Shown here: positions 1 through 64,000 of the stretch, one piece after another
How the letters are laid out: the number at the start of each line of letters is the position of its first letter
Position numbering within the stretch: the first letter of the stretch is position 1
Source of the DNA: a virus
Reading direction: 5' to 3' (one strand)
IMG/VR virus record: IMGVR_UViG_3300045988_159421
DNA: 64,000 nt
Program-made: the position numbers and the translations under genes
Notes under the pieces: model-generated
Told to the model about the DNA's origin: nothing
Databases searched by the model: none
What the model saw: the letters and a program-made list of their open reading frames with translations, nothing else

Positions 1-84
1 GCCTTTACACTGCTCACACAATGCTATCCTAAAGATACTAAGCTACCTAAAATAGATTTAGATTTATTTTTTAAAACACATACA

Positions 85-158
85 TGGCTGGGCGTAATAG
101 ATTCGAACTATTATTCCAGGAATCAAAATCCTGTGTCCTACCTTTGAACGAACACCCA
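85..158 (-). tRNA. tRNA-Gln (anticodon UUG)
   Basis: 74-nt cloverleaf folded by hand on the minus strand. Acceptor TGGGTGT/ACGCCCA (one G-U), D stem GTTC/GGAC, anticodon stem CAGGA/TCCTG with loop TTTTGAT (UUG), T arm AATAG-TTCGAAT-CTATT, discriminator G, encoded CCA. Confidence 0.85.
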
Positions 159-172
159 ATATTTAACTGATA

Positions 173-223
173 ATTATATTCTAATCTCCCAACAATACTT
201 TTTCAATCGGAACATATTCCTAA
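173..223 (-). promoter_or_regulatory. Conserved motif copy 1 (TTAGGAATATGTTCCGATTG on minus) plus TATAAT, 25 nt downstream; drives tRNA-Gln
   Basis: Motif at 204-223 and TATAAT at 173-178 on the minus strand. The tRNA 5' end lies about 15 nt after the -10 box. Confidence 0.55.
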
Positions 224-250
224 TAAAAAAAGCCAGATTTCTCTGACTTT
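224..250 (-). terminator. Rho-independent terminator after the recombinase gene
   Basis: Minus strand AGTCAGA-gaaa-TCTGGCT hairpin (one mismatch) followed by a T7 run. Confidence 0.5.
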
Positions 251-271
251 TAAAATGTATTATTTATTTTC

Positions 272-853
272 TTATTGATATTCTTTCATTCTTCTAATTA
301 GTGTAGCTTTGCTTATTCCTGTTACTTCTGTAACTTGCTTATAACTCATGCCACTTTGCTTTAGATCAATGGCATGCTTAATTTGTTTGTTTGAATACTT
401 TTGCGGTCTACCTTCTGTAAAATCTTCTCTTTGTTTTGCTATCGCCTTACCTTCTTTTGTTCTTTCAACTATCATATCTCTTTCAAATTCAGCAAATGCA
501 AGGAAAATAGTTCTTGTTAATTTTCCATTAGGTGTATTATCCATTAATCCTAAGTTTACTATATGAACTTTTATATCTTGTTCTAGTAACTTATCTATTA
601 TGCTTAATCCGTGTATTGTACTTCTAGCAAATCTGTCTAATTTAGTTACTACTAATGTGTCTCCTGGTTTTAATTGTTTAAGAAGTTTATCGAAATTTTT
701 TCTATCTTCTTGTTTCTTTGTTCCAGTAAAAGAATCAACTACGATATTTTCTTTTAAACATCCATTTGCTAATAGTATTTCTGTTTGGCCTTCTAATGAG
801 TTACCATCTTTCTTTTGTGAATAAGTACTAACTCTTGCATATCCGTATTTCAT
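272..853 (-). CDS. Small serine recombinase (resolvase/invertase family)
   Basis: N-terminal YARVSTxxQ catalytic-serine motif, 193 aa, C-terminal HTH ([20 protein letters not shown]). TTTACA-17 nt-TACAAT promoter upstream. Confidence 0.9.
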
Positions 854-953
854 ATTTACAACCCCCTATGATTTATCTTTTATACTTATATTGTATCATA
901 AGTCTTAAGAGTTGTAAACCTAATTATAAAAATTTAACTTTTATTTTTAACGT

Positions 954-2219
954 TTAAATATACGCAAATGTATATCCATAAGTTGTTTTTTGTTTTCCTT
1001 GTAACACTTTTTCTATGCTTTTTCTTGGAATATCAAGTTTTCTTGCACAAACTCCTATTCCTTCAATAATTTCTTCTGAATTATCTTTTAAATTTGTTGC
1101 TTTAATAGTTTTCTTAGGAGTAACTTTTTTACTATATTTAGCTTTTATTGCTAATATAGAAGTATAATCCTTACTTTCTATATATGGAATTAACTGTTGT
1201 TTTACATTTATAGCATCTTCTTCTGTTTTAAAATGACCTATTGGTATCTGATTTCCATTAAAGGTTATTCTTAAAAACCAGCTTTTAGCTTTAACATCAT
1301 AATTAATGCCTTTTACATCAGATTTATACATAGTAGTATTTTTCTTGTTTCGCATATTATGTAAAAAAGAATAATCTATTTTCTGTCTTTCACGCATTTT
1401 TTCATATGTTTTTCTGCAACAATCCATATATTTTTCCATTTCAATATGTGTTGTTATTCCTATTTGTTTACCTTTTAAAAACTTTTCTTTATTTCGCAAA
1501 TCATTAACTTCTTTAAAAATCAAAGAAAAATCTTTAACATTGCTTTTTTTTAAAATTCTTTTAATTGTATCTTGAGAAAGTTTATATTTTTCACTAATTT
1601 CATTAAGTAAGTATTTTTTAGAATATAAATCTTTAACTATATTTTCATTTCTAGTTTCTTTATTATTTATAATTTTAAGTTTTTCATTTAAATCAGATCT
1701 AACATCTACCCATGAATTAAGATATTTAACATTATAAATAACTTTTTCTCTTACTCCAGTTAATCTAGCTATTTTCTTTATAGAGATTGGATTATTTTCT
1801 AGTTCCGATAACATTTCTTTAACTTTAGCAATTTGATGTTCTGTATAATCACTTCTTTCTCTAGTTACCTTCTTTAAATTTTCTAATCTTTTCTTTCGTA
1901 TTTCCTCTGGAATCTCATTTAAAAAATAATCTCCACCTTCTGTCATATTAAATCCATTATTATAAGTATCATATTTTTTTATATAATACTTTTCTAAATC
2001 ATTTAAAATGTCAAGTTCATCACAATAATGTATAGCTTTAAACTTAAAAGCACCTTCTCCATATTTATTCCAACTTCTTTGAAGATATTCATTGTCATGA
2101 TTTCCTCTGTTCAAAGCACTTATATGACTTTTCCATCTTTTTTCAAAATCTTGAATTGTTTGCCCTATATACATATCGCCTGTTACTACATTTGTTATTG
2201 AGTAAATTCCAAAAGGCAT
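954..2219 (-). CDS. GIY-YIG homing endonuclease with AP2-like and HTH DNA-binding modules
   Basis: GIYSITN...YIGQT...R..H N-terminal GIY-YIG motif. C-terminal GINYD...W...I..NG....GHF AP2-type segment. Confidence 0.8.
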   Translation of the reverse strand: MPFGIYSITNVVTGDMYIGQTIQDFEKRWKSHISALNRGNHDNEYLQRSWNKYGEGAFKFKAIHYCDELDILNDLEKYYIKKYDTYNNGFNMTEGGDYFLNEIPEEIRKKRLENLKKVTRERSDYTEHQIAKVKEMLSELENNPISIKKIARLTGVREKVIYNVKYLNSWVDVRSDLNEKLKIINNKETRNENIVKDLYSKKYLLNEISEKYKLSQDTIKRILKKSNVKDFSLIFKEVNDLRNKEKFLKGKQIGITTHIEMEKYMDCCRKTYEKMRERQKIDYSFLHNMRNKKNTTMYKSDVKGINYDVKAKSWFLRITFNGNQIPIGHFKTEEDAINVKQQLIPYIESKDYTSILAIKAKYSKKVTPKKTIKATNLKDNSEEIIEGIGVCARKLDIPRKSIEKVLQGKQKTTYGYTFAYI

Positions 2220-2758
2220 TCTCTTACCCCCTTATCGAAAGTTTTAAAAAAATTTTTGTGGAATTTTTTGAGATTTTGTTTTACTTGTTATCCCTCAGGT
2301 TTCAAAAAATATATTGCAACACTATAGCCCTTGGCGCACGCGTTGAAAATACTGGGGTATAGAATGCACCGCCCTCTTACCTGGAGTACCCTACCCCACC
2401 GAGAGACCCTTGTTTTGCCTTGTTACTTATGACACTAAGTTATAAGACAAGTAAACATATTGATATTACTTACTGTGTCAAAGTGTATCATAACTTATAA
2501 GTATTGATACCTTATAGAGTACTATTAATGCTGTTGTCTTTTACTATACTGGTCTTACTGTTCACTCTATTGTCTTATACCCTCTGTGCGCCCCTCTAAG
2601 ACGTTGCGCTTTGTCTTGTTTGTCCTTATTCTATTGGTAATATATTCCTTGTCTTAATAGTTGTTATAGCTTAATACTATTAAAATGACTATTCCAACAG
2701 ATTTTCAACAGCGACACCTCTTAAATACGGACCGCGATAAGCGCCCACATATAATCCC
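2220..2758 (-). ncRNA. Candidate large structured RNA (class unassigned)
   Basis: About 540 nt with no credible ORF, visibly G+C-enriched relative to its flanks. Many hairpins plus a long-range helix pairing 2342-2350 with 2701-2709 (extendable to about 15 bp). Strand assigned from purine richness and gene context only. Confidence 0.35.
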
Positions 2759-3220
2759 CTACGATATTTCACTATCTTTTATATCTATTACATTCCCTTC
2801 TATAACATCTGAATCATTAAAGTCATCCCAAGAAGGTTCATTATTATTTTCTTTTTCAGTTTCAGGAGTAATAACTGTTTTAGTTTCCACTTTTGAAATT
2901 GGAGCGCCAGCCAATCTATTAAGTAAGTATATGCTTGCATCTAGTCTAACCTTCTCGCTCTTAGCTGATCTTGATAGGTCGAGAATATTTTGTAAAAGTT
3001 GATTAGAGAATTTCATTATACGATTGTCAACTTTATTTTTAGCAACTTCATATTGTCTATCAAGTTCTTCCATGAATTCTGGTCTTTTCTTCCAGCGCAT
3101 TATAGTTTTTTCACAAACATCTAATTGGTCTGCTACTTCTTTATTAGTTGCACCATACACTAATAATTCTGCTGCAATTAATTGGTCTTCTGTTAACCTA
3201 GAATCTTTTTCTCGTGGCAT
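2759..3220 (-). CDS. HTH protein (terminase-small-subunit-like / phBC6A51-type HTH)
   Basis: N-terminal HTH LIAAELLVYGATNKEVADQLDVCEKTIMRWKKRPEF. ATG at 3220 sits behind a GGAGGG RBS. No large terminase gene is adjacent. Confidence 0.4.
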   Translation of the reverse strand: MPREKDSRLTEDQLIAAELLVYGATNKEVADQLDVCEKTIMRWKKRPEFMEELDRQYEVAKNKVDNRIMKFSNQLLQNILDLSRSAKSEKVRLDASIYLLNRLAGAPISKVETKTVITPETEKENNNEPSWDDFNDSDVIEGNVIDIKDSEIS

Positions 3221-3222
3221 AA

Positions 3223-3732
3223 TCAATTACCCTCCTTCCTTTTTATTTCTTCTCTTAAGTGATAATATAAAATTTTATGGACCATTGAAGGTGATTCTTT
3301 TCTATCACATGCAATAATATGAAGATTATCGAATTTGGCCATTAATGAAATTACCATAGCCGCGCTAGCGTTAGGATGAACATGGCTTATATATTCACCT
3401 TTTAAAAGTTTGATATAATAATCCTTGTCTTGTATAAGCAAGAATAATTTAACTCCTGCTTTTTTTGCTCTTTTTAGTTCTCTTATAAAACGGTTATCTT
3501 TATTTTCGTCTTTTATTGGATCCATTAAGTTTCCTAGCAGTTCATCTAATCCTGCTTTTCTTTCTATTAAAATATTAGGTATATATTCTCCTTGATATCT
3601 AATAGCATAATCTCCAGTATCTAATTTTTCTCTAGTGGCCTGTATTCCATTTTTTATAAGAGTGTCTTGGATTAATGTATCTTGTTCTCTTGTATCGCAT
3701 ATAATTTCGTAATCTTCATTTTTTATTTTCAT
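3223..3732 (-). CDS. ERCC4/Mus81-type nuclease domain protein
   Basis: DTREQ ... GDY ... IERKAGLDELLGNL matches the ERK-type ERCC4 nuclease motif. Confidence 0.55.
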   Translation of the reverse strand: MKIKNEDYEIICDTREQDTLIQDTLIKNGIQATREKLDTGDYAIRYQGEYIPNILIERKAGLDELLGNLMDPIKDENKDNRFIRELKRAKKAGVKLFLLIQDKDYYIKLLKGEYISHVHPNASAAMVISLMAKFDNLHIIACDRKESPSMVHKILYYHLREEIKRKEGN

Positions 3733-3899
3733 ATTATCCCCTTCTATAAGCTAAACATATTGAATTTGCAACATTTATAGAGGTTTATGCCGTAGGCAAT
3801 TAAGAGAAATTCTGTTCTGTATATAATATATAAGAGTTAAGCACCTTTAAAAGTCTTATAATTATTAGAAAATCAATATTTTAAAGTTTTTTTATACTA

Positions 3900-3951
3900 T
3901 CGGTTCGAGTTAGGTTTTTGGATTAATTTTGTCGGTTCGAGCTGGGTTTTT
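3900..3951. repeat. Two 20-bp direct repeats, TCGGTTCGAGYTRGGTTTTT
   Basis: Copies at 3900-3919 and 3932-3951, with 12 bp between them (32-bp period), in an intergenic region. Confidence 0.6.
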
Positions 3952-3996
3952 TATAATACTTATAAGCATAAAAAAATAAGGGTTAACTAATTTCCC

Positions 3997-4911
3997 TTAT
4001 TTAAAAAAACAATAATTTATTATTTCTCTTATTTCTTCTGTGTTGTTTCCTCCCCAAATTACGAGAGGATTTATTATATAATAATCTTTTGTTTTTTCTC
4101 CTGCATATACTTTTGAGTATGCAAATAAATAATATTTATGCCCATCTACCTTTATATGAAATTTTCTCAAACTGTCTCTAAAAAGATACATTGAATTTTG
4201 TTTTGTACTTAACCCTAATAATTCACAAATATCTTTTAAACTTAATTTATCTAGCCTTCCAATATCAACTTCCAAAGGATTTTTACATAATATATTTAAT
4301 TTCCAATTTGCATAAGGTATTAATTGAAATACATAGGATAAAGTTTTATGCTGCCTAATTGTAGTATGTTCATACAAATATCTAGTTGTATTAATCATTA
4401 TTCTTACATACTCTTTATTTTTATAAAAATTTTCACCTTTACTAAAATACTTAGGATTTAGATAAAACTTTTCTTCTACTTCAAAAATAAGATTGTGTTT
4501 TTTCATATCACTTAAAAAAGCTAAAAAAGCATCTCTTTTTAATCCTAGTTTTTGTTGAATCTCTTTCTTTGTCATATGCTCTACTTTATTGTTTTTTTTA
4601 TGTAATATAAGCAAATTTTCTTTTCTGTCATTATAATCAATATATGTAGCTAAATAAATTATTCTTGCTATATTAGCTCTGTCAATATCCAAATCGTAGA
4701 AAAGTAACTTTTTATTTACATAAAACATATGAACAAAGCCTCCTTGCTTGTTGCAATACTTCTTTAAATCATTTTTTCTATTAATTAATCTTTTCTGTTT
4801 CGGAGTTAACTTTTTAGATTGTTTCTGAATAACTAACTCTTCATCATTTTCTATTTTAAAATTATCTAGGAGATCTTCTGTTTCTGAGTTTACTATTAAA
4901 ACATCTTTCAT
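3997..4911 (-). CDS. Hypothetical protein, possibly a winged-helix replication/regulatory protein
   Basis: Long ORF. ATG at 4911 sits behind an AAGGAG RBS. No diagnostic motif recognised. Confidence 0.5.
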   Translation of the reverse strand: MKDVLIVNSETEDLLDNFKIENDEELVIQKQSKKLTPKQKRLINRKNDLKKYCNKQGGFVHMFYVNKKLLFYDLDIDRANIARIIYLATYIDYNDRKENLLILHKKNNKVEHMTKKEIQQKLGLKRDAFLAFLSDMKKHNLIFEVEEKFYLNPKYFSKGENFYKNKEYVRIMINTTRYLYEHTTIRQHKTLSYVFQLIPYANWKLNILCKNPLEVDIGRLDKLSLKDICELLGLSTKQNSMYLFRDSLRKFHIKVDGHKYYLFAYSKVYAGEKTKDYYIINPLVIWGGNNTEEIREIINYCFFK

Positions 4912-5127
4912 TTCACATATCTCCTTTTTCAAAATAAAAAAGACAGTCCTGAAAAGACTGCCTTTACTTTGATACAATTAATGCATCTTAATATAATTAT
5001 AGCATACTTTTTTTAAGTTTTAAATGAATTTTAAATACAATGTTTTAATTTAATCAAGTTTTAATAAATAGCAAATTTTTGGTAATTTAAGCATGTTATA
5101 ATTGAAATAAAGGAGGTGTAACATTAA

Positions 5128-5862
5128 GTGAATAATACACAAATATTAGCTAAACACTGTAAAAAAGTTGAAGTAAAAGAACTTAAAGAAAAAGATAATT
5201 GTTTTTTGTGTGGTTGTGAAATAAAAAAAGGTATTCCTGTAAAAAAAGTTATCAGTAGTAATTTTACAAACTTTGAATTCTGTAAAAATATAAATGGTAA
5301 TAATTGCTGTCAAGATTGTGCATCAACTATAAAAAATGCTGATTTAAGAAAAAATAGCTTTGTTGCGGATAAAGATAATCTGTATTTGCTAAAGAAAAAC
5401 GATATAGAGAATTATTTATTTGACTTAGACAAATATGTAAAAGGTGAATTCGTAGTAGGCATTACTGTATCATTTAAAAAACATAATTCTTTTAGATGCA
5501 GAGTCAATCAAGACACTTTGAAGTATTATATAAGACAAGAAGACAAAGAATTTCTGTTTGATGTAAAAGAAATGAAATATTTGTATAGCAAACTTAATGA
5601 GGCTTATTTGCAATTTTCAAAAGATGAAATATTATCAGGAAACTATTCAACTATTGCTATTGAACAATTTGGATTAGATAAATTTATCGAATATGAAACT
5701 TTATTTAGAAAATACAGAAAATCATATCAATTTGAGCTACTTGTATATATTCTAAATTCAGAACGTAGAAATGAATATATAAAACAAAAACAGAAAGAAC
5801 AAAAAGAACAAGCAGCTAAATTAAAAGCTATTAAAAAGCAATCTAAAAAAGGGGGAAAATAA
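5128..5862 (+). CDS. csf1: Csf1-like (Cas8-like large subunit, type IV)
   Basis: First gene of the operon, GTG start behind an AAAGGAGGTG RBS. N-terminal Cys pairs CFLCGC ... CCQDC (zinc finger). The call rests on size and operon position. Confidence 0.5.
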   Translation: MNNTQILAKHCKKVEVKELKEKDNCFLCGCEIKKGIPVKKVISSNFTNFEFCKNINGNNCCQDCASTIKNADLRKNSFVADKDNLYLLKKNDIENYLFDLDKYVKGEFVVGITVSFKKHNSFRCRVNQDTLKYYIRQEDKEFLFDVKEMKYLYSKLNEAYLQFSKDEILSGNYSTIAIEQFGLDKFIEYETLFRKYRKSYQFELLVYILNSERRNEYIKQKQKEQKEQAAKLKAIKKQSKKGGK

Positions 5863-5863
5863 T

Positions 5864-6238
5864 ATGGATAAAAACATACAACAATATTGTGTTTCAACAT
5901 TATCTGAAATTTGGGCGCAAATAGATTGGGATAAAGTAAAAGGTAGCAGAGCACTTGGTATTTGGGATGAATTTACAGCTAAAGTAAAATCTACTGCTAT
6001 GACTACTACTAGTTATGAAACTTTTGTAGAAAAACTTTGTAGAAAAATGGACGTAAGAAGTTTAAGATTTGCTATGATTAGTGAAATTTCAGAATTGAGC
6101 GAAGATATAAAAAAACAAATATTAAAATGTTTTAGATCAGAAACTCAAATTATAATTTTGAAACTTAGACTTCAAAATCAAATAAGAAAAGAACAAATGC
6201 AAAGAGAAAAAGAAGCAGCTGCAAATAAGGAGGATTAG
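5864..6238 (+). CDS. cas11: Cas11-like small subunit
   Basis: 124 aa, helical and charged, 1-nt gap after csf1 and 3-nt gap before the Cas7-like gene. Call based on position and size only. Confidence 0.4.
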   Translation: MDKNIQQYCVSTLSEIWAQIDWDKVKGSRALGIWDEFTAKVKSTAMTTTSYETFVEKLCRKMDVRSLRFAMISEISELSEDIKKQILKCFRSETQIIILKLRLQNQIRKEQMQREKEAAANKED

Positions 6239-6241
6239 AGA

Positions 6242-7072
6242 ATGAAAAAAGATATAACATTAAAATTGTTAAGCCCGCTTATGCATTATGGGGACGAAAG
6301 AATGGGTACTATGCAAGTAGCTAGATGTATGAAATTTGAATATAACGGAGAATTTATAGATATACCAGTTTATAGTGGAAATGCTTTTAGAGGAATTATG
6401 AGACGTATTGCAATGAGAGATTTCTTAGAAAAAATAGACATAGCAGAAGAAGGCATAAGTCCTAAATTATATTATTTACTTTTCACAGGTGGAACTCTTA
6501 CAGGAGGCGGGCGCTTTTGTGAAATAGGTGAAAAAAGAGAAATGAGACGTTTATGTATTCCACTTAGTTTATTTGGAAGTGCAATTGGAGATCAAATTCC
6601 AGAAGGTAAAATGAAAGTCGGAATTTTCAAACCTATTTGCCAAGAAACAGCTGAGTATACAGGGAAACCTAGTAATGTATCTTTTTATGACATGTTAGAT
6701 GAAATATTCTATACTAGACACGATGATCTAAAATGCACTAATTATGATTTAATAAAAGATTCAGAAGATAAAAAGGATAAAAAAGATAATCCTGTTCAAA
6801 TGAAATATGAAATGCAAGCATTAAGTGCTGGAACTAACTTAGTTTCTTCAATTGTAATAGAAAATTCTAATGACATAGAAGAATCTTGCTTAGAATCTAT
6901 AATAGAAAAATTCAAAGAAATGCCTTTTATAGGTGGTAAAAGTGCTACAGGACATGGTGAAGTTGAAGTATTTTATGAAGGTAAAAAAGGTTCTGAGTTA
7001 TATTATAATCATCTAGAACAAAACAAAGATGAAATAAGGGAATGGCTTAGAAATTTAGAAGGGAAATTATAA
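6242..7072 (+). CDS. csf2: Csf2-like Cas7 backbone RAMP protein
   Basis: The motif VYSGNAFRGIMRR near the N-terminus and the FTGGTLTGG glycine loop are typical of Cas7/Csf2-family RAMPs. Confidence 0.65.
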   Translation: MKKDITLKLLSPLMHYGDERMGTMQVARCMKFEYNGEFIDIPVYSGNAFRGIMRRIAMRDFLEKIDIAEEGISPKLYYLLFTGGTLTGGGRFCEIGEKREMRRLCIPLSLFGSAIGDQIPEGKMKVGIFKPICQETAEYTGKPSNVSFYDMLDEIFYTRHDDLKCTNYDLIKDSEDKKDKKDNPVQMKYEMQALSAGTNLVSSIVIENSNDIEESCLESIIEKFKEMPFIGGKSATGHGEVEVFYEGKKGSELYYNHLEQNKDEIREWLRNLEGKL

Positions 7073-7074
7073 AA

Positions 7075-7863
7075 ATGACACTTGATAATTTCTTAGAAAT
7101 AGGTTCAATATGGTCTGCCTCTAATCAATTTCTCAGAAAATTACAAAACTCAAAAGAAATTGTTAAAGAACAACTATTAAAATATGATAAACCGTATATT
7201 TGTTTAAGTGGTGGTAAAGATAGTGTTGTAATGGCCTTTTTAATTGCTGATGTAATACAACATGATATAAAAGATTATAAAGGAGATATTATATTGTGGG
7301 GGCATGTTAGTGATGCATCTTATCCAGGAACAATTGAAACTATGGAAAAAGTATCTAGTCAAACTGGAATAAAACTTGTTCTAGATACTTCTCCAGTATC
7401 TGCTTTTGAAGTTTTGGACGATTCTGTTGTAAAGCAATTCGGTAAACAAGGTTATTTCTTTGATGCTATAGAAAATTGTATAAATACTTACGAAAGAAAT
7501 TTAAGTTTTATAGGTGTAAGAGCATATGAAAGTAGAAGAAGGATGAGAGCAGTAAAAGCTCATGGTATGACTTTTACTTCTAATGTACCTACATTCTGTA
7601 ATATATGCTATCCTCTTGCTTGGTATAAACTAGAGGACGTTGCAGCATTAACTTATATGTATAATACTCCTATTCACCCTGTTTACTCAAAAGTAGATAC
7701 TAGATTAAAATATAGTTGCACAGATGAAGGCTGGATAAGACTAGGTTATTTAACTGCTAAAGATTTGTTAAATCAAGGTTCTGCAGTATTTATAAAAAGA
7801 AATTATCCTGAGCAGTTTGAAAAGTTAGCTCAACATTATCCTGAAATAAGGAACTATATTTAA
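7075..7863 (+). CDS. PAPS-reductase family PP-loop protein (CysH-like)
   Basis: PP-loop LSGGKDSVV, about 260 aa, embedded between the cas7-like and cas5-like genes with a 2-nt gap. Confidence 0.65.
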   Translation: MTLDNFLEIGSIWSASNQFLRKLQNSKEIVKEQLLKYDKPYICLSGGKDSVVMAFLIADVIQHDIKDYKGDIILWGHVSDASYPGTIETMEKVSSQTGIKLVLDTSPVSAFEVLDDSVVKQFGKQGYFFDAIENCINTYERNLSFIGVRAYESRRRMRAVKAHGMTFTSNVPTFCNICYPLAWYKLEDVAALTYMYNTPIHPVYSKVDTRLKYSCTDEGWIRLGYLTAKDLLNQGSAVFIKRNYPEQFEKLAQHYPEIRNYI

Positions 7864-7880
7864 AAGGGGGTTGAAAATAT

Positions 7881-8582
7881 ATGTTTAAAAACTTCAAAGT
7901 AATAGCACATTTAGGAAGCCCTCTTTGTGCTATAGATGATATCATATTAGATTCTGTTATAAGTGCTGCAATGTACAAAGATTTACTTAAAGATGACTAT
8001 TATTTTGGTTCAAATAAGTACGGAACAAAAGAACAAATAGATAGTATGCTATCAACAATATTAGATAAGCAATATGGCATTTATTGTACAAGTTATGGTT
8101 TTGGAAATGACAGAGAAACTATTTCTAGTTGGTCCAAAAGGTTTGATGTAAAGAATGATGATCTAATAAAATTTACTGGAAAAGCTAAACATAGAGTTGA
8201 CTTAGGAGCTGGATACTTTAAAAATTATCATATACCTATAGTTTTAAAGTCAGTAAAGACTTTGACTTTCTATGTTAGAGGTGATATGGAAAGAATTAAA
8301 TATTTATTAGAAAATTATATTTTTTACCTTGGCAAAAAACCTTCACAAGGTTACGGAGAAATTAGATATTGGGAATTTGAAGAAATTAAAGATAATATAA
8401 GTGTATTAAATAAAGAAAATAAAAATATGAGAAATATTCCTTTTGATGAAATTAGTGATATACTCGAACAAAATGCTAGTACGAGTAAAAACAAATCAGA
8501 AGATTTTACATTTAATCTAAAAAAAATGCCAGTAATCCCACCTTATTGGAGACCAGATTGTAAAAAAGTTTGTGTGGTATAA
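7881..8582 (+). CDS. csf3: Csf3-like Cas5 RAMP protein
   Basis: N-terminal HLGSPLCAIDDIILDSVISAA and C-terminal glycine-rich GKKPSQGYGEI loop. Last gene of the operon, followed by a hairpin. Confidence 0.55.
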   Translation: MFKNFKVIAHLGSPLCAIDDIILDSVISAAMYKDLLKDDYYFGSNKYGTKEQIDSMLSTILDKQYGIYCTSYGFGNDRETISSWSKRFDVKNDDLIKFTGKAKHRVDLGAGYFKNYHIPIVLKSVKTLTFYVRGDMERIKYLLENYIFYLGKKPSQGYGEIRYWEFEEIKDNISVLNKENKNMRNIPFDEISDILEQNASTSKNKSEDFTFNLKKMPVIPPYWRPDCKKVCVV

Positions 8583-8610
8583 AATAAAAAGCTAGGAGAC
8601 TTAAAGCCTC

Positions 8611-8853
8611 TTAGCTTTCTTTACATTCATTTTCAATTATTCTATAAATATGTTCAGCCAACATTCTTTTACTTGGCTTACTAAGAAAAGTATCATATCT
8701 GTATAGAACTTTCTTACTTTTTAATAAATCAGAAATAACCATTCCTATTTCTATATTTCCGTTATTATAAATAATTCCCATTAAATAATCATCTTCTAAA
8801 TCACAAAATTCTTTTGCAATTTCATAGCATTTTCTTTTTGATATTTTTTTCAT
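8611..8853 (-). CDS. Hypothetical protein
   Basis: ORF with an RBS, convergent with csf3. Confidence 0.5.
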   Translation of the reverse strand: MKKISKRKCYEIAKEFCDLEDDYLMGIIYNNGNIEIGMVISDLLKSKKVLYRYDTFLSKPSKRMLAEHIYRIIENECKES

Positions 8854-8865
8854 ACTATTTCTCCT

Positions 8866-9318
8866 TTACTCTGATTCAACACAATCGAAATGTCTAAACA
8901 TTTCAGTTGCTTTTTCTTTGTTTTCTTCACTTTCTTTTACAAATCTTAATAAACCACCTACAAAGTAATCAAAATCTCTCCAACCATCTTCGTCATGGTA
9001 ACAATGTAAAAATGTATGTTTTTTACTTTCATCTAAATAAAATCTTACTTCATATATATTTTTTCCTACGTCTGCTGAATGATGTGTAATTTCTTTTGTA
9101 AAGTTATTTTCTAGATATTTATATATATCCCATTTGTTAACTTCGTTAAAGAATTTTTTTCTATTTATTACTGTCATTTTCTTTTCCCCTTCCTTTTTAC
9201 CTTCTTGAGCTAAGAAAGATAAACATAAACCTAATTGAGCTTGATAATCTACTTCTGGATATTGTTCTTTTATTTCCTTTGTCATTTTATGAGCTTCTTT
9301 CATTAAATTTCTTTTCAT
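8866..9318 (-). CDS. Hypothetical protein
   Basis: 150-aa ORF on the dominant coding strand. Confidence 0.5.
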   Translation of the reverse strand: MKRNLMKEAHKMTKEIKEQYPEVDYQAQLGLCLSFLAQEGKKEGEKKMTVINRKKFFNEVNKWDIYKYLENNFTKEITHHSADVGKNIYEVRFYLDESKKHTFLHCYHDEDGWRDFDYFVGGLLRFVKESEENKEKATEMFRHFDCVESE

Positions 9319-9465
9319 CTTTCTTACCCCTTTTCTTATTATTTATTATACTTATATTGTATATTAACCCCCGTTTATTGTCAACCTTATTTTTAATTTT
9401 TTATTTTTCTCATAAAAATAGACTAGAACTATCAGTTTTACTCTAATTCTAGTCTTATATTGATT

Positions 9466-9810
9466 TTAATTTTCCATTTTTCTTATAATTATTCTATCTC
9501 TATCAAATGATAACTCTATCTTTCTGTTTTCTTCATTGATTCCTAATTCATTTAACCAACTTTTAGGAATTGATGATACTCTAGCAGATGTATTTTTAAA
9601 CTCTGCTAATACGACTTTGTTTTTTATTAATTCAAAGAGTTTAACTCCTAGAATTTCCTCCAGTTGTTTTAAAGTTTCTGGTCTTGGAGTTCTATCTCCT
9701 CTTTCATATTTTTTTATAGTATCTACAGATACTTCTAACAACTCAGCAAGTCCTTTTTGAGTTAATCCCTTTTCTTTTCTTGCTGTTTTTATTTTTTCAC
9801 CCATTGTCAT
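9466..9810 (-). CDS. XRE-family HTH regulator with an AbrB/SpoVT-like C-terminus
   Basis: IKTARKEKGLTQKGLAELLEVSVDTIKKYERG HTH. The C-terminus ARVSSIPKSWLNELG is a swapped-hairpin-like segment. Confidence 0.6.
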   Translation of the reverse strand: MTMGEKIKTARKEKGLTQKGLAELLEVSVDTIKKYERGDRTPRPETLKQLEEILGVKLFELIKNKVVLAEFKNTSARVSSIPKSWLNELGINEENRKIELSFDRDRIIIRKMEN

Positions 9811-11258
9811 TGTTCTATCTCCTTTTCTATTTCTCTTAGAATTCTATCTCTATTTGTAGTATTTATATATCTTATTTTACTGTTTTTATCCTTATTTTCT
9901 ATAACTTTATAGTACATACCATGAGAATTTACTTTTGTATTTATGAATATGTAATTTTTACCTTTAAGTAAAGCAACATCAAAGTTTTCTACACCTGCAG
10001 CAATAAAGGTCCAATTAGGTAAAACTTCCTTCATTGTATTGATCCAGTTATTAGTTCCACCAAAACAAATAGCATTCAAATTATTTAACTTATCTATATC
10101 GACCTCATTATTAGTAGGCGGAGTATCTTCACAATTAGATAAATTAAACATTAAATTTCGTAACTGATGTAATTCATCTTCTACATCTGGTTGATTTTCG
10201 ATAGATTTTAATAAGTGATTATTTTTCTTTTCTAATCGAGTATTTTCTTCAACTAGTTTCTTAATCTCTTCGTCTAATTGTTTTTTTAGACGGGCATTTT
10301 CTTGTTTTAAGTCGTTATTTTCTTTTCTTACTCGACTTAATTCAGATTCTTTTTTCTCTATTAATTCTTTTAAATCCTCATTTAAATTAGAAAAACAATA
10401 TCTTTTAGCTTCTTTATATGCTTTAAGTAAATATCTAATTTGTAAAGCAGGACCTAAAAATTTATATAATTCTTTATAGTCCATTTCTTTATGTGTTAAA
10501 TTCCAACAACAAATTAATTCTTGAATTTCTTTATCTTTTAGTTCGTTATTTATCAAAGAAGGTAATGCTATATCCTCTAGATCATAAATATATTCAAACG
10601 AAACATTAAATATTTGTTCTTCTGTCATTTTTTCAAGCATAATTTTACCTTCTTCTAAAATTACATAAGTAAATCCGTTAAAATTAAATTCTGGATATAT
10701 GTTTTTAAATTTAAGTTCGATATCTTTTAACTCTTTTTTATCTTCTTTACTTATATTTTTATATAAAATTGGATAATCTTTTGCAAGATATTCATTTCTG
10801 ACTAATAGTGAATTACAAAAGTCTTGGTATAATCCATCATGAAAATTAATTTCTTTACCTTCTAATTGTGCTAAAACAAGTACCGCTAATAAAAATCCAT
10901 CTATTTCGTTATTTTTAAAAAATTTAGGATTATTTTGCTTTAAAAAATCACTCAAATTGACAATATTAGAGTTTTTAACTAATTGATTTGACTTTTTATA
11001 AGTCATTCTTAAAAGCCATGATGTGTTTTTTACATCATCATCTAAAATAATTCCCAATGCTTTTTTAAAATAAAACTCTTGTTCAATCGTTCCATCAAGC
11101 TCGATTTTGTAATATTTATGATTTCTAGCTAATTTAAGGTATTTCTCTTTATTTTGACTATATAGCTTATCTATATGTTTATAAGCTATTTTACTTGTTG
11201 CTAAAACTTCACATAAAAAATACGTGATATCTAATTCCATTCCCTTTCCTTCTTGCAT
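9807..11258 (-). CDS. Coiled-coil protein with a C-terminal DUF2325-like domain (tentative)
   Basis: Long heptad-rich centre. C-terminus ICFGGTNNW...FIAAG...INTKVNSHGMYYKV. 4-nt overlap with the downstream XRE gene. Confidence 0.45.
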   Translation of the reverse strand: MQEGKGMELDITYFLCEVLATSKIAYKHIDKLYSQNKEKYLKLARNHKYYKIELDGTIEQEFYFKKALGIILDDDVKNTSWLLRMTYKKSNQLVKNSNIVNLSDFLKQNNPKFFKNNEIDGFLLAVLVLAQLEGKEINFHDGLYQDFCNSLLVRNEYLAKDYPILYKNISKEDKKELKDIELKFKNIYPEFNFNGFTYVILEEGKIMLEKMTEEQIFNVSFEYIYDLEDIALPSLINNELKDKEIQELICCWNLTHKEMDYKELYKFLGPALQIRYLLKAYKEAKRYCFSNLNEDLKELIEKKESELSRVRKENNDLKQENARLKKQLDEEIKKLVEENTRLEKKNNHLLKSIENQPDVEDELHQLRNLMFNLSNCEDTPPTNNEVDIDKLNNLNAICFGGTNNWINTMKEVLPNWTFIAAGVENFDVALLKGKNYIFINTKVNSHGMYYKVIENKDKNSKIRYINTTNRDRILREIEKEIEQ

Positions 11259-11635
11259 GTTTTATACCTCCAGTCTCCTTATAGATGCTAAAAGCCCAGC
11301 TTTCGCTAGGCTACATTCTTTTTGTAAAACAACTACAACCTCCAGGAACTAAAGTTCCTTTCTTTGTGCATTTTGCACTTAACATAGATGCTAAATAATA
11401 ATACTTACATATAAAACATTTACTGTATTTACTCATATAAATCTCCTTTCCTCCCACCCTTATATTAAGACGAGTATTATAGTGGGTTCGCCTTTATATT
11501 ATTTATTTTACTTTCATAACACAATTAAATCATGTCAGAAAGTGTGCCTTTTCTCCTATCGCCAATTTACAAGGGCTTTAGACCTTTACCTTTCGGTAGC
11601 TGGTTTAGAGAAGGAGCAAATGCTCCTTGTTGTTA

Positions 11636-11860
11636 TTATGCTAAATATTCATCAACTGTTGCTGGAAAGTCATATCCATATGGTCTTTCTACTATGTTAT
11701 CAAGTATTTCTTGTTCTACATCATCTGCTACAACTCCAAATAAATCTCCATCTTCGTCATAAACTAAATCGTATTCGATTTCTCCTGATACCCAATCATA
11801 CGTTTTTATGTTTTCTTCCATTTCTACTATACTTCCATTCATTTTTTGTACTTTCATCAT
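11636..11860 (-). CDS. Small acidic hypothetical protein
   Basis: 74-aa ORF followed by a hairpin. Confidence 0.45.
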   Translation of the reverse strand: MMKVQKMNGSIVEMEENIKTYDWVSGEIEYDLVYDEDGDLFGVVADDVEQEILDNIVERPYGYDFPATVDEYLA

Positions 11861-12042
11861 TTTCTTAACCCCTTTCGTTTATCTTTATCTTATATTTATA
11901 TAATATATCAAACCCCGTTTATTGTCAACCTTATTTTAAAACTTTTTCAAATTTATTTTTCGACAATAAAAAACAGGCTAGAATTAACTAACCTGTTTTC
12001 GTGAATGGGCGTTTACATCCCTATTTTTTAAATTCATTCATA

Positions 12043-12387
12043 TTACACACCTTCAAAGCTCCAACCATTTTCTCCAACTACCTCTAAAATCTCTTTTAAA
12101 GTATAGTTCTCAAATGGATGTCTATCATAAATCCCATGTGATATATCTTCACTATCAAAAGTGTAATTATATACAGACCAATCATAATCTTTTGCTTCTG
12201 CTTTGCTCATGCAATCTGTATCTTCTATATTTTCAAAACTTATAAAATCCCAGCAACATGGATGTACTAAGTCATGTCTAAATCCTTTCACCTTATTATA
12301 TGTTATATATATTCCACTCTTAAAAAATTTAGATGATTCATACATTTCCATCAAATATTCATCACTTAGAAATTTTAATTTATCCAT
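12043..12387 (-). CDS. Hypothetical protein
   Basis: ORF overlapping the stop of the dCMP deaminase gene. Confidence 0.5.
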
Positions 12388-12841
12388 AGTATCCCCCTTT
12401 TATATCAAAATTAACTAATTCAATTTCTGCTTCTTCTAATATTTCACTTGATAATTCATCAGGATAATCTCCTAAATAAACTATTTTTTCTATTCCTGCA
12501 TTTATACACATCTTTGCACATAATACACAAGGTTTTGTAGTTACATATAACGTAGAATGATTTATATTAACTCCATTGTAAGCTGCTTGAATTATAGCAT
12601 TTTGTTCAGCATGTAAAGCTCTACAAAGTTCATGTCTTTGTCCTGATGGTATTTTTAGTTGTTCTCTTTTGCATCCTATTTCTTCACAATGTTTTAATTT
12701 TTTAGGTGCTCCATTATAACCAGTCGCTAGAATTTGTTTATCTTTTACAATAACTGCTCCTACTTGTCTTCTAATACAAGTTGAACGTTTCTTTACTATT
12801 TCAGCAATTTCCATAAAATACTCATCCCATGTTGGTCTCAT
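12380..12841 (-). CDS. Deoxycytidylate (dCMP) deaminase
   Basis: HAEQNAI and PCVLCAKMC zinc-binding motifs of the CDA/dCMP deaminase fold. Confidence 0.85.
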
Positions 12842-12852
12842 AATTATTTCTC

Positions 12853-14733
12853 CTAATCATATCCATGTTCTTTTTTAAATTCAATAAACCATTTTCTTAA
12901 AGCTAAGTATTTTTCTTCTCTAGTATCCACTTCTTCTTTTGTAGGTTTTCTACCACAACTATGCTTATTACCTTCGGGACAATATCCTAATTTTTCACAG
13001 TTAGGAACTAAATATGTTTTGTATCTCGGCTCTATTTCTACTACTTGTTTGACCATTTCTTTTACTATTGTTCTAATTGGCAACTCTGCTCGTGTGCAAA
13101 GTCGTATATTTGCTAGATGCATTAAACATTCTAGGTTAACTGCTATATTACATTCTGTTGCTACTCCAATAGGTAATATTGTTCTAGCTATCTCATTAGC
13201 TTTTTCTCCTGTTATACCACCATCTTCTAAGAAAGTTTGTATATAGTTATATTGGGCATTAACTATATCTTCTTGGTCTTTTATTGTCTTAACCATATAT
13301 GGACTATCTAGTAACTCTGGAGCTATATATATACTTACCTTTCCATCTTTATTACAATATCTTAAGCTTTGTACATTAGTTACAAATCCTTGTGTATGTC
13401 TTACTATCTGATCTACGCAATTTCCACACCAAACTGCTTTCCCATTTCTTCTTACAAATATTATATGGTTAGGAACATTTACACAATAAACTTGGCCTTC
13501 GTAATGTTTAACCGTTTTATGTTTTTTCAATGATACATGAGGGTATTTATTTCTAGTGTTGAAACTTACATTGATAACATATCCTACATAATTACATTTT
13601 ACTGTTTTGTTGCATATTTGTATTTTCTCACCAACCAAATTTTCATTTCTAGTGTATATCATTGCAGACCATCCTGCTAAAAAGCATAATTGTTGCAATT
13701 GATTAGCCAATATTTCGGAACAAGTATAAAATTTGCCACATCCATTTTTGTCTAAATGCCCATCTCCTCTGAAATATTCATTTAAGAAAATCTGAGCATA
13801 TTCTTTATTAAATTCATCATATATATTTAATGGTATATATTTGTTAGATGCAGTCCCTAATTGTTTTAAAAATTTGCCTAATGTTAAACTATTAAATCTT
13901 ATATCTCTATCTGTTACAGTTGGTGCAAATCCTAATTTTATTATTATGTCTTGTATATCTTCTTTTGTATGATTTTCTATATTTTTTTTACAATTTGTTT
14001 GTGATATTGAAATAACATATTTATTTTCTTTTTCGTTATAATATGTTGATCCATCAGATAAATACCATGCTAAAAATTTATAAAATGTTTTTCTATCTAA
14101 TTCTAAATCTCCAGTATACATATTACAATCTCCACCATTATTTGTTTTTTTCTTATATGTATAACCTTTAATTTTATATATATTCGGTAAATTATTTATA
14201 CCTTTATATTCAAATTCCTTTGTAAGTTTTATTCTATTTACATTTATATCCTTTATAGGTGTTAAATAAGTTTTATCCTTGTCTTTTCTAACATCATATT
14301 TTTTATAATATATATTATGGTTCTCAGTTATTGCAAGGTCGACATTTTCACTTTTAATAAAAAACATATTCCCATTATAGTTTTCCACTATTTTTTCTTT
14401 TATTTTATGAAATTCCACCTTTTTAGTTGTATCATTTAAAGTTGCTACTATTTCATCTTCTTTTATGTCTTTGATAAACTTCCAGCCTTCTAAGGTTAAT
14501 ATTTCAGTTTCTTCATCGTAACAACTTCTAGGTATATTTCTAAGAGTAAACCAAGCATATAAATGTCTACTTCCACTTAGATGTCCACTCTTAAGACAGC
14601 TTTCTCCAACTTTCTCTGCATATTTTGGATCAGTGTTATAACATACTGTAGCCATAAGGCCATGCTTTTTAACAAACTCTTTTACTTCTTCTGGGTTTTG
14701 TAGTTCTATTTTAAAATCATTTAGTGTAAACAT
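12853..14733 (-). CDS. thyX: ThyX-like flavin-dependent thymidylate synthase interrupted by an intein
   Basis: The exteins join to give ...[30 protein letters not shown], the ThyX RHR...SxRY region (here RHT). Confidence 0.75.
13420..14523 (-). mobile_element. Intein with a LAGLIDADG homing endonuclease domain (368 aa)
   Basis: Starts at Cys ([10 protein letters not shown]) and ends ...VWCGN, followed by a +1 Cys. Internal LAWYLSDGS and [11 protein letters not shown] blocks. Confidence 0.75.
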
Positions 14734-14734
14734 A

Positions 14735-15058
14735 TTATTTTTCCTCCCATTCTTCTAATTCTTTTCTCAAATGATTTAATTTTGCCCATGCATAGTTAAA
14801 TTTTTCTGTTCTTTCAAATACATAATTTCCTTGATAATCTCTTGTGAATTTAATTTTTAACCATGATAAAGCTAATGCTAAATATGTACTTTTTACAATT
14901 TTCTTTTCCTTTGTATCTACAGGTTTAGTTTGTTTTATAGGTCCTTGGCCATTAAGTTGTCTACATTTCTTTTCATCAGGATCTAAAAACATACATAAGT
15001 CATTAATTTTAGAACATTTTATTTGTTTCCCCACTTTTGTTGCATGTTTGCATTTCAT
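14735..15058 (-). CDS. Hypothetical protein
   Basis: 107-aa ORF. Confidence 0.45.
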   Translation of the reverse strand: MKCKHATKVGKQIKCSKINDLCMFLDPDEKKCRQLNGQGPIKQTKPVDTKEKKIVKSTYLALALSWLKIKFTRDYQGNYVFERTEKFNYAWAKLNHLRKELEEWEEK

Positions 15059-15206
15059 AAATTTTAACTTCCTCCCTCATTTTACCTTTAGTTAGACAGC
15101 CACAATCTTTGCATTGACTGACTACTCCATAATCTATTTCCAAGAAGAACACCATACCCCCACAAAGAGGGCAGGCATTCTCTTTTCCTCCTAAGATTTT
15201 TCTCAT
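15009..15206 (-). CDS. Small zinc-ribbon protein
   Basis: CPLCGG ... CKDCGC Cys pairs. Confidence 0.4.
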   Translation of the reverse strand: MRKILGGKENACPLCGGMVFFLEIDYGVVSQCKDCGCLTKGKMREEVKIYEMQTCNKSGETNKMF

Positions 15207-15306
15207 GTTTTCACCACTTTATAGATTCTATTATCTCGGGTATTGAAGTTTTAGAGTGGTATGGTTTAATATCTAACCAACTCTAAACTCCTACCTAATA
15301 TGTGGT

Positions 15307-15486
15307 TTATAAAACATTTTCAAAAAATTCTTGATTTAATTTATCATACAAATTTTCTAAAGTTTCTAATTCTATTTGCTTATCTTGAAAATCTTTTAAT
15401 GAACCATGTTTATGTAAATAACCACATTCATCATTAACTCTTTCTATCTCTAATTCTATAAAACTCATTATATTTGAATCATTCAT
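15307..15486 (-). CDS. Hypothetical 59-aa protein
   Basis: ATG behind an AGGAGG RBS, immediately after the transposase-like gene. Below the ORF-track length cutoff. Confidence 0.45.
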   Translation of the reverse strand: MNDSNIMSFIELEIERVNDECGYLHKHGSLKDFQDKQIELETLENLYDKLNQEFFENVL

Positions 15487-15495
15487 ATTGTCCTC

Positions 15496-16803
15496 CTATA
15501 ATATAAGTTTAAAATCATCTAAATCAACTTCAAAGCCTTCTAGTTCAATACTTCTAGGTTTATCAATTAAATCAGGTGTCATAAAGAATGAAGTCATTTT
15601 CATATCCTTAGTAAATTTAGGTCTTTTAGTAGCATTTGTACCATATAATACTTTAGCTCTTAGTACTTCATAACTATAACCTTTGCCAGCCTTTTCAACA
15701 CTTTTAATAACGTTATTTATAGACTCTGTATAAGCGTTTGTATAAGGCTGTAAGAAATAATTGAATATTTCATGCTTATTATTGTTGTAAGTTCTTTGAA
15801 GGTCTTTAAAAGCTTTAAAATCATCTGGTATTCTACATTCCCATTCATAGTATCTTTGAAACGCTTCATATCTATCTTCTGATGTATAAATATCTCTTAT
15901 TGTTTCTTTTAACCAATATGCTACACCAAGCTCTGGGAACTCCTCAAACCAAGTATCTCTAAGTATTATGTCTTTTTCTTTTAGGTCTTCTTTATTTTTT
16001 AATAATACCCATCTGTCATTTGTTAAAATTCGTTTCCTATCATTAGGCAAATTAGATTTAACTTGTTTTCTAACAGTATCTAAAGCTCTTTGAGCATATT
16101 GGATAACGTGAAATTTATCAACTACTACAGTAGCACTAGGTATTAATTCTCTACAAGCATATCTATAACCACTCCACATATCTATTGTAACTACTTCTAT
16201 ATCCTTATAACCTTCCATGCTCTGAATTGTATTTTTAACAGTTTTTTTAAGATTGTCTTCGGTTATTTCAAGTAATTTATTATTTTCTGTGTCTGTGAAT
16301 ACACCTCTCATTTTCTTATTTAAATGAGCCTCATCTATTCCTAATACTCTAGGTGCTTTTATAATTCTATCTGCATCTAATCTAGCTATTTCTTCTTTAA
16401 AATATTTTCTTACTGAAGTATGAGATAGTCCACAATCATATCCTACTTCTAAAAATGGCTTCCTAAGGCTTTGTTGTTGAATATATTGCTTTAGTCTAAG
16501 AGTAACTTTATCATTTCTCTCAATACTGTAGAAAGGCTGATAAAAGGTTTTACCACAACAAGGACATTTATATCTGATATGTTTTAAAACTAATATAACT
16601 GGTTTTCCATGAATAGGTATATCTTGAATTTCTCTTTCCTTACTACTATGTATCGTAAAATTCCTTGTATCTCCCATAACAGGTGCTTCATCCCATAAAC
16701 ATTGGGTACATACTATTGGTCTTTCTTTTGCTACGATTGTAAACTTATAATAATATTCATTTTCTTCTTTTTTAATTACTTCAAATTCTGGTAAATTTAA
16801 CAT
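15496..16803 (-). CDS. ISL3-family transposase homologue (no terminal inverted repeats seen)
   Basis: N-terminal zinc finger (CTQC...CPCCG), GIDEAH, VTIDMW, VDKFHV and NAYTESINNVIK blocks typical of DDE_Tnp_ISL3. Confidence 0.75.
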   Translation of the reverse strand: MLNLPEFEVIKKEENEYYYKFTIVAKERPIVCTQCLWDEAPVMGDTRNFTIHSSKEREIQDIPIHGKPVILVLKHIRYKCPCCGKTFYQPFYSIERNDKVTLRLKQYIQQQSLRKPFLEVGYDCGLSHTSVRKYFKEEIARLDADRIIKAPRVLGIDEAHLNKKMRGVFTDTENNKLLEITEDNLKKTVKNTIQSMEGYKDIEVVTIDMWSGYRYACRELIPSATVVVDKFHVIQYAQRALDTVRKQVKSNLPNDRKRILTNDRWVLLKNKEDLKEKDIILRDTWFEEFPELGVAYWLKETIRDIYTSEDRYEAFQRYYEWECRIPDDFKAFKDLQRTYNNNKHEIFNYFLQPYTNAYTESINNVIKSVEKAGKGYSYEVLRAKVLYGTNATKRPKFTKDMKMTSFFMTPDLIDKPRSIELEGFEVDLDDFKLIL

Positions 16804-16870
16804 TCTCCCACCTCTTTATTTAAAATATTACTAGATTGTAACAAATTTCAAGGTGGGTGTAAATAGATTT

Positions 16871-17626
16871 TTATGAAATGTTTTCAATTCTATCTTTTGC
16901 TATATTAAAATAATTTTCATCTAATTCAATTCCTACAAACCTTCTATTTGTATTCATACAAGCCACACCCGTACTACCACTACCCATTGTAAAATCTAAT
17001 ACTAAATCATTTTCATTGGTATAAGATTTAATTATCCATTCCATTAATTCTATAGGTTTCTCTGTAGGATGTAAGGGCTTCTTACCGCCAGCACTAACTC
17101 TATTTATTTTTCTTATAGTTGTAGGAGTTCTTTTTCCTTCATTTATCCAAGTTCCACTATTATCTGATTTAAAATTTGTATCATTTTTCCCATTAGTTCT
17201 GTTATTTTTTCTTATATATGGATTTCCTTCATCACATATTCTATTATAGTTAGGTTGTTTTTCGTAAAAAACACTTATATTTTCATGGATATTAAGTGGT
17301 TTTCTATTTGCATTTCCAAAATCAGTACCCTTATCTTTTTGCCATATTATCTCATATCTAAAATCTTTCAAATTACTCATATTTAAAGCACTTGTAAATG
17401 GTTGATTTCCAAATAAAATAATAGGAGTATTTTTCTTTTTTAATTTATTTAATCTTTTCCACATTTCATCAAAAGGTATTATTTTATCCCATTCACAAGT
17501 TTTAGTTATTTTTCCATAAGGTGGGTCTGTAATTATAGCATCAAACTTTACTCCCAAGCTAATTAATCCATCCATTACTTCTAAACAATCTCCTTGATAT
17601 AATCTATATCTTCCATTTTCAATCAT
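16871..17626 (-). CDS. DNA methyltransferase (N6-A/N4-C, beta class)
   Basis: ITDPPYG catalytic motif at the N-terminus and DFTMGSGSTG SAM motif at the C-terminus. Confidence 0.8.
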   Translation of the reverse strand: MIENGRYRLYQGDCLEVMDGLISLGVKFDAIITDPPYGKITKTCEWDKIIPFDEMWKRLNKLKKKNTPIILFGNQPFTSALNMSNLKDFRYEIIWQKDKGTDFGNANRKPLNIHENISVFYEKQPNYNRICDEGNPYIRKNNRTNGKNDTNFKSDNSGTWINEGKRTPTTIRKINRVSAGGKKPLHPTEKPIELMEWIIKSYTNENDLVLDFTMGSGSTGVACMNTNRRFVGIELDENYFNIAKDRIENIS

Positions 17627-17713
17627 TCAATCACTCCTATTCAACCACTCTAATATTTCAAGAAAGTATATATTATTTATTATTAATTGTTTATCTATAA
17701 CCACCTTTAAGTT

Positions 17714-17902
17714 TCAATACCCTTCATGTTCTTCTCCTATATACCAATCTTCTGGAATATCCTCTAAAGTGCAACTCCCTAGTATATCATATATAGGGCA
17801 GTTACCTGATTCATACATATCATCACATTGTTTACCTGTAACAGATTTACAAGTTTGTTGAATTACTCTAAGTGCTTTTATTAACTCTTTTCTATCTTCC
17901 AT
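17714..17902 (-). CDS. Small Cys-containing hypothetical protein
   Basis: 62-aa ORF. Confidence 0.45.
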   Translation of the reverse strand: MEDRKELIKALRVIQQTCKSVTGKQCDDMYESGNCPIYDILGSCTLEDIPEDWYIGEEHEGY

Positions 17903-18120
17903 TAATCTGTCTCCTTATTTAATCTTTCTATCTCTCTATTTAAATACCATGATGCTTTTTTAAGGTCCTCTAATTCTTTATTTGAGTCTTTTTTACCAGC
18001 TCTAGAAACATATTTAATTACATTACCTCTAGCAAAATTTAGTTGTTTATCTTCAATAAAATCCATTACCTCTATATTTCCATCAGTATAATGTGATGGA
18101 TGGTTAACTGGGTCATTTAT
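17902..18120 (-). CDS. DUF3310-like phage protein; start unclear
   Basis: NHPSHY...IE..DFI...NF..GNVIKYVSRAG.K...EDLKKA.WYL pattern. The first in-frame ATG comes only at 18066, and the frame continues upstream through a TAA at 18121-18123. Confidence 0.45.
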   Translation of the reverse strand: MNDPVNHPSHYTDGNIEVMDFIEDKQLNFARGNVIKYVSRAGKKDSNKELEDLKKASWYLNREIERLNKETD

Positions 18121-18285
18121 TTATTCTATTTCTTTTTTAGAATTTTCACATACTTCTTTTATTGTATATATTTTTTCTTCCCAATGTTCACAAGCTTGGT
18201 GTATGTTTGTTAGTAAAAAGATTTTACATTCATTATTTACGTAATTTTTACAGTTTTCACATTTTTTTAAAAAATCATTACTCAT
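18121..18285 (-). CDS. 54-aa Cys-rich hypothetical protein
   Basis: ATG overlaps the yopX stop (TAATG). In frame with the downstream DUF3310-like segment. Confidence 0.35.
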   Translation of the reverse strand: MSNDFLKKCENCKNYVNNECKIFLLTNIHQACEHWEEKIYTIKEVCENSKKEIE

Positions 18286-18677
18286 TATTTCACCTCCAAT
18301 AGCTCTGGATTTTCAAACTTATTTCCTATTATTTCAGATACAGTCCATATACTTGGTGACATAAAATTACTTTTATCACTATTTAATGCATCAAAACAAG
18401 CATCTTCCTTATCCCAAACTACTAAATAATTTTCATATTTGCCATTATGCAGTTTGCATTTTACTATATCTCCCTCATATATTTCATTTCCGTTAGCATC
18501 TTTACAACCTGTATATTGTCCGGCACTTTCCTTATCTACAATAAATACTTCTCTAATACCAGCTGTTACATATGCATTAGATGAACCATCTATAAAAATT
18601 GATTGATGTAATCCATAACCATAAACCCATCTTTTATCGAATTTGTCATACCCTCTGAATTTTATTTCTCTATTCAT
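18285..18677 (-). CDS. YopX-family phage protein
   Basis: IKFRGYDK...RWVYG N-terminus and overall size are typical of YopX. Confidence 0.65.
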   Translation of the reverse strand: MNREIKFRGYDKFDKRWVYGYGLHQSIFIDGSSNAYVTAGIREVFIVDKESAGQYTGCKDANGNEIYEGDIVKCKLHNGKYENYLVVWDKEDACFDALNSDKSNFMSPSIWTVSEIIGNKFENPELLEVK

Positions 18678-18801
18678 AATCTTCCTCCAATTCCTTTTCA
18701 GCTAATTTAATAGCATCAATAGGTTTATATCCCTTTTCTATGTATTTCTTAGCCAGTTCGACTAATTCTTCGTATCTTGCTAATATCGTTCTAATCACCT
18801 C

Positions 18802-19791
18802 CTAAAAGAAACTAAGTTGATTATATTGAACTTTTGCTTTTACCCAAGGTCCATATTCTTCAAAATTTGTACACTTTTTATAAATTCTGCTATTAACCCA
18901 TCTAGCAAAATGTTTAAGTCTTAAATCTGGTATTTGATTATAAATCATTACAAAAGGGTCTACCTTTAAGGAAGTTAACGTTCTAAATCTGTACATATCT
19001 TCCTCGAAAGTAGTGTTATATCCAACTAGCATAAAACACATATGTTTATACTTCTTCACATGCTTACTAAGTGTTTCAATACCTTCTAGGACTTTTCTTT
19101 CGTGTCCCATTAAATCCCAAGCATAGTGTAAACTTCTTAAATGTTTTACTTGTCCTAACCAGTAAGCCTTTTCATCTGTCATAAGCCTTACATCGCAGCC
19201 TTGATTTATATCGACTTTTAATTTTCGTTCTTTTATTTCTTTTAACTTGTCGATACAATACGGATCGGCAGTAAAGTTGTTATCATGCAAGATTAATACA
19301 TTACTTTTAGGATTAAGTAAATCACTTATTTCAGCTACATCATGAAACTCACCTTCTTTTTCTGGTACAAAGCAAAATCCACAATTTCTTACACAACCTC
19401 TAGATGTATATCCCATACCAGCCTCTACAATTTCTTTTGCCTTTTTTCTTTTATGTTCCTTCGTTCCAATACCTTTCATTCTGCTAGCTATTTCTTCGAT
19501 GCTATATAGCTCATAATCTGGTCTAAGTTTTTCAATTTCATCAGGCAAAGTCTTTTTTATATCCCAGCCTGTTCCACCGATTTCTATTTTATCTTCATAT
19601 TTGTTTGCTAAATCTTCACAAATTAATTTACTTCTAGTAAAGATTGCACTAGCAAATATTTTTTCATATTCTTTTCCTTCTTGCACAAACTCGACTGTTT
19701 CTCCGATTGATTTGTAATAAGTTGAAAGTTTCATAAGTGCAAGATTAGGAATTTTACTATCTACATCTATTAATCCAATCATTTTATTCAC
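18802..19791 (-). CDS. Radical SAM protein
   Basis: CVRNCGFC (CX3CX2C) cluster motif. Confidence 0.65.
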   Translation of the reverse strand: MNKMIGLIDVDSKIPNLALMKLSTYYKSIGETVEFVQEGKEYEKIFASAIFTRSKLICEDLANKYEDKIEIGGTGWDIKKTLPDEIEKLRPDYELYSIEEIASRMKGIGTKEHKRKKAKEIVEAGMGYTSRGCVRNCGFCFVPEKEGEFHDVAEISDLLNPKSNVLILHDNNFTADPYCIDKLKEIKERKLKVDINQGCDVRLMTDEKAYWLGQVKHLRSLHYAWDLMGHERKVLEGIETLSKHVKKYKHMCFMLVGYNTTFEEDMYRFRTLTSLKVDPFVMIYNQIPDLRLKHFARWVNSRIYKKCTNFEEYGPWVKAKVQYNQLSFF

Positions 19792-20121
19792 CTACAATAT
19801 TTCTAATAAAATATCCATTATATTATTTATATACTCTTCTTCGCTTATATTGTAATTATCTAGATGTTCTTTTATATCAAATTCGCAATCAAGTCTTTCA
19901 TGTATAGTTTCAGCTATATTTTGGTAGTCTAATCCTTTTATGCTTTCTTTTTCCTCTTTAGTGAAAGCTAGTATTTTACCTCTGCCTTCTCCGTTAATTA
20001 TTCTATAACCTCTCTTAGTAACTATAGCTGAATCTCCTTTAGCTACTTTTAATTTCTTATTACTAAGTTCGCTAGTTATTTCAAATGTTTTATCAAAATC
20101 GATTTTTTGCCCTAATTTCAT
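19792..20121 (-). CDS. Hypothetical protein
   Basis: 109-aa ORF abutting the radical SAM gene. Confidence 0.5.
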   Translation of the reverse strand: MKLGQKIDFDKTFEITSELSNKKLKVAKGDSAIVTKRGYRIINGEGRGKILAFTKEEKESIKGLDYQNIAETIHERLDCEFDIKEHLDNYNISEEEYINNIMDILLEIL

Positions 20122-20141
20122 ATTTTACCCCCTTAAATTTT

Positions 20142-21146
20142 TTATTTTTCCTCATAAAAAGTTATATTTTTTAATACTATGTCGAATGTTCCATTTTCGT
20201 TTTTTCTAAAGCTGTATTTCATTGGATCTTCAAAATCTGTTAACTTTCCTTTTATACTAAAACCAGTATCAGTTTTTATATTTCTGTTTTTAAGTTTCTT
20301 TTCAATCCATTTCTTGTCTATTTCAAAGTTTTCAGTTAAACCTCTATCCTCCATATGTTCATTAAAGCTTTCTTGTAATTCTTTATCTTGAATACTATTT
20401 TCAGCAAATTTTTTAACATCTAGAGTTTCTTTTTCTTTTAAAGTATAATTAAGCATACTTCTTATATCTTCGGCCATTTTCAAATCTTCTGATATTGCAT
20501 TTGTTATCCAGTTATCTGCAGTTTTCTTAAATACTTTTGTTTTATATTTATCATCTTCTATCTTTTCAGCATTTAGAAACTCTGTTAAAAATTTAGTTTC
20601 TAGTTGGTCCTTTTCTGCATCTTTGTCTAATAATCTAAAGTGATAATAATCATTCACTCCATTAGGTCCAACTATTACACATTGCTTTTGTCGGCCTGTT
20701 TCAGGTATACCTATCTCATTTGATGCGATTTGTATGTTAAATTTATCTTCTACATATTCTATTGAATGAGTATAAAGTTTTTTATAATCAAGTTTTATAA
20801 TTGCTACATTTTTTTCATCTTTAACACTGTATAAACATATTGCTAAATCACAAGAATCTATTTCATTATTTCGTTGCATTACTTCAAATAAATATGCTGC
20901 TATCTCTTTTGAGTTTTGTAAGAATGTCTTTTCATCGTAAATTATTTGTTCACAGCAATTTTTTACGATATTATCGTTGTAATCTTTGAATTTTGCTTTT
21001 CTTAGATCATCATCTTTTAAAACTCTAGTTATTATCTTTTGGAAAAACTTATCTACTTCTAAACTATTTTTACATTCATAGTCATTTAATATTGGAGCAT
21101 CACTATTTGTATCTAGTACATGTATTATTGATTTATGTATTATCAT
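20142..21146 (-). CDS. Nucleoid-associated protein (NdpA/YejK, 37-kDa family-like; tentative)
   Basis: N-terminal IIHKSIIHVLD pattern and a size of about 335 aa. Confidence 0.4.
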   Translation of the reverse strand: MIIHKSIIHVLDTNSDAPILNDYECKNSLEVDKFFQKIITRVLKDDDLRKAKFKDYNDNIVKNCCEQIIYDEKTFLQNSKEIAAYLFEVMQRNNEIDSCDLAICLYSVKDEKNVAIIKLDYKKLYTHSIEYVEDKFNIQIASNEIGIPETGRQKQCVIVGPNGVNDYYHFRLLDKDAEKDQLETKFLTEFLNAEKIEDDKYKTKVFKKTADNWITNAISEDLKMAEDIRSMLNYTLKEKETLDVKKFAENSIQDKELQESFNEHMEDRGLTENFEIDKKWIEKKLKNRNIKTDTGFSIKGKLTDFEDPMKYSFRKNENGTFDIVLKNITFYEEK

Positions 21147-21616
21147 TTTTCTTCCCCTTTCAATGCATCTTGGCCAAATAAGGCTACTGCCATTTTTTCG
21201 ATTATTTTCTTTTTAATGTAATGTACATTTGCTATTGTACAATCAAACTCCTCGGCAATATCTTTAAGAGTTTTTTCTTCAAAGTAAATATATTTAAATA
21301 TCTTTCTTTGTTTTTCACTCATGCTTTTAAACACTTCTGATATCACCTTTCTGTTTTTTTTATGTTCAAATATATCTCCCTCAACTTTTGCAATTAAATC
21401 ATCTATTCTTATAACTTCATTTTCTATAGGTCTATTAATTGCATGAGTTGGAGAAGATTTAACCATATCATTACAAACTGCCTTTATCGCCCCCCTATCT
21501 CCGTCCTTTATCTTTTTTATATGTTCTTCCTTTTGCTGTATATAGATAGTTATAAATTTCATGTTTTTTAAAATCATTTCTGTTTCTTCCATAACATCTT
21601 TATTCAAACATTCCAC
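21143..21616 (-). CDS. ArpU / sigma-70 region-4-like late transcription regulator
   Basis: C-terminal SEKQRKIFKYIYFEEKTLKDIAEEFDCTIANVHYIKKKIIEKM HTH. Confidence 0.5.
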   Translation of the reverse strand: MECLNKDVMEETEMILKNMKFITIYIQQKEEHIKKIKDGDRGAIKAVCNDMVKSSPTHAINRPIENEVIRIDDLIAKVEGDIFEHKKNRKVISEVFKSMSEKQRKIFKYIYFEEKTLKDIAEEFDCTIANVHYIKKKIIEKMAVALFGQDALKGEEK

Positions 21617-21659
21617 CTCATTATTTTAATTTTGTAGATAAAATAATTTTCTTGAATGT

Positions 21660-22064
21660 TTATATCATTTTCTTGAACTCCCAACCTCTTTCGATTAACT
21701 TTGCCATATGTTTTATTCGACCTTCTTCTAAGAGATTGATTAATCCCATTTTGTCTAAAAGTCCTAAAGATGCTTGAACCATATCAAAGAATTCTTCGAT
21801 TATATGTTCTTTTTCTTCATTTGTTCCACTTTCTGCTTCGAATTTTGCTACTGCTCCAATAAATTCAGCTTGTTCTTCTGTTACTTTCATCATTTGTTCT
21901 ATAGTAGAAATATAATTTTCAGCTAGAAGAGGCATTATGTATTTGTTGTATTCTATTTTTTTGTATTCTTCTTTATAACACTCATCACATATTCCAAAGA
22001 AGTCTCCAACAGTTTGAGGATCTTCATATTCTCTATTGCATTCTTTGCACTTCTTCATAATCAA
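21660..22064 (-). CDS. MazG-like nucleotide pyrophosphohydrolase with an N-terminal zinc ribbon (tentative)
   Basis: CKEC...CDEC, then an EExxE.....EE..D helical pattern. Confidence 0.35.
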   Translation of the reverse strand: MIMKKCKECNREYEDPQTVGDFFGICDECYKEEYKKIEYNKYIMPLLAENYISTIEQMMKVTEEQAEFIGAVAKFEAESGTNEEKEHIIEEFFDMVQASLGLLDKMGLINLLEEGRIKHMAKLIERGWEFKKMI

Positions 22065-22308
22065 CCTCCCAGTCTAAAAAGTAATTTAAACAATCTTTGC
22101 AACTTTTAAATTTTGTACAATTTTTTATATAAAAATCACTTTTACATAAGTCTATTTGTATTAAATCAGTTATAACATCACAAGAGCTTTTTAAGTTTTC
22201 AACTAAATATTTAAATACCTGGTCTTTATCACTCTCTATTCTGCCTTTACTCATAAGAGCTACGTATTGAAAAACTTTCACTTTATCACCATCCTCTAAC
22301 TCCAGCAT
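22033..22308 (-). CDS. Hypothetical protein
   Basis: 91-aa ORF. Confidence 0.4.
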   Translation of the reverse strand: MLELEDGDKVKVFQYVALMSKGRIESDKDQVFKYLVENLKSSCDVITDLIQIDLCKSDFYIKNCTKFKSCKDCLNYFLDWEVDYEEVQRMQ

Positions 22309-22675
22309 ATTGAACTTCTTTCGTCTTTAACTCTTTTAAATATGCATCTAGTTCATTTGGATTAAGTTTATAAACCTTAATTGTATTTCCATTAGTTTTT
22401 TCTAATTTTTGTACTTTTGGTACAAATGCATTTTTAATATTTTTACTTGTTCTTAAGCATCCACAACTTTTTACTTTCTTTTTTAGTAAACTAGATCTAA
22501 CTACTAATTTTTCATTTCCACACTCACATTTACATAAGTAATAATCGTATTTTATTTTTCCTCTATTTCTTTTTCCAGCATACTCTACAACTGTAAGCTT
22601 TCCTATTTTCTTTCCTACTAAATCTTGTTTGTCAACTTTTCCAAAAGGTCTTCCCATTATATTAACCCCCTTCAA
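22286..22675 (-). CDS. Hypothetical Cys-rich protein
   Basis: 129-aa ORF, CKCECG...CGC. Confidence 0.45.
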   Translation of the reverse strand: MKGVNIMGRPFGKVDKQDLVGKKIGKLTVVEYAGKRNRGKIKYDYYLCKCECGNEKLVVRSSLLKKKVKSCGCLRTSKNIKNAFVPKVQKLEKTNGNTIKVYKLNPNELDAYLKELKTKEVQYAGVRGW

Positions 22676-22682
22676 GATTTTA

Positions 22683-22832
22683 CTATTTTTTATTTTCTAT
22701 TTTCTTTATATATTTTTTTACAAAGGAAACAGGTCTGTTTATGTTGTAAGCTATTTCTAATGCACTATAACCTTTTTTATACAATCTTTTTAACTTTCTT
22801 ATTTCTAAATCAGTTGTTATTTTGCCTCCCAT
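22683..22832 (-). CDS. Small HTH protein (49 aa)
   Basis: Hand-translated MGGKITTDLEIRKLKRLYKKGYSALEIAYNINRPVSFVKKYI. Confidence 0.35.
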   Translation of the reverse strand: MGGKITTDLEIRKLKRLYKKGYSALEIAYNINRPVSFVKKYIKKIENKK

Positions 22833-22888
22833 ATTCATCACCTTTTCATAGCCCCAGGAGGTTTTACGCCTCCTAGGATATTTATTAG

Positions 22889-23056
22889 TTAATTTTCTTC
22901 TTTTAAAGGTATAATTCTTATTTCTTTTAAAATTGAATCATACTCTACTGTCAGAAGAGTTTCTCTATTTATGTGTAACAATCTTCTTAATTCTGCAGGT
23001 ATAGATACTCTTCCTAATTTATCTATCTTTCTTATATTTCCTACTCTTTCTTTCAT
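22889..23056 (-). CDS. AbrB/SpoVT-family small regulator (55 aa)
   Basis: Hand-translated IDKLGRVSIPAELRRLL motif. Confidence 0.5.
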   Translation of the reverse strand: MKERVGNIRKIDKLGRVSIPAELRRLLHINRETLLTVEYDSILKEIRIIPLKEEN

Positions 23057-23058
23057 AG

Positions 23059-23361
23059 TTACTCCTTATCTTTTAATAACTCTGCAAGTTTTTCTATAGC
23101 ACTTTTAAGAACATCTTCTATATCTATTTCTTCTGTTTCAGTATGTGATTTAATTATTGTATCTTTACTTCTTAGTTGTATTATTTTTTCTGTTGCTCTA
23201 GTTAAAATTTTTAATAACTTTGTTTCGTCTGCATTACATTCATCTGCTATTCCTTTTAAAGCTCCATAGTTTAAATATGCTAATTCAGTTAATATTTCTG
23301 CTCTATTTTCACTTACTATATCCATCTCTACTTTTCCATCATTTACTATTGCTTTTATCAT
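23059..23361 (-). CDS. Hypothetical protein
   Basis: 100-aa ORF. Confidence 0.45.
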   Translation of the reverse strand: MIKAIVNDGKVEMDIVSENRAEILTELAYLNYGALKGIADECNADETKLLKILTRATEKIIQLRSKDTIIKSHTETEEIDIEDVLKSAIEKLAELLKDKE

Positions 23362-23371
23362 CTTTTACCCC

Positions 23372-24085
23372 CTAAAATATAATTTCTGTGCTTTTTTCTG
23401 CTATTAAAACAGGTATTCCAGTAGCTTCTTCTACCTTTTCTTTCATTATTTGACTATCTCCGTGTTTGTCACTTAAATGTAATAACATCAAATTTCTTGT
23501 CTTACTTAAATCACTAGCTTTTAGAAAGTCAATTACATTTTCAAGTTCAAAATGTGATTCTTTTATACGAACGCTTAAACTTGTTTCTATGCAATATTCT
23601 TCTAAATTTTCTTTGATATAGTTACATTCAACCAAGATACTATTTACATTCTTGAAGTTGTATTCACAGTAGCAAGTATCAGTTATAAATAACAAAGTTC
23701 CTATGTCCTGATGTTTTATAAGAAATCCTAAAGGTTCTTCTGCATCATGAATAACATCAAACGGTAAAATAGTAAAATTTCCTATTTGTTGCCTTTTGTT
23801 AGCTTTTACTATTTTAGTCCTATAGTTTTTTATGTTTAACTTTTCAAAAGTCCCCTTAGCTGAATATACATCTATTTCATTTTCTGTTAAGTCTTTAATT
23901 GATTTAGAGTGATCTTTATGTTCATGAGTAACTAAACATCCAACAACTTTGTCAATTTTGTAATTAAGACCTTTTAAAATTTCTTTATATTTGATACCTG
24001 CTTCAATTATTAGAGTTTCATCAGGAGTAATAAGTAAATAGCAATTACCCCTGCTCCCACTTGCTAAAACTTTTAAAACGGACAA
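23372..24085 (-). CDS. Metallo-beta-lactamase-fold hydrolase/nuclease
   Basis: THEHKDH (HxHxDH) motif. Confidence 0.7.
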   Translation of the reverse strand: MSVLKVLASGSRGNCYLLITPDETLIIEAGIKYKEILKGLNYKIDKVVGCLVTHEHKDHSKSIKDLTENEIDVYSAKGTFEKLNIKNYRTKIVKANKRQQIGNFTILPFDVIHDAEEPLGFLIKHQDIGTLLFITDTCYCEYNFKNVNSILVECNYIKENLEEYCIETSLSVRIKESHFELENVIDFLKASDLSKTRNLMLLHLSDKHGDSQIMKEKVEEATGIPVLIAEKSTEIIF

Positions 24086-24984
24086 TCTTCTTCCTCTTGA
24101 GTTTCTTCTACAACTTCAGCATCTATTTTCGTATCTTCATCAATTATTTCTGCTTCCATTTGCTCTACTTCATCTATATCTATTGTTTTTTTATTAGCTT
24201 TTTCTGTTATTTCACTTTCAAAAGCTTCATTTTGGAATGTCACAACATCTTCATCATCTGAATAAGGGCTTCTATTAAATGCACTTGCAAATAACTCACT
24301 ATCATCTGATGTATTTATATATAATTTACAAGCTCTATTTATAACAGTTCTTTTAGCCATTTGATCTGGGAAATTTATATGTGAAGGACTTTTACCTTTT
24401 GTTGGTCCTTGCGCCCATGATGTTTTTATTTGTGGCATACTCATATATTCCGTATGTAAAACCCCTTCTTCTCCTATAACAACAGCAAATGCTCCTATTA
24501 TCTTTGAGTTATCTATATTTTTTAAATCAGGTTTATAATCTATTACATTTATATTTCCATTTTTATACTCAAACTCAACTTCATCACCTTCATAGATACA
24601 ATAAGCTTTCACATCTTTTATATATTTACTTCTTTTCGCTGCAGCTATAGTTCCCATATAGCTTTTAGTTAGTTGGAGTTTATTTCCATGTGGAATAAAG
24701 TAACATTGCTTTTTCGAAGGACTTAATCCTTGAATAATCATATCTAAAAGAGAATTTGCTATACTTACTTTTGTACAAGTTTCTAATACACATCTTTTAT
24801 TTTTATCTTTTGTTTCTTGTAAGATTAGATAAGCTGATTTTAAAGCGTTTTGTGCTGCATAATTCTCTGGTATTACTAATTCTTTACTTGCTTGTAACTC
24901 TCTTACCCTTTCTAAAACTTCGTCTGTAACAGTTTTAGGTTTTTCTGCAATATTTTGAGATTGTTTAATTATTTGATTTTTCAA
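24073..24984 (-). CDS. recT: RecT-family single-strand annealing protein
   Basis: Size, acidic C-terminal tail and position beside the MBL nuclease and SbcC-like ATPase. Pattern-level match only. Confidence 0.55.
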   Translation of the reverse strand: MKNQIIKQSQNIAEKPKTVTDEVLERVRELQASKELVIPENYAAQNALKSAYLILQETKDKNKRCVLETCTKVSIANSLLDMIIQGLSPSKKQCYFIPHGNKLQLTKSYMGTIAAAKRSKYIKDVKAYCIYEGDEVEFEYKNGNINVIDYKPDLKNIDNSKIIGAFAVVIGEEGVLHTEYMSMPQIKTSWAQGPTKGKSPSHINFPDQMAKRTVINRACKLYINTSDDSELFASAFNRSPYSDDEDVVTFQNEAFESEITEKANKKTIDIDEVEQMEAEIIDEDTKIDAEVVEETQEEEDCPF

Positions 24985-25043
24985 TACTCGTCACTCTCCT
25001 AACTTTTTAGTGTTTAATTATGTTTAATTATAGACAAATGTGT

Positions 25044-26291
25044 TTATATCACACTATCTAACCAATAAATTTTATTATATTTCCAAAGTAATCTACATTT
25101 TCTTACATTTACTTTTTTGCAATGTTTTGTAGGACTTTGAAAATTTAATGCGTTCAAATGTGGATATAATGCTGTAACATATCCTTTATGAGTTTCTCCA
25201 TTTCTGTAAGTATATTCAACCAAATCTCTATGTTTAATTCCTAATACATTATCTGTTTTTGCTTTTGATTTTCTACGCATCGGTTTAATCATCCATTCTT
25301 TTATATTGCAAGTATCTGGAAAACAATTTGTTATACAAATAGCATCGTTTGAATGAGATTTTTCTATATTCCATTCAATTCTTTTATTTGCAGTATCTCC
25401 ACCTGTTGTAAGATGTAATATTCCTAATTGTTTAATATTTTCTCTAAGATAATTTTTACCTTGCATGACATGCATTGCATAATCAAATCTTTTTGGCTTA
25501 CTTTTTATTTTGGTGAAATATCTCTCTTCAAATTCTCGTTCTTTCCCTTCTGTCTTTTGATGACAAGAAGAACAAAGAGTAATGAGATTCCCAATAGTAT
25601 TTGCTCCACCAAATCTCTTTGCTCGAATATGATGAACCTCAAGTACAGTATTTGTTTTTCCACATTCTTGACATTTACAACTATCTCTTAATATTGTCGC
25701 TTTTCTAAGATTTTCATCTAATCTATTATTCTTCTGATATTGCCAATTATAAGGTTTATATCCATCGGTCATTGCTCTTATATCTATTGCTACATCTTCA
25801 AGATAATATTCTTTAATATTTATCCATTTATTTAATTGATATAAAACTCTAAGAATAGAATCTTTCTTTTGTTTAATACTTGGCGCTAATCTATTAGTTT
25901 TTTTTGAAGATGCTCTATTATTGAATCTAGGTTTACGATATCTTTTATGATATCTACGGTATTGTCTATATCCTCTACGAACATCCATTAAGTGTTTTAC
26001 ATCTTGTCTTTGTTCAATAGTTCCTTTAAATACAACTTTATTTTTACTTGGACATTTTTGAACAATTGCTATTCCAACATGAGAACTACCATCGTCAATT
26101 CCACAAACCATATGACTTTCATCTTCGTCATCAGGTTCAACTTCTTTTTCTAACTGAATTACCATAGGATATTTACTTTTTAATTTTGCTCGACCTTTTC
26201 TAATCAAATACCAACCTTTATTTACTTTAGTTGGAGCTAAAGGTCTATTGTTTTTATCTACAACAAAACAATATTCAATTTTATTTTCCAT
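25044..26291 (-). CDS. iscB: IscB-type RNA-guided nuclease (RuvC with HNH insertion)
   Basis: N-terminal NRPLAP (PLMP-like). Ruv[14 protein letters not shown]. Arg-rich bridge [30 protein letters not shown]...HHI...N...LCSSCH. Ruv[13 protein letters not shown]. Confidence 0.75.
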
Positions 26292-26590
26292 CTCTGGACA
26301 CCTTCCTTTCGGAGAATTTTTCGTCTTGGGAATGTCAAGTAGAGGATATGTGTTTCCCTGTTATCAATACAGGACATTAGCATTGTTTCTTGGTTAGCAC
26401 TCACAGAGTTTCAGACTGACGATTACATCTAAAAGTGTGTGTTTACCTTACTACTCAACATAGTTCATATCTGCAATATATGTTTCCATAAAAGCAGTCA
26501 CTAACCCTTGAAACCTCTTGTTAAGCCATATACAAAAGACTAATGTGTCCACTTTTCTATATGTTTGACTATATATTTCTATGTATATAG
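26292..26590 (-). ncRNA. Omega-RNA-like structured region upstream of iscB
   Basis: 299-nt ORF-free, G+C-enriched intergenic region ending at the iscB ATG (…UCUCCGAAAGGAAGGUGUCCAGAG-AUG). This is the position expected for an IscB omega RNA. Confidence 0.55.
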
Positions 26591-26833
26591 TCACTTAACA
26601 ATTAGTCCTGTTGCTAGTAACAATATGCGTTTAACTTTTTCTTTCCTTTGTTCTTCTGTTAGATAGTTATTTTTCTTAGTCAATCTATCTTGTTTATGTC
26701 TCTTAGCTTTTTCAAAATTAACCTTTCCTCTAACTGAAGATAATGTTCGCCCTAAATATTTTGCTATTTCTTCATCTGATATTAATTTATAATTTTCTTC
26801 TAAAAACTTTTCTTCTTCTATGCTCCATTTCAT
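26591..26833 (-). CDS. Small Myb/SANT-like HTH protein (tentative)
   Basis: WSIEEEKFLEENY...IAKYLGRTLSSVRGK pattern. Confidence 0.4.
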   Translation of the reverse strand: MKWSIEEEKFLEENYKLISDEEIAKYLGRTLSSVRGKVNFEKAKRHKQDRLTKKNNYLTEEQRKEKVKRILLLATGLIVK

Positions 26834-26841
26834 TTTTACAC

Positions 26842-28791
26842 CTATTCATTTATTTTTATTTCTTTATCCTCTGTGACTACCAACTTAATCAATTGACCTT
26901 TAGTATCTGCTATTTTATTTACACATTCACTATTATCAATGAATATAGGTGCGACTAATTCGAAATACTCGGATAAAGTGTTTATTATATCTATACCAGC
27001 ATTTATTTGACCTGCAGTATTTGCATTAGAAAATGGTACTCCATTTATAGTTGCCTCACAGGTTTCTGCAATAGCTCCGTTAACTTGAGTAGAGAATAAT
27101 TTAAAGCTTACGTTCTTAAAATGCTTATTTATATTTTTTTCTAAAAGTTCTACTCTCTTAGTAATAAACTTTTCATATAGCATTATAAGACCTTCTTGTC
27201 TTGCTATTTCTACTCCGATTTGTTTTTCCTCTGCTTTTAGATCTTCTATTCTTTGATTTACTTTCTTGTTATTTTTAACTGCTCCTAATTGACTATATAA
27301 CCCTTTTAGTTGTGTATTAATTTCTCCTTTTTCAATTAAAAGTCCTGATTTATCTGGATATGTATCATCTTCTTGTAAACTTTCTAAAAGCTTGTTGTTT
27401 TCTCTTTTAAGTTTTAATATTTTTTCTTTCGTTGCATCATTAGGCGTATAAGAAATACCTCCTATTTGGCTTTCTAGCTGATTTATTTTTTCTTTCTTGA
27501 TGTTTATATTATTTTCTATCTCAGAAAGCTTTAAAGTATAATTTTCGATATCTTCTTGAATATCTTCTTGTTCTTTAACTTTTATTTTGCCTTTTTCTAT
27601 TACTTCTTCTTTTCTTCTAGCTTTATCAAGATTGAAGTTTTTCTCTAATTCTGCTTGTTTTTCTTCTATGTCTGATTCATCAAAAGGTCGTTTACAAGTA
27701 GGACACTCTGTTTTTATACTACTAAAATCAACTTTCTCAGCTTGAATTCCACTAAATTCTTCTCTTAATTTAGCAGCTTCATTTTTTAGCATTTCAAACT
27801 TTCTAGTTAATCCATCTATTTTATATTCACATTCATTTTTCTTTTGTTGTTGTGAATATAAATCTTTTTCTTCTTTTCTTCTTTCTTCTTCTAATATTCT
27901 TACTTTATTGTCATAATCTTTTCTGTCAGCTTGTCTTTCTTCTTCGATTAAGTTTTCATTTTCACTTATTTTTTTCATTACTTCATTTCTTTTAGCTAAT
28001 AATTCTTTACTACTATTAGCTATATCGCTTATTTTATTGTCTATATCTTTTAACTTACTTTCTTTAAATGCTATTTCTTTTTCAACTTCTTTTACATCTA
28101 AATCAACTACTGTTTCCATTAATTCCTCGATTTTATAAGGAATTGACTTTTTATTTTCTCTTAGTTTTTTAATGCTACCTTTTTTACTATCTATTAGCTT
28201 TGATACATCTTCTTTTTCTAGATCTTGTTTTACTAAATTTAAATCTTTATCAGTTTTTACAACATCATCTACTGATATATTCCCTCCAGCAACTTCTAAG
28301 ATGACTTTTCTTTGTTCTTTCCAACCAAGAGAATGAAAATGGAAAGGGTTAGTTAATAATTTAAATGTTTCTTCGTCTGCTATTTCATTTATTTGCTTGT
28401 TATAATCTGATTTTTTAACTGGAATATCATCAATTTCATATTTTGTTGTATTCCCATCAAATACTTTTTCGCTTTCTCCTCTTCTAGAGGTCCATTTTTC
28501 TTTATATTCTTTTGATAGTTTTACTTCTAATCCATCTACTTCTAAGATGCCTGTTACATGAGGATTTAAACCTCTTATATATTCGTTATTTTCATCTAAA
28601 GGTTTTAACTCAAATTTGCTATCTCCTTTACTGTTTTTATCGAATAATAACCATGTAAAAGCATCAAATATACTTGATTTTCCAGTTGCATTTTGGCCTG
28701 ATATTGTTGTGATATCTTTGAAATTTATGTCTAATTTTGATATGCCTTTAAAATTGCTTATTGATAGTTGTTTTAATTTTATCTCTTTCAT
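26842..28791 (-). CDS. SbcC/Rad50-like AAA ATPase with coiled coil and zinc hook
   Basis: N-terminal Walker A GQNATGKSS, long coiled coil, central CPTCKRPF. Confidence 0.65.
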   Translation of the reverse strand: MKEIKLKQLSISNFKGISKLDINFKDITTISGQNATGKSSIFDAFTWLLFDKNSKGDSKFELKPLDENNEYIRGLNPHVTGILEVDGLEVKLSKEYKEKWTSRRGESEKVFDGNTTKYEIDDIPVKKSDYNKQINEIADEETFKLLTNPFHFHSLGWKEQRKVILEVAGGNISVDDVVKTDKDLNLVKQDLEKEDVSKLIDSKKGSIKKLRENKKSIPYKIEELMETVVDLDVKEVEKEIAFKESKLKDIDNKISDIANSSKELLAKRNEVMKKISENENLIEEERQADRKDYDNKVRILEEERRKEEKDLYSQQQKKNECEYKIDGLTRKFEMLKNEAAKLREEFSGIQAEKVDFSSIKTECPTCKRPFDESDIEEKQAELEKNFNLDKARRKEEVIEKGKIKVKEQEDIQEDIENYTLKLSEIENNINIKKEKINQLESQIGGISYTPNDATKEKILKLKRENNKLLESLQEDDTYPDKSGLLIEKGEINTQLKGLYSQLGAVKNNKKVNQRIEDLKAEEKQIGVEIARQEGLIMLYEKFITKRVELLEKNINKHFKNVSFKLFSTQVNGAIAETCEATINGVPFSNANTAGQINAGIDIINTLSEYFELVAPIFIDNSECVNKIADTKGQLIKLVVTEDKEIKINE

Positions 28792-28800
28792 TTTCTCCCC

Positions 28801-28956
28801 CTATTTAAAAAACTCTAATGGTGATACATTTAAAGCTTTCGAAAGTCCTTTTAGCACTACTAGAGTAGGATTTGTTATAACCCCATTCTCTAGTTTTGCT
28901 ATATAGCTTTCTGTAACACCAACTGCGTTTGCTAATTCTGTTCGGCTTTTTTTCAT
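28801..28956 (-). CDS. Small XRE-family HTH protein (51 aa)
   Basis: Hand-translated RTELANAVGVTESYIAKLENG. Confidence 0.5.
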   Translation of the reverse strand: MKKSRTELANAVGVTESYIAKLENGVITNPTLVVLKGLSKALNVSPLEFFK

Positions 28957-29203
28957 ATTTAGCCTTTTACTCCTAACATAACCCCCCTATGTTCATTTGA
29001 TTACCCCCTTATAAGTTTCTATAAATTCTAAAATTGTAAGTGTCGGATACTTTTCTGCTATTTTTTTTAAGGTTTCTATTTTGCAAATCAATTTAATCAT
29101 CTCCTTCTGCATTAGCACACCACCATGCTCCAACCACAAAACCTATACAGAAAATTAAACTTATTTCTAAAAATTTAATTATCATTTATACTCCCCATTT
29201 AAA

Positions 29204-29632
29204 TTAAAAAGGTATGTCATCATCATCTATAGCTTGAAATCCATTTGGATCTAACCCTGGATTTGTTATATTATTTGTTCCTTGTTGATTATCTTTCGGA
29301 TAATCTAATGCTTGTACACTTCTACCACTAACCTTAGTAAAAGTTCTATTTTCTCCATCTTGAGTTTGATATCTATCAACTCTAAGATTTCCTTGAATAG
29401 CAACTAATCTACCTTTTGTTATATAATTAGCACAAAATTCAGCTGCTTTCCCTATAACTTCTATTGGTATAAAGTCTGTTTCTTTTGTCCCATCTTTTTT
29501 CTTATAGTCTCTGTCTATTGCCATCGTAAAAGTAGCAACAGGTGTTCCAGAATTAGGTATGTATCTTAACTCTGGGTCTTTTGTTAATCGTCCTACTAAA
29601 ACTACATTATTCATCTTTACCTTTCCTTTCAC
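29204..29632 (-). CDS. ssb: Single-stranded DNA-binding protein
   Basis: OB-fold N-terminus NNVVLVGRLTKDPELRY and acidic tail DDDIPF. Confidence 0.9.
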   Translation of the reverse strand: MKGKVKMNNVVLVGRLTKDPELRYIPNSGTPVATFTMAIDRDYKKKDGTKETDFIPIEVIGKAAEFCANYITKGRLVAIQGNLRVDRYQTQDGENRTFTKVSGRSVQALDYPKDNQQGTNNITNPGLDPNGFQAIDDDDIPF

Positions 29633-30206
29633 TAACTTTCATTATTAATTTAGCTATATTTGAACCCGTTTTCGTCAATTCTTTATCATGAAAAATTAAT
29701 TTTTCATGGTTCATTCTTAGTAATTGACTTTTATTAATTAATATTAAATTATCTTTTTCTAAGTTCAATTTGTTTTGATCAGCAAATATAACTACATCAT
29801 CTTGTGTTAATTTGATATTATGATATTTTTCATATAGAATCCTATGCTTCAACTTCCACACATTAGGTTCTTTTACTTTCATTAGAATATATCCATTACT
29901 ATCAATTCTTTCACTACCAATTTCTTTTTTATTCCAAGGTTTACAACCTTTTTGAAAAGAAGTTTTATTTGGACCAGTAAGTCCTTTAGTTCCTTTATTC
30001 CACGTTTTATGTCCCTTTTGAAACTGGCCATCAAACTCTGTGTTATATCCATATCTTTTAATTGCACTTGTTATTTGACTTAGTTTGAATTTATACTCAA
30101 ATTTTTCGTTCATTAAGTCTAATATTTCCTTACGATGTTTCCCTGGAGTAATTTCTCCAAGATACTTTTTTTCTTCTTCACTCCATTTATGTGGTTTTTC
30201 GCTCAT
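29607..30206 (-). CDS. HNH homing endonuclease
   Basis: Repeated GHKTWNKG / GCKPWNKK modules and an NGYILMK...HRILYEK HNH_3-like core. Confidence 0.6.
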   Translation of the reverse strand: MSEKPHKWSEEEKKYLGEITPGKHRKEILDLMNEKFEYKFKLSQITSAIKRYGYNTEFDGQFQKGHKTWNKGTKGLTGPNKTSFQKGCKPWNKKEIGSERIDSNGYILMKVKEPNVWKLKHRILYEKYHNIKLTQDDVVIFADQNKLNLEKDNLILINKSQLLRMNHEKLIFHDKELTKTGSNIAKLIMKVSERKGKDE

Positions 30207-30448
30207 TATTCACCACCTTCTAGCATTTTAGGCATTTCTTTTTCATTGTTTTTACCATATTCTAATTCTATGGATTTTGCTTTTAATACAACATTTGCAT
30301 TGGCAATAATTTGTTTTGAAACTCCTATAACTGCTTTACTTCTTATAATTTCATCTTCTAATTTTTCTCCTGTTATCTCTTCGTCATTTAAACGTTCTAA
30401 TTGAGCGAATAAATGATTGTTTAGATCACCCAAAGTATTCCTAGGCAC
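30206..30448 (-). CDS. Hypothetical protein
   Basis: 80-aa ORF. Confidence 0.45.
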   Translation of the reverse strand: MPRNTLGDLNNHLFAQLERLNDEEITGEKLEDEIIRSKAVIGVSKQIIANANVVLKAKSIELEYGKNNEKEMPKMLEGGE

Positions 30449-30451
30449 TTT

Positions 30452-31135
30452 TTAAACCCCCTTAGTTATTCTCATATTCGGTACATTTTTAAACTCGATT
30501 ATATTTTCTCTACACATTTCTATGATTCTACTAGTTATAGCAGCATCATAATTCATCAATTCATCTAGTGATTTTTCTGTACTTACTATAATCGGTTTTT
30601 CTGTCATGTAACGATAATTTATTATTTCATAGATATACTTTCTATCAGCTTCGCTTGTTTGACCTTTGAGTAAATCATCAACGAATAGCACAGTGCAATT
30701 CTTATACTGGTCTATTTCTTTGTTGTAATTAATTGGATCCATACAACATTGTTTTAGTTTCATAATTAAGCTAACATATTCAGCATATCTACATCCTACA
30801 TTTTGATTTACGAGTTGCATCATCATTGCAATTCCTAAATGGGTTTTTCCCGTTCCTGGTTTTCCAGTTAATAAGAAACTACCCTTTTCCTCTTTAAACT
30901 TCTTACAGTAGCTCATGGCTCGTAATTTTGCCTGTTTCTGATGCTCTGTATCTGTTTTGAAGTTTAAAAAAGTTTTCTTTTTAAAAGAATCCGTTAGGCC
31001 ACATCTTTCTAACTTTTCTTTTATGTGTCTTTTCTTGATACATTCACAAGGAACGGCTTGAGTATAGCCTTCTTTATCTTCTTGTAAAGTGTACCCTAAA
31101 TCTCTACACTTCTCACATTGATATTCTATAGCCAT
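30452..31135 (-). CDS. DnaC/IstB-like helicase-loader ATPase
   Basis: Walker A GKPGTGKTHL, Walker B LFVDDL, N-terminal Cys cluster. Confidence 0.75.
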   Translation of the reverse strand: MAIEYQCEKCRDLGYTLQEDKEGYTQAVPCECIKKRHIKEKLERCGLTDSFKKKTFLNFKTDTEHQKQAKLRAMSYCKKFKEEKGSFLLTGKPGTGKTHLGIAMMMQLVNQNVGCRYAEYVSLIMKLKQCCMDPINYNKEIDQYKNCTVLFVDDLLKGQTSEADRKYIYEIINYRYMTEKPIIVSTEKSLDELMNYDAAITSRIIEMCRENIIEFKNVPNMRITKGV

Positions 31136-32073
31136 TTTTCTATGCTGCCGCCTCCCATTTCATCTAATTCTTTTTGTAATTCGTCTATTTCATCTAAGTC
31201 ATCTTGACTTACTGGTTTCATTTTCTCGGGATCTATATAACCTTGATATTTTTGTAAGTCCTCTAATATGTTTGAATTGTTATTGTCTTGATGTTTATTT
31301 GAGTTGTAGTTACTGAAGTTGTCTTTTAGTGGAAAAACTCCTTGCCAACAATTTTCAATCGAGTTTTCCAGTATTTTTATTTTGATATCATCTGTTGTTG
31401 CTAACTTATCTAGTTTATTTAGTATTCCTTTTAAGGCTCTTTCTGTAACAGGCTTTTTAATGCTCTTTCGCATTTTCATAAAATCTATTATTGTTTCCTG
31501 TAAGAAAGAGTTAGAAGTATACTCATTTATAAGAACATCTAAATCAGTTCTTTTTTTCTTTTTTTCTTTTTTATTAAGACTGTTATTATTAACACTATTA
31601 ATATTTAAACTGTTATTATTAAGACTGTTAATATTAGTGTATTCGTTTTCGAGATATTCATTTTCGATATCTTTATTTTCGTGATATTCATTTTCGATAT
31701 CTTTATTTTCGTGATATTCATTTTCGATATCTCTAAAATTAATACATCGGTCTCTTTCATCCATTATGATTTCATATATATTTTTTGCTTTTAAATTACC
31801 TGATTTTATTCTTTCTACTTTTATGTACCCGGATTCTTTTAATGTTTTTAAGTGTTTAGTAAATCTATTGATTGAGATTCCTAATTCTTCACACATTAAA
31901 TCTCTACTTGGATAACATGTTTTTTTATCTCCAGCGAAGGCTATTAAATATGCATAAATTGCTTTTGCCTCAATTGAAAGATTCTTATCTCTCATAACTA
32001 TCTTAGGTATTATTCCATACCCATCACGTAAAATACTATTTTTGTTGTATTTTACCTCCATTGAATCTGTCAT
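31126..32073 (-). CDS. Phage replication initiator (winged helix plus DnaD-like C-terminus)
   Basis: N-terminal wHTH (IPKIVMRDKNLSIEAKAIYAYL...). Internal repeats. Overlaps the dnaC-like gene. Confidence 0.55.
   Translation of the reverse strand: MTDSMEVKYNKNSILRDGYGIIPKIVMRDKNLSIEAKAIYAYLIAFAGDKKTCYPSRDLMCEELGISINRFTKHLKTLKESGYIKVERIKSGNLKAKNIYEIIMDERDRCINFRDIENEYHENKDIENEYHENKDIENEYLENEYTNINSLNNNSLNINSVNNNSLNKKEKKKKRTDLDVLINEYTSNSFLQETIIDFMKMRKSIKKPVTERALKGILNKLDKLATTDDIKIKILENSIENCWQGVFPLKDNFSNYNSNKHQDNNNSNILEDLQKYQGYIDPEKMKPVSQDDLDEIDELQKELDEMGGGSIEKWL
31651..31740. repeat. Three tandem 30-bp repeats inside the initiator gene (candidate origin iterons)
   Basis: G(A/T)GATATTCATTTTCGATATCTTTATTTTC three times (third copy diverges at its end). 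Encodes DIENEYHENK repeats. Confidence 0.7.
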
Positions 32074-32086
32074 TTAATCACCTCGT

Positions 32087-32269
32087 TTAAACTTGCTGGC
32101 TTTCCTTCTCTTTTACTAATTCAGAAAGTTTAGAAGGGTCTATTCCTAAAATTTTTGCTGATTCAGAAACTTGAAAAGCTTTTATAATTTTAAGAACCGT
32201 GTTGTAATTTTCTTTATTAAGTCCTTGTAAATCTGATGCTATTTTTAGTCTTTCTTCATATCTAGTCAT
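32087..32269 (-). CDS. Small Cro/antirepressor-position protein
   Basis: 60-aa ORF divergent from the repressor-like gene. Confidence 0.4.
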   Translation of the reverse strand: MTRYEERLKIASDLQGLNKENYNTVLKIIKAFQVSESAKILGIDPSKLSELVKEKESQQV

Positions 32270-32500
32270 CTAATTACCTCCTTCGTTGTTTTTCGTTTAT
32301 ATATACATTATATTCCATTTTTTTACGTTAGTCAACGAATTTTTAAACATTTTTAATTATTATTTCTCGTTTTGTGTCGTTGGTATTTTTATCCCATTAA
32401 CGACTTTTTACAATTTTCTCGTTTATTTTTTTCTATTAATATGTTACAATTATTGTATATTAATAAAATAAAAACTTTTAAATATAATTGGAGGCAAGAT

Positions 32501-32887
32501 ATGAATGGTGTAAATGAAAAAGATATTGGTAAAAGAATTGAATTCATAAGAAAGAAAGAAAAGCTTTCAAGACGAGAGTTTGGAAAAATAGTAAATAAAA
32601 GCGAAGATGCTGTATATAATATTGAGAAAGCTAGAGCTAAAATAAGTGATGATATTATTTATAGCATATGTAATATTTTCCACATTAATAAAAATTGGCT
32701 GCTTAATGGAGAGGATGGTATGTATGAAACTAATTCCAAACATATTAGACTTGCAAATATAGTTGGAAATTTAGAAAAAGAAGAAAATCTATTTGAATTA
32801 ACAGAAATGCTTCTAGATCTAAATGATAGACAAATTGAGGTAATTAAAGATTTAATAGATGTGTTTAAAGAATCAGAAAAAAAATAG
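32501..32887 (+). CDS. CI-like XRE-family repressor
   Basis: ATG at 32501 behind a TGGAGG RBS. HTH IGKRIEFIRKKEKLSRREFGKIVNKSEDAVYNIE. The upstream part of the tracked ORF is unlikely to be coding. Confidence 0.65.
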   Translation: MNGVNEKDIGKRIEFIRKKEKLSRREFGKIVNKSEDAVYNIEKARAKISDDIIYSICNIFHINKNWLLNGEDGMYETNSKHIRLANIVGNLEKEENLFELTEMLLDLNDRQIEVIKDLIDVFKESEKK

Positions 32888-33177
32888 GTGCTATGCACCT
32901 ACTTTTTATTTTCCTCGTTTTTTTTATTTTTCTTTGTTAAATATTGATAAACTAACCCCAGTGTATCAATATCTTTATTTTGTTTTAACAAAATTATTAT
33001 TTCTTCTTTTAATTTTGTTATATAGTCCATAGCATCTCCCCCAAAACAGCTTAATAATATCGAACTTACGTTCTATGTAGATATATTATAATACTAATTT
33101 TCATAAAATTCTATACCTTATTTATATTATACTTCCATTTATTGCCATTTTGTCTATTTGTCCCATATTGCGGGACA

Positions 33178-33378
33178 CTATTTGTATTCAGAATCAAATA
33201 AGTCAGTTATTCTACAACCTAAAGCTATCGCTATTTTTTCTAGCTTTACTAGATCCAGTACTGTATCGTTATTCTCCAGTCTAAAGAGAGTACTTTTACT
33301 TAGTTTAGTTTTGTATGCTAACTTTCTAAGACTATGATTTTTCTCGTTTCTTACCTTTGAAATATTGTTAATTATCAT
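33178..33378 (-). CDS. XRE-family HTH protein
   Basis: VRNEKNHSLRKLAYKTKLSKSTLFRLENN. Confidence 0.65.
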   Translation of the reverse strand: MIINNISKVRNEKNHSLRKLAYKTKLSKSTLFRLENNDTVLDLVKLEKIAIALGCRITDLFDSEYK

Positions 33379-33456
33379 AAAATTTATTCTAAAATAACTG
33401 CTTTTTCTCGTAAATGTAAAATATTTGGTTAATATTCCACAAAAACACTAGAAAAG

Positions 33457-33535
33457 AAAAAAAATCCACCTTCCGCAAGATGGATTTTCTTCTAAATAAT
33501 CATAGGTCATATATAAGATACAGAAATACTTTTAA
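33457..33535 (-). ncRNA. Candidate small RNA C (about 80 nt)
   Basis: Lies between the TATAAT at 33543-33548 and the terminator ATCCAUCUU-GCGG-AAGGUGGAU plus U8. Confidence 0.4.
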
Positions 33536-33542
33536 CAATTTA

Positions 33543-33588
33543 ATTATAACATTCCAATACTTATTTGAAAATCGGAACATATTCCTAA
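33543..33588 (-). promoter_or_regulatory. Conserved motif copy 2 plus TATAAT
   Basis: Motif at 33570-33588 and a -10 box at 33543-33548 (minus strand). Confidence 0.5.
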
Positions 33589-33595
33589 CTTTTAC

Positions 33596-33714
33596 AAAAA
33601 AACAACCGCTCTTGATGAGGGTTAAGAGCGGTTAGGGAGTATTGTTTCATACCATAAATTCTAATGATAAACAATATACTAGAAATATTTTAGGAATAAA
33701 AAAATATAATCTTA
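33596..33714 (-). ncRNA. Candidate small RNA B (about 120 nt)
   Basis: Ends in a perfect 10-bp terminator, AACCGCUCUU/AAGAGCGGUU plus U7. Has an internal long hairpin AGUAUAUUGUUU/GAAACAAUACU. Confidence 0.4.
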
Positions 33715-33718
33715 GATA

Positions 33719-33776
33719 ACTATATTATTAATGATACTACTGTTTTTTCAAAACTTCAATCGGAACATATTCCTAA
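33719..33776 (-). promoter_or_regulatory. Conserved motif copy 3 plus a weaker -10 (TAATAT/TATAGT)
   Basis: Motif at 33757-33776. Confidence 0.4.
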
Positions 33777-33784
33777 TTAACAAT

Positions 33785-33870
33785 AAAAAATAACTACCTC
33801 ACAGATGGAAAGGTAGTTATTCTTTAAGAAAGGAGTACTTATATTAGTAATATAGCTAAAACTTTAAGTC
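33785..33870 (-). ncRNA. Candidate small RNA A (about 85 nt)
   Basis: Ends in the terminator UAACUACCU/AGGUAGUUA plus U6. Contains ACUCCUUUCUU (anti-Shine-Dalgarno-like) just 5' of the terminator. Confidence 0.4.
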
Positions 33871-33876
33871 TTATAC

Positions 33877-33927
33877 AATATAAGATTAACACCTTTCATT
33901 TCCAATTACAATCGGAACATATTCCTA
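33877..33927 (-). promoter_or_regulatory. Conserved motif copy 4 plus TATATT
   Basis: Motif at 33909-33927 and a -10 box at 33877-33882. Confidence 0.45.
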
Positions 33928-34086
33928 TATATTTTTAGGGTATGAAACTATAACTGTAGATTAATAAGAAAACGTACTTTGACAAGTGAATATAAAATTT
34001 ATTACTTAAAATAACTTTAACTGTGGAAATTATAACTTTAATTGTGGTATAATAAGGTATATTTATTAAAGGAGGAAGATTCTTTT

Positions 34087-34641
34087 ATGGATAAAAAAAG
34101 TATAGAATTTTTAAAAGAATTACAAAGTGAAATGCTAACACAAAATGAAATACTAACACAAGGTACTAGTAATCTTAGATTTTGGGTGGTAACAGACGAA
34201 AGAAAAATATATAGTGAAGATGATTATGACGGTCAAGAAATAATATTTGAGGGGGACGTAATAGGAGAAAACCTAAAAGATTTATGTGATTTTTTAGTTG
34301 ATTATGATGATAAAATTAGAATATCATACAATAAAGAAAATGACTATGTAGAATTTTTAGACAAAGATGGGCATAAAACTACATTATTTGAAGTAGAAGG
34401 ACTTGTAGATTATTTAAATAATGAATTAGATTATGATATACATTTAAATAATTATAAAATAGAAGAAATTATAGTACCAAATACAATGTTTTTAACTTTG
34501 AGAGAATGCAGAGAACATATTAAATCAAACGAACATCATTATAACAAACCATCTGCTTATGGGATGTCAGCAGAGAAAAGCTCTCAAGCAAAACAATTAT
34601 ATAATATACTATTAAAAACTAATTGGGATGAAGTAAAATAA
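34087..34641 (+). CDS. Hypothetical protein translationally coupled to the ISL3-like gene
   Basis: ATG at 34087 behind an AAAGGAGG RBS. Its stop is 1 nt before the next ATG. Confidence 0.5.
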   Translation: MDKKSIEFLKELQSEMLTQNEILTQGTSNLRFWVVTDERKIYSEDDYDGQEIIFEGDVIGENLKDLCDFLVDYDDKIRISYNKENDYVEFLDKDGHKTTLFEVEGLVDYLNNELDYDIHLNNYKIEEIIVPNTMFLTLRECREHIKSNEHHYNKPSAYGMSAEKSSQAKQLYNILLKTNWDEVK

Positions 34642-34642
34642 T

Positions 34643-35956
34643 ATGAATATACTAAATTTACCAGAATTTGAAGTTTTAGACACAATACAAGATGACCATG
34701 ATATGACGGTAATAGTAAGACCAGTTAAAGCGCCTGTGGCTTGCCCAGAGTGTGGTGGAGTTGAATATTATAAGCATGGTAAATCCAAACGATTTGTAAG
34801 GGATTTAAATAGCTTTGGCAAACGAGTAGGGATTGAAATACATACACACAGATATAAATGCAGATACTGCGGTACTACATTTAGTCAACATTACAAAAGT
34901 ATTGACGATAGAGATAAAATCACTATTCGTTTAAGAGAGCAAATAGAAAAAGAATCCCTTAAAAAGCCATTCGCCAATATAGCAGAAGAATATAGTGTTT
35001 CTCCTACTACAGTAAAGAGAATATTTAATGCTTACATAGAAAGGTTAGAAAAGGATATGACATTCCTCACTCCAGTTATATTAGGTATAGACGAAGCACA
35101 TCTAAATAAAAGCATGAGAGCCGTTTATACCGATATAATTGGACGTAAGGTATTGGATATCCAGCCAAGCCGTAAGAAGTCCGATGTAAAGGCTTTTCTG
35201 AGTAAATTGCCTAACAAGGAGAATATAGAAGTAGTAACCATAGACATGTGGAGATATTACAAAGAGGCAGTATATGAGGAGTTGCCAAAAGCTCAGGTAA
35301 TAGTTGATAGATTCCATGTAATACAATTAGTTAACAATGCTTTAGAAGGTGAGAGAAAGTCATTTAAAGGCTCTTTAGACAGAAAGCAAAGGTCTAAGTT
35401 GTTAAAAGATAGATTCTTGCTACTGAGGAATAAAGAGGATTTAAATGCTAGACAGATTTGGGATATGCAACTAATGTTTTTAGACTTTCCACAGTTAAAG
35501 TTAGCCTATGAGTTAAAGGAACAATTTAGGGATATCTATAAACACGATAACCGAGAAGATGCTCTAAGGGCTTATGAGGACTGGAAGAAGGCAGTACCAA
35601 AGGATATGAAATACTATCAAGATGTTATTAAAACAGTTGATAACTGGCAGTATGAGATATTTAACTACTTTACTTGTAGAATCACAAATGCTTATACAGA
35701 GAGTTTAAACAACTTGATTAAGAACATCGAGAAAGCTGGTAGAGGTTACTCTTTTGAGGTACTTAGAGCAAAGGTGCTATTTGGTACAAGTGCTACTAGA
35801 AAACCTAAATACACAAGAGCAAATACAAGTAACAAAACATATACATTTACTACGGCATTTAGTTGGAATGATTTCGTAGGAAGTACAAAATTAACAGAAG
35901 GATTTGGAGTAGATATTCCACAACTACTAGAGGTATTAGAGAGTGATAAGTTTTAA
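34643..35956 (+). CDS. ISL3-family transposase homologue, second diverged copy
   Basis: CPECGG...CRYCG zinc finger, GIDEAH, VTIDMW, VDRFHV and NAYTESLNNLIK blocks. Collinear with 15496-16803 but clearly diverged from it. Confidence 0.75.
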   Translation: MNILNLPEFEVLDTIQDDHDMTVIVRPVKAPVACPECGGVEYYKHGKSKRFVRDLNSFGKRVGIEIHTHRYKCRYCGTTFSQHYKSIDDRDKITIRLREQIEKESLKKPFANIAEEYSVSPTTVKRIFNAYIERLEKDMTFLTPVILGIDEAHLNKSMRAVYTDIIGRKVLDIQPSRKKSDVKAFLSKLPNKENIEVVTIDMWRYYKEAVYEELPKAQVIVDRFHVIQLVNNALEGERKSFKGSLDRKQRSKLLKDRFLLLRNKEDLNARQIWDMQLMFLDFPQLKLAYELKEQFRDIYKHDNREDALRAYEDWKKAVPKDMKYYQDVIKTVDNWQYEIFNYFTCRITNAYTESLNNLIKNIEKAGRGYSFEVLRAKVLFGTSATRKPKYTRANTSNKTYTFTTAFSWNDFVGSTKLTEGFGVDIPQLLEVLESDKF

Positions 35957-35967
35957 TTCACTCTCTT

Positions 35968-36324
35968 TTATTTTCCACACTTAAAGTTGTATACCCTATT
36001 TTTATAAGTAAATTTTACAAAAGTTCCGTTTTCAGTTTTAGCCTTAACTCTGGCAACTTCTGTTGTTTCATCTATTTCTAAACTTTTAATCGCTTGAATA
36101 ACCATATTTGTTTTACAGTTTTTAGTTTTAAATTCAATAATATCATCTGTATATTTTACAGTTGCATTTGACATGCTAAAATCCACTCCAGAAATAGTTA
36201 ATACATATACACTAACTTTTTCTCCTTCAAATGGCTCTAGAAATTTTTTAATTTCCCATTGTTCAACTAATTTTTTAATGTTATTATTTTTCATTTTTCT
36301 TACCCCTTCTCTAATTAATATCAT
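35968..36324 (-). CDS. Hypothetical protein
   Basis: 118-aa ORF. Confidence 0.45.
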   Translation of the reverse strand: MILIREGVRKMKNNNIKKLVEQWEIKKFLEPFEGEKVSVYVLTISGVDFSMSNATVKYTDDIIEFKTKNCKTNMVIQAIKSLEIDETTEVARVKAKTENGTFVKFTYKNRVYNFKCGK

Positions 36325-36465
36325 TCAACTTTAAAACCTAAATAGTCGGCAAAAATAGTCCCTGTCATGTCGATTGTCCCTGTCTCTCTTAAAAACTATT
36401 TTTTATTTAGAGTAGAGGCTTTAGCATTTTTTATATTGTTTTTAATCCACTAGGGTAGTGGAAAT

Positions 36466-36924
36466 TTACCCTAGTAATTCATATAATCGTTGTTGTCTTT
36501 CATACTCTTTTAAAGCCTTTTGAGATTTATTTCTAAACTCTAATCTTAGATTCGATCTTCTACAATTTTCAGGATTATTATCTTTGAATACTATTTTAAA
36601 AAATCTTGTATTATATGCTCCAAAGAATCCTTCGTAAACTAATTTATGAACTGGAATATTTTTTCTTTTACCATTTTGGACCAATGTTACAGTTTTATAT
36701 CTATGAGTATAAAAAACTTTCAGCTCTTTCCAAACAACACTTCCATAATCAATTTTATCTAGTGTTTGATGCTCAAATCTTTTCTTGCTGCTAAATACTC
36801 TTCCAAAACTTGTTATGTAATAATCATCAAAGTTTGTAACTGGAACAGCATCTTCACCTATAAATAAATAATCTTTAATTGTATCTTTCATCAAGTTCTT
36901 CCAGTTGCTCTCTGTTATACTCAC
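36466..36924 (-). CDS. NUMOD4/HNH_3-type homing endonuclease-like protein
   Basis: YYITSFGRVFS (NUMOD4-like) and VHKLVYEGFFG. Start uncertain because it overlaps the upstream ORF. Confidence 0.5.
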   Translation of the reverse strand: MSITESNWKNLMKDTIKDYLFIGEDAVPVTNFDDYYITSFGRVFSSKKRFEHQTLDKIDYGSVVWKELKVFYTHRYKTVTLVQNGKRKNIPVHKLVYEGFFGAYNTRFFKIVFKDNNPENCRRSNLRLEFRNKSQKALKEYERQQRLYELLG

Positions 36925-37525
36925 GATAATCCTCCCCTCTTAAAACTCTATCTTCAATATATTTGTCAAATTCCTCTGTGCTTTCAAATTTATATCTAGT
37001 TTTCTTTGCAAATTTATATCCTTCTGCATGTGCTTGTCTTTCTGCTTCTGTAATGATAATATCTATTCTTTTCATAATGTCTTTATATAGATCTTCGTTC
37101 ATTTCCGCATCATGCTTTGCACAATTAGAAAGTAATTTATCTATTTTTAGATAGTTACGAGCAAATACTTTACTTCTAATAAACTCGTAGTTGTGTGAAG
37201 TTACTGCATGCGGTTTTGTGTTTCTTTTAATATAATCTTCTACTTTTTTATCTTGTTTTTCTTTATAAACATCACTAATAGGTTTAAAAGGTTCATAATC
37301 TCTTAAAAATAATCCCTCTATGACCTTTATAAGCATTTTTAAAAGATTAATAACTAAATATAAGCTAAATCTACAAAATTTTATTACAAGGGCAAATACA
37401 ACCTCAAACCATGAATTATATTCAGTTTTTTCTTTATATCCTTCTAAATGTTCTTCTTTGCTTAAAATATAAGTTGCTTTTGTTTTTTTATCTCTATCTA
37501 ATATTTCTATACTATCATTTTGCAT
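36875..37525 (-). CDS. Hypothetical membrane-anchored protein
   Basis: One hydrophobic segment, FEVVFALVIKFCRFSLYLVINLL. Confidence 0.45.
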   Translation of the reverse strand: MQNDSIEILDRDKKTKATYILSKEEHLEGYKEKTEYNSWFEVVFALVIKFCRFSLYLVINLLKMLIKVIEGLFLRDYEPFKPISDVYKEKQDKKVEDYIKRNTKPHAVTSHNYEFIRSKVFARNYLKIDKLLSNCAKHDAEMNEDLYKDIMKRIDIIITEAERQAHAEGYKFAKKTRYKFESTEEFDKYIEDRVLRGEDYREYNREQLEELDERYN

Positions 37526-37709
37526 TCCAACCCCTCCAATCTAAAATTTTAATTGCAAGTGATCTTAAAATTGGATTAGAATACAAAAAATCTTTTATTT
37601 CTTCCTCTTTTCTTTTTATTGCCTTTTCTTCATCTGACAATACATCGACAAAAAATATTTTTTCTAAATTCATATTATCGTCGAACATTTTGACTTTATG
37701 TCTTCTCAT
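37515..37709 (-). CDS. Hypothetical protein
   Basis: 64-aa ORF with a GGAGGAAGG RBS. Confidence 0.45.
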   Translation of the reverse strand: MRRHKVKMFDDNMNLEKIFFVDVLSDEEKAIKRKEEEIKDFLYSNPILRSLAIKILDWRGWNAK

Positions 37710-37824
37710 TATTCTTCCCCTTCCTCCTGGAGAAAAACTATGTTATAATTTACTTGCTACGGTTAGTTATAACATAGTTGTAACTTCCAGGGTCGCTCAT
37801 CTTTGTGTGGGCGACTTTTTTATT

Positions 37825-37992
37825 TTATTTTTTCATTTCAACATCTAAATAGATGCTAGAATACTTACTTTTACCTCTACTTTTATAAGCCTGTGATTGA
37901 CTTATAATTTCAAATTCCTTTTCTAACTTTTTAATAGCCTCTTCTAATTCTTCTGGTCTTTCATAGTTATATGTAATTCTTATCTTTAGCAT
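37825..37992 (-). CDS. Small hypothetical protein (55 aa)
   Basis: Hand-translated MLKIRITYNYERPEELEEAIKKLEKEF..., directly after rep. Confidence 0.4.
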   Translation of the reverse strand: MLKIRITYNYERPEELEEAIKKLEKEFEIISQSQAYKSRGKSKYSSIYLDVEMKK

Positions 37993-38004
37993 ATTATCAC
38001 CCCC

Positions 38005-39174
38005 TTATTTTGGAATATCTAAATTATTATTTAAAGCATAATTTATTACCCTTTCTTGAGAAAATTCACTTAAAGAATTTAAACCATTTTCAATTGCTGT
38101 TAAATATAATTTTCTTTCTATGTTACTACTGTTATTATTGTAATTATTAGATTTAGATTCTATATGTTCATTTTTAACTCTTCTAAGTTTGTTTTCTAAT
38201 TCTTCTGGACTATAATTTTTATAATGTTCATTAAATGTATCATGATACTTTGTTAAAGGTTTTTTATTTTCTTTTCCAGTATCTTTTGTAACAGTTTTTC
38301 CTTTGTCTTTTTTATTTTGTTTTTTATTTTTAAATTCTGCTTGATCCTTTTGATAATCATCTAAAGTTACTATATTTTTTTTATCTAGATTTTCAAAAAC
38401 TTGTTTCATATAAGCATATTTTTTATTAACACTTTCTTCACTTGCTGCTATAAAAACTTGTTCAAATACATCTAAATCAAATTTATTTGCATATTCTAAA
38501 AGTAGTTTTTTAGTATGTGGCATAAATCTTTTTTCAATTTTAAAAGACTTATATAATTCTATAAGTTTTGTTTCTTTTTCAACACCAACAACAACTTCAT
38601 TTTCTTTATTAATATAGTTGTTATTATTATTTTCTTTATTAGCGTATCGAAAATCGGTATCGCAGAAATTGGTATCCCTATTTTCGGTATCCCAGTTTTT
38701 AGGATTACGGTGAGATGTAGTGTTTTCAACGCTTTCATCGTTATTAGTTTTTTCGCTTACGTTCATATTTACGTTATCGTTTACGTTCGTAATATCTACG
38801 TTTTGTTTTTCGCTAAAAACTTCGTATAAATAACCATTTGTAAGGTTACCGTTTTTTAGAGGTGTTCTTTTTATATAACCAACCTCTATAAGCTTATTTA
38901 AGCCATTAGATACTCTAGTTTTACTTACTCCTAATTGAGTAGCTAAGCCTTGTATACTTATTACGTGATTTGGATTAGATATATATTGTAAAATCTTTGC
39001 AAATACAAAAAATGCATTTGGGCCTAATAAATTCATATCGTTCATAATTTCATTTGGAATAACTGTAAAACCTTTGGCTAGTTCTGCGCTTGCTATAAAT
39101 TTGGATTCATTGCTACTTTCGAACTTAGACATATCTATTTCCCTCCTATGTTGAATTTTATCGATTTGTAGCAA
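38005..39174 (-). CDS. rep: Plasmid-type replication initiator (wHTH N-terminus, DnaD-like centre)
   Basis: wHTH FTVIPNEIMNDMNLLGPNAFFVFAKIL...GVSKTRVSNGLNKLIEVGYIKR. Internal GATACC and TTACGTT iterated motifs. Sits next to the par locus. Confidence 0.55.
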   Translation of the reverse strand: MLQIDKIQHRREIDMSKFESSNESKFIASAELAKGFTVIPNEIMNDMNLLGPNAFFVFAKILQYISNPNHVISIQGLATQLGVSKTRVSNGLNKLIEVGYIKRTPLKNGNLTNGYLYEVFSEKQNVDITNVNDNVNMNVSEKTNNDESVENTTSHRNPKNWDTENRDTNFCDTDFRYANKENNNNNYINKENEVVVGVEKETKLIELYKSFKIEKRFMPHTKKLLLEYANKFDLDVFEQVFIAASEESVNKKYAYMKQVFENLDKKNIVTLDDYQKDQAEFKNKKQNKKDKGKTVTKDTGKENKKPLTKYHDTFNEHYKNYSPEELENKLRRVKNEHIESKSNNYNNNSSNIERKLYLTAIENGLNSLSEFSQERVINYALNNNLDIPK

Positions 39175-39194
39175 TTTTTATCTATCTTAAAGAA

Positions 39195-39223
39195 TTGAAA
39201 ATATAATAAATGCATGATATAAT
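39195..39223 (+). promoter_or_regulatory. Consensus sigma-A promoter for the countertranscript
   Basis: TTGAAA, exactly 17 nt, then TATAAT on the plus strand, antisense to the rep leader. Confidence 0.6.
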
Positions 39224-39229
39224 ATAAAT

Positions 39230-39321
39230 ACAATATTGATATATGTGATACAAGATAGACCTACTTTGCTACAGTTTCTGTACAATTTGATTGTTGGCGC
39301 GATCAAAAAGTAGGTTTTTTT
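39230..39321 (+). ncRNA. Candidate countertranscript RNA (antisense to the RHH-rep intergenic leader)
   Basis: Starts after the promoter above and ends in a 9-bp stem, ACCUACUUU/AAAGUAGGU, plus U7. Confidence 0.5.
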
Positions 39322-39325
39322 ATGT

Positions 39326-39481
39326 TTATTTTTCTTTATTTTTCATGTAATTAATAAGGATATTCTCTGCAAATTTTGACATTGATTTATATCCTTCCTT
39401 TTCCATTAACTCTTTTAAAAGAGCCTTGTCTGCTTTTGAGAGTTTCACATTTATTCTTGTATTGTCTTTTGAAACAGCCAA
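39326..39481 (-). CDS. CopG/RHH-type small repressor (51 aa)
   Basis: TTG start 8 nt after an AGGAGG RBS. The pattern INVKLSKADKALLKELMEKEGYKSMSKFAENIL has a ribbon-helix-helix layout. Confidence 0.5.
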   Translation of the reverse strand: MAVSKDNTRINVKLSKADKALLKELMEKEGYKSMSKFAENILINYMKNKEK

Positions 39482-39579
39482 ATAAAAAACCTCCTATCTG
39501 TAAAGTGTGTCACTTCTCTTTTTAAAAAGTGTATCACTTTAAAAAACAAAAATCAATATATAATTCTAAAATAATAATA

Positions 39580-39770
39580 TTGGTTAAGATATTAACATTA
39601 TTTTAACTATAAACAACATTTTAATAAAATATTAACTAAAATATATATTAATATATTAACAAAATTTAAACAATAATTAAGATGTTATTAATATTTAAAC
39701 TATTTTATTGACTTTTGTATTTTTTTATCATATACTTTAATTAAGATATTATTAAAATATCAACTAACAT
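39580..39770. repeat. AT-rich repeat field upstream of parM (candidate parC centromere and divergent promoters)
   Basis: Repeated (A)ATATTAAC / AAGATATTA units at about 39586, 39627, 39651, 39677 and 39742. Confidence 0.4.
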
Positions 39771-39786
39771 TAGGAGGGATTTATAT

Positions 39787-40710
39787 ATGGCTAAAAAAGA
39801 TGTTCAATTTATAGGCTTTGATGGTGGTAGAGGTTACATTAAGGCTTATACAGAAGTAGATGGAGAGGCAAAACAAACAATATTTAAGTCAGTATATGGT
39901 GATGGACGTTCAGGTAAAGTTGACTTTGAAAATTACGAAAAACCTAAATACTTAAATATAGAAGGTGAAGACTATTTCGTTGGTTTATTAGCAGAAAGAG
40001 AATCTTATTCTTCTATAAGAAATTCACAAGATTCAAAAACAAGTGATACTATGAAGATATTATTTGCATCAGCATTAAACGATATAGCAGTAAAAGATAC
40101 TGTAAAAGTGGTATTTGGAGTTCCATATAAAAACTATAAGAAATCAGTATTAGCTGACATAGTAAATACATATAAAGGCGAAACAATCACTATAAAAGAC
40201 AATATAACAAATGCAACTAAGAAAATATTTATAGAAGATGTAACAATCGCTAGAGAGGGCGATGCGGCTTTATACTATGCTATTAATGGAAAGGTAAATA
40301 AAGATAAGCCAGTAGGACTTGTTAACGTTGGTTTCAGAACTATGGAACTATCATATTTTGATAAAGGTTTCCAATTTAATGACAGATTATCTAATACTGT
40401 TGAATACGGAAATAGTACAATGCTAAAAATAATACAAGATAATTTAATGGCAAGTGGAATTGCAAAAAGTGTAAACGAAATAGATAGTTCTGATGATTAT
40501 GATCTACTTAAAAAGAAAGCATATAAATTAGGTTCTGAAAAAGTAAATCAAATAGTAGAAGAAAATTGGATAAACAAAGATGAAATGAAGTTATATTTAG
40601 CAGGTGGAACTTCTTTAAATCTTGAACCTTCTGATGACTTTGATAGAGTTGATAATTCTCAAATGGCTACTGCAATTGGATTATTTAAGTTTGCAAAATT
40701 AAAATTTTAA
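39787..40710 (+). CDS. parM: ParM/Alp-family actin-like segregation ATPase
   Basis: N-terminal phosphate-1-like IGFDGGRGYIKAY, VNVGFRTMEL, and C-terminal YLAGGTS. Confidence 0.65.
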   Translation: MAKKDVQFIGFDGGRGYIKAYTEVDGEAKQTIFKSVYGDGRSGKVDFENYEKPKYLNIEGEDYFVGLLAERESYSSIRNSQDSKTSDTMKILFASALNDIAVKDTVKVVFGVPYKNYKKSVLADIVNTYKGETITIKDNITNATKKIFIEDVTIAREGDAALYYAINGKVNKDKPVGLVNVGFRTMELSYFDKGFQFNDRLSNTVEYGNSTMLKIIQDNLMASGIAKSVNEIDSSDDYDLLKKKAYKLGSEKVNQIVEENWINKDEMKLYLAGGTSLNLEPSDDFDRVDNSQMATAIGLFKFAKLKF

Positions 40711-40722
40711 AGGTGATTAATT

Positions 40723-41016
40723 ATGGCAAAAAAATCAAGTACAGTATATATAGAAGAAAATTTTTGGGATATGATAAGCAAGTTTCAAGCAGAAAGAGAT
40801 TTATCAAGCAGAAATGATGCAATACAAGTAATATTAAGTGAGTGGAATATCCTAAAACAAATTGACTTCAACAATATACAAGTTAATGTAAATATCGGTG
40901 ATGTTTCACAAGTTGTTAGACAAATAGAAAATACAGAACTAACAAAAGAAGAAAATGAAGACCAAAGAATTATAAAAGAAACTCTTCTTAAAATGGAAGA
41001 AGAAATGCCTGATTAA
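40723..41016 (+). CDS. parR: ParR-position adaptor protein (RHH-like N-terminus)
   Basis: 97 aa, immediately after parM, with an acidic C-terminus. Confidence 0.4.
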   Translation: MAKKSSTVYIEENFWDMISKFQAERDLSSRNDAIQVILSEWNILKQIDFNNIQVNVNIGDVSQVVRQIENTELTKEENEDQRIIKETLLKMEEEMPD

Positions 41017-41019
41017 AAA

Positions 41020-41053
41020 GATAAGCTAAGGTTTCAGATAGCCTTAGCTTTTT
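41020..41053 (+). terminator. Rho-independent terminator of the par operon
   Basis: AAGCTAAGG-loop-CCTTAGCTT plus a T run. Confidence 0.7.
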
Positions 41054-41160
41054 TGTTTATTCTCAACCGAATCAAGTAGCCTACTAATAGGTCATATGAG
41101 TGGTTTTTTCTTGTCTAAAATAAAAAAGCTAGAGGAGAGTATCCCCTAGCTTTTAATATT

Positions 41161-41204
41161 ATCGGTCGCTTATCGGTCGCTTATCGGTCGCTTATCGGTC
41201 GCGT
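41161..41204. repeat. Four tandem 11-bp repeats, ATCGGTCGCTT
   Basis: Perfect units at 41161, 41172 and 41183, plus a variant at 41194. G+C-rich island between the amidase stop and its terminator. Confidence 0.85.
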
Positions 41205-41213
41205 CCGATAGAA

Positions 41214-42092
41214 TTATTTTTCAAATACTTCTACATATTTTGGGCTGGCAGTGATATATACTCCTGATTTTAATTTATACATATCTGTTCCAGTTCTTTT
41301 AATTTTTTCTGTAATTGTATAAACTCCACCAGCAGTAACTTTACCAATAGTATTTTCTTCTGTAAAGTCAGCTTTGCTATGTATATTTACATCCTTTAGT
41401 ATTTTAACGTACTCAACTTTAGTAGCTTCTTCTTGCTTTTCTGCTATATAAGTTACTCCGAAGTATTCGCATACCGCCTTACAAACGGCCTCAGCACATT
41501 TTTCTTGATGTTTTTTATCAAGCATAAGTTTTGCTTCATTCCAATAATCCATAAAACCATACTCGATTAATATTGCTGGCATTGTTGTTTGTCTAAGTAT
41601 AGCTAATGTAAATCCACTCATATCTACATCTTTCATAAGTCCGTAGCTATATTCATAATCTATGTCCTTTTCAAGATGCTTAACTGCTAAATTACCTAAT
41701 TTAATAGAGTTAGAAGAAGAATTTTTAGTATGCATAACTAATAACCCTTTAACTCGAGTTTGCCATTTAGCACAGCTTCCTATTGCATTATAGTGATTTG
41801 AAATTAATATATCTGCTTTAGCTTTATTAGCTTTACTTGCTCTAGTAGACAAGGCAATATCTGTTTTACCTGTCATATCTGCAGTAAACATTGTATCTAT
41901 ACCACATCTCTTTAGCGCAGCAGCTAGATATTCACTTACACCTCTGTTCCATTCATTTTCTTTTATGATCTTTCCTTTTGCTCTTACTAATTCATTATCT
42001 ATATACAAATTTTTTGACATTGGTACTGATTGTTTACCTTCTGTATGCATACCATGTCCTGCATCTATAGCTACTAAATATTTTTTACTCAT
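41214..42092 (-). CDS. Endolysin: N-acetylmuramoyl-L-alanine amidase (Amidase_3) with a C-terminal SH3-like binding domain
   Basis: VAIDAGHG...E...NHYNA pattern. The C-terminal 70 aa are SH3b-like. Confidence 0.8.
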   Translation of the reverse strand: MSKKYLVAIDAGHGMHTEGKQSVPMSKNLYIDNELVRAKGKIIKENEWNRGVSEYLAAALKRCGIDTMFTADMTGKTDIALSTRASKANKAKADILISNHYNAIGSCAKWQTRVKGLLVMHTKNSSSNSIKLGNLAVKHLEKDIDYEYSYGLMKDVDMSGFTLAILRQTTMPAILIEYGFMDYWNEAKLMLDKKHQEKCAEAVCKAVCEYFGVTYIAEKQEEATKVEYVKILKDVNIHSKADFTEENTIGKVTAGGVYTITEKIKRTGTDMYKLKSGVYITASPKYVEVFEK

Positions 42093-42187
42093 AATAACAC
42101 TTCCTTTTCTAAAAATAAAAGATGCTTAAAAAAATCTACATTTATATCGAATTTCTAAGCACCTTACAGTTTATAAAATATTTATAT

Positions 42188-42445
42188 CTATTGTTCTATT
42201 AAATTCTTAAATGCCTGATGTAATCCCGTAGATGCTAGTCCACTTAAAAGCCCTCCTAAGAAAATATTCATATCAAATGATTTAGATATTGATATGTTTA
42301 ATACAACACCTAATACAGCCATTATGAAAGGAATATACTTATTAGGAATAAAATCAAAGCTAGTTTTTATAACATATCCTATTCCACAACAACCTAATAC
42401 AACTCCAATGACTAAATAACTATTAATAACATTTAAATCTATCAT
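42188..42445 (-). CDS. Putative holin
   Basis: 85 aa with 2-3 hydrophobic helices, directly upstream of the endolysin. Confidence 0.55.
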   Translation of the reverse strand: MIDLNVINSYLVIGVVLGCCGIGYVIKTSFDFIPNKYIPFIMAVLGVVLNISISKSFDMNIFLGGLLSGLASTGLHQAFKNLIEQ

Positions 42446-42455
42446 AATTAACCTC

Positions 42456-42689
42456 CTATTCTTCTAAGTGATCTATTCTGTGATGTGCAGACTTTGTTGA
42501 ATCTTCTACTTTTGCCATTCTTTCTACTAAATTATTATGTTTATCTACTCTAGTTGATAAAGTTTTTATATCTTCTTTTATACCTTTGATTTGTTCTTGC
42601 ATTACTGCAGTAGTTTTACTATTTGCAAAATAAGAACCAGCTAAAGTCCCTATAAATGCTATAATAGCAACAATTATTTCTGTTTGCAT
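42456..42689 (-). CDS. Membrane-anchored coiled-coil lysis accessory protein (XhlA-like; tentative)
   Basis: N-terminal TM helix IIVAIIAFIGTLAGSYF, then a coiled coil. ATG at 42689 behind a GAGAGG RBS. Confidence 0.4.
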   Translation of the reverse strand: MQTEIIVAIIAFIGTLAGSYFANSKTTAVMQEQIKGIKEDIKTLSTRVDKHNNLVERMAKVEDSTKSAHHRIDHLEE

Positions 42690-42709
42690 ATTAATACCTC
42701 TCAATTTTC

Positions 42710-42979
42710 TTAAGTATGTTTTACTCTATCTCTAAGTTCTCCTTTTTTACCATCGTTAAATTGTCGAACCTCACTTAAATAACCTGTGATTCTTCTGATT
42801 CTTTCAAATGAAACAGGAACAAGTTTATATTCTAAATCTACATATCCTTTATCATCTATTGTTATATTTAGATATTCAATTTCTCGATTTGGATATTTTT
42901 TATGAATATGTTTTATGTAAGCTTCGATTTCTCTTTGTTCAGCATGAACTCCTTCTGGAGTTTTTATATTTATTTTCAT
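42710..42979 (-). CDS. Stand-alone NrdD C-terminal-type glycyl-radical domain protein (89 aa)
   Basis: The C-terminus IRRITGYLSEVRQFNDGKKGELRDRVKH matches the class III RNR glycyl-radical signature RR(V/I)xGYL...FNxGKxxExxxRVKH. Confidence 0.6.
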   Translation of the reverse strand: MKINIKTPEGVHAEQREIEAYIKHIHKKYPNREIEYLNITIDDKGYVDLEYKLVPVSFERIRRITGYLSEVRQFNDGKKGELRDRVKHT

Positions 42980-43255
42980 CTTTTCAAACTCCTTTTTACA
43001 AAATAAAAAGGATTACAAATTAGTAACCCCCTTAGAAAAAATGGTAAGTGCCTCTAAATACTATATACACATATAACTTTTAAAATTAAAATTCGATTAA
43101 AATATAAATGTTTTTTTATTAAGTCCACATTGGAATCACCCTCTTTCATAGCCAATAAGCAAAAGAAGGACCCACTCTAAAAGTAAGTCCTTTCCGGAAA
43201 AGGTTATTAAACCGATTCCTTTGCTCGTTGGGGTTTCAAATGAGAAATTATTTTA
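42980..43255 (-). promoter_or_regulatory. Long structured 5' leader of the lysis operon
   Basis: About 275 nt between the -10 box and the ATG. The core can fold with a 10-bp closing helix, AGCAAAGGAA/UUCUUUUGCU, enclosing several hairpins. Confidence 0.3.
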
Positions 43256-43261
43256 TCTACA

Positions 43262-43312
43262 ATTATAGTGTAAATTCCCAATAACAAATTTGCAATCGGA
43301 ACATATTCCTAA
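43262..43312 (-). promoter_or_regulatory. Conserved motif copy 5 plus TATAAT, 25 nt downstream
   Basis: Motif at 43293-43312 and a -10 box at 43262-43267. Spacing is identical to copy 1. Confidence 0.55.
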
Positions 43313-43534
43313 TAATTATAATTTAAGTGTTAAAACTTTGTTAATTAGTAATATTTATATATATATTTTGCATATGCTATGATATGCGAAGCGTTTATGA
43401 AGTAGCGACAGCGACCGTAATAAATGCAAAGCGGTTATATCAAGGTTATAGCAATTTGGATAGACTATATTCATTTTTATCTAGTATATAAAATTATATA
43501 AATTTATATAAAAATAAGGAGGAATAACCTCCTT

Positions 43535-45745
43535 TTATTTTGGCAATTTTACCACAAATGCAGAATAAACATTGTCTTCATTTCTGATTAAACAAAGAGC
43601 ATGATATCTTTTAAGCTCTAATAAATCTGTTTCTGTATAACCTTCCTTATTAAACAGTTCCTTAAGTTCAATAAAACACTTTACATCTGCTCCAGCAAGT
43701 AATAAAAAGTTGCATCCACTGCTTAAAATAGCATTCTTACATTTTTTACTGCATTGATCTAAAAAATGTAAACTTATAGTAGGAATAAAAGAATATTTTC
43801 TACATTCTGTAAGAATATCTTGTAAGATAATTTGTGCTGTAGGAAATAAATTGATTTCATCTATAAATATTTCTGTGCGTGTATTTGCTTTTATTTGTTT
43901 TGCTAGCCATACTTTAGAAAGATAAAATGTAGCTATTAAATCTCTAATATTTCTATTTGTAAAATCTTCTTCTCTAGCTTTTATAATAATCACTTTATTT
44001 TGATCTAATGCTTTTACAAAGTCTATATTATTATTTCCTTGTGTATTATATGCTAGTTTTGTATATAGATTAGTTTTTAACATGCTTATTCTATCTATTA
44101 TACCGTCTATTTTACTATCATAATTTTCTATTGTTCCATTCTTATTAACTTTATCTAAGTCACATAAATCTTTAATTTCGTCTGATAATAATTTAATTTC
44201 GCTTTCTGAAAGTCTTTCTAAAATATTCTTACGAATATCAGGATATATTAGCACCTCTATTATCTCTTTAAAACTAGCATTAATATTCTTATAAAATACT
44301 ACGGTACAAGCAGCATAAAAATAACGTAACATTCTAGGAGTTAATTTAGTATCAGAATTAATAGTGTTAAGTAAAATGTGTAATTGTGTACCTTTTTCCA
44401 TACATTTAGCTAATTTTCTATACTTATCACTACTATTACATATCAATTCGTTATAGCAAAATCCTTGTAATTGTGTATGGTTACTACAATCTATTTCTAT
44501 TAATCTGTCTTTCGGAGTTACTTGTTTAATAGATTCTGCTAAATTGCAATCTCTTATTATATCTAATACGACAAGGCCATCTCCTTTTGCTATTATAGAT
44601 TTAGCTAGATTTTGCATATAATGTGTTTTACCACATCCCATACCTCCAATTAATACTCTTCCAAGTCTACTTATTTCTTTGTCCGTAGAGTAATATACAG
44701 GCATATTTTTTATAGAATTTCCAATTAATATATCCCCTGTAGCTAGACATTTAGGAAAATCTTTATTATACACTCTATTATGGTTAATTTGTGGAAACTG
44801 TTGTATTATATCAGCTCCTGGAAGTGCTATAAAATTACCGCATTCATATATAGATGTATTTAAGTTTCTTATGTTATGTTTGATTTTCTTACATATAAAT
44901 TTATTGTCATCTTCTATAACTGAATAGGAATTTGATATTGTATCTATAATAGATTTTTCCCTATTGGTTGTTTTAGCCTTACTAGATAGTATAATTTGTG
45001 TTTTACATATATCAGAAGTAGCCTTTTTATTTGTATTGTTACTTAGTTTATTAAAGTTAATTTGTTTATCCACTTGTTTTACATCAAATAAAAAATTTAA
45101 AGTCGAATTAATAAAATCTATACTATAAGATAATATTTTAATAATTAAATTAGATATTGCATTTGATGTGTATTTTACATTTGTGTTTTTATATTCTCTA
45201 ATAAATTTCTGACAAGTGGATTTAAAATAATTGCATTGTTTTTCTGAAGTAGGAAGAAAATTATATAATATTCCAGCTTCTTCTCCATCTTGTAATAATT
45301 CTACAGCAGACAAGTTAGCTGACAACAAATCGTTATTTCTCATATCTGTAGAAGTAGATAGAAAATCTTTATTTTTATAGATTAATTGATATTGTGATCC
45401 AGTTATAATTGGTATAGAATTAACTTCTTTTATTTCTACTGATTTCCAAATTTCTTTAAATTTTACTCTAAATTTAGAATAAAATAATTTAGGAACGATA
45501 AAGTAAAAATTAATTTTTTCTTTTGTTATGTGAATATAATAACTTGCCTTTAATTGTGTTTTTATAATTAATTTATTATCTTCTATCTTTATGAGCTTAT
45601 TAATGTTGAGATACATTTTATTTACAAGATCCAATATAGAATAAGTCCTATTATTCCTAATTGATTTACTTGGTATTAATTTAAGATATACATATTCTTG
45701 ACTTTGTATCTCAAAATATTTTGCTATAGGAATGCTTTTAAGCAT
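43535..45745 (-). CDS. Large P-loop NTPase (VirB4/HerA/FtsK-like; unassigned)
   Basis: Walker A LIGGMGCGKTH and Walker B TEIFIDEIN. 736 aa. Confidence 0.5.
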   Translation of the reverse strand: MLKSIPIAKYFEIQSQEYVYLKLIPSKSIRNNRTYSILDLVNKMYLNINKLIKIEDNKLIIKTQLKASYYIHITKEKINFYFIVPKLFYSKFRVKFKEIWKSVEIKEVNSIPIITGSQYQLIYKNKDFLSTSTDMRNNDLLSANLSAVELLQDGEEAGILYNFLPTSEKQCNYFKSTCQKFIREYKNTNVKYTSNAISNLIIKILSYSIDFINSTLNFLFDVKQVDKQINFNKLSNNTNKKATSDICKTQIILSSKAKTTNREKSIIDTISNSYSVIEDDNKFICKKIKHNIRNLNTSIYECGNFIALPGADIIQQFPQINHNRVYNKDFPKCLATGDILIGNSIKNMPVYYSTDKEISRLGRVLIGGMGCGKTHYMQNLAKSIIAKGDGLVVLDIIRDCNLAESIKQVTPKDRLIEIDCSNHTQLQGFCYNELICNSSDKYRKLAKCMEKGTQLHILLNTINSDTKLTPRMLRYFYAACTVVFYKNINASFKEIIEVLIYPDIRKNILERLSESEIKLLSDEIKDLCDLDKVNKNGTIENYDSKIDGIIDRISMLKTNLYTKLAYNTQGNNNIDFVKALDQNKVIIIKAREEDFTNRNIRDLIATFYLSKVWLAKQIKANTRTEIFIDEINLFPTAQIILQDILTECRKYSFIPTISLHFLDQCSKKCKNAILSSGCNFLLLAGADVKCFIELKELFNKEGYTETDLLELKRYHALCLIRNEDNVYSAFVVKLPK

Positions 45746-45989
45746 GTGTAATCGCTCCTATAACTATATTAAGGATAATATATATACAAGGTATCATAAA
45801 TGCCCATCTCTTGCCGTTTTTATATCCAAATACATATAATAAAAGTGCTATAAAACCTGCTACAAGACATATATCAAAAGATAGATTTTGTATAGCAACT
45901 AAAAGCTCATATCCAGTTTCTTTAAAATATTCTATCGGATGTAAAATATTATCTAAAATATTTATAACTTGATTTAATTTTTCTTCCAT
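45738..45989 (-). CDS. Small membrane protein
   Basis: Two hydrophobic helices. Overlaps the ATPase start. Confidence 0.5.
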   Translation of the reverse strand: MEEKLNQVINILDNILHPIEYFKETGYELLVAIQNLSFDICLVAGFIALLLYVFGYKNGKRWAFMIPCIYIILNIVIGAITHA

Positions 45990-46000
45990 ATCAATACCTC

Positions 46001-46381
46001 CTAAAATTTAATCATAGAAAAAAGTTTTGGATAAAAACTTAATAATATATAAATTAGGAAATATTGCATTCCAGATGTTGTTGCTTGCTTAAAATCTGCC
46101 CCTTGAAGCGCATTTTCTATTATGCTTTTAATTCCCATACACATACAACCATACTTAGCAAATACCATTAATAAGCTAAGAATTTGAGTAGCTACATTTG
46201 ATATTTCAGTTTCTGTAGTCATACAATAGGAAATTAAATTTTTATTCATAAAAATAGTTATTAAAATAATGATTTTCTTGTATTCTTTTTTATTTATCTT
46301 TAAGTTATTAAGAAATTTTTCAATTAAAGTATAATCATTTTCTGATATTAATTTATATTCCTTAAAACTATAAGATTTCAT
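46001..46381 (-). CDS. Membrane protein
   Basis: Three hydrophobic segments. Confidence 0.5.
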   Translation of the reverse strand: MKSYSFKEYKLISENDYTLIEKFLNNLKINKKEYKKIIILITIFMNKNLISYCMTTETEISNVATQILSLLMVFAKYGCMCMGIKSIIENALQGADFKQATTSGMQYFLIYILLSFYPKLFSMIKF

Positions 46382-46479
46382 GTATAAAAATCTCCCTTCT
46401 GTTTAAAATAATAATTAAATATGAATTAACTGAGGTGATAAAAATGGGCGAAGCATTATTCTGGTTCGGACTTGCCTTT

Positions 46480-46659
46480 TTATTTGACTTTTTGAGTAAA
46501 CTTATTTGATTCTTTTAACATTTCTTTTCTAAGAATGTATTTTATATAATTACTCTTATTACCATATTCTGCAAATTTGTCTTCTAGCCAAGATAACAAA
46601 AGTTTATCATCCATGTTATTTTTAAAACTCAATTGGATTACGGTTTTATTATTTTTCAT
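46480..46659 (-). CDS. Small RHH/Arc-like protein (59 aa; tentative)
   Basis: Hand-translated MKNNKTVIQLSFKNNMDDKLLLSWLEDKFAEYGNKSNYIKYILRKEM. Confidence 0.4.
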   Translation of the reverse strand: MKNNKTVIQLSFKNNMDDKLLLSWLEDKFAEYGNKSNYIKYILRKEMLKESNKFTQKVK

Positions 46660-46728
46660 AATCTCAACCTCCTTTTACTTAATTCTATGCAAAAGTATGG
46701 AAAAGATTACACTTTTATAATTTTTTAA

Positions 46729-46759
46729 TAAAAAAGAGCAGCTAATTAATAACTGCTCT
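46729..46759 (-). terminator. Terminator after the tail fibre gene
   Basis: AGAGCAG-loop-CTGCTCT plus a T run on the minus strand. Confidence 0.65.
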
Positions 46760-46766
46760 ATGATCT

Positions 46767-46799
46767 TACTTGGTATTTACTTGGTATTTACTTGGTAAA
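46767..46799. repeat. Three tandem 11-bp repeats, TACTTGGTATT
   Basis: Units at 46767, 46778 and 46789 (last one a variant), between the fibre stop and its terminator. Confidence 0.8.
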
Positions 46800-46827
46800 T
46801 TAGTACACAATATTTTTAAATTGCGAA

Positions 46828-49425
46828 CTAAGTTGTTGTATATCCAAAATCTTTAGTTAATATAGATTCTATATCTTCTCTACTATTCAAATAAACAGCT
46901 GTTTCAAGATTTGTTAAGAATGAAATCACATTATTTTTATTAGTTTCATAGGCCATAACTCCATTATCGCTTATACGAAGTCCATATATATCATATAAAG
47001 AACCTGCATTAGTACCTGAGCCACCTTGACCAACTATTGTTCCATCTATCCATAAATAATAACCAGTACTATCATGTCCAATAACGATTATATCAGGAAT
47101 AGTAGCAGAAGAATAAACATTAATAGAGCCATATCTTATTTGTATAGTAGAATCAGATGTTTTATAAAAAATATTAGGTGCATTATTATCATTTGTAGTA
47201 TCATTTAATTTTACCCTACAAAGATTATTGCACACTTTTGGATTATATCCTTTTACAACAAATAACCATGTATTAGCTTTAGGAATTGCTATATTTGTGT
47301 TATTAGGCATTATAGACATTACAGGTAAATTACTTGATGATGATATTTTTAAATTAATATTTCCAACTTCACCCAATGTTCCTATATTTTGAATTTCATA
47401 TGTTCCGTCAGTTTTATCATTACTCCAATTATTAAATCTTTCATTTATTTTTGAAATTGCAGTAGATAAATCGTATTTTAAAGCAGGTTCATTTTGAGCA
47501 ACTACAGTAACAGAAATAGAATCTGTTTTTGTTCCACAAGTTACAATTATATTACAAGTTCCTGCTCCTTTTGCAGTTATTTTGCCTGTATTATCCACAA
47601 CAGCAACATCATTATTACTTGAATTATAAGAAATCGTATCAGTTGTAAATTTAGGGTATTTATAAGAAGTTAATGTATTCTCATCACCTGTATTTAAATT
47701 TAAATTACTTGTTGTTATTAAAACTTTAGAACAAGGAATATTTTTATTTGTGTTATTTACAATTAAATCATAACTAGCTGTTTTATTCCCGTTTCTAGCA
47801 GTTATAGTTGTATTACCTTCTGCTATTGTAGTTACATAACCTTGCACTACTTTTGCAACATTAAGATTACTAGATTCCCAAGTACACGCTTTATTTGAAA
47901 CATTAGAAGGTGTAAAAGTTTTGTCTAAAAAAATTTCTGCATTAGTTGGGAATATTAACGAAGTATTTTTTGCCCACATTTGAGGGTGTATTTCAAAACT
48001 TGTACATTCTATATTTTCATCTTCATATACTTTAAAATTCTTAACTTCAAAATCATAAGAATTATTAGTATCAGAAGAATTATGACAAGAACCATCTATA
48101 TAAAACGCTTGTGGTTTTAAAAACGGTTTATAATCACACATGTAATTATTATTTACAACACATTCTGAAAAATCTTTCTCAGCAATAAAAGTATCATCTA
48201 TCCAGCTTTTTACAATTCCATTAGATAATTGAAATTTAAATTTATGCCATTGGTTTGGAGTAAAAGTTGTACTAACACCTTCTATAGATAATGAGTTATC
48301 AGGATAACCACTTTCAGTTCCTCCACCCCAATGTGCAGTAGGTGTTTTAAAATAATTTGGGTTATCTGAATATCCACCTGCTTGCTCAAATACATCTATT
48401 TCTCCACTTGCTGGCCATTTTACACCAACAGAATAATATTGATCAGTCCAAATTGTACCAGTTCCATAAGTTATAACATTTTGCCAACTTCCTGCTGTTC
48501 CGCTAAATTTTGCTTCAAATTCACAAATAAAATTATCTGTTTCAAATAAACCAACAGTACTCATCATTTGCTTTAACCATCTTGAATTTGCACTATCATA
48601 TGTAGATGTTAAATGAAGTGTATTATTTTCACATCGAATGTTTGATAGTGCATCATAAATAGAATTACCATAAATTCTATTTTCCCAAGTGTTAAATTGA
48701 CTTGATAATGGAGTAGAACCACTAAAATCTGCATTAAAAATTTCAACGCCATTTTGATTAATAGTAGTTACAGTTATTATTATATCTCCAGTAACATTTG
48801 GGATAGATATAACCCCATTACTATATACAGTACTTGTTATATTTACACCACCCATTACTACGATAACATTAGATAATTTATATCCATTATTAGCACTTAT
48901 ATTAGCATCATAACTAGAATTATCGTTTATTTCTAATGCTGTATTATTATTTGTTGCATTAGAAAGGTTATTAGTTACTGTGTGTTTAACTATAGTTGCA
49001 ATTATATCTCCATCAGAATTGGTGGATAGTTTATATTTTGTATTATTTACAGTTATTATTTTTCCTTCTATATTTATTTCACTACTAATTTTACCTATAT
49101 TAGTTGCCATAGTCTGAAATGTATCTGTAGCTAATGTGTTTACACCTTTGTCAGTAATAGCATTAGCTACAGATATTTTTCCATTACTGACATCTTGAAA
49201 AAGTTCCACTATCGCCCCTTTTACAGTTTTATCTGTTGTAGGTAATTCTATATCGGTCCCGTCCTCGTTCTTTCCTAAATCGTTTGCAATATCTTTAAAT
49301 TGCGAATTAAGTGTTTCTATATCTTCACGAGCTTTACTATCTTTAAAATATGCTATTTTGCCTGTATCTTCATCTTGAACTTTTGATATATATTCAGTTT
49401 GAACTTTTGATATATATTCAGTCAT
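46828..49425 (-). CDS. Tail fibre / receptor-binding protein with a GH16/ConA-like domain and Big_2 repeats
   Basis: WPASGEIDVFEQ (GH16 ExDxxE-type motif). Two Ig-like segments (VAKVVQGYVTTIAEGNTTITA, VAVVDNTGKITAKGAGTCNIIV). N-terminal TEYISKVQ duplication. Confidence 0.55.
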   Translation of the reverse strand: MTEYISKVQTEYISKVQDEDTGKIAYFKDSKAREDIETLNSQFKDIANDLGKNEDGTDIELPTTDKTVKGAIVELFQDVSNGKISVANAITDKGVNTLATDTFQTMATNIGKISSEINIEGKIITVNNTKYKLSTNSDGDIIATIVKHTVTNNLSNATNNNTALEINDNSSYDANISANNGYKLSNVIVVMGGVNITSTVYSNGVISIPNVTGDIIITVTTINQNGVEIFNADFSGSTPLSSQFNTWENRIYGNSIYDALSNIRCENNTLHLTSTYDSANSRWLKQMMSTVGLFETDNFICEFEAKFSGTAGSWQNVITYGTGTIWTDQYYSVGVKWPASGEIDVFEQAGGYSDNPNYFKTPTAHWGGGTESGYPDNSLSIEGVSTTFTPNQWHKFKFQLSNGIVKSWIDDTFIAEKDFSECVVNNNYMCDYKPFLKPQAFYIDGSCHNSSDTNNSYDFEVKNFKVYEDENIECTSFEIHPQMWAKNTSLIFPTNAEIFLDKTFTPSNVSNKACTWESSNLNVAKVVQGYVTTIAEGNTTITARNGNKTASYDLIVNNTNKNIPCSKVLITTSNLNLNTGDENTLTSYKYPKFTTDTISYNSSNNDVAVVDNTGKITAKGAGTCNIIVTCGTKTDSISVTVVAQNEPALKYDLSTAISKINERFNNWSNDKTDGTYEIQNIGTLGEVGNINLKISSSSNLPVMSIMPNNTNIAIPKANTWLFVVKGYNPKVCNNLCRVKLNDTTNDNNAPNIFYKTSDSTIQIRYGSINVYSSATIPDIIVIGHDSTGYYLWIDGTIVGQGGSGTNAGSLYDIYGLRISDNGVMAYETNKNNVISFLTNLETAVYLNSREDIESILTKDFGYTTT

Positions 49426-49442
49426 TTAAATCCACCTCCTGT

Positions 49443-49979
49443 TTATATGGTTGCAGTTTCAGTAGTTGTATTTAATTTTATACTACTGAAAGTCATAGTT
49501 TCTGTAGCTGTATTTAATTTAACTGAACTTTGCTGAATTGGTTCTTCTGTTAAATCTTTCATACAACTTGCCTTTACCCTATATTGAAAAATATCACTTG
49601 TGGCTTTTTTACTCACTCCATTTTCTGTAAATGCATCTAATAATTCACCTATACAATCACCTGATTGATTTGTAAATTTAGAAGGCAAATCAAATCTAAA
49701 TATAGCTACATCATCATCTTCTCCAGTTTGCAAGACTCCTACTTTATCTACTTTTTCGTGTGTTTTAGGTTTTTTGACTGTTAAGGTAAGATTATGATTA
49801 GTAGCTTCTGAAACCCTTAAAAAAGAAAGTAAGCCTTCTGAATTTGTAGCTTGCAATTTAATAAATAAAGTTGATATATTTTCATCTGAATTATAAAAAC
49901 AAATATACCCATTTTCGTTTGTTACTTTAGAATTTTCTAAATTGTAATTTAACGTAAAATCTCTTAAAATTTCATTCAT
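49443..49979 (-). CDS. Baseplate/BppU-like structural protein (tentative)
   Basis: Position between tail proteins. Beta-rich sequence. Confidence 0.35.
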   Translation of the reverse strand: MNEILRDFTLNYNLENSKVTNENGYICFYNSDENISTLFIKLQATNSEGLLSFLRVSEATNHNLTLTVKKPKTHEKVDKVGVLQTGEDDDVAIFRFDLPSKFTNQSGDCIGELLDAFTENGVSKKATSDIFQYRVKASCMKDLTEEPIQQSSVKLNTATETMTFSSIKLNTTTETATI

Positions 49980-49989
49980 ATAATACCTC

Positions 49990-51852
49990 CTAATCTGTAT
50001 AAGTTACTGTAGCCTTCATAACTCCTGTGCATTTCATATAATGATCTTTATCGAAATTATGTTTAAGTCCAAATCCCTTCATTGTTCCACTTTTTATTGC
50101 ATTCAGCACTGCACTGTCTGTTATTGTAACTGTTGTTGTTTCATTCATTGTAAGATTAGCAGTTTTGCTCCAACTTAAATAAGTAGGCTCACCACTTGGC
50201 CTACTTGAATGATTATGCATAACTATTTTAGCTTCATTATTAGAAGAACTACCTCCACTTGTACGTTCTATTTTTAGAACAACTTTTGTTATAGTCTTGC
50301 CTTGCAATTTACTGAAATCACTACCAAAGAACCAACAGCCAACACTATTAGAGGTCCATTTTCCTTGTATAACTAGGTTATCTTGTGCCCAGTCACTCCA
50401 AGTATAACGATATGTATCTCCATAGTCAGAAGTGAATGTAACTGACTTGCTTGTTGTAGTTCCTGTATTAGTATTAGTTCCAGTTTCAGTCGTAATGCTA
50501 TCTACGGTAACTTTGTTACTATCTTGTATTATTTGTGATGAATTATCGTGAACTAGTTGCCCGCTAGGAATAGAACCATCTTGAATGCATATTGTAGCAC
50601 CATATATAGCTCTAGCAGCATAATTATTTGTTTTCCCATAATTCTTGTACATAATAACTTTGCTGCCTCTAGCTTGCACTCCGTTTTGACTGCCTATTAC
50701 TTTGCAGTTTTGCATTAACAATGTTGTTCCGTGTTCTGCACCGATGGCATAATAACTATTTGATGTTGTTTGACCATAGACATCTATGCTTCTAAGTGTA
50801 ACAAAATTGCAATTCGAGAAATACATTCCGTAATAATATGTGTTACTACCTACCATAGATGCTGGCATTACAGAAGGTCTTTGACTATCTACTCCATCTG
50901 GAATACCAGTAACAGTAGTAGCTCCATATATGAATAGTTTTGCTGTACAATTATATCCAGCTATATGACCGTTATAATTTTTCATGTTCATGTATAGATA
51001 TATATCACCATTAGAAAATCCCTTTAGATTCAAGTTTTCGTTACATTCTTTGTCTAAAGTAATATAGATGCTATTACCATTAAGATTTCGTGGTAAAGCA
51101 TCTAAAAAACCTTGCGCAGTATAAAATTTTGCACTACTAATAACAGCAGATGCATCATCACCATCTGTTGCTATAGTTACAGATATATCATTTGTAAGTG
51201 AATTAATAATATCTTTACTAACAATTTTTCTAACAATAAGAGTATCAGCGGTCATATTACCTTGTGCATTAACTGCTCCATTGAAATTACCATTATTAGC
51301 AGTCATATTTCCACTTTCATCTATAGAAAATCCACCATTTGCTGATACATAACCTTCTAACTTGATATTTTTAGCTTTTAACAGAATTTCAGATGAAGAT
51401 AATAATTCTATAAACTCAGGTGCTATAGTTATGCTGCTTTCTTCATCATCAGAATCAAGTCCTTTTGCAATAAGGCTTAACTTTTGTACAAGTAAAGTCA
51501 ACATCGGTATGCTTTGCATATCAATTAATATTCTTCCATCTTCGCCTAAATAAAAAGTATTTTTTTCGCCATTATTAGTGAGTATATTCATAACACTATT
51601 TAAATCAGCATCTAATTTTTTATATCCGACTTCTTCTAGTTGATCATTTAAATTACTTTCCTTTTCATTTTCCAATATTTTTTTTATTTGATTATAATTT
51701 TCTGAATAAGTAGCATGAGCTTTTTCCAAGTCATACTTATCATCTTGTGTTATTTCTCTATTTGTTATTACTTTTTCAAGCAAATTTACCAATTCATCAT
51801 AACTAGAGGAGAAATTATCATGTTCTCTAGTTATAGTCTCTATATTGCTCAT
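49990..51852 (-). CDS. Tail/baseplate structural protein with a beta-helix-like centre
   Basis: Position, Gly/Asn/Thr-rich repeats and an N-terminal coiled coil. Confidence 0.4.
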   Translation of the reverse strand: MSNIETITREHDNFSSSYDELVNLLEKVITNREITQDDKYDLEKAHATYSENYNQIKKILENEKESNLNDQLEEVGYKKLDADLNSVMNILTNNGEKNTFYLGEDGRILIDMQSIPMLTLLVQKLSLIAKGLDSDDEESSITIAPEFIELLSSSEILLKAKNIKLEGYVSANGGFSIDESGNMTANNGNFNGAVNAQGNMTADTLIVRKIVSKDIINSLTNDISVTIATDGDDASAVISSAKFYTAQGFLDALPRNLNGNSIYITLDKECNENLNLKGFSNGDIYLYMNMKNYNGHIAGYNCTAKLFIYGATTVTGIPDGVDSQRPSVMPASMVGSNTYYYGMYFSNCNFVTLRSIDVYGQTTSNSYYAIGAEHGTTLLMQNCKVIGSQNGVQARGSKVIMYKNYGKTNNYAARAIYGATICIQDGSIPSGQLVHDNSSQIIQDSNKVTVDSITTETGTNTNTGTTTSKSVTFTSDYGDTYRYTWSDWAQDNLVIQGKWTSNSVGCWFFGSDFSKLQGKTITKVVLKIERTSGGSSSNNEAKIVMHNHSSRPSGEPTYLSWSKTANLTMNETTTVTITDSAVLNAIKSGTMKGFGLKHNFDKDHYMKCTGVMKATVTYTD

Positions 51853-51863
51853 AATAATCCCTC

Positions 51864-54800
51864 CTATGATTTTTTAGGTCTAGCTACAAATAAAACTTTA
51901 TCTGGAGTATTCTTTGTTAGAGCTATTATTCTTACCCCATTATCACATTTTGTACTTTCAATACAACTCATTACTCCGTTTACTTCTCCTACACATATAG
52001 CTACGTGTGAAATTTGCATATATCTTGTAGTTGTAAGTTTATCTCTATCGTAGAATATCAAATCTCCTTCTTTTAAATTTAAGAAGTTTGTTGTGTCTGC
52101 ATCATGTAAAACCCATCCATGTTCAACACAATATCTTGCTTGATCTGCAGATAGTCTCGGTAAAGTTATCGCCCAACTATATGCAGTATTTCTTTTTACT
52201 TTTGTCATTTTATTATTTTTGTAAGGAGTTTTATCGTATTTCAATCCCATAAATGTATACATTGATAAAGTACTACAGTCTATTTGATATTTTTTTCTTT
52301 CTGAATCATACCATCTGCTTAAATTTGCAGATGGATTTTTAAATGATGCAGGAGTGGATGTAGCTGTTGTTGATTTCCAACCAGAATATTCTAGTTCTGA
52401 ATGATTTAAAAATGTTTTTGCTATTTCAACTACTTTTTTGCCTCCAATGAAATCTTTTTCCTTTGTCGTTGTTGTTCCTGCTACTTCTTTATAAGCTGAA
52501 GCATAATATTTATAATCAATGTCACTGTTTACATTTTTCATTATTATTAATTTATAAGTAGTATTTGATTTGGGTAATAATTGTCCAGATTTGCAATCAT
52601 CACCTTCGATATAACAAATTTTACTTTGTGAATATTTAAAATCATCTGTTGTTGTAAATTTTATTCTTGCATAAAAATTTTCTGCAACTTTAGAAGGCAA
52701 TTTAAATGTAAGTCCATTTATAAGTTCGTAATCAGTCATTTGTGTAGCTTTTAACACTACATTTATTGTTTTACCTTCGTTTCCTGAAGGCTTATCATCA
52801 TCGTCACCACCACTAGTATCTCCCTCACTACTATCATCTTTCTTTTTATATCCGATAGGAGTAGCCAGTAATTTTTCTTTTATTGCATTATAAAAAACAC
52901 CAATACTGGAATCATCTTTAAATGTATAACCATCATTAGTGTAATTAGGATTTAATAAATTCGTATAAGTTTCTAATTTGCTAGATATATCTAATAAAAA
53001 TACATCGTCTTCATTTTCACAGAATGATTGTAGTTCCGTATTAAATGAATCGATATCGCTATTTACATTTTCATAATCTGTATAGACAGTTCCAACATGT
53101 AATTCTTTTAAAATAAAGATTGGTGTATTTCTATATTTCATTTTTAATATATTTGCAAGAGTTTTAATGCCAGATATACCTTTTTCTGTTAAGTTGTTTA
53201 TCCCAAAGTGTATTAATACATAAGGAGTTGAACTGGGATAAACTTTTTCATCATTTTCATAAAAACCTTCTACTGTAGTTACTAAATTATTATTATCGTC
53301 ATAAAAATCATATGCATTTGCCTTTCTAACCGCTTTTATGTACACTTCATTCATATCTGTCTTGTCGATCACAGGAGTGTCCTCTACATTATTGTTATCG
53401 GCTTCAACTAAATCGTAAGGTCTTAAACAAAATCCGTATTTATAGATATCATTGTATACTGGCATATACCTTATAGCCTTTGGCCAATAATCCCACTTTC
53501 TAGCATGAGCTACCATATGTGTTCCGTTTTCTTTACCGCAGTAAATTAACGTATGATGAGTAAAGTTCTTTGCTATTGCCTTAGCTCTGGTTAATGTAGT
53601 GGGACATTCTTTGTTGCACATCATTATAATATCCCCTGGTAACATATCCTCTATCGTAGTTTTTGTAATTTTAAACATTTTGTAACCACTTTTTCTAGTA
53701 GCATAGTCAACAAGTGAGCCATAAGCACAATATGAATCATCATGAAATATACTTTTTAATCCAGCTTCACCATAGCAAGAAGTGACAAGACTAGAACAGT
53801 CATAGCATATTGGATTTTGTAATCCATAAAACTTACCAGGATGTTTTCGAGGCTTTTTAAAATTCCATGTTCTATATTGTTGGTCATAAGTAGCTAATTT
53901 ATCTGTATGTTGTTGTACTATAGCTTTTGCAGTATCAACTATAATTTGTCTTATATCAGATGCACTTGCTTGGCCTTTTGCTTTTGGAGTAGATGTGCCA
54001 ACTCCATAGCCTAGCTTGTTTCCTTGAGCATCTAAATAGTAAGGTAATTGGCCATTTACAACTTTATACCAGCATAAATACAACTCTACATTATTTGGTG
54101 TTCCTAATCCCTTTTGGTCTTTTAATTTTTGTCTATAAGCTGCAAAGTCAAATTTTAAGCTATCTAATTCCTCGTAAACTTTTAATTTTGTCTGATTGGA
54201 TTGAGAACTCAAATAATAAGAATCAACAAATGTATATCCGTATTTATCGCACACATACTTACTCACTATCCAGTTTAATGAACCTTGTCCCATATTGTTA
54301 GCTACTAATCCACCAAATATATTTCCGTGCGCATAATCAATAGATTGACGTAGTTCCCAGCACCCAAATCTTATTTGATTTAAGATGTTTTTGTCGACTG
54401 TTATTCCATTAACTGTAGTAGTTCCACCTACCCCTGGTTTCATAGTATTATAAGAAGGTAGAAATTTATAAGTACTACCATCAAGATATTTTATATTTTG
54501 TGTTTTGTTCCCCCACTCTTTGAAGTATGTACTTCTTTCACATTGCATTAGTCCGTAACCGCCATTACTACCTGTAGTACTATAAGGGTCACCTCTAGAT
54601 TCTCCCATTATGACTGCATACACTAGGTTTGGATCTAATCCAAATTTTCTAGCATAATGTTCAACTATAAGATATAGTTTATATTTATTTCCTGTAGATG
54701 ATAGCTCATTGAGATTCGCTTTATTTTGATATTTACCTATGTCATATTTCTCATATAATGCTAATGCTTCTGCATATATATCATTAGTTTTATCAGTAGT

Positions 54801-56189
54801 AGATACTGTCTTAGAAGTCTTTACTTGATAAAATCTATCATCTCCAAGCCATACTCCATTTTTATAAGTGTCAATATAGACAGGGTCGCCATCACCTTCA
54901 TCGGGAGGGTCTGGTTTTGGATTTATAATACTACTAATTTCATCGAATATTTTATCTATCTCTTCTTTTTCTAGACCCATTTTTTCAAGATATTCTCTTA
55001 TTTTAGAAATGTCTTCATCTGTTAAAGAACCTACTCCTATATTACCTAAAAATTCCAGAACATCTTTTAGTAGATCATCTTTATTTAGACTTTTTATTTT
55101 ACTTTTTACTTCTTTATAATTTGCTAATGTACATTTACTTTTATTTTCCCAATCTGTAAAAGATAGTTCTAACTCTGTTACCCTAGCTTGTAAACGTAAA
55201 GAAGGTATATAATCATCGTCTATTACATATACAGTATCACCTATATCAACATCATCAGAAAGTAATAATATACTTGTCTCATAATCAAGTTGAGGTTCTT
55301 TTCTTCGTTGAAGTTCTTTCCATGTTTCATTAAGTAAGTCAGATGCATTACTAGCATCACATTCATACACTCCTGTTATATAACTTCCATCATCATTATG
55401 AAAATATATGTGCGCATCTTCATCTGCTATAAAATCTTGATTTAAAGGTTTATCAGTATAGTTTCCATTAGCTTTTAACCATTCTACATTTTTAAAATTA
55501 ATTCCATTTTGACCATATCCAACTAATGCACTACAAAACTCTGTTAAATCTTCATTTTTCTTAACATCATCTAAATTTCTTGAATATTCAAATCTTGCAT
55601 TTGTGATTTGTCCTCGTTGCTTATATACGTTTATATACTGTTTATAAACTTTGTTATTTTTTATGTCTACAGTAAATTCAATTTCAATGTCATAAGTTTC
55701 TAAATTATCTTGGATTACTGTATAAATTGGAGTCGGTTTTTCAACCTTAACACTTTTAAAAGTCGTAATAGAAGGGTCTACATAACCTAATTCAAATGTA
55801 GAATCCTGTAAAAGTAAATGAAAGAATGTAGTAACATCGCCCTGTAATGTACTTTCTCTTACAATTTTATTTAAAAGTTCTAATCCTGCTGTTTCGCAAT
55901 AGCATTTTTTTATAACTGCACCATTCGTATGTTGACTAGATGTATTCATTATTTGAAATAATTTATATTTATTTCTATATGAAAAAACAATAAAATTTCC
56001 CTTTTGTACACCTGTTGTTCTTTCATTTGCTATTGTAGAAAATTCAAAACTTTCAGCTCCAGTATTTAAATAAAGTTTAAAAGCATCATCAAAAAAAGGA
56101 CTGCTTGGATTAGTCCCGTTATTTGATAATACATCTATTATTTTTTTTCTTCTGTTTAAAATGTATATCTCAGTTACTAATTCTTGCAA
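51864..56189 (-). CDS. Tail-associated lysin (Tal): tail endopeptidase N-terminus, SLT lytic transglycosylase, two NlpC/P60 domains, SGNH-like domain
   Basis: GESRGDP...GYGLMQ (SLT). YDCSSLVTSCY and IDCSTLSMYTF (NlpC/P60 Cys). 1441 aa, directly after Dit. Confidence 0.7.
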   Translation of the reverse strand: MQELVTEIYILNRRKKIIDVLSNNGTNPSSPFFDDAFKLYLNTGAESFEFSTIANERTTGVQKGNFIVFSYRNKYKLFQIMNTSSQHTNGAVIKKCYCETAGLELLNKIVRESTLQGDVTTFFHLLLQDSTFELGYVDPSITTFKSVKVEKPTPIYTVIQDNLETYDIEIEFTVDIKNNKVYKQYINVYKQRGQITNARFEYSRNLDDVKKNEDLTEFCSALVGYGQNGINFKNVEWLKANGNYTDKPLNQDFIADEDAHIYFHNDDGSYITGVYECDASNASDLLNETWKELQRRKEPQLDYETSILLLSDDVDIGDTVYVIDDDYIPSLRLQARVTELELSFTDWENKSKCTLANYKEVKSKIKSLNKDDLLKDVLEFLGNIGVGSLTDEDISKIREYLEKMGLEKEEIDKIFDEISSIINPKPDPPDEGDGDPVYIDTYKNGVWLGDDRFYQVKTSKTVSTTDKTNDIYAEALALYEKYDIGKYQNKANLNELSSTGNKYKLYLIVEHYARKFGLDPNLVYAVIMGESRGDPYSTTGSNGGYGLMQCERSTYFKEWGNKTQNIKYLDGSTYKFLPSYNTMKPGVGGTTTVNGITVDKNILNQIRFGCWELRQSIDYAHGNIFGGLVANNMGQGSLNWIVSKYVCDKYGYTFVDSYYLSSQSNQTKLKVYEELDSLKFDFAAYRQKLKDQKGLGTPNNVELYLCWYKVVNGQLPYYLDAQGNKLGYGVGTSTPKAKGQASASDIRQIIVDTAKAIVQQHTDKLATYDQQYRTWNFKKPRKHPGKFYGLQNPICYDCSSLVTSCYGEAGLKSIFHDDSYCAYGSLVDYATRKSGYKMFKITKTTIEDMLPGDIIMMCNKECPTTLTRAKAIAKNFTHHTLIYCGKENGTHMVAHARKWDYWPKAIRYMPVYNDIYKYGFCLRPYDLVEADNNNVEDTPVIDKTDMNEVYIKAVRKANAYDFYDDNNNLVTTVEGFYENDEKVYPSSTPYVLIHFGINNLTEKGISGIKTLANILKMKYRNTPIFILKELHVGTVYTDYENVNSDIDSFNTELQSFCENEDDVFLLDISSKLETYTNLLNPNYTNDGYTFKDDSSIGVFYNAIKEKLLATPIGYKKKDDSSEGDTSGGDDDDKPSGNEGKTINVVLKATQMTDYELINGLTFKLPSKVAENFYARIKFTTTDDFKYSQSKICYIEGDDCKSGQLLPKSNTTYKLIIMKNVNSDIDYKYYASAYKEVAGTTTTKEKDFIGGKKVVEIAKTFLNHSELEYSGWKSTTATSTPASFKNPSANLSRWYDSERKKYQIDCSTLSMYTFMGLKYDKTPYKNNKMTKVKRNTAYSWAITLPRLSADQARYCVEHGWVLHDADTTNFLNLKEGDLIFYDRDKLTTTRYMQISHVAICVGEVNGVMSCIESTKCDNGVRIIALTKNTPDKVLFVARPKKS

Positions 56190-58205
56190 CTAATCCAACC
56201 ACCTTTCATTATAAATAATCGAACTTGTAATATTGGCATCACTAGATATTCTTAAATCAAAATCACCAGGAGGTATTTCGAAGAACTTACTTCCTATATC
56301 AACATGTTCCATATTTTTTACATTATTTATATAAACTTCATTATTGGCAAAATCAACTTTCAATTCGTCACCTTCTTTGAAAATTATTATATCTTGCTCT
56401 TCATCTTGATTAACTTCATTTAATTTAGTTATTACTAATCTATTAAATGTCATTGTATCAACAACATCTTTATCAGCATATTTTCCAAAGTAAACAACTA
56501 TATGATTTAAATCACCAACAGGAAATTTATCACTTTTTATAACTTCACTTGGTAAAGTTTTTTCAATTTCGCCTTCAGAATTATATTTTATTACCTCTGC
56601 ATACCATTCATTTTTTTCTCTTCTTATAGTAAAGTGACCTTTAAATTCATTCCAGTTACCATATTTACCACTTCTTAATGTTTTTGTACTCACAGTTAAA
56701 CTGTCATCTGAAACATTTGTAACCGTTGTCGTTTTAGCTTCAGGTACACTAAAATCTTTATCTTTTAAAAACTCTGTATTTCCAACTTGAACAAATGGAT
56801 ATGTAGCTTCATACCATTCGTTTTCATCGCATAACATAACCTTAAATAATTTGTTACCAGCTTGATCTAATCCGTAGCATTCGAGTAGACCAATTTTATC
56901 TTCTGCAGCATCAATTTCTTGGTCTGTATCAATTTGTACCTTATCTCCTTCAATAATATAATCTGTATAAATATAGCCATTTTTTCCTTGATATGTTGCT
57001 TTAGTCCATTTTCCTTTACTAGCTGTAATTTTAGGATATACAATAATAGCAGTACCTTTAGGTATTGTTGCTAGAAGTTTAGATTTTTTACTTCCAGATA
57101 CTCTTAGAGATGCTGCTTGTTTTGTATAATATGTTGCAGTTGTAGTTGTTATTTTACTTAAACCAGTTGATATTTTAACCCAGCCAGTTTTGTTGTTATA
57201 TGTAGTTTTTATCCAACCATTAGTAACTTCCTGTTCGTTTACTTTTAAAGGTGTTAAATATACACCTTTTTTAATACTTAATAAAGTTTTACTTTTAGAT
57301 AGTCTCTTTTCTTTTAATTTTACTGTTGTAGCAGTTACTTTATATTTAGTTGTTTTTGTTTTATCTGTAGAGCCAATTTCATTATATTTCAACTTACCTT
57401 TACTATCATGATAAAAATACATACTACATTCAAAATCAGTAACATTAGAAGGTAAATTATATCTAAGTGCAGGCCCATGCCAATTATCTCCGCTACCATA
57501 ATCAGATGCTTGTATGCACCAGCTAGTGCCACCGTCATTCGGTTGAATAGTACCAGTTATAGTTCTCTTTGCATCAACTTCACCTGTTACTGAAACAAAA
57601 TTTTCAGTAGTTTCACAAGGCTCATAAACAATAGTTGTACTTTCTTCTTGTTTCGGTTTGGTAAGTGAAGGATATTGACCAATTAGTATTGATTTTCCAT
57701 TTTGACCATCAATTTGACAGTATGTAGCATTTCCTTCAAAATCCACATTTATAATTGCTGGAGTACTTGTGTTTCCCTCGTTAGAAACCGATAAAGTTTT
57801 TTCGCCATTAAAAATTTTAGCTTCAGGATTGTGTGAAAAAGGTGTAGGACATATAAACGACATTTTTATTCTTCGCATACCTTTTGTGATTTTCTCTTTT
57901 GAAAATTTACCATCAGGGATAGCTAAATAAACTCTTCCATTATCATCTATAATTAGTTCTTTTTCTTCTGAAACATTAAATACAGATGATATTGTATCGA
58001 TAATACTTTTACAATCTTCTTCTGTATCAGCTTTTATATCAAAAGTAACAGTTATTTCTTTATAGTCATATTTGAAATCTTGATAATATCTACCAGATCG
58101 TGATGGAGGGTCTATAAAATCATTTTTTCTTTCTGACATAAGTGTTGTATCTATAGAAATTACATCTACAAACATTTCTAAATCGATGCCATCAAATTTA
58201 AACAC
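56190..58205 (-). CDS. Distal tail protein (Dit) with SH3b-like insertions
   Basis: N-terminal siphovirus tail-component pattern. Two SH3-like segments (GWIKTTYNNKTGWV, KWTKATYQGKNGYIY). Overlaps the tape measure stop. Confidence 0.6.
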   Translation of the reverse strand: MFKFDGIDLEMFVDVISIDTTLMSERKNDFIDPPSRSGRYYQDFKYDYKEITVTFDIKADTEEDCKSIIDTISSVFNVSEEKELIIDDNGRVYLAIPDGKFSKEKITKGMRRIKMSFICPTPFSHNPEAKIFNGEKTLSVSNEGNTSTPAIINVDFEGNATYCQIDGQNGKSILIGQYPSLTKPKQEESTTIVYEPCETTENFVSVTGEVDAKRTITGTIQPNDGGTSWCIQASDYGSGDNWHGPALRYNLPSNVTDFECSMYFYHDSKGKLKYNEIGSTDKTKTTKYKVTATTVKLKEKRLSKSKTLLSIKKGVYLTPLKVNEQEVTNGWIKTTYNNKTGWVKISTGLSKITTTTATYYTKQAASLRVSGSKKSKLLATIPKGTAIIVYPKITASKGKWTKATYQGKNGYIYTDYIIEGDKVQIDTDQEIDAAEDKIGLLECYGLDQAGNKLFKVMLCDENEWYEATYPFVQVGNTEFLKDKDFSVPEAKTTTVTNVSDDSLTVSTKTLRSGKYGNWNEFKGHFTIRREKNEWYAEVIKYNSEGEIEKTLPSEVIKSDKFPVGDLNHIVVYFGKYADKDVVDTMTFNRLVITKLNEVNQDEEQDIIIFKEGDELKVDFANNEVYINNVKNMEHVDIGSKFFEIPPGDFDLRISSDANITSSIIYNERWLD

Positions 58206-61200
58206 TTGTTATCCCCTCCAATCTATTTTTTCTTTTTTCAATCTTTTTATTTTTTTGTTGAACAGGTTGAGCTATTATATCAACAACTTTTGTTTTATCC
58301 ATACTAGCATCAACGTGAATAGGTCTATCTTTTATATCTCCTATAGTTTCTTTCAATGTTTCTCCTAGTGAATTAGCTATTTCTTTTACTGTGTTATTAC
58401 TCACACTATTTACAATTTTAAGATTACTATTACTACTGGCTTCTAATGAAAATTTAGTCGTTTCAGATTGAACAGCAATTTTCATTGCATTTTGCATTTC
58501 TGAAGTTATATCCCTAGCTACAGCATATACTTGTTCAGCTTTATTTTTCATACCAACAATTAAACCTTCGTCCATATATTCTCCATAATCAGTAGTAACT
58601 TTTGAAGGTGAATTTATTTTAGCAGTCTTTTTCATTTCTGCGTTAACTTGATTAACAAGACTTCTTGCCGCACTAACTGCTCTTGCTGTACCGCTTTGAA
58701 TACCTTGAGTAACACCGTTAGCCATTTGTTGACCGATTTCTCTTGATTGAGTTCTAGCAACATTTTTCATACTTATCATTTGTCTTGTAAAGTTATTTCT
58801 TGCTTCTCTTGATTGAGTAGTTATAACTCTTTTCATTGATATCATTTGAGATGTAACAGCATTTCTAGCAAGTGTAATCTGTGTTCTAGATACATTTCTA
58901 ATTGATATCATTTGAGATGTAAGTTTATTCCTAGCCTCTGAAACTTGAGTTGATATAACATTCTTCATACTTATCATTTGTGATGTAACAACATTTCTAG
59001 CATTTGTAATTTGATTACGTATTATATTACTAATAGATAGAAATTGGTTTCTTACTATATTAGACACATTTAAGCATTGATTTCTAGCTACGTTTGATAT
59101 ACTTACAAATTGATTTCTTGCTATATTTGCACATCCAACTAAACTCGTTCTTAAATTATTTTGTAATGATGTAAATGCTTGAGAAATTGAATTTGAAACA
59201 CTTTGTGCTGTTGTCTGTAAAGCTGTTAATTGTGTTTGTAATGCTTTTATTTCGTTAGCATCCATGCTAGAAAGTTTATTGTTTATTTTGTTACTATTGG
59301 AATCTTTGCTAGTATTAAGAGGCTTTTCATCACCAGTTTTTTCATCGGCATAAGATTCACCAGTAAACCATTTTTTTATTCTTTCTATAAAACCTTTATT
59401 GCTTTTATATAAGAAATTAGGCATTCCTAAAGAAGTACTAAAAAGGCTAAGAAAATCAAAATTATAATCAGAATTAGTAAGCCAACTTGTTATTGCTTGC
59501 CAAAGTTCAGATGCTCTACCAGTAAATCTATCAGTTAAATTTTCAATAAAACTATCAATAAAAATATCTGCAAAACTACCAGTTAAGGATTTTATTTCTT
59601 CGCTACCTTCTATCCATGTATTCATTACAGAAGCAACTGCCTCTAAAGCGTCATGTATATTGTCTGAATTGTTTTTTATTCCATCTCTTAAAGCATCTAA
59701 AATAACCTTACCAGCTTCTTCTATCTCTGGAGCAACATCTTTTACAAATTCTGAAATTTGTTTAATAGCACTTGAAATACCTTCTCTTATATCGCCTTTA
59801 CTATTTATAATTCCTTGACAAATTTGATGTATAATTTCTTTACCGATAGCTAATACTCTGCTTAATCCGCCTTGAGTTATAAAAGTATTAATTCCACTAA
59901 AAGCTTGTTGAATTGCTCCTGATATATCTGCATTTCTTATATATCCAAGCATATTGTCTAATGCTTTTTTAAAATTATCAAATGTATATAAAACTTGGCC
60001 ATCCTCTGTAGTGCCTTCTTTATTTCCACTTCTCCAAACACTGAAAAACTCAGCTAATTTTTCAGAAGTAGATTGAATAGCAGGTTTTAAAAATTCAAAT
60101 CCTTGTATAGCAACATCTTGTAAAGCAGATGATAAAATTAATAATTTATTTTTAGTTGTTTCATCCATAGCTTGTGCCATTTTTTCAGATAATCCAGTTA
60201 CTAAATTTAAATTATCACAATATAATTTGAATTGTTCATCAGATAAACCACATATTTCATTTATTTCATCTAGGGAATCAGATAAACCTAAGTTTGTTAA
60301 AATTTGTTCTCTAGTTGATTTATCCATATCTCCAAATTTTTCTCTTAATTGAGTTAAATTTGCAATTAAATCTATTTGGCCAGTAGAAGCACTTTTAGCA
60401 GACAGGCCATACTCTTTTAACACTTGATTAGCTTCCTTAAGTGACATATCTGGATTTAACTTATCTATTATTTCTTGTTTAGAAACAACATCTTTTAAAC
60501 CTTTAGCATTGTCTACTATTCCTTTTGTATTCTCATTGATCATGTCACAAGTAGCACTATAGTCAAAAGCGTCATCATTAATTTCTTTATAAGTTAGTCC
60601 CAGTTCTTTAAATTGCTTTTTCTGAGCATTTGTGGGATTTCTCATTGCATCTAATACACCAAACAAGTCTTCAACATTTTTTGATGTTACTTTTGCATCA
60701 GACCCTAATACTTGTAAAGCTAAAGCCATATCCTGTGTAGTCATGTTAAATGCAGCACCTAGATATTCTGTTTGACTTAAAACTTCTTTTAAGTTATTTA
60801 TTCTTTTACTACATTCTTTTCCAGTAACTCCTGCTTCTCCTAAATTTTGATTCCAATAAGACACTGTTTGAGTAGAGTTTTGTACACTATCAGTTAAACT
60901 ATCATATGCATCATCCGTAGCATTGACAATTGATAGTAAACCTGTCATACCCGTTTTCCCAGCTAAATCTTTACATGCAGCTGCTTGCTCAACTAAAGGT
61001 AATGATTTTAAACTACTTCTTAAATTTCTTAATGTTTTATCTAAGTCAACTGAACCATCTTTCGCAGTAATAAGTTCTATTCCGTATTTTTCCATGGCCT
61101 TTGCTACAGTATCGGTAGGTGCACTTAAATTTGCCAATAGTGTTCTCATTGCAGTACCTGCACGACTTCCCTTTATTGATGAATTCGCCATAAGGCCGAT

Positions 61201-61269
61201 AGCTACGGATAAATCATCCATAGAAACGCCCAATGTCCCAGCTACTGAACCGGCGTACTTCATTGTTTC
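58198..61269 (-). CDS. Tape measure protein, exon 3
   Basis: Begins ETMKYAGSVAGTLG... (conserved tape measure block). Repetitive helical C-terminus. The TTG start given in the ORF track is the intron end. Confidence 0.75.
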   Translation of the reverse strand, partial: ETMKYAGSVAGTLGVSMDDLSVAIGLMANSSIKGSRAGTAMRTLLANLSAPTDTVAKAMEKYGIELITAKDGSVDLDKTLRNLRSSLKSLPLVEQAAACKDLAGKTGMTGLLSIVNATDDAYDSLTDSVQNSTQTVSYWNQNLGEAGVTGKECSKRINNLKEVLSQTEYLGAAFNMTTQDMALALQVLGSDAKVTSKNVEDLFGVLDAMRNPTNAQKKQFKELGLTYKEINDDAFDYSATCDMINENTKGIVDNAKGLKDVVSKQEIIDKLNPDMSLKEANQVLKEYGLSAKSASTGQIDLIANLTQLREKFGDMDKSTREQILTNLGLSDSLDEINEICGLSDEQFKLYCDNLNLVTGLSEKMAQAMDETTKNKLLILSSALQDVAIQGFEFLKPAIQSTSEKLAEFFSVWRSGNKEGTTEDGQVLYTFDNFKKALDNMLGYIRNADISGAIQQAFSGINTFITQGGLSRVLAIGKEIIHQICQGIINSKGDIREGISSAIKQISEFVKDVAPEIEEAGKVILDALRDGIKNNSDNIHDALEAVASVMNTWIEGSEEIKSLTGSFADIFIDSFIENLTDRFTGRASELWQAITSWLTNSDYNFDFLSLFSTSLGMPNFLYKSNKGFIERIKKWFTGESYADEKTGDEKPLNTSKDSNSNKINNKLSSMDANEIKALQTQLTALQTTAQSVSNSISQAFTSLQNNLRTSLVGCANIARNQFVSISNVARNQCLNVSNIVRNQFLSISNIIRNQITNARNVVTSQMISMKNVISTQVSEARNKLTSQMISIRNVSRTQITLARNAVTSQMISMKRVITTQSREARNNFTRQMISMKNVARTQSREIGQQMANGVTQGIQSGTARAVSAARSLVNQVNAEMKKTAKINSPSKVTTDYGEYMDEGLIVGMKNKAEQVYAVARDITSEMQNAMKIAVQSETTKFSLEASSNSNLKIVNSVSNNTVKEIANSLGETLKETIGDIKDRPIHVDASMDKTKVVDIIAQPVQQKNKKIEKRKNRLEGITSV

Positions 61270-62540
61270 CAATTTTTGTGATTAACCATAGGCTCTTTAT
61301 CCTATGCTCTATATGTTTCCATATAGTTTAGACTATATCTTTCATTATTCAATTAAGAATAAATCACTCCTGTTCGTGGGTATTTTTCCATAAAAAAAGA
61401 ACCTACACAGGTTCTTTTTTCTTAGGTTACTTTACCTAGTCGTTACACCTTCTAGTAGTTTCCTAACTAGCTTGGCTCGGTATTGACATATTGACATATT
61501 ATTTCTTCAATTTTATTAAAATTATAATAAGGTATTCTTAATAGGCTTATATTTTTATTGCGACAATATGTTGTTTTTATATTATCCCTTTCTAGCGTTT
61601 CTTTATGTAATTTAAGGGCTTTTTTATCATTTATACCTCTAAATTGTATAGGTTTAAAGTGTTGTTCTCCGTCATATTCAATTAAAAAATCTATTTTATC
61701 ATCTTTTATAACAGCAAAATCAAAAGGTAATGGATATTTTTTTCCTCTACAATCTTTAAATCTATATTGTTTTTTAAATTGTAAATTTAATTTTTTTAAA
61801 ACCCTTTTGACTTCCCTCTCCCCTTTACTTTCTTTACAATGAGAACAACTACAACCTCTTAGAAGGCTTTTAGGGTATGCCATAAAAACTTGATTACATT
61901 CTGTATGTAATACTTCTATTAATGTATTTTTGTTTGTATAATCACCTATTACTATTAATTCTCCATCTGTTAACTCTAAAATTTCTTGTTTAAATTGTTC
62001 TTTTGTCTTTTTTATATTTCCACCAAAACATAATGGGCATCTACTTTTCTTGCTTATAAAATTATTTGGTGTGACTTCAAATTTATGCCCACAAACATTA
62101 TGTTTTATAATTACTTTTTTATTAGATTTTTCGTAATCTGTTAAAAGTGTATATTCTCCTTTTGCTAATTCATTAAATTCTTCAAGAAATTTTTCTTTTG
62201 GTTTTCGAGTTAATTCACTTATTTTTTTCTTAATACATACAGGGCAATGTTTCTTCCCATACAATACATCCATTGGATAAGAATAAAATTTCTTTCCGCA
62301 TTTATGTTTAAATAAAATTTTAGTTCTTTTATTTATGTATGGTTCTACATTTTCATATTCTCCATTATTATAATTTAATAATCTTTCTTTAAATTCTTCA
62401 TCAGTTAATCTTCTCACCAACTTAACACTCTCCTTTGAATTTATGGGGGAAACTGTTAAATATTATTATAAAGTTCTTAACTGATCTTGTCAACTTAGTG
62501 TTTCACCGAATTAAAGAGTTTTTACATGGGCAAAACGTCT
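61270..62540 (-). mobile_element. Group I intron 2 in the tape measure gene (carries a homing endonuclease ORF)
   Basis: The 5' exon ends in U, with P1 AUGGGU | ...GCCCAU. P7-type GACUAGG / GAUAUAGUC. Terminal G at 61270. Removal restores the frame as ELMG/ETMKY. Confidence 0.7.
61467..62420 (-). CDS. Intron-encoded endonuclease: zinc-ribbon repeats plus a PD-(D/E)XK (Vsr/DUF559-like) C-terminal domain
   Basis: Repeated H/CxC...CPxC modules. The C-terminus FDFAV...IEYDGEQH...K is typical of restriction-fold homing nucleases. Confidence 0.5.
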   Translation of the reverse strand: MVRRLTDEEFKERLLNYNNGEYENVEPYINKRTKILFKHKCGKKFYSYPMDVLYGKKHCPVCIKKKISELTRKPKEKFLEEFNELAKGEYTLLTDYEKSNKKVIIKHNVCGHKFEVTPNNFISKKSRCPLCFGGNIKKTKEQFKQEILELTDGELIVIGDYTNKNTLIEVLHTECNQVFMAYPKSLLRGCSCSHCKESKGEREVKRVLKKLNLQFKKQYRFKDCRGKKYPLPFDFAVIKDDKIDFLIEYDGEQHFKPIQFRGINDKKALKLHKETLERDNIKTTYCRNKNISLLRIPYYNFNKIEEIICQYVNTEPS

Positions 62541-62645
62541 ACCCATTAATTCAACAGTTGTATTACTACGAGTAATAGTTGCAGCCATATAATCGACGAA
62601 ATTTGATGCTTGAGATGCAGACATGTTCATTGCAGTTAAACCATC
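62541..62645 (-). CDS. Tape measure protein, exon 2 (35 codons)
   Basis: Encodes DGLTAMNMSASQASNFVDYMAATITRSNTTVELMG, which bridges the two larger tape measure ORFs in frame. Confidence 0.65.
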
Positions 62646-62939
62646 CATTATCTTATATCTAGGCTCTTTATCCTAGAACTCTTATTTTCATAAGAGGATG
62701 GGACTATATCATCACCTTCAACTTTACTTGTTAAGGTGTTCGGCGCTCGTGGGAGAAATTATTATTCGCCTATTCATTCTCCTAGTCTCTGAACCTTCCA
62801 TGTACTTTTATGGCTTTCCATGGCTTGGTTGCTGATTAGCATATTAATTATTAATTTGTAGTATCAATATTAACTTAGCCTTCCAGCAATTCACCGAATG
62901 TTTTTTGAATAGTATTTCTACTAAACCGACCAATTTTTT
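62646..62939 (-). mobile_element. Group I intron 1 in the tape measure gene (ORF-less, about 294 nt)
   Basis: The 5' exon ends GACU and pairs with GGUC 9 nt into the intron. Contains GGUUCAGAGACUAGG (J6/7-P7 consensus), GAUAUAGUCC (P7') and a terminal G. The 3' boundary could shift by 6 nt. Confidence 0.65.
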
Positions 62940-63599
62940 AGTCACGATATCACTGGCAGTGCCGAGTTCAGTGGCACCGATGGTAGTTAAATTTAAAACA
63001 TCTTGTATTGACGCAAGAGACTCTTGTAATGAAAATCCTGCCATACCCATATAGCTAAAAGCTTCACTCACCTGTACGCTGGTGTACCTAGTGGTAGCTC
63101 CGTATTGTCTTGTTGTTTCTGTTAAGACTTCAATATCTTTTCCAGTAACACCCATAATTGCTGACACACGAGCCATTGAACTTTCAAATTCAATAGCATC
63201 TGCCATTAAGGAACTGAAATCAAAATTAAAATCTGTAACTTGACTAAAACAATCTAAGATAGTACTTGTTGCATTTTGAACAATATCAACAATTGGTTGT
63301 AATTTTTCAGATATATTTTGCAAGTTTTCAAAGAAATTCTGTTTACTAGCATCATATAGCTTTGAAAAAGCAGTTACCATTGTAGTTACTGCTGCAACAA
63401 CTCCTGCTGCAACTGGTCCAACAATTCCACTTAAAGTTTTAAAAGTAGTTGAAAATGTATTTACTAGAGAACTCATTTCTCCAAAAACTTTGCCAACATC
63501 ACCTAAATCAGCAAAAGCATTTTTAAGTTCATTTAACTGACCTTCAAGTTTATCAGTTTCTAATGAAACTTCTATAACAACTTTTCCATCTGTTGCCAT
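62940..63599 (-). CDS. Tape measure protein, exon 1
   Basis: 220 codons ending ...GATELGTASDIVT. The tracked ORF then reads into the intron. Confidence 0.7.
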
Positions 63600-63654
63600 A
63601 CTCTCACCTCCTTTTAGGCATAAAAAAAGAACACCGAAGTGTTCTATAAATCAA

Positions 63655-64000
63655 TTAATCTATTAAATCATAATAAGATTCAGACTTTTTAAGATAAGTA
63701 TTATATTCATCTAAACAATGGCGATAACTTGTATCAAATTTATCTACTCTTTTACTTTGAAAATAAACATAATCGTTATATGCTTTCATAGATTTATTTA
63801 AATAATCAAAAGTTATAGCAAAATTATTTTGTTCATCTTTATAACTTTCTTTTAGATTAAGATTTCTTATTTCATTACTTAATCCTTTTGTATTATTAAA
63901 TATTTTTTTTGATATCTTCCCGCTTATACCACTGTTTATTAACTCTATACTATCATCATAAAGTTTATGATATTTTGAAAAAAGTTTTAATGTTTCACTA
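63655..64000 (-). CDS. Partial hypothetical protein (5' end outside the window)
   Basis: Open frame to the window edge, stop at 63655-63657, followed by the hairpin GAACAC-uucg-GUGUUC plus a U run. Confidence 0.4.
   Translation of the reverse strand, partial: SETLKLFSKYHKLYDDSIELINSGISGKISKKIFNNTKGLSNEIRNLNLKESYKDEQNNFAITFDYLNKSMKAYNDYVYFQSKRVDKFDTSYRHCLDEYNTYLKKSESYYDLID

Follow-up and report, generated by a model that had tools for sequence, protein, structure and literature searches.

What can CRISPR effector genes do in a virus that carries no CRISPR array, and what does an enzyme of the PAPS-reductase type do among them? This question is raised by five plus-strand ORFs at positions 5128-8582 of a viral DNA stretch of 64 kb (hereafter the window), which follow each other in the order csf1-cas11-csf2-cysH-like-csf3 with gaps of 1, 3, 2 and 17 nt (Table 1). 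A first-pass annotation had placed these ORFs exactly, and all the motifs it quoted (the Csf1 cysteine pairs, SGNAFRGIMRR in Csf2, SGGKDS in the CysH-like protein and GKKPSQGYGEI in Csf3) are found in the sequence. Its reading of the proteins agrees with our profile searches, in which the Csf1, Csf2 and Csf3 candidates match type IV profiles, the 124-aa protein matches type IV Cas11, and the fourth protein matches the PAPS_reduct/PP-loop family. The matches of Csf1 to TIGR03114 (E = 1.6e-10) and of Csf3 to TIGR03116 (E = 3.1e-11) are under the model cutoffs. The zinc-finger cysteines of Csf1 (CxxC...CxxC; C25-x2-C28 and C61-x2-C64) are kept in two relatives, L014 and L015. The top PDB match of Csf2 is Csf2 of the Mycobacterium IV-B complex (7JHY, E = 1.7e-14), and Asp18 in its HYGDER loop is invariant in 23 homologues. 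Judged by position, not by alignment, this loop may correspond to the putative catalytic loop; Asp42 of Mycobacterium Csf2 has been discussed (PMC7937560). The glycine-rich loop of Csf3, described as C-terminal, is present but occupies residues ~151-161 of 233, short of the extreme C-terminus.

Table 1. Positions of the operon genes and of their candidate signals in the window
Feature	Position	Strand	Details
Candidate sigma-70-type promoter, TTGATA-17-TATAAT	4969-4997	+	11/12 consensus match only; ~130 nt 5' of csf1
Candidate extended -10 element, TGtTATAAT	5094-5102	+	read from sequence; same promoter as in the first-pass annotation
Shine-Dalgarno sequence of csf1, AGGAGG	5111-5116	+	11 nt 5' of the GTG start
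csf1, Cas8-like large subunit of type IV	5128-5862	+	244 aa, GTG start; PADLOC Csf1_0_IV, E 3.1e-29
cas11, type IV small subunit	5864-6238	+	124 aa; PADLOC Cas11_1_IV, E 3.2e-20; Cas11_0_IV, E 3.9e-14
csf2, Cas7 backbone subunit	6242-7072	+	276 aa; PADLOC Csf2_0_IV, E 1.3e-61
CysH-like (CasCysH) PP-loop ATP alpha-hydrolase	7075-7863	+	262 aa; Pfam PAPS_reduct, E 5.8e-9, over cutoff
csf3, Cas5 subunit with glycine-rich loop GKKPSQGYGEI	7881-8582	+	233 aa; PADLOC Csf3_0_IV, E 2.3e-43
Hairpin with T-runs on both strands	8589-8622	.	terminator scan, minus-strand site 8610-8596; plus-strand reading inferred

No CRISPR-like array is detected in the 64-kb window by Tandem Repeats Finder, a repeat finder or a custom scan (24-mers, at most 3 mismatches, 40-120 nt spacing), and the repeat searches matched only coding repeats and replication iterons. 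Five Cas6 proteins of relatives, used as tblastn queries, find nothing in the window. Cas1, Cas2 and DinG are absent among most ORFs longer than 150 aa, each compared with one or more profile libraries; the profile scans passed over 56190-58205 (671 aa, in the tail module), a few ORFs of 150-180 aa and some small ORFs. Among the large family-less ORFs, 9807-11258 and 43535-45745 match only function-unknown PHROGs in searches of Pfam, PHROGs and NCBIfam, the former with one additional sub-threshold NCBIfam match, and 49990-51852 has no match in Pfam, the sole library used for it. These absences, which bear out those reported before, apply to the 64-kb window, about 8 kb of the replicon falling outside it. 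Because the Csf, Cas11 and CysH-like genes occur without array, cas6, helicase and adaptation genes, they belong to subtype IV-B as defined (PMC7038947, PMC8175902), which is also the subtype first proposed. It is thus evident that 5128-8582 is a genuine array-less type IV-B CRISPR-Cas effector operon with a CysH-like partner.

The replicon is a tailed phage that encodes replication initiators of its own and, for partition, an actin-like cassette, so the phage-plasmid described in the first-pass annotation is well supported; its host is a low-GC Firmicute. This carrier had been presented as a standout. However, IV-B is already known from plasmids, prophages, lytic phages and archaeal viruses (PMC7038947, PMC10848311, PMC11656645) and is abundant on Firmicutes (pro)phages in our survey, so that the operon is a further example of a known system. 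Reviews up to 2025 call the function of IV-B uncharacterised (PMC11656645, PMC12669027).

The operon is a single transcription unit, opposed to the direction of the neighboring genes. It is the sole large plus-strand block within the first 32 kb, as had been noted, and the GC skew is +0.25 across 6001-8000 and about -0.27 in the flanks. Every downstream gene (cas11, csf2, cysH-like and csf3) has its own Shine-Dalgarno sequence, and because of in-frame stops at 5119-5121 and 5125-5127, csf1 cannot start before the GTG at 5128. Of the two candidate promoters, the upstream one is the stronger full sigma-70-type match, and the extended -10 lacks a good -35. Extended -10 promoters tolerate a poor -35. 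Since promoter-like matches in the operon region are not in excess over shuffled sequence, both sites are plausible only, including the TGnTATAAT element that had been read as the operon promoter. The hairpin, which sits between the convergent csf3 and a minus-strand 80-aa gene, probably acts as a bidirectional intrinsic terminator ending the operon. The operon is located near packaging genes. Its divergent neighbor at 3997-4977 (326 aa), previously taken for a possible replication/wHTH gene, has a single match, to phrog_9501 of unknown function, and none in Pfam or NCBIfam. Against two relatives, dN/dS is 0.08-0.15 for csf1, 0.04-0.14 for cas11, 0.10 for csf2, 0.08-0.10 for cysH-like and 0.07-0.14 for csf3; the operon is complete, intact and selectively maintained.

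The position of the cysH-like gene between cas7 and cas5 had been regarded as peculiar and as a sign of stoichiometric co-expression. The position is correct, but it is the conserved order in a whole clade of related viral contigs, and in the phage loci of a sister clade csf3 precedes cysH. The shared operon indicates co-transcription, not stoichiometry, since the solved complex contains several copies of both Cas7 and Cas11 (PMC7937560).

The CysH-like protein matches phrog_2302 (E = 2.8e-27), and its AF2 model (pLDDT 90.2) has a PP-loop fold nearest to tRNA thiolases and APS/PAPS reductases. The Foldseek matches include NcsA/TtuA and APS/PAPS reductases (E about 1e-8) as well as FMN adenylyltransferase, and PADLOC matches to DndC are marginal (E = 0.003). 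CysH-like proteins form 185 clusters, and Csf2 proteins more than 150. The invariant residues are S45-G-G-K-D-S50 (the SGGKDS motif), R149, E152, S153, R155 and R156, and the conservation analysis found no invariant cysteine among the homologues. DNA-modification enzymes of the PAPS-reductase family (DndC, SspD, BREX type 4 BrxP, IbrA) and tRNA-modifying PP-loop enzymes (TtuA/NcsA, TilS) share the PP-loop adenine-nucleotide alpha-hydrolase fold and SGGxDS with the CysH-like protein. Unlike these comparators, it lacks both a conserved cysteine and an Fe-S cysteine cluster, which makes sulfur chemistry unlikely. As the PP-loop ATP site is intact and the cysteine of PAPS reductases and DndC is absent, the enzyme most likely activates its substrate by adenylation, not sulfonucleotide reduction. 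Adenylation by CasCysH was proposed earlier (PMC8175902), although one review calls the protein an inactivated reductase derivative (PMC11656645), which counts against this view.

In the 50 loci surveyed, the interval between csf2 and csf3 forms an accessory slot. Its occupant may be a CysH-like protein from either of two lineages, at times together with an HD domain or an IbrA/ParB-like pair (L014, L026 and L043). Elsewhere the slot is taken by an unnamed TIM-barrel protein, here called slotX, at times with a QueT transporter (L027 and L028). CysH and slotX never occur together in any locus surveyed, and the slot contents interleave across the Csf2 tree. L017 and L016 share 95% identity in Csf2 and 90% in Csf3, yet the former has slotX and the latter CysH with an HD-Csf3 fusion. 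Similarly, L041 and L040 are 96-97% identical, yet their CysH-like proteins are only 26% identical. The slot has thus been exchanged repeatedly among nearly identical effector modules, which suggests that nucleic-acid-modifying enzymes are interchangeable as partners of the Csf complex.

SlotX, which is absent from the window, is probably a DpdA/TGT-like transglycosylase. Its model is a confident TIM barrel (pLDDT 92.7), its top viral fold matches carry the annotation queuine tRNA-ribosyltransferase (E = 7.7e-9), and hhalign against the phage 9g DpdA profile (E = 5.3e-5, 67% probability) aligns the invariant LDSGAF motif. There is no Pfam TGT or DpdA match, and the PDB fold matches are generic TIM barrels. 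The likeness to the 7-deazaguanine DNA transglycosylases of phages and the Dpd system also rests on DpdA-annotated viral fold matches and the QueT neighbor, whereas slotX is shorter (~220-250 aa) and belongs to a csf operon instead of a que/dpd cluster.

The IV-B system of the Mycobacterium sp. JS623 megaplasmid (7JHY; PMC7937560) shares csf1, cas11, csf2, csf3 and an associated cysH-like gene with the window, and likewise lacks adaptation genes, a helicase, Cas6 and an array. Its sequence similarity is only distant, and the carrier is an actinobacterial megaplasmid rather than a low-GC Firmicute phage. Csf2 of other actinobacteria (Rhodococcus plasmids) is ~25-30% identical to that of the window by tblastn, and cysH lies apart on the opposite strand in the actinobacterial plasmid pFiD188. 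The Firmicutes phage and prophage loci (a Heyndrickxia coagulans prophage, L023, and metagenomic loci within L020-L025) and the archaeal Fuxivirus (PMC10848311) are virus-borne and array-less like the window. The Firmicutes loci lie near packaging genes too, and their CysH-like proteins are 42-47% identical to that of the window. However, their gene order is csf1-cas11-csf2-csf3-(cas6)-cysH, and several are on integrase-bearing prophages rather than a partition-bearing phage-plasmid. Type IV-A shares the homologous Csf1, Csf2 and Csf3 core, carriage on mobile elements, the lack of a nuclease and a role in inter-element conflicts, but has an array, Cas6/Csf5 and a DinG helicase and is without Cas11 and CysH; the window scores 41-43 bits against IV-A-trained TIGRFAM models, far under the cutoffs of 130-140.

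We consider it probable that the Csf operon and its CysH-like enzyme form an array-less, nucleic-acid-modifying IV-B system. The relatives also offer material for guided interference, in which the complex would load crRNAs from host arrays in trans and silence matching targets of rival elements or the host by binding, as in type IV-A, or by cleaving RNA with the conserved aspartate of Csf2. Five related loci have cas6 just 3' of csf3 and are array-less in the fetched flanks, Csf3 is fused to an HD domain in two relatives, Asp18 is invariant, and type IV-A works through transcriptional interference (PMC12669027); the cas6 genes and HD-Csf3 fusions fit interference as well as modification. Nevertheless, neither cas6 nor HD is in the window, the Mycobacterium complex did not load co-expressed I-E crRNAs (PMC7937560), IV-B mostly occurs without other CRISPR systems (PMC7038947) and the role of the CysH-like enzyme is left unexplained, so that we regard such scavenging as unlikely. 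The filament could instead absorb small guide RNAs, host crRNAs among them, irrespective of their sequence, shielding the phage-plasmid from RNA-guided defences, with the CysH-like enzyme secondary. This idea, raised earlier, is consistent with the heterogeneous, uniform-length RNA bound by the Mycobacterium complex (PMC7937560), with the negative correlation of IV-B with other CRISPR-Cas types (PMC7038947, PMC8175902) and with an operon that lacks array and cas6 and is carried by a mobile element, which hosts would be expected to target. It explains neither the near-invariant CysH-like gene, with its low dN/dS and invariant ATP-site residues, nor the refilling of the slot by other catalytic enzymes, and a five-gene anti-CRISPR was judged unlikely by the proposing authors (PMC7038947); we hold it to be unlikely as well.

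The slot could be a mere insertion hot spot, since L041 has extra ORFs without an obvious link to nucleic acids and the slot of L045 is empty. The CysH-like and other slot genes would then be stand-alone phage modification or anti-restriction genes uncoupled from Csf, as their diversity and the frequency of PAPS-reductase-like genes (phrog_2302, phrog_424) among phage auxiliary genes might suggest. This is improbable given that the cysH association is near-invariant in IV-B overall, with co-diversification (PMC7038947), and persists with cysH on either side of csf3 or away from the operon; moreover, the CysH-like relatives at 42-47% identity occur only in csf operons (3 contexts checked), and CysH and slotX exclude each other. 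Decay of a CRISPR-Cas system to a non-functional relic after loss of its array would account for the absence of array, adaptation genes and nuclease, but it is effectively refuted by the selection analysis (dN/dS 0.04-0.15); the five intact ORFs and the conservation of the five-gene unit across numerous viral contigs, with identities as low as about 60%, also speak against it.

In the modification system that we favor, by homology with the Mycobacterium complex and its heterogeneous ~55-60 nt RNA (PMC7937560), Csf2 and Cas11 would form intertwined filaments round an RNA of ~55-60 nt, capped by Csf3 and Csf1. As the window has neither array nor Cas6, the bound RNA would not be a home-made crRNA. 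The occupation of the slot by DpdA/TGT-like proteins with or without QueT, by the IbrA/ParB-like pair or by HD suggests that the Csf ribonucleoprotein presents nucleic acid, bound or base-paired, to the accessory enzyme, which would modify it chemically. Such modification may serve the phage-plasmid against host defences or rival mobile elements rather than adaptive immunity. What the locus adds to the known IV-B systems comes from its relatives: an accessory slot between csf2 and csf3 whose enzyme content is swapped.

The five co-directional reading frames of the operon and the gaps of 1, 3, 2 and 17 nucleotides between them are as the first-pass annotation had described, and every sequence motif that it had quoted is found in the proteins. 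Csf1, Cas11, Csf2 and Csf3 match PADLOC type IV profiles, and Csf2 also matches PDB 7JHY, the Csf2 of Mycobacterium type IV-B (see table). Csf1 has the CxxC...CxxC cysteines and is matched by TIGR03114 as well, under the curated cutoff of that model. The NCBIfam equivalogs of Csf1, Csf2 and Csf3 give E values of about 1e-10, far under their curated cutoffs, and the identification is therefore based on the PADLOC profiles, the 7JHY match and the gene content. In Pfam, nothing significant is found for Csf1, Cas11 or Csf3, and Csf2 has only a sub-threshold RAMP match; phmmer searches against PDB did not find relatives of Csf1, Cas11, Csf3 or the CysH-like protein, and at the DNA level the operon has no match among annotated phages and plasmids. 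The second-best solved-structure match to the window Csf2 is a recently deposited 'Cas7c' (chain C of PDB 11fs, 11hc and 11hd), with an E value of 8.8e-13 over nearly the full length.

Coordinates of the features in the window and in related type IV-B loci (L numbers) from other phages, plasmids and genomes
Feature	Coordinates	Strand	Evidence or remark
Csf1 (Cas8-like large subunit)	5128-5862	+	PADLOC Csf1_0_IV, E 3.1e-29, residues 17-213
Cas11	5864-6238	+	PADLOC Cas11_1_IV, E 3.2e-20; Cas11_0_IV, E 3.9e-14
Csf2/Cas7	6242-7072	+	PADLOC Csf2_0_IV, E 1.3e-61; PDB 7JHY, E 1.7e-14
CysH-like protein	7075-7863	+	Pfam PAPS_reduct, 36.7 bits (cutoff 22.5); phrog_2302, E 2.8e-27
Csf3/Cas5	7881-8582	+	PADLOC Csf3_0_IV, E 2.3e-43
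Extended -10, TGtTATAAT	5094-5102	+	candidate; read from sequence
AGGAGG	5111-5116	+	read from sequence
Fuller sigma-70-type promoter match	4969-4997	+	candidate
Small terminase	2759-3226		profile matches
Tape measure, two reading frames	58198-61272, 62844-63599	-
Tail endopeptidase	51864-56189
Endolysin	41214-42092
Actin-like ALP_N/partition protein	39787-40710		small downstream gene, 97 aa
O-like replication initiator	31126-32073		contains 15- and 30-bp iterons, 31572-31735
Second initiator, DnaD-like	38005-39174
slotX (unnamed TIM-barrel protein) in relatives	L015 8858-9604; L017 781-1506; L027 5001-5684; L028; L029 5001-5666; L047-L049		QueT in L027, 5669-6136
HD (Csf3-fused or free) and cas6 genes in relatives	L016 6434-7642, 7593-8312; L018 3004-4161; L040 7615-8025; L013 8056-8754; L015 10869-11612; L041 9841-10566

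The first-pass annotation had reported that the window has no CRISPR array, cas6, cas1, cas2 or dinG, and our searches agree. Neither TRF nor a repeat finder nor a custom scan tolerant of mismatches detected an array or mini-array in the 64-kb window (about 8 kb of the replicon, as well as the host genome, are outside it), and Rfam matches in the window consist of just one tRNA and one group I intron. Neither five Cas6 proteins nor the HD domain from relatives has a tblastn match in the window. No helicase, Cas1 or Cas2 is found among the ORFs run against profile libraries, a set comprising all but 56190-58205 (671 aa), a few ORFs of 150-180 aa and the small ORFs. The type IV Cas11 small subunit separates IV-B and IV-C from IV-A. 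With Csf1, Cas11, Csf2, Csf3 and a cysH-like gene, and without an array, Cas6/Csf5, DinG/RecD, a Cas10-like HD large subunit or adaptation genes, the operon has exactly the gene content of subtype IV-B (PMC7038947, PMC8175902, PMC7937560). The earlier subtype assignment is thus correct, judged from the type IV profile matches together with the absences, and the classification of type IV-B is left unchanged by this locus.

Each downstream gene of the operon is preceded by its own Shine-Dalgarno sequence. Promoter-like matches are not above those in shuffled sequence, and so the promoter sites of the operon should be considered plausible rather than proven. Between csf3 and a convergent gene, at about 8589-8622, a hairpin flanked on either side by T-runs probably ends both transcripts. 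The GC skew changes sign across the operon; the first 32 kb of the window indeed have no other large plus-strand block. It had also been claimed that the placement of the cysH-like gene implies stoichiometric co-expression; co-transcription is supported, whereas stoichiometry is not implied. Another hairpin, with a 12-bp stem (4939-4965), separates the divergent promoters from the probable true ATG (about 4911) of a 326-aa minus-strand gene; it is scored as a terminator, yet is placed in a 5′ leader.

The window carries phage structural, packaging and lysis genes together with a partition cassette and replication initiators, which supports the earlier description of the host as a tailed phage-plasmid. 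Further phage functions include RecT, an SbcC-like protein and a DnaC-like loader. Four perfect tandem 11-bp copies of TTATCGGTCGC at 41159-41202 are likely to be the centromere site; the ALP_N protein, the 97-aa gene and these repeats (39787-41202) look like a ParMRC-type cassette. The iterons within the O-like initiator gene are likely the origin of replication. No integrase was seen in the window, with about 8 kb of the genome outside it; of recombinase-type genes, it has just a serine recombinase/invertase of 193 aa (272-853) and IS-type transposases. The length of near-identical IMG/VR contigs is 64-72 kb, the closest named Csf2 is that of a Terrisporobacter MAG (88% identity), and more distant relatives are integrated prophages. 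One of the Peptostreptococcaceae, for instance Terrisporobacter, is probably the native host. We infer, with good support, that the replicon is a phage-plasmid.

It is also evident that this genome is heavily colonised by selfish elements. A group I intron (62679-62950, minus strand; Rfam 105 bits) splits the tape-measure gene, and the ORF directly downstream of the intron match (61467-62420, minus strand) has a treble-clef zinc-finger domain; the ORF probably belongs to the same insertion and encodes a homing endonuclease. In the 626-aa ThyX-type thymidylate synthase (12853-14733, minus strand), a LAGLIDADG domain separates two terminal Thy1 segments, a layout suggestive of an intein or of a homing endonuclease inserted into the gene. 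Three further homing-endonuclease-type genes are on the minus strand (954-2219, 25044-26291 and 29607-30206), one matching GIY-YIG and HNH and two matching HNH. A phrog_5749 transposase is present in two copies (15496-16803, minus strand; 34042-35956, plus strand), the second of which has a 199-aa partner gene upstream and forms a plus-strand island of positive GC skew.

The association of type IV-B with cysH is already established. Type IV-B itself has been described from plasmids and prophages, from some lytic phages and from one archaeal virus (PMC7038947, PMC10848311, PMC11656645). At 90% identity, over 150 clusters make up the Csf2 family and 185 the CysH-like family. The order csf1-cas11-csf2-cysH-csf3, with cysH ahead of csf3, is a clade trait, kept in related viral contigs whose Csf2 identity is as low as about 60%. 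CysH-like proteins of 42-47% identity are found in csf operons of other (pro)phages, which have the order csf2-csf3-(cas6)-cysH and usually adjoin terminase genes. Unlike these, Rhodococcus pFiD188 has its cysH separate from the operon and on the opposite strand. The order csf2-cas6-cysH-csf3 was considered for a Thermococcus nautili plasmid (L001) and dropped, since the gene at 5806-6567 labelled 'CRISPR-associated endoribonuclease Cas6' in RefSeq matches the Csf3 (Cas5) profile of this clade. The RefSeq label may be a misannotation, and the order there becomes csf2-csf3-cysH. A scan of genome contigs recovered only one chromosomal relative, from Alkalithermobacter. The window locus is not very unusual and is of modest interest by itself.

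The cysH-like partner in IV-B is characterised as a PAPS-reductase family protein with an SGGxDS PP-motif and without the catalytic cysteine; this CasCysH keeps nucleotide binding, whereas the cysteine chemistry of CysH or DndC is impossible (PMC8175902). The window enzyme agrees with this description. The PP-loop S45-G-G-K-D-S50 and the residues H77, S79, R149, E152, S153, R155, R156, H201, P202, Y204 and R222 are the same in all 47 homologues compared, and no cysteine is conserved. The AF2 model (pLDDT 90.2) has the adenine-nucleotide alpha-hydrolase (PP-loop) fold, and the structures nearest to it are those of the tRNA thiolases NcsA and TtuA, of APS/PAPS reductases and of FMN adenylyltransferase. 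The ATP site has an intact rather than a decayed appearance.

We surveyed the position between csf2 and csf3, here called the slot, in 50 loci with locally built profiles, and representative genes were checked with Pfam. In the Csf2 clade of the window, some loci have the window-type CysH-like protein (type 1) and others a second CysH-like lineage (type 2) that is just 26-28% identical to it. The second lineage is also found with a pair of IbrA-like (PAPS_reduct plus DUF3440) and ParB-like proteins. Other loci combine CysH with an HD domain, free or fused to Csf3, or have slotX, a protein of about 220-250 aa that QueT follows in two loci; in L045 the slot is empty. CysH and slotX occur together in none of the 50 loci. 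The slot types are interleaved on the Csf2 tree, and closely related loci can differ in the slot. L017, with slotX, and L016, with CysH and an HD-Csf3 fusion, share 95% identity in Csf2 and 90% in Csf3; L041 and L040 have type 2 and type 1 CysH, respectively (26% identical to each other), and share 96% identity in Csf2 and 97% in Csf3. Slot exchange is recent.

Several arrangements in the relatives were noticed during this survey. The IbrA-like and ParB-like pair lies between the CysH-like gene and csf3 in L014 and L026 (9885-11874), the latter being the chromosome of Alkalithermobacter thermoalcaliphilus, and in L043 (3606-5173). L029 is rearranged (3664-7016), with a 445-aa protein that matches the profiles of both Csf2 and Cas11 and is apparently a fusion; slotX, csf3 and csf1 come after it in this order, directly upstream of terminase genes. 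A mobile protein of about 100 aa and conserved sequence, which we read as helix-turn-helix-like, is between cysH and csf3 in some loci and 3′ of csf3 in others (L019 6868-7177, L011 9589-9895, L015 10281-10601); it is not in the window's operon.

The slotX family is small and unannotated, with 114 representatives among 1.84 billion proteins. Its AF2 model (pLDDT 92.7) is a confident TIM barrel with the eight-strand beta/alpha pattern, and D62-S-G-A65 is invariant within an invariant LDSGAF motif; it thus shows both the TIM barrel and the DSGxF motif of the DpdA/TGT superfamily, in which the Asp is catalytic. Phage 9g DpdA has an LDSGAF with which this motif aligns (E 1.2e-3, single sequence), and hhalign against a 10-sequence DpdA profile gives an E value of 5.3e-5 at 67% probability. 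Phage DpdA-type enzymes carry the annotation queuine tRNA-ribosyltransferase; in the BFVD viral structure library, this label is on the best slotX match (E 7.7e-9) and on 8 of the top 31. None of 38 slotX members matches Pfam TGT or DpdA, and Foldseek against PDB returned only generic TIM barrels and no solved TGT structure. Pfam, PHROGs, a PDB search by sequence profile and a tblastn of phages yielded nothing for slotX; one borderline bridge sequence to Pfam DpdA came from a deep profile search. QueT, a queuosine-precursor transporter, is inside the slotX operons of L027 and L028. From the fold, the motif and the in-operon QueT, slotX is probably a DpdA/TGT-like transglycosylase; because no curated model matches it, we call it DpdA-like and not a member of the DpdA family. 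In the window itself, a search for 7-deazaguanine synthesis genes showed no Que-family match for the radical-SAM protein (18802-19791) or for the genes next to it.

To our knowledge, no CRISPR-Cas subtype is understood as little as type IV-B. By homology to 7JHY (PMC7937560), Csf2 and Cas11 of its Csf ribonucleoprotein (RNP) would form a filament on RNA of about 55-60 nt, with Csf3 and Csf1 as caps. Among the slot families, the PAPS-reductase-like proteins resemble DndC, SspD, BrxP and IbrA, the TGT-like resemble DpdA, and the ParB-like resemble DpdB and IbrB (PMC12839542). As the slot families resemble such enzymes, the accessory enzyme probably modifies chemically the nucleic acid that the RNP holds or recognises, which for the CysH-like enzyme of the window would proceed via ATP-dependent adenylation. 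A role in anti-defence or in inter-element competition for the phage-plasmid is the weakest step of this reading. A bolder proposal, which we regard as rather improbable, is that the RNP serves to target or scaffold a range of exchangeable enzymes that modify nucleic acids, so that type IV-B would mark RNA or DNA in an RNA-templated manner and not act by interference. In this phage clade the slot is re-equipped repeatedly with a CysH-like enzyme, taken to be adenylating, or a DpdA/TGT-like one, the latter at times with the preQ0/preQ1 transporter QueT, and the mark would be an AMP-dependent modification or an inserted 7-deazaguanine.

Other explanations compete with the reading that the accessory enzyme modifies nucleic acid at the RNP. 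The operon could be a decaying remnant, and this is ruled out by dN/dS values of 0.04-0.15 for all five genes against two relatives, which indicate strong purifying selection. Alternatively, the Csf complex could load host crRNAs in trans for interference. Five relatives have a true cas6 directly after csf3, and no CRISPR array is found beside the cas6-bearing loci within the fetched flanks, which hints that crRNA comes from elsewhere or that the substrates are single repeats; for the cas6 and HD variants, trans-loading is the best-fitting rival. The complex might also be a guide-RNA sponge, or the exchangeable slot genes might be independent cargo, placed at a hot spot for insertions.

The compact 3.5-kb operon, its strong purifying selection and the phage-plasmid of about 64-72 kb should make clean cloning and deletion possible. 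We found no paper in the literature searched that ties IV-B to 7-deazaguanine chemistry, and the slot exchange, including the probable DpdA-like protein with QueT, is therefore a lead worth pursuing. The relatives form a natural swap series, in which near-identical Csf modules come with either of two CysH lineages, with IbrA/ParB-like pairs, with HD domains, with a probable DpdA-like protein that QueT may or may not accompany, or with an empty slot. This series makes the function of CasCysH experimentally addressable, in terms of both AMP-dependent or 7-deazaguanine marks and the interchangeability of the enzymes.

Follow-up and report, generated by a model that had tools for sequence, protein, structure and literature searches.

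Three tandem small RNA genes behind one operator-like promoter motif in a putative gut phage

In Listeria monocytogenes, LhrC1-4 are small RNA genes arranged head to tail; every copy has a separate terminator and a separate promoter, the promoters being co-regulated, and their CU-rich (UCCC) stretches bind ribosome-binding sites; the LhrC copies are homologous duplicates under the LisRK two-component system. Small immunity RNAs, namely P1 c4 RNA, P4 CI RNA and N15 CA RNA, are encoded beside the lysis-lysogeny genes of extrachromosomal prophages or satellites, are processed from longer transcripts and have their complementary sites in the same operon. The c4 RNA of P1 masks a ribosome-binding site, and P1 has one repressor operator at many dispersed promoters. 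The csRNAs of streptococci are CiaR-dependent small RNAs in whose promoters the direct repeat TTTAAG-N5-TTTAAG replaces the -35 element (PMC3091779). Expression of GOLLD RNA goes up during phage lysis; the RNA reportedly assembles into a cage, and pull-downs reportedly show it bound to ribosomes (PMC12286853).

The locus described here lies in a stretch of 64 kb of viral DNA, which we call the window. The element looks like a siphovirus of ~65-75 kb carrying plasmid-maintenance genes, and its host is probably Intestinibacter (Peptostreptococcaceae), a gut bacterium. An earlier note on this DNA had described three head-to-tail promoter-small RNA-terminator units behind one motif; these units are present on the minus strand (33927-33457) and are conserved in the phage family. 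Their parts are as follows.

33910-33927, minus strand: motif copy A, exact match to TAGGAATATGTTCCGATT.
33758-33775, minus strand: motif copy B, exact match to TAGGAATATGTTCCGATT.
33570-33587, minus strand: motif copy C, exact match to TAGGAATATGTTCCGATT.
33877-33911, minus strand: predicted promoter A region, spanning both of its readings.
33906-33911 and 33883-33888, minus strand: main reading of promoter A (predicted), -35 TTGTAA, 17-nt spacer, -10 TAATCT.
33900-33905 and 33877-33882, minus strand: overlapping alternative for promoter A (predicted), TTGGAA, 17 nt, TATATT.
33731-33759, minus strand: predicted promoter B, TTGAAG (33754-33759), 17-nt spacer, TATCAT (33731-33736).
33543-33571, minus strand: predicted promoter C, TTTTCA (33566-33571), 17-nt spacer, TG-extended TATAAT (TGtTATAAT, 33543-33551).
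33784-33875, minus strand: sRNA A, ~92 nt, predicted 5' end ~7 nt past the -10 box.
33596-33723, minus strand: sRNA B, ~128 nt, predicted.
33452-33535, minus strand: sRNA C, ~84 nt, predicted, without an anti-Shine-Dalgarno stretch.
33811-33820 and 33790-33799, minus strand: 10-bp stem of terminator A (ATAACTACCT/AGGTAGTTAT), with T6 at 33784-33789.
33624-33633 and 33596-33613, minus strand: terminator B, 10-bp stem AACCGCTCTT/AAGAGCGGTT, formed by AACCGCUCUU (33624-33633) and AAGAGCGGUU, then G and U7 (33596-33613).
33457-33492, minus strand: terminator C, 9-bp core stem, then T8.

Strong intrinsic terminators with 9-10-bp stems and U6-U8 had been proposed for each unit, and predicted terminators of this kind are present in A, B and C. 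Folding supports the terminator hairpins of A and B (z-scores of -3.8 and -3.9), and terminator stem A has two compensatory pairs among A alleles. A simple terminator scan with a loop limit of 8 nt flagged C alone, as A and B have loops of 10-11 nt. The bodies are mutually unrelated in sequence, as had been claimed, and contain neither internal repeats nor an ORF with a Shine-Dalgarno sequence. Relatives carry 8-nt and 10-nt deletions within the B body, which excludes coding in B, and many indels lie between A and its sister allele A2. The comparison with Rfam that the earlier note had suggested was run with release 15 at gathering and permissive thresholds, and A, B and C matched no family (best scores of 17-22 bits with E-values >1, against gathering scores of 48-55). 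The generic features of a bacterial trans-acting small RNA gene, that is a promoter, a short body free of ORFs and an intrinsic terminator, are thus all found in silico. Type I toxin-antitoxin modules were considered and rejected, as the plus-strand ORFs of 20-51 aa have no Shine-Dalgarno sequence and do not resemble hydrophobic toxins. Our verdict is that A, B and C are predicted new small non-coding RNA genes of a familiar sort.

The exact 18-mer TAGGAATATGTTCCGATT precedes each unit, with start-to-start distances of 152 nt (A-B) and 188 nt (B-C), while base 19 varies, being A ahead of cassette A and T ahead of B and C. A count tolerating up to 3 mismatches gave five occurrences of the motif across the window, each an exact copy on the minus strand, against 0.12 expected; five copies were reached in 0 of the 100 shuffles used as control, and no degenerate copy (≤3 mismatches) was found in the 64 kb. 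The full-form site, AATCGGAAyATrTTCCGATT, is a near-palindrome of 18-20 bp with the core GGAA-N4-TTCC, covers roughly -52 to -34, and has a perfectly palindromic variant at L043:1516 and also in L224. We compared 11 promoter classes; the window and sister phages supplied some of them, and the others came from a divergent phage type (L043/L224/L185) and from the chromosome of I. bartlettii N19. Throughout these classes the final TT of the motif opens a -35-like hexamer (TT plus 4 nt), and a TAnnnT hexamer follows exactly 21 nt past the motif (nt 22-27), against a background of 3-7% per position. Mean identity between classes in the intervening 21 nt is only 44%. Instead of the variable 20-29 nt between motif and -10 box given in the earlier note, the geometry is therefore constant, with the -35 element starting in the TT of the motif and a 17-nt spacer. 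The -35-like hexamers of the three cassettes (TTGTAA, TTGAAG and TTTTCA) all have this spacer, and their promoters, which look suited to the sigma A of the host, match the sigma-70-type consensus at 9-10 of 12 positions in silico. We interpret the motif as a promoter-fused operator for a dimeric regulator. The LexA/Cheo box, cre, Spo0A and NrdR boxes presumably misfit it in spacing or sequence, a comparison that we take as a lead only.

This arrangement resembles that of the csRNAs (PMC3091779) in several respects: both are sets of small RNA genes of 50-200 nt with intrinsic terminators, in which the spacing between a single regulator site and the -10 box is constant, and in both the sequence types vary between genomes. 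The csRNAs have an unpaired region complementary to the Shine-Dalgarno sequence (and AUG) between two stem-loops; A and B may have a counterpart in an unpaired stretch ahead of the terminator, with weak 5' hairpins, and C has none. The site itself differs, as it is a GGAA-N4-TTCC palindrome fused to the -35 element and not the CiaR direct repeat. Membership of the CiaR regulon was rejected, since (N)TTAAG-N5-TTTAAG is absent 10 nt before the -10 box and TAGGAATATGTTCCGATT stands 21 nt from it instead (PMC3091779). Whereas the csRNAs are chromosomal paralogues, the present genes are phage-borne with unrelated bodies, and their promoter also drives a tRNA and GOLLD. The likeness to LhrC1-4 lies in the tandem layout, the individual promoters and terminators and the CU-rich stretches; here, however, the bodies are not homologous duplicates but unrelated sequences, and control seems to rest with an element specific to the phage. 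Like the P1, P4 and N15 RNAs, the present ones are small phage RNAs beside lysis-lysogeny control genes, but each has its own predicted promoter and terminator, and no genomic complement longer than 13 nt was found.

The three cassettes described in the earlier note are real, but the set was incomplete, as two further motif-promoters lie in the window, with motif copies at 205-222 and 43294-43311.

173-222, minus strand: fourth motif copy (205-222) and promoter, TTGAAA (201-206), 17-nt spacer, TAGAAT (178-183).
85-158, minus strand: tRNA-Gln(UUG), behind the fourth motif-promoter.
272-853: serine recombinase gene, adjoining the fourth motif copy.
43157-43311, minus strand: unit E, motif (43294-43311), TTGCAA (43290-43295), 17-nt spacer, TACACT (43267-43272).
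43157-43192, minus strand: end of the unit E RNA, a structured RNA of ~100 nt; terminator-like hairpin with CUUUUGCUU tail.

Unit E sits upstream of the lysis cassette, and its RNA gave no match in Rfam 15. In relatives the tRNA-Gln unit runs on into GOLLD RNA and further tRNAs, at a position that in the window would lie beyond base 1. GOLLD (RF02032) was found downstream of the motif and tRNA-Gln in 10 of the 11 relatives scanned, scoring 176-190 bits where 150 is the gathering score; these above-threshold matches belong to the relatives, the GOLLD site falling outside the window itself. L015, the sole relative so scanned, has no terminator or other strong promoter between the motif-promoter and GOLLD. 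A unit of tRNA-Gln, GOLLD and tRNAs matches the known association of GOLLD-tRNA islands (RF02032; PMC12286853), and in that study an operator-promoter common to GOLLD and small RNA genes is not mentioned. A, B and C, in contrast, are not GOLLD. Because one promoter module heads all five units, they look like one co-regulated, RNA-only set, and since GOLLD is reported to rise during lysis, this set is probably expressed in lytic growth.

Directly downstream of the cassettes lies a gene for a small DNA-binding protein, which we call cro66.

33178-33378, minus strand: cro66, a 66-aa Cro/C1-type helix-turn-helix (HTH) protein.
33409-33414 and 33386-33391, minus strand: predicted cro66 promoter, TTTACG, 17-nt spacer, TAGAAT.

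The cro66 mRNA is probably leaderless, because there is no Shine-Dalgarno sequence and the ATG lies 7 nt past the -10 box. The gene adjoins the cassettes in all relatives (86-100% identity), and its product is the only DNA-binding protein common to the window and the divergent motif-bearing phage type. Motif-bearing phages retain its helix-3, SKST(L/I)(F/Y)RLENN, while distant homologues have a helix-3 of the (G/S)K(S/T)TLNNIEN type and lack the motif; at ~20 distinct loci of such homologues (43-56% identity) neither the motif nor any repeated upstream element was found. The absence of the motif from distant homologues suggests that the system is confined to the present phage group. No cro66 was found within 8 kb of the chromosomal motif copy of I. 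bartlettii N19, which stands ahead of a Ser/Thr-kinase gene. Three other HTH proteins were rejected as binders: HTH171 is swapped between sister phages (identity falls from 100% to 32%) with no change in the motif, HTH114 lies within an accessory block missing from L015, and the window encodes no homologue of HTH125, a protein of the L043-type phages. We therefore regard cro66 as the strongest candidate for a motif-binding protein, on the basis of a correlation that phylogeny confounds.

Searches located the motif in 76 stretches of IMG/VR as well as in additional metagenome contigs, with the same unit set in each genome, and the whole system is present on ~40 metagenomic contigs. It should be noted that the matches were gathered by exact-match searches, so that the apparent invariance of the motif across genomes is partly built in. 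Chance matches are also to be expected: 102 of the 136 instances in a 16-mer metagenome scan were attributed to chance, came from GC-rich environmental contigs and were removed by context, and 7 of 9 genome matches of the 18-mer were judged to be chance, with ~17 expected by our own estimate from the collection size. A full-text literature search for the motif string returned nothing relevant. When positions 33100-34100 were compared by blastn with phage and plasmid records, only the end of an ISL3-type element matched, an end common to phiCD211-like C. difficile phage-plasmids, and distant blastn found no cassettes in sequenced isolates of annotated phage and plasmid collections.

Sister phages have alleles A2/B2 in place of A/B/C, with the terminator retained through compensatory changes; the allelic variation available for this comparison is thin, amounting to 3 different sequences of A type and 3-4 of B2 type. 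The 8-10-nt deletion in B of relatives takes out a predicted hairpin arm, a 47-aa ORF on the opposite strand stands in place of the B body in L004/L013, and L043 has a hybrid unit in which the C promoter is joined to a D/E-type 5' end. Mobile elements land repeatedly in the cassette island; in relatives without the IS, the upstream gene p118 takes its stop codon, TAG, from the first three bases of motif A.

Anti-Shine-Dalgarno-like stretches, which the earlier note had taken as a possible sign of translational repression in trans, lie directly 5' of the terminator in A (UACUCCUUUCUU, 33826-33837) and B (UACUCCCUAA, 33632-33641), and both are predicted to be unpaired. In each case an unpaired UACUCC(U/C) precedes the terminator and is accompanied by weak 5' hairpins. 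The A stretch has 9 nt (CUCCUUUCU) in common with what we take to be the 3' tail of Firmicute 16S rRNA. The bodies of A2 and B2 have diverged, yet an unpaired pyrimidine stretch, UACUCCU or UAUCCCU, is kept just 5' of the terminator. TACTCC is rare, with only 16 minus-strand occurrences in the window, 2 of them within the ~300 nt of cassette transcripts. The idea of repression gains support for A and B from the unpaired stretches kept in A2/B2; C has no such stretch, and no target is singled out. Target prediction, also suggested at the outset, was run on the phage start regions and no mRNA stands out: duplex energies against 124 such regions gave generic matches to strong ribosome-binding sites only, the best partners of A being a 41-aa ORF at 11436 and the HNH gene at 36924. 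No complementarity longer than 13 nt was found between A-C and the phage sequence. GGAGUA serves as Shine-Dalgarno sequence of only three small ORFs, which are not distinctive.

29194, minus strand: ORF with GGAGUA, 30-aa peptide.
28973, minus strand: ORF with GGAGUA, 51-aa HTH protein.
23065, minus strand: ORF with GGAGUA, 55-aa AbrB-like protein.

The best reading of A and B remains translational repression through anti-Shine-Dalgarno pairing, a role predicted from their sequence. Taken together, we give about an even chance to an explanation in which A, B and C are three independent small RNA genes, switched together by a dimeric HTH regulator, with A and B blocking translation initiation. 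A dimeric phage HTH regulator, for which cro66 is the best candidate, would bind the site and switch all five promoters together. Repression would fit the good -35 and -10 elements; class II activation would fit as well, given a site centre near -43 and the chromosomal copy ahead of a kinase gene. The UACUCCU of A and B would most likely pair with Shine-Dalgarno regions of host or phage mRNAs and block initiation, while C and E, which lack a CU-rich stretch, would probably act through other pairing or through protein binding.

There is a small chance that the DNA, and not the RNA, is the functional part, as an array of regulator-binding sites and a triple transcriptional insulator that stops read-through from the p216-HNH-p118 operon into the early cro66/replication operon, the short transcripts being by-products. 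Where relatives lack the IS, p118 leads directly into motif A and no terminator intervenes, which leaves terminator A to end the p118 operon as well; A-runs flank terminators A and C, which look bidirectional, and the bodies are poorly constrained, as the 8-10-nt deletion in B and the replaced B body of L004/L013 indicate. However, a single terminator would suffice for insulation, A2 and B2 hold the unpaired CU-rich stretch and its position despite divergence elsewhere, and an identical promoter serves tRNA-Gln and GOLLD, RNAs whose functionality is not in doubt. We consider it improbable that the units encode anti-defence decoys, whether RNA anti-CRISPRs (repeat mimics) or antitoxin or guide RNA mimics directed against host immunity. 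The island opens the early region and its alleles differ among sister phages, as is often seen in counter-defence loci, and the sister phages carry CRISPR arrays with a 37-nt repeat (GTTTTAATCCTTGTTTAACTGGAATATATTCTGTTAC), which makes CRISPR conflict part of the biology of the family. The local alignment of this repeat to the cassette region or to the window was nevertheless matched or exceeded by 77 and 35 of 300 shuffles, no site in the window lies within 9 mismatches of the 37-mer, and the bodies lack internal repeats. Still further from what we would expect, the 18-mer could be a recombination or partition site, used by the serine recombinase or as a dispersed centromere of the ParM-like system, at which cassettes are shuffled; its copies are identical, dispersed and palindromic, one stands right after the resolvase gene, hybrid units such as that of L043 exist, and mobile elements have landed in the island repeatedly. 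Against this very improbable reading, the motif keeps a strict register with the -35 and -10 elements in 11 of 11 classes, including the chromosomal copy, and all copies are in direct orientation, so that essential genes would be lost if they recombined. A separate iteron array belongs to the par operon, and homologous recombination between near-identical promoters explains the hybrids equally well.

39576-39767: iteron array of the par operon (ParM-like).

We attach almost no weight to the proposal that the units encode very small peptides, a 20-aa MTYDYLEENPSCGRWIFFLF in C or the product of a 29-aa TTG-initiated ORF in B: short minus-strand ORFs are present, but none has a Shine-Dalgarno sequence, they pass through the terminator hairpins, the B deletions of relatives lose the start region and shift the frame, and several indels separate A from A2. 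The suggestion that A-C are RNA cargo or guides of an array-less type IV-B Csf complex, raised as speculation in the earlier note, is extremely unlikely to be correct. The type IV-B operon itself is genuine according to PADLOC, and the window contains no CRISPR array.

5128-8582: type IV-B operon encoding Csf1, Cas11, Csf2, a CysH-like protein and Csf3.

PADLOC E-values are 3e-29 for Csf1, 3e-20 for Cas11, 1e-61 for Csf2 and 2e-43 for Csf3, and the cysH-like gene (7075-7863) has a PAPS_reduct domain; the set of csf1, cas11, csf2 (cas7), csf3 (cas5) and a cysH-like gene, without cas6, DinG or an array, is that of type IV-B. Heterogeneous RNA of non-CRISPR origin is the reported scaffold of one IV-B complex (PMC7937560). 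The IV-B set of the window has neither array nor Cas6, nor was a solitary site resembling the sister-phage repeat found in the window as a source of crRNA. Genetic linkage between IV-B and the small RNA island is nonetheless absent across the family. The operon belongs to a 7.3-kb accessory block (~5042-12397), and the closest relative, L015, lacks this block but retains A, B and C; among the 16 contigs that carry cassettes and reach 60 kb or more, only 3 contain csf2; IV-B co-occurs with either allele set, A/B/C or A2/B2; the motif is absent at nine loci of other phages with 59-67% identical Csf2; and A-C have no common repeat-like handle. The tempting link between an array-less type IV-B system and nearby small RNAs is thereby removed as unsupported.

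Phage-encoded regulatory RNAs have been little studied in gut Firmicutes, and the putative regulon of three independent small RNA genes and their co-switched partners is unusual in being RNA-only. It forms a compact and tractable set, with one 18-bp element, five promoters, nothing but RNA products (one tRNA, GOLLD and four small RNAs) and natural allele swaps in sister phages. Our analysis provides a predicted regulator-operator pair, cro66 and AATCGGAAyATrTTCCGATT, as well as a defined promoter and operator for GOLLD, whose co-regulated partners point towards translation. We speculate, as a long shot, that the five operator-promoters amount to an 'RNA-only translation take-over', in which cro66 would fire tRNA-Gln, GOLLD and the four small RNAs in lytic growth and so re-program initiation by host ribosomes, two of the small RNAs (A and B) mimicking the anti-Shine-Dalgarno tail of 16S rRNA. 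As a corollary, the Ser/Thr-kinase gene of I. bartlettii N19 could be a host defence gene that senses the phage regulator. If true, this would tie the function of GOLLD to translation control, and the regulon would offer a genetic handle on GOLLD.

Re-reading the sequence bore out the three head-to-tail units described in the earlier note (cassettes A, B and C): between 33927 and 33457 on the minus strand, each opens with the exact 18-mer TAGGAATATGTTCCGATT, an operator-like site hereafter called the motif. A search allowing up to three mismatches found five copies in the 64-kb window, all exact and all on the minus strand (0.12 expected), and none of 100 shuffles attained five copies. The copies are located as follows:

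33910-33927, minus strand, exact motif heading cassette A
33758-33775, minus strand, exact motif heading cassette B
33570-33587, minus strand, exact motif heading cassette C
205-222, minus strand, fourth copy, 47 nt upstream of the tRNA-Gln gene (85-158)
43294-43311, minus strand, fifth copy, heading a further unit, E

We then aligned, anchored on the motif, the five units of the window, the alleles of sister phages, two units of divergent phages and one of a bacterial chromosome, which fell into 11 classes. In every class, the terminal TT of the motif and the four bases that follow form a -35-like hexamer (TTGAAA, TTGCAA, TTGTAA, TTGAAG, TTGTCA, TTTTCA, TTTATA or TTTAAA), and TAnnnT (TATAAT, TAGAAT, TATCAT, TAATCT, TACACT or TAAAAT) lies 17 bases past it. 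The background frequency of TAnnnT in this DNA is 3-7% of positions, and the 21 nt between motif and TAnnnT have a mean identity between classes of only 44%. The motif belongs to the promoter and keeps a fixed register with it. The variable spacing of 20-29 nt to the -10 box proposed earlier had arisen because the best-looking -10 box had been picked; the register does not vary. The motif core GGAATATGTTCC is palindromic at 10 of 12 positions, and the full palindrome AATCGGAATATGTTCCGATT exists as one natural motif copy. Such a near-palindromic 20-bp site, at about -52 to -34, would fit binding by a dimeric helix-turn-helix regulator.

The terminators of the three RNAs had been correctly described, with a 10-bp stem and T6 in A, a 10-bp stem followed by G and T7 in B, and a 9-bp core stem and T8 in C. 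A simple terminator scan with a loop limit of 8 flags C only, since A and B have loops of 10-11 nt. Folding z-scores for transcripts A, B and C are -3.8, -3.9 and -2.7, and no ORF of at least 20 aa with a ribosome-binding site was found in the cassette region, in agreement with the earlier statement that the bodies lack a plausible RBS-led ORF. The Rfam check proposed for A, B and C matched no family. Exact copies of the motif turned up in 76 stretches, drawn from about 40 IMG/VR contigs, as well as in more metagenome contigs. Large contigs carry either A, B and C or a two-unit island of the alleles A2 and B2, always with the same Cro-like gene directly downstream. A and A2 are homologous yet diverged, with several indels; their UACUCCU is invariant and unpaired, and two positions of the A-type terminator stem change compensatorily (UA/UG/CG and AU/GU/GC). 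In B2 variants the terminator and a 5' hairpin are retained, as is a CU-rich stretch, which reads ACUCCU or AUCCCU. B itself has deletions of 8 and 10 nt in relatives, with which one arm of a predicted hairpin and any reading frame are lost. In two relatives, L004 (3075-3540) and L013, the B body is swapped for a segment with a 47-aa ORF (MYDIEKDNQLVELSEFARSAKEIDALKGF...) on the opposite strand, and the B promoter would there yield an antisense RNA of ~400 nt ending at the original B terminator.

Folding leaves UACUCCUUUCUU (33826-33837, in A) and UACUCCCUAA (33632-33641, in B) unpaired, immediately 5' of the terminators. The stretch CUCCUUUCU of A is identical to nine bases of the Firmicute 16S rRNA 3' tail. 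The minus strand of the 64-kb window has 16 instances of TACTCC, yet two of them fall within some 300 nt of these transcripts, and the alleles contain it too. Such features are those of sRNAs that cover Shine-Dalgarno sequences by base pairing. The streptococcal csRNAs are one example, likewise defined by a terminator and a single regulator site that keeps a set distance from the -10 box (PMC3091779). No complementarity longer than 13 nt to the RNAs was found anywhere in the phage, and scans of start regions, the phage part of the proposed target prediction, gave generic strong-RBS matches only, with no target singled out. Translational repression in trans, as suggested earlier, is the best-supported reading for A and B as putative repressors, with the CU-rich stretch unpaired and kept in alleles; C, which is nearly invariant among relatives, lacks the stretch, and no phage target emerged.

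The other motif copies extend this set. In 10 of the 11 relatives' loci scanned, GOLLD RNA (RF02032, 176-190 bits; gathering score 150) lies downstream of the motif-promoter and tRNA-Gln, with a tRNA nested inside it and more tRNAs after it (for example L015:3961-5061, and nine other loci), while in L018 a tRNA array stands in its place. L015, the closest relative, was the one genome scanned for intervening signals, and it has neither a terminator nor a further strong promoter between the tRNA-Gln motif-promoter and GOLLD. The first 84 bases of the window are identical to the start of the relatives' tRNA-Gln-to-GOLLD stretch, which places GOLLD just beyond base 1 of the window. The 43294 copy is followed by a structured RNA of ~100 nt (E), without an Rfam match, that ends in a terminator-like hairpin (43157-43192). 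A second such hairpin (43006-43033) lies between unit E and a lysis cassette comprising an NrdD-C-terminus-like 89-aa gene, an 82-aa gene, holin and amidase; the two hairpins flank a mini-ORF of three codons that has a strong SD (GAGGGTGATTCCAATGTGGACTTAA). All five predicted motif-promoters of the window genome would therefore have RNA products: A, B, C, E and tRNA-Gln, the last joined by GOLLD in relatives. A rise of GOLLD in phage-induced lysis has been reported (PMC12286853), and we infer from this association that the whole five-unit set is probably expressed in the lytic phase.

Elsewhere the motif-promoter is not limited to RNA genes. A palindromic copy precedes an XRE-family gene in the L043/L224 phage type, and in the chromosome of Intestinibacter bartlettii N19 an exact motif in the same register (TGtTAGAAT at 22-27) heads a 509-aa gene with a Ser/Thr protein-kinase domain (L086:5669-7281), which could be a defence gene wired to a phage regulator. 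Its neighbours include a HicB-like gene (identified by eye) and a gene with a GGACT-family (gamma-glutamyl cyclotransferase-like) domain, and an odd G/T-rich stretch (5120-5400) lies just upstream of the kinase unit.

On correlative sequence evidence, the best candidate for the motif binder is cro66, a 66-aa Cro/C1-type protein (33178-33378, minus strand), because it always adjoins the cassettes, is the only DNA-binding protein common to the window and the divergent motif-bearing phages (58-64% identity), keeps its helix 3 (SKST-L/I-F/Y-RLENN) in those phages, and has homologues at 43-56% identity that carry another helix 3 and lack the motif. No cro66 homologue lies within 8 kb of the N19 motif copy. 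Three other helix-turn-helix proteins fit less well: sister phages have swapped HTH171 (identity as low as 32%) with the motif unchanged, HTH114 sits in an accessory block that L015 lacks, and HTH125, of L043-type phages, has no homologue in the window. The good -35/-10 elements suggest repression; a site centre near -43 and the chromosomal kinase copy make class II activation equally compatible. A separate predicted promoter serves cro66 (33386-33431), with the -10 box TAGAAT, 7 nt and then ATG, an arrangement conserved in A2/B2-type phages; the lack of an SD and the short distance to the ATG suggest a leaderless mRNA. A half-site-like GGAATAT (GTGGAATATTAACCAAAT) upstream of the cro66 -35 element could provide weak autoregulation.

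It had also been speculated that the small RNAs are cargo of the type IV-B complex. Positions 5128-8582 do encode a bona fide IV-B set (Csf1, Cas11, Csf2, a CysH-like protein and Csf3), and a published IV-B complex bore non-CRISPR RNA (PMC7937560). Linkage fails within the family: L015 is collinear with the window save for the precise absence of a 7.3-kb accessory block that includes IV-B (5042-12397, also holding an XRE gene at 9466-9810 and a 483-aa gene), and it retains A, B and C; of the 16 cassette-bearing contigs that reach 60 kb or more, just 3 have csf2; IV-B is found alongside either allele set; and other IV-B phages lack the motif. A link between IV-B and the small RNAs is not supported. 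As stated earlier, the window has no CRISPR array, unlike several sister phages, whose arrays hold 3-8 copies of a 37-nt repeat, GTTTTAATCCTTGTTTAACTGGAATATATTCTGTTAC (L066:6926-7520; L032:1444-1708; L055:1850-2113; also L011, L017, L044 and L237); one contig with an array also has IV-B. In L066 and L032 about 2.2 kb separate the E unit from the array downstream of it, which would put the array between the lysis genes and the par operon. A-C do not mimic this repeat. Its core GGAATATATTC is similar to that of the motif, GGAATATGTTC, but shuffles align no worse.

The window appears to be most of a siphovirus genome, with the following features:

51864-61272, tape measure, Dit and Tal
41214-42445, holin and amidase
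23-32 kb, replication and recombination genes
39787-40710, ParM-like actin, plasmid-type maintenance, preceded by an iteron array (39576-39767)
38005-39174, second initiator-like protein, plasmid-type maintenance
272-853, small serine recombinase, plasmid-type maintenance
33938-35996, ISL3-family element (2,059 bp) carrying a 199-aa passenger ORF and a 437-aa transposase, with imperfect terminal inverted repeats
954-2219 (GIY-YIG), 25044-26291 and 36466-36924 (HNH), further homing endonucleases

No integrase was found among the annotated window ORFs, and a plasmid-prophage lifestyle is likely. The iterons, variants of AAGATATTAAC, precede the ParM-like gene and probably form the partition site. 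At 41159-41202, after the par operon and before the endolysin gene, TTATCGGTCGC is repeated perfectly in tandem four times, and the related TTACGGTCGCTGTCGC occurs at about 43400-43420. The tape-measure gene is split in two (62844-63599 and 58198-61272) by a group I intron (62679-62950, 105 bits) that comes with an HNH homing-endonuclease ORF (61467-62420). A 157-aa protein (21143-21616) matching transcription-regulator/sigma-factor PHROGs (phrog_36, phrog_1740 and phrog_351) is probably a late-gene activator.

The ISL3 element, flanked by the 8-bp duplication TAAAAATA, sits just 2 nt upstream of motif A, where it has taken the place of the C-terminal residues of the upstream gene p118 (35968-36324), whose stop codon, TAG, is the first three motif bases in relatives without the element; two relatives have an IS at that spot. 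In L096 and L275 the C promoter is broken within its -10 box by another mobile insertion, which begins GTCAATAACCCCTCCTAAATCACC.... With both insertions, the sRNA island is an insertion hot spot. The host is probably a member of the Peptostreptococcaceae, since the exact motif-promoter was found in one cultured genome, I. bartlettii N19, and a gut MAG, and the sole similarity to sequenced phages is the ISL3-type element, whose end is shared with an element in the C. difficile phage phiCD211.

Overall, the initial observation of three cassettes is confirmed and extended. In silico, A-C are phage-borne, regulon-defined sRNA genes of a known kind, while the RNA families are new, as is the operator; what is unusual is a promoter common to sRNAs, a tRNA and GOLLD.
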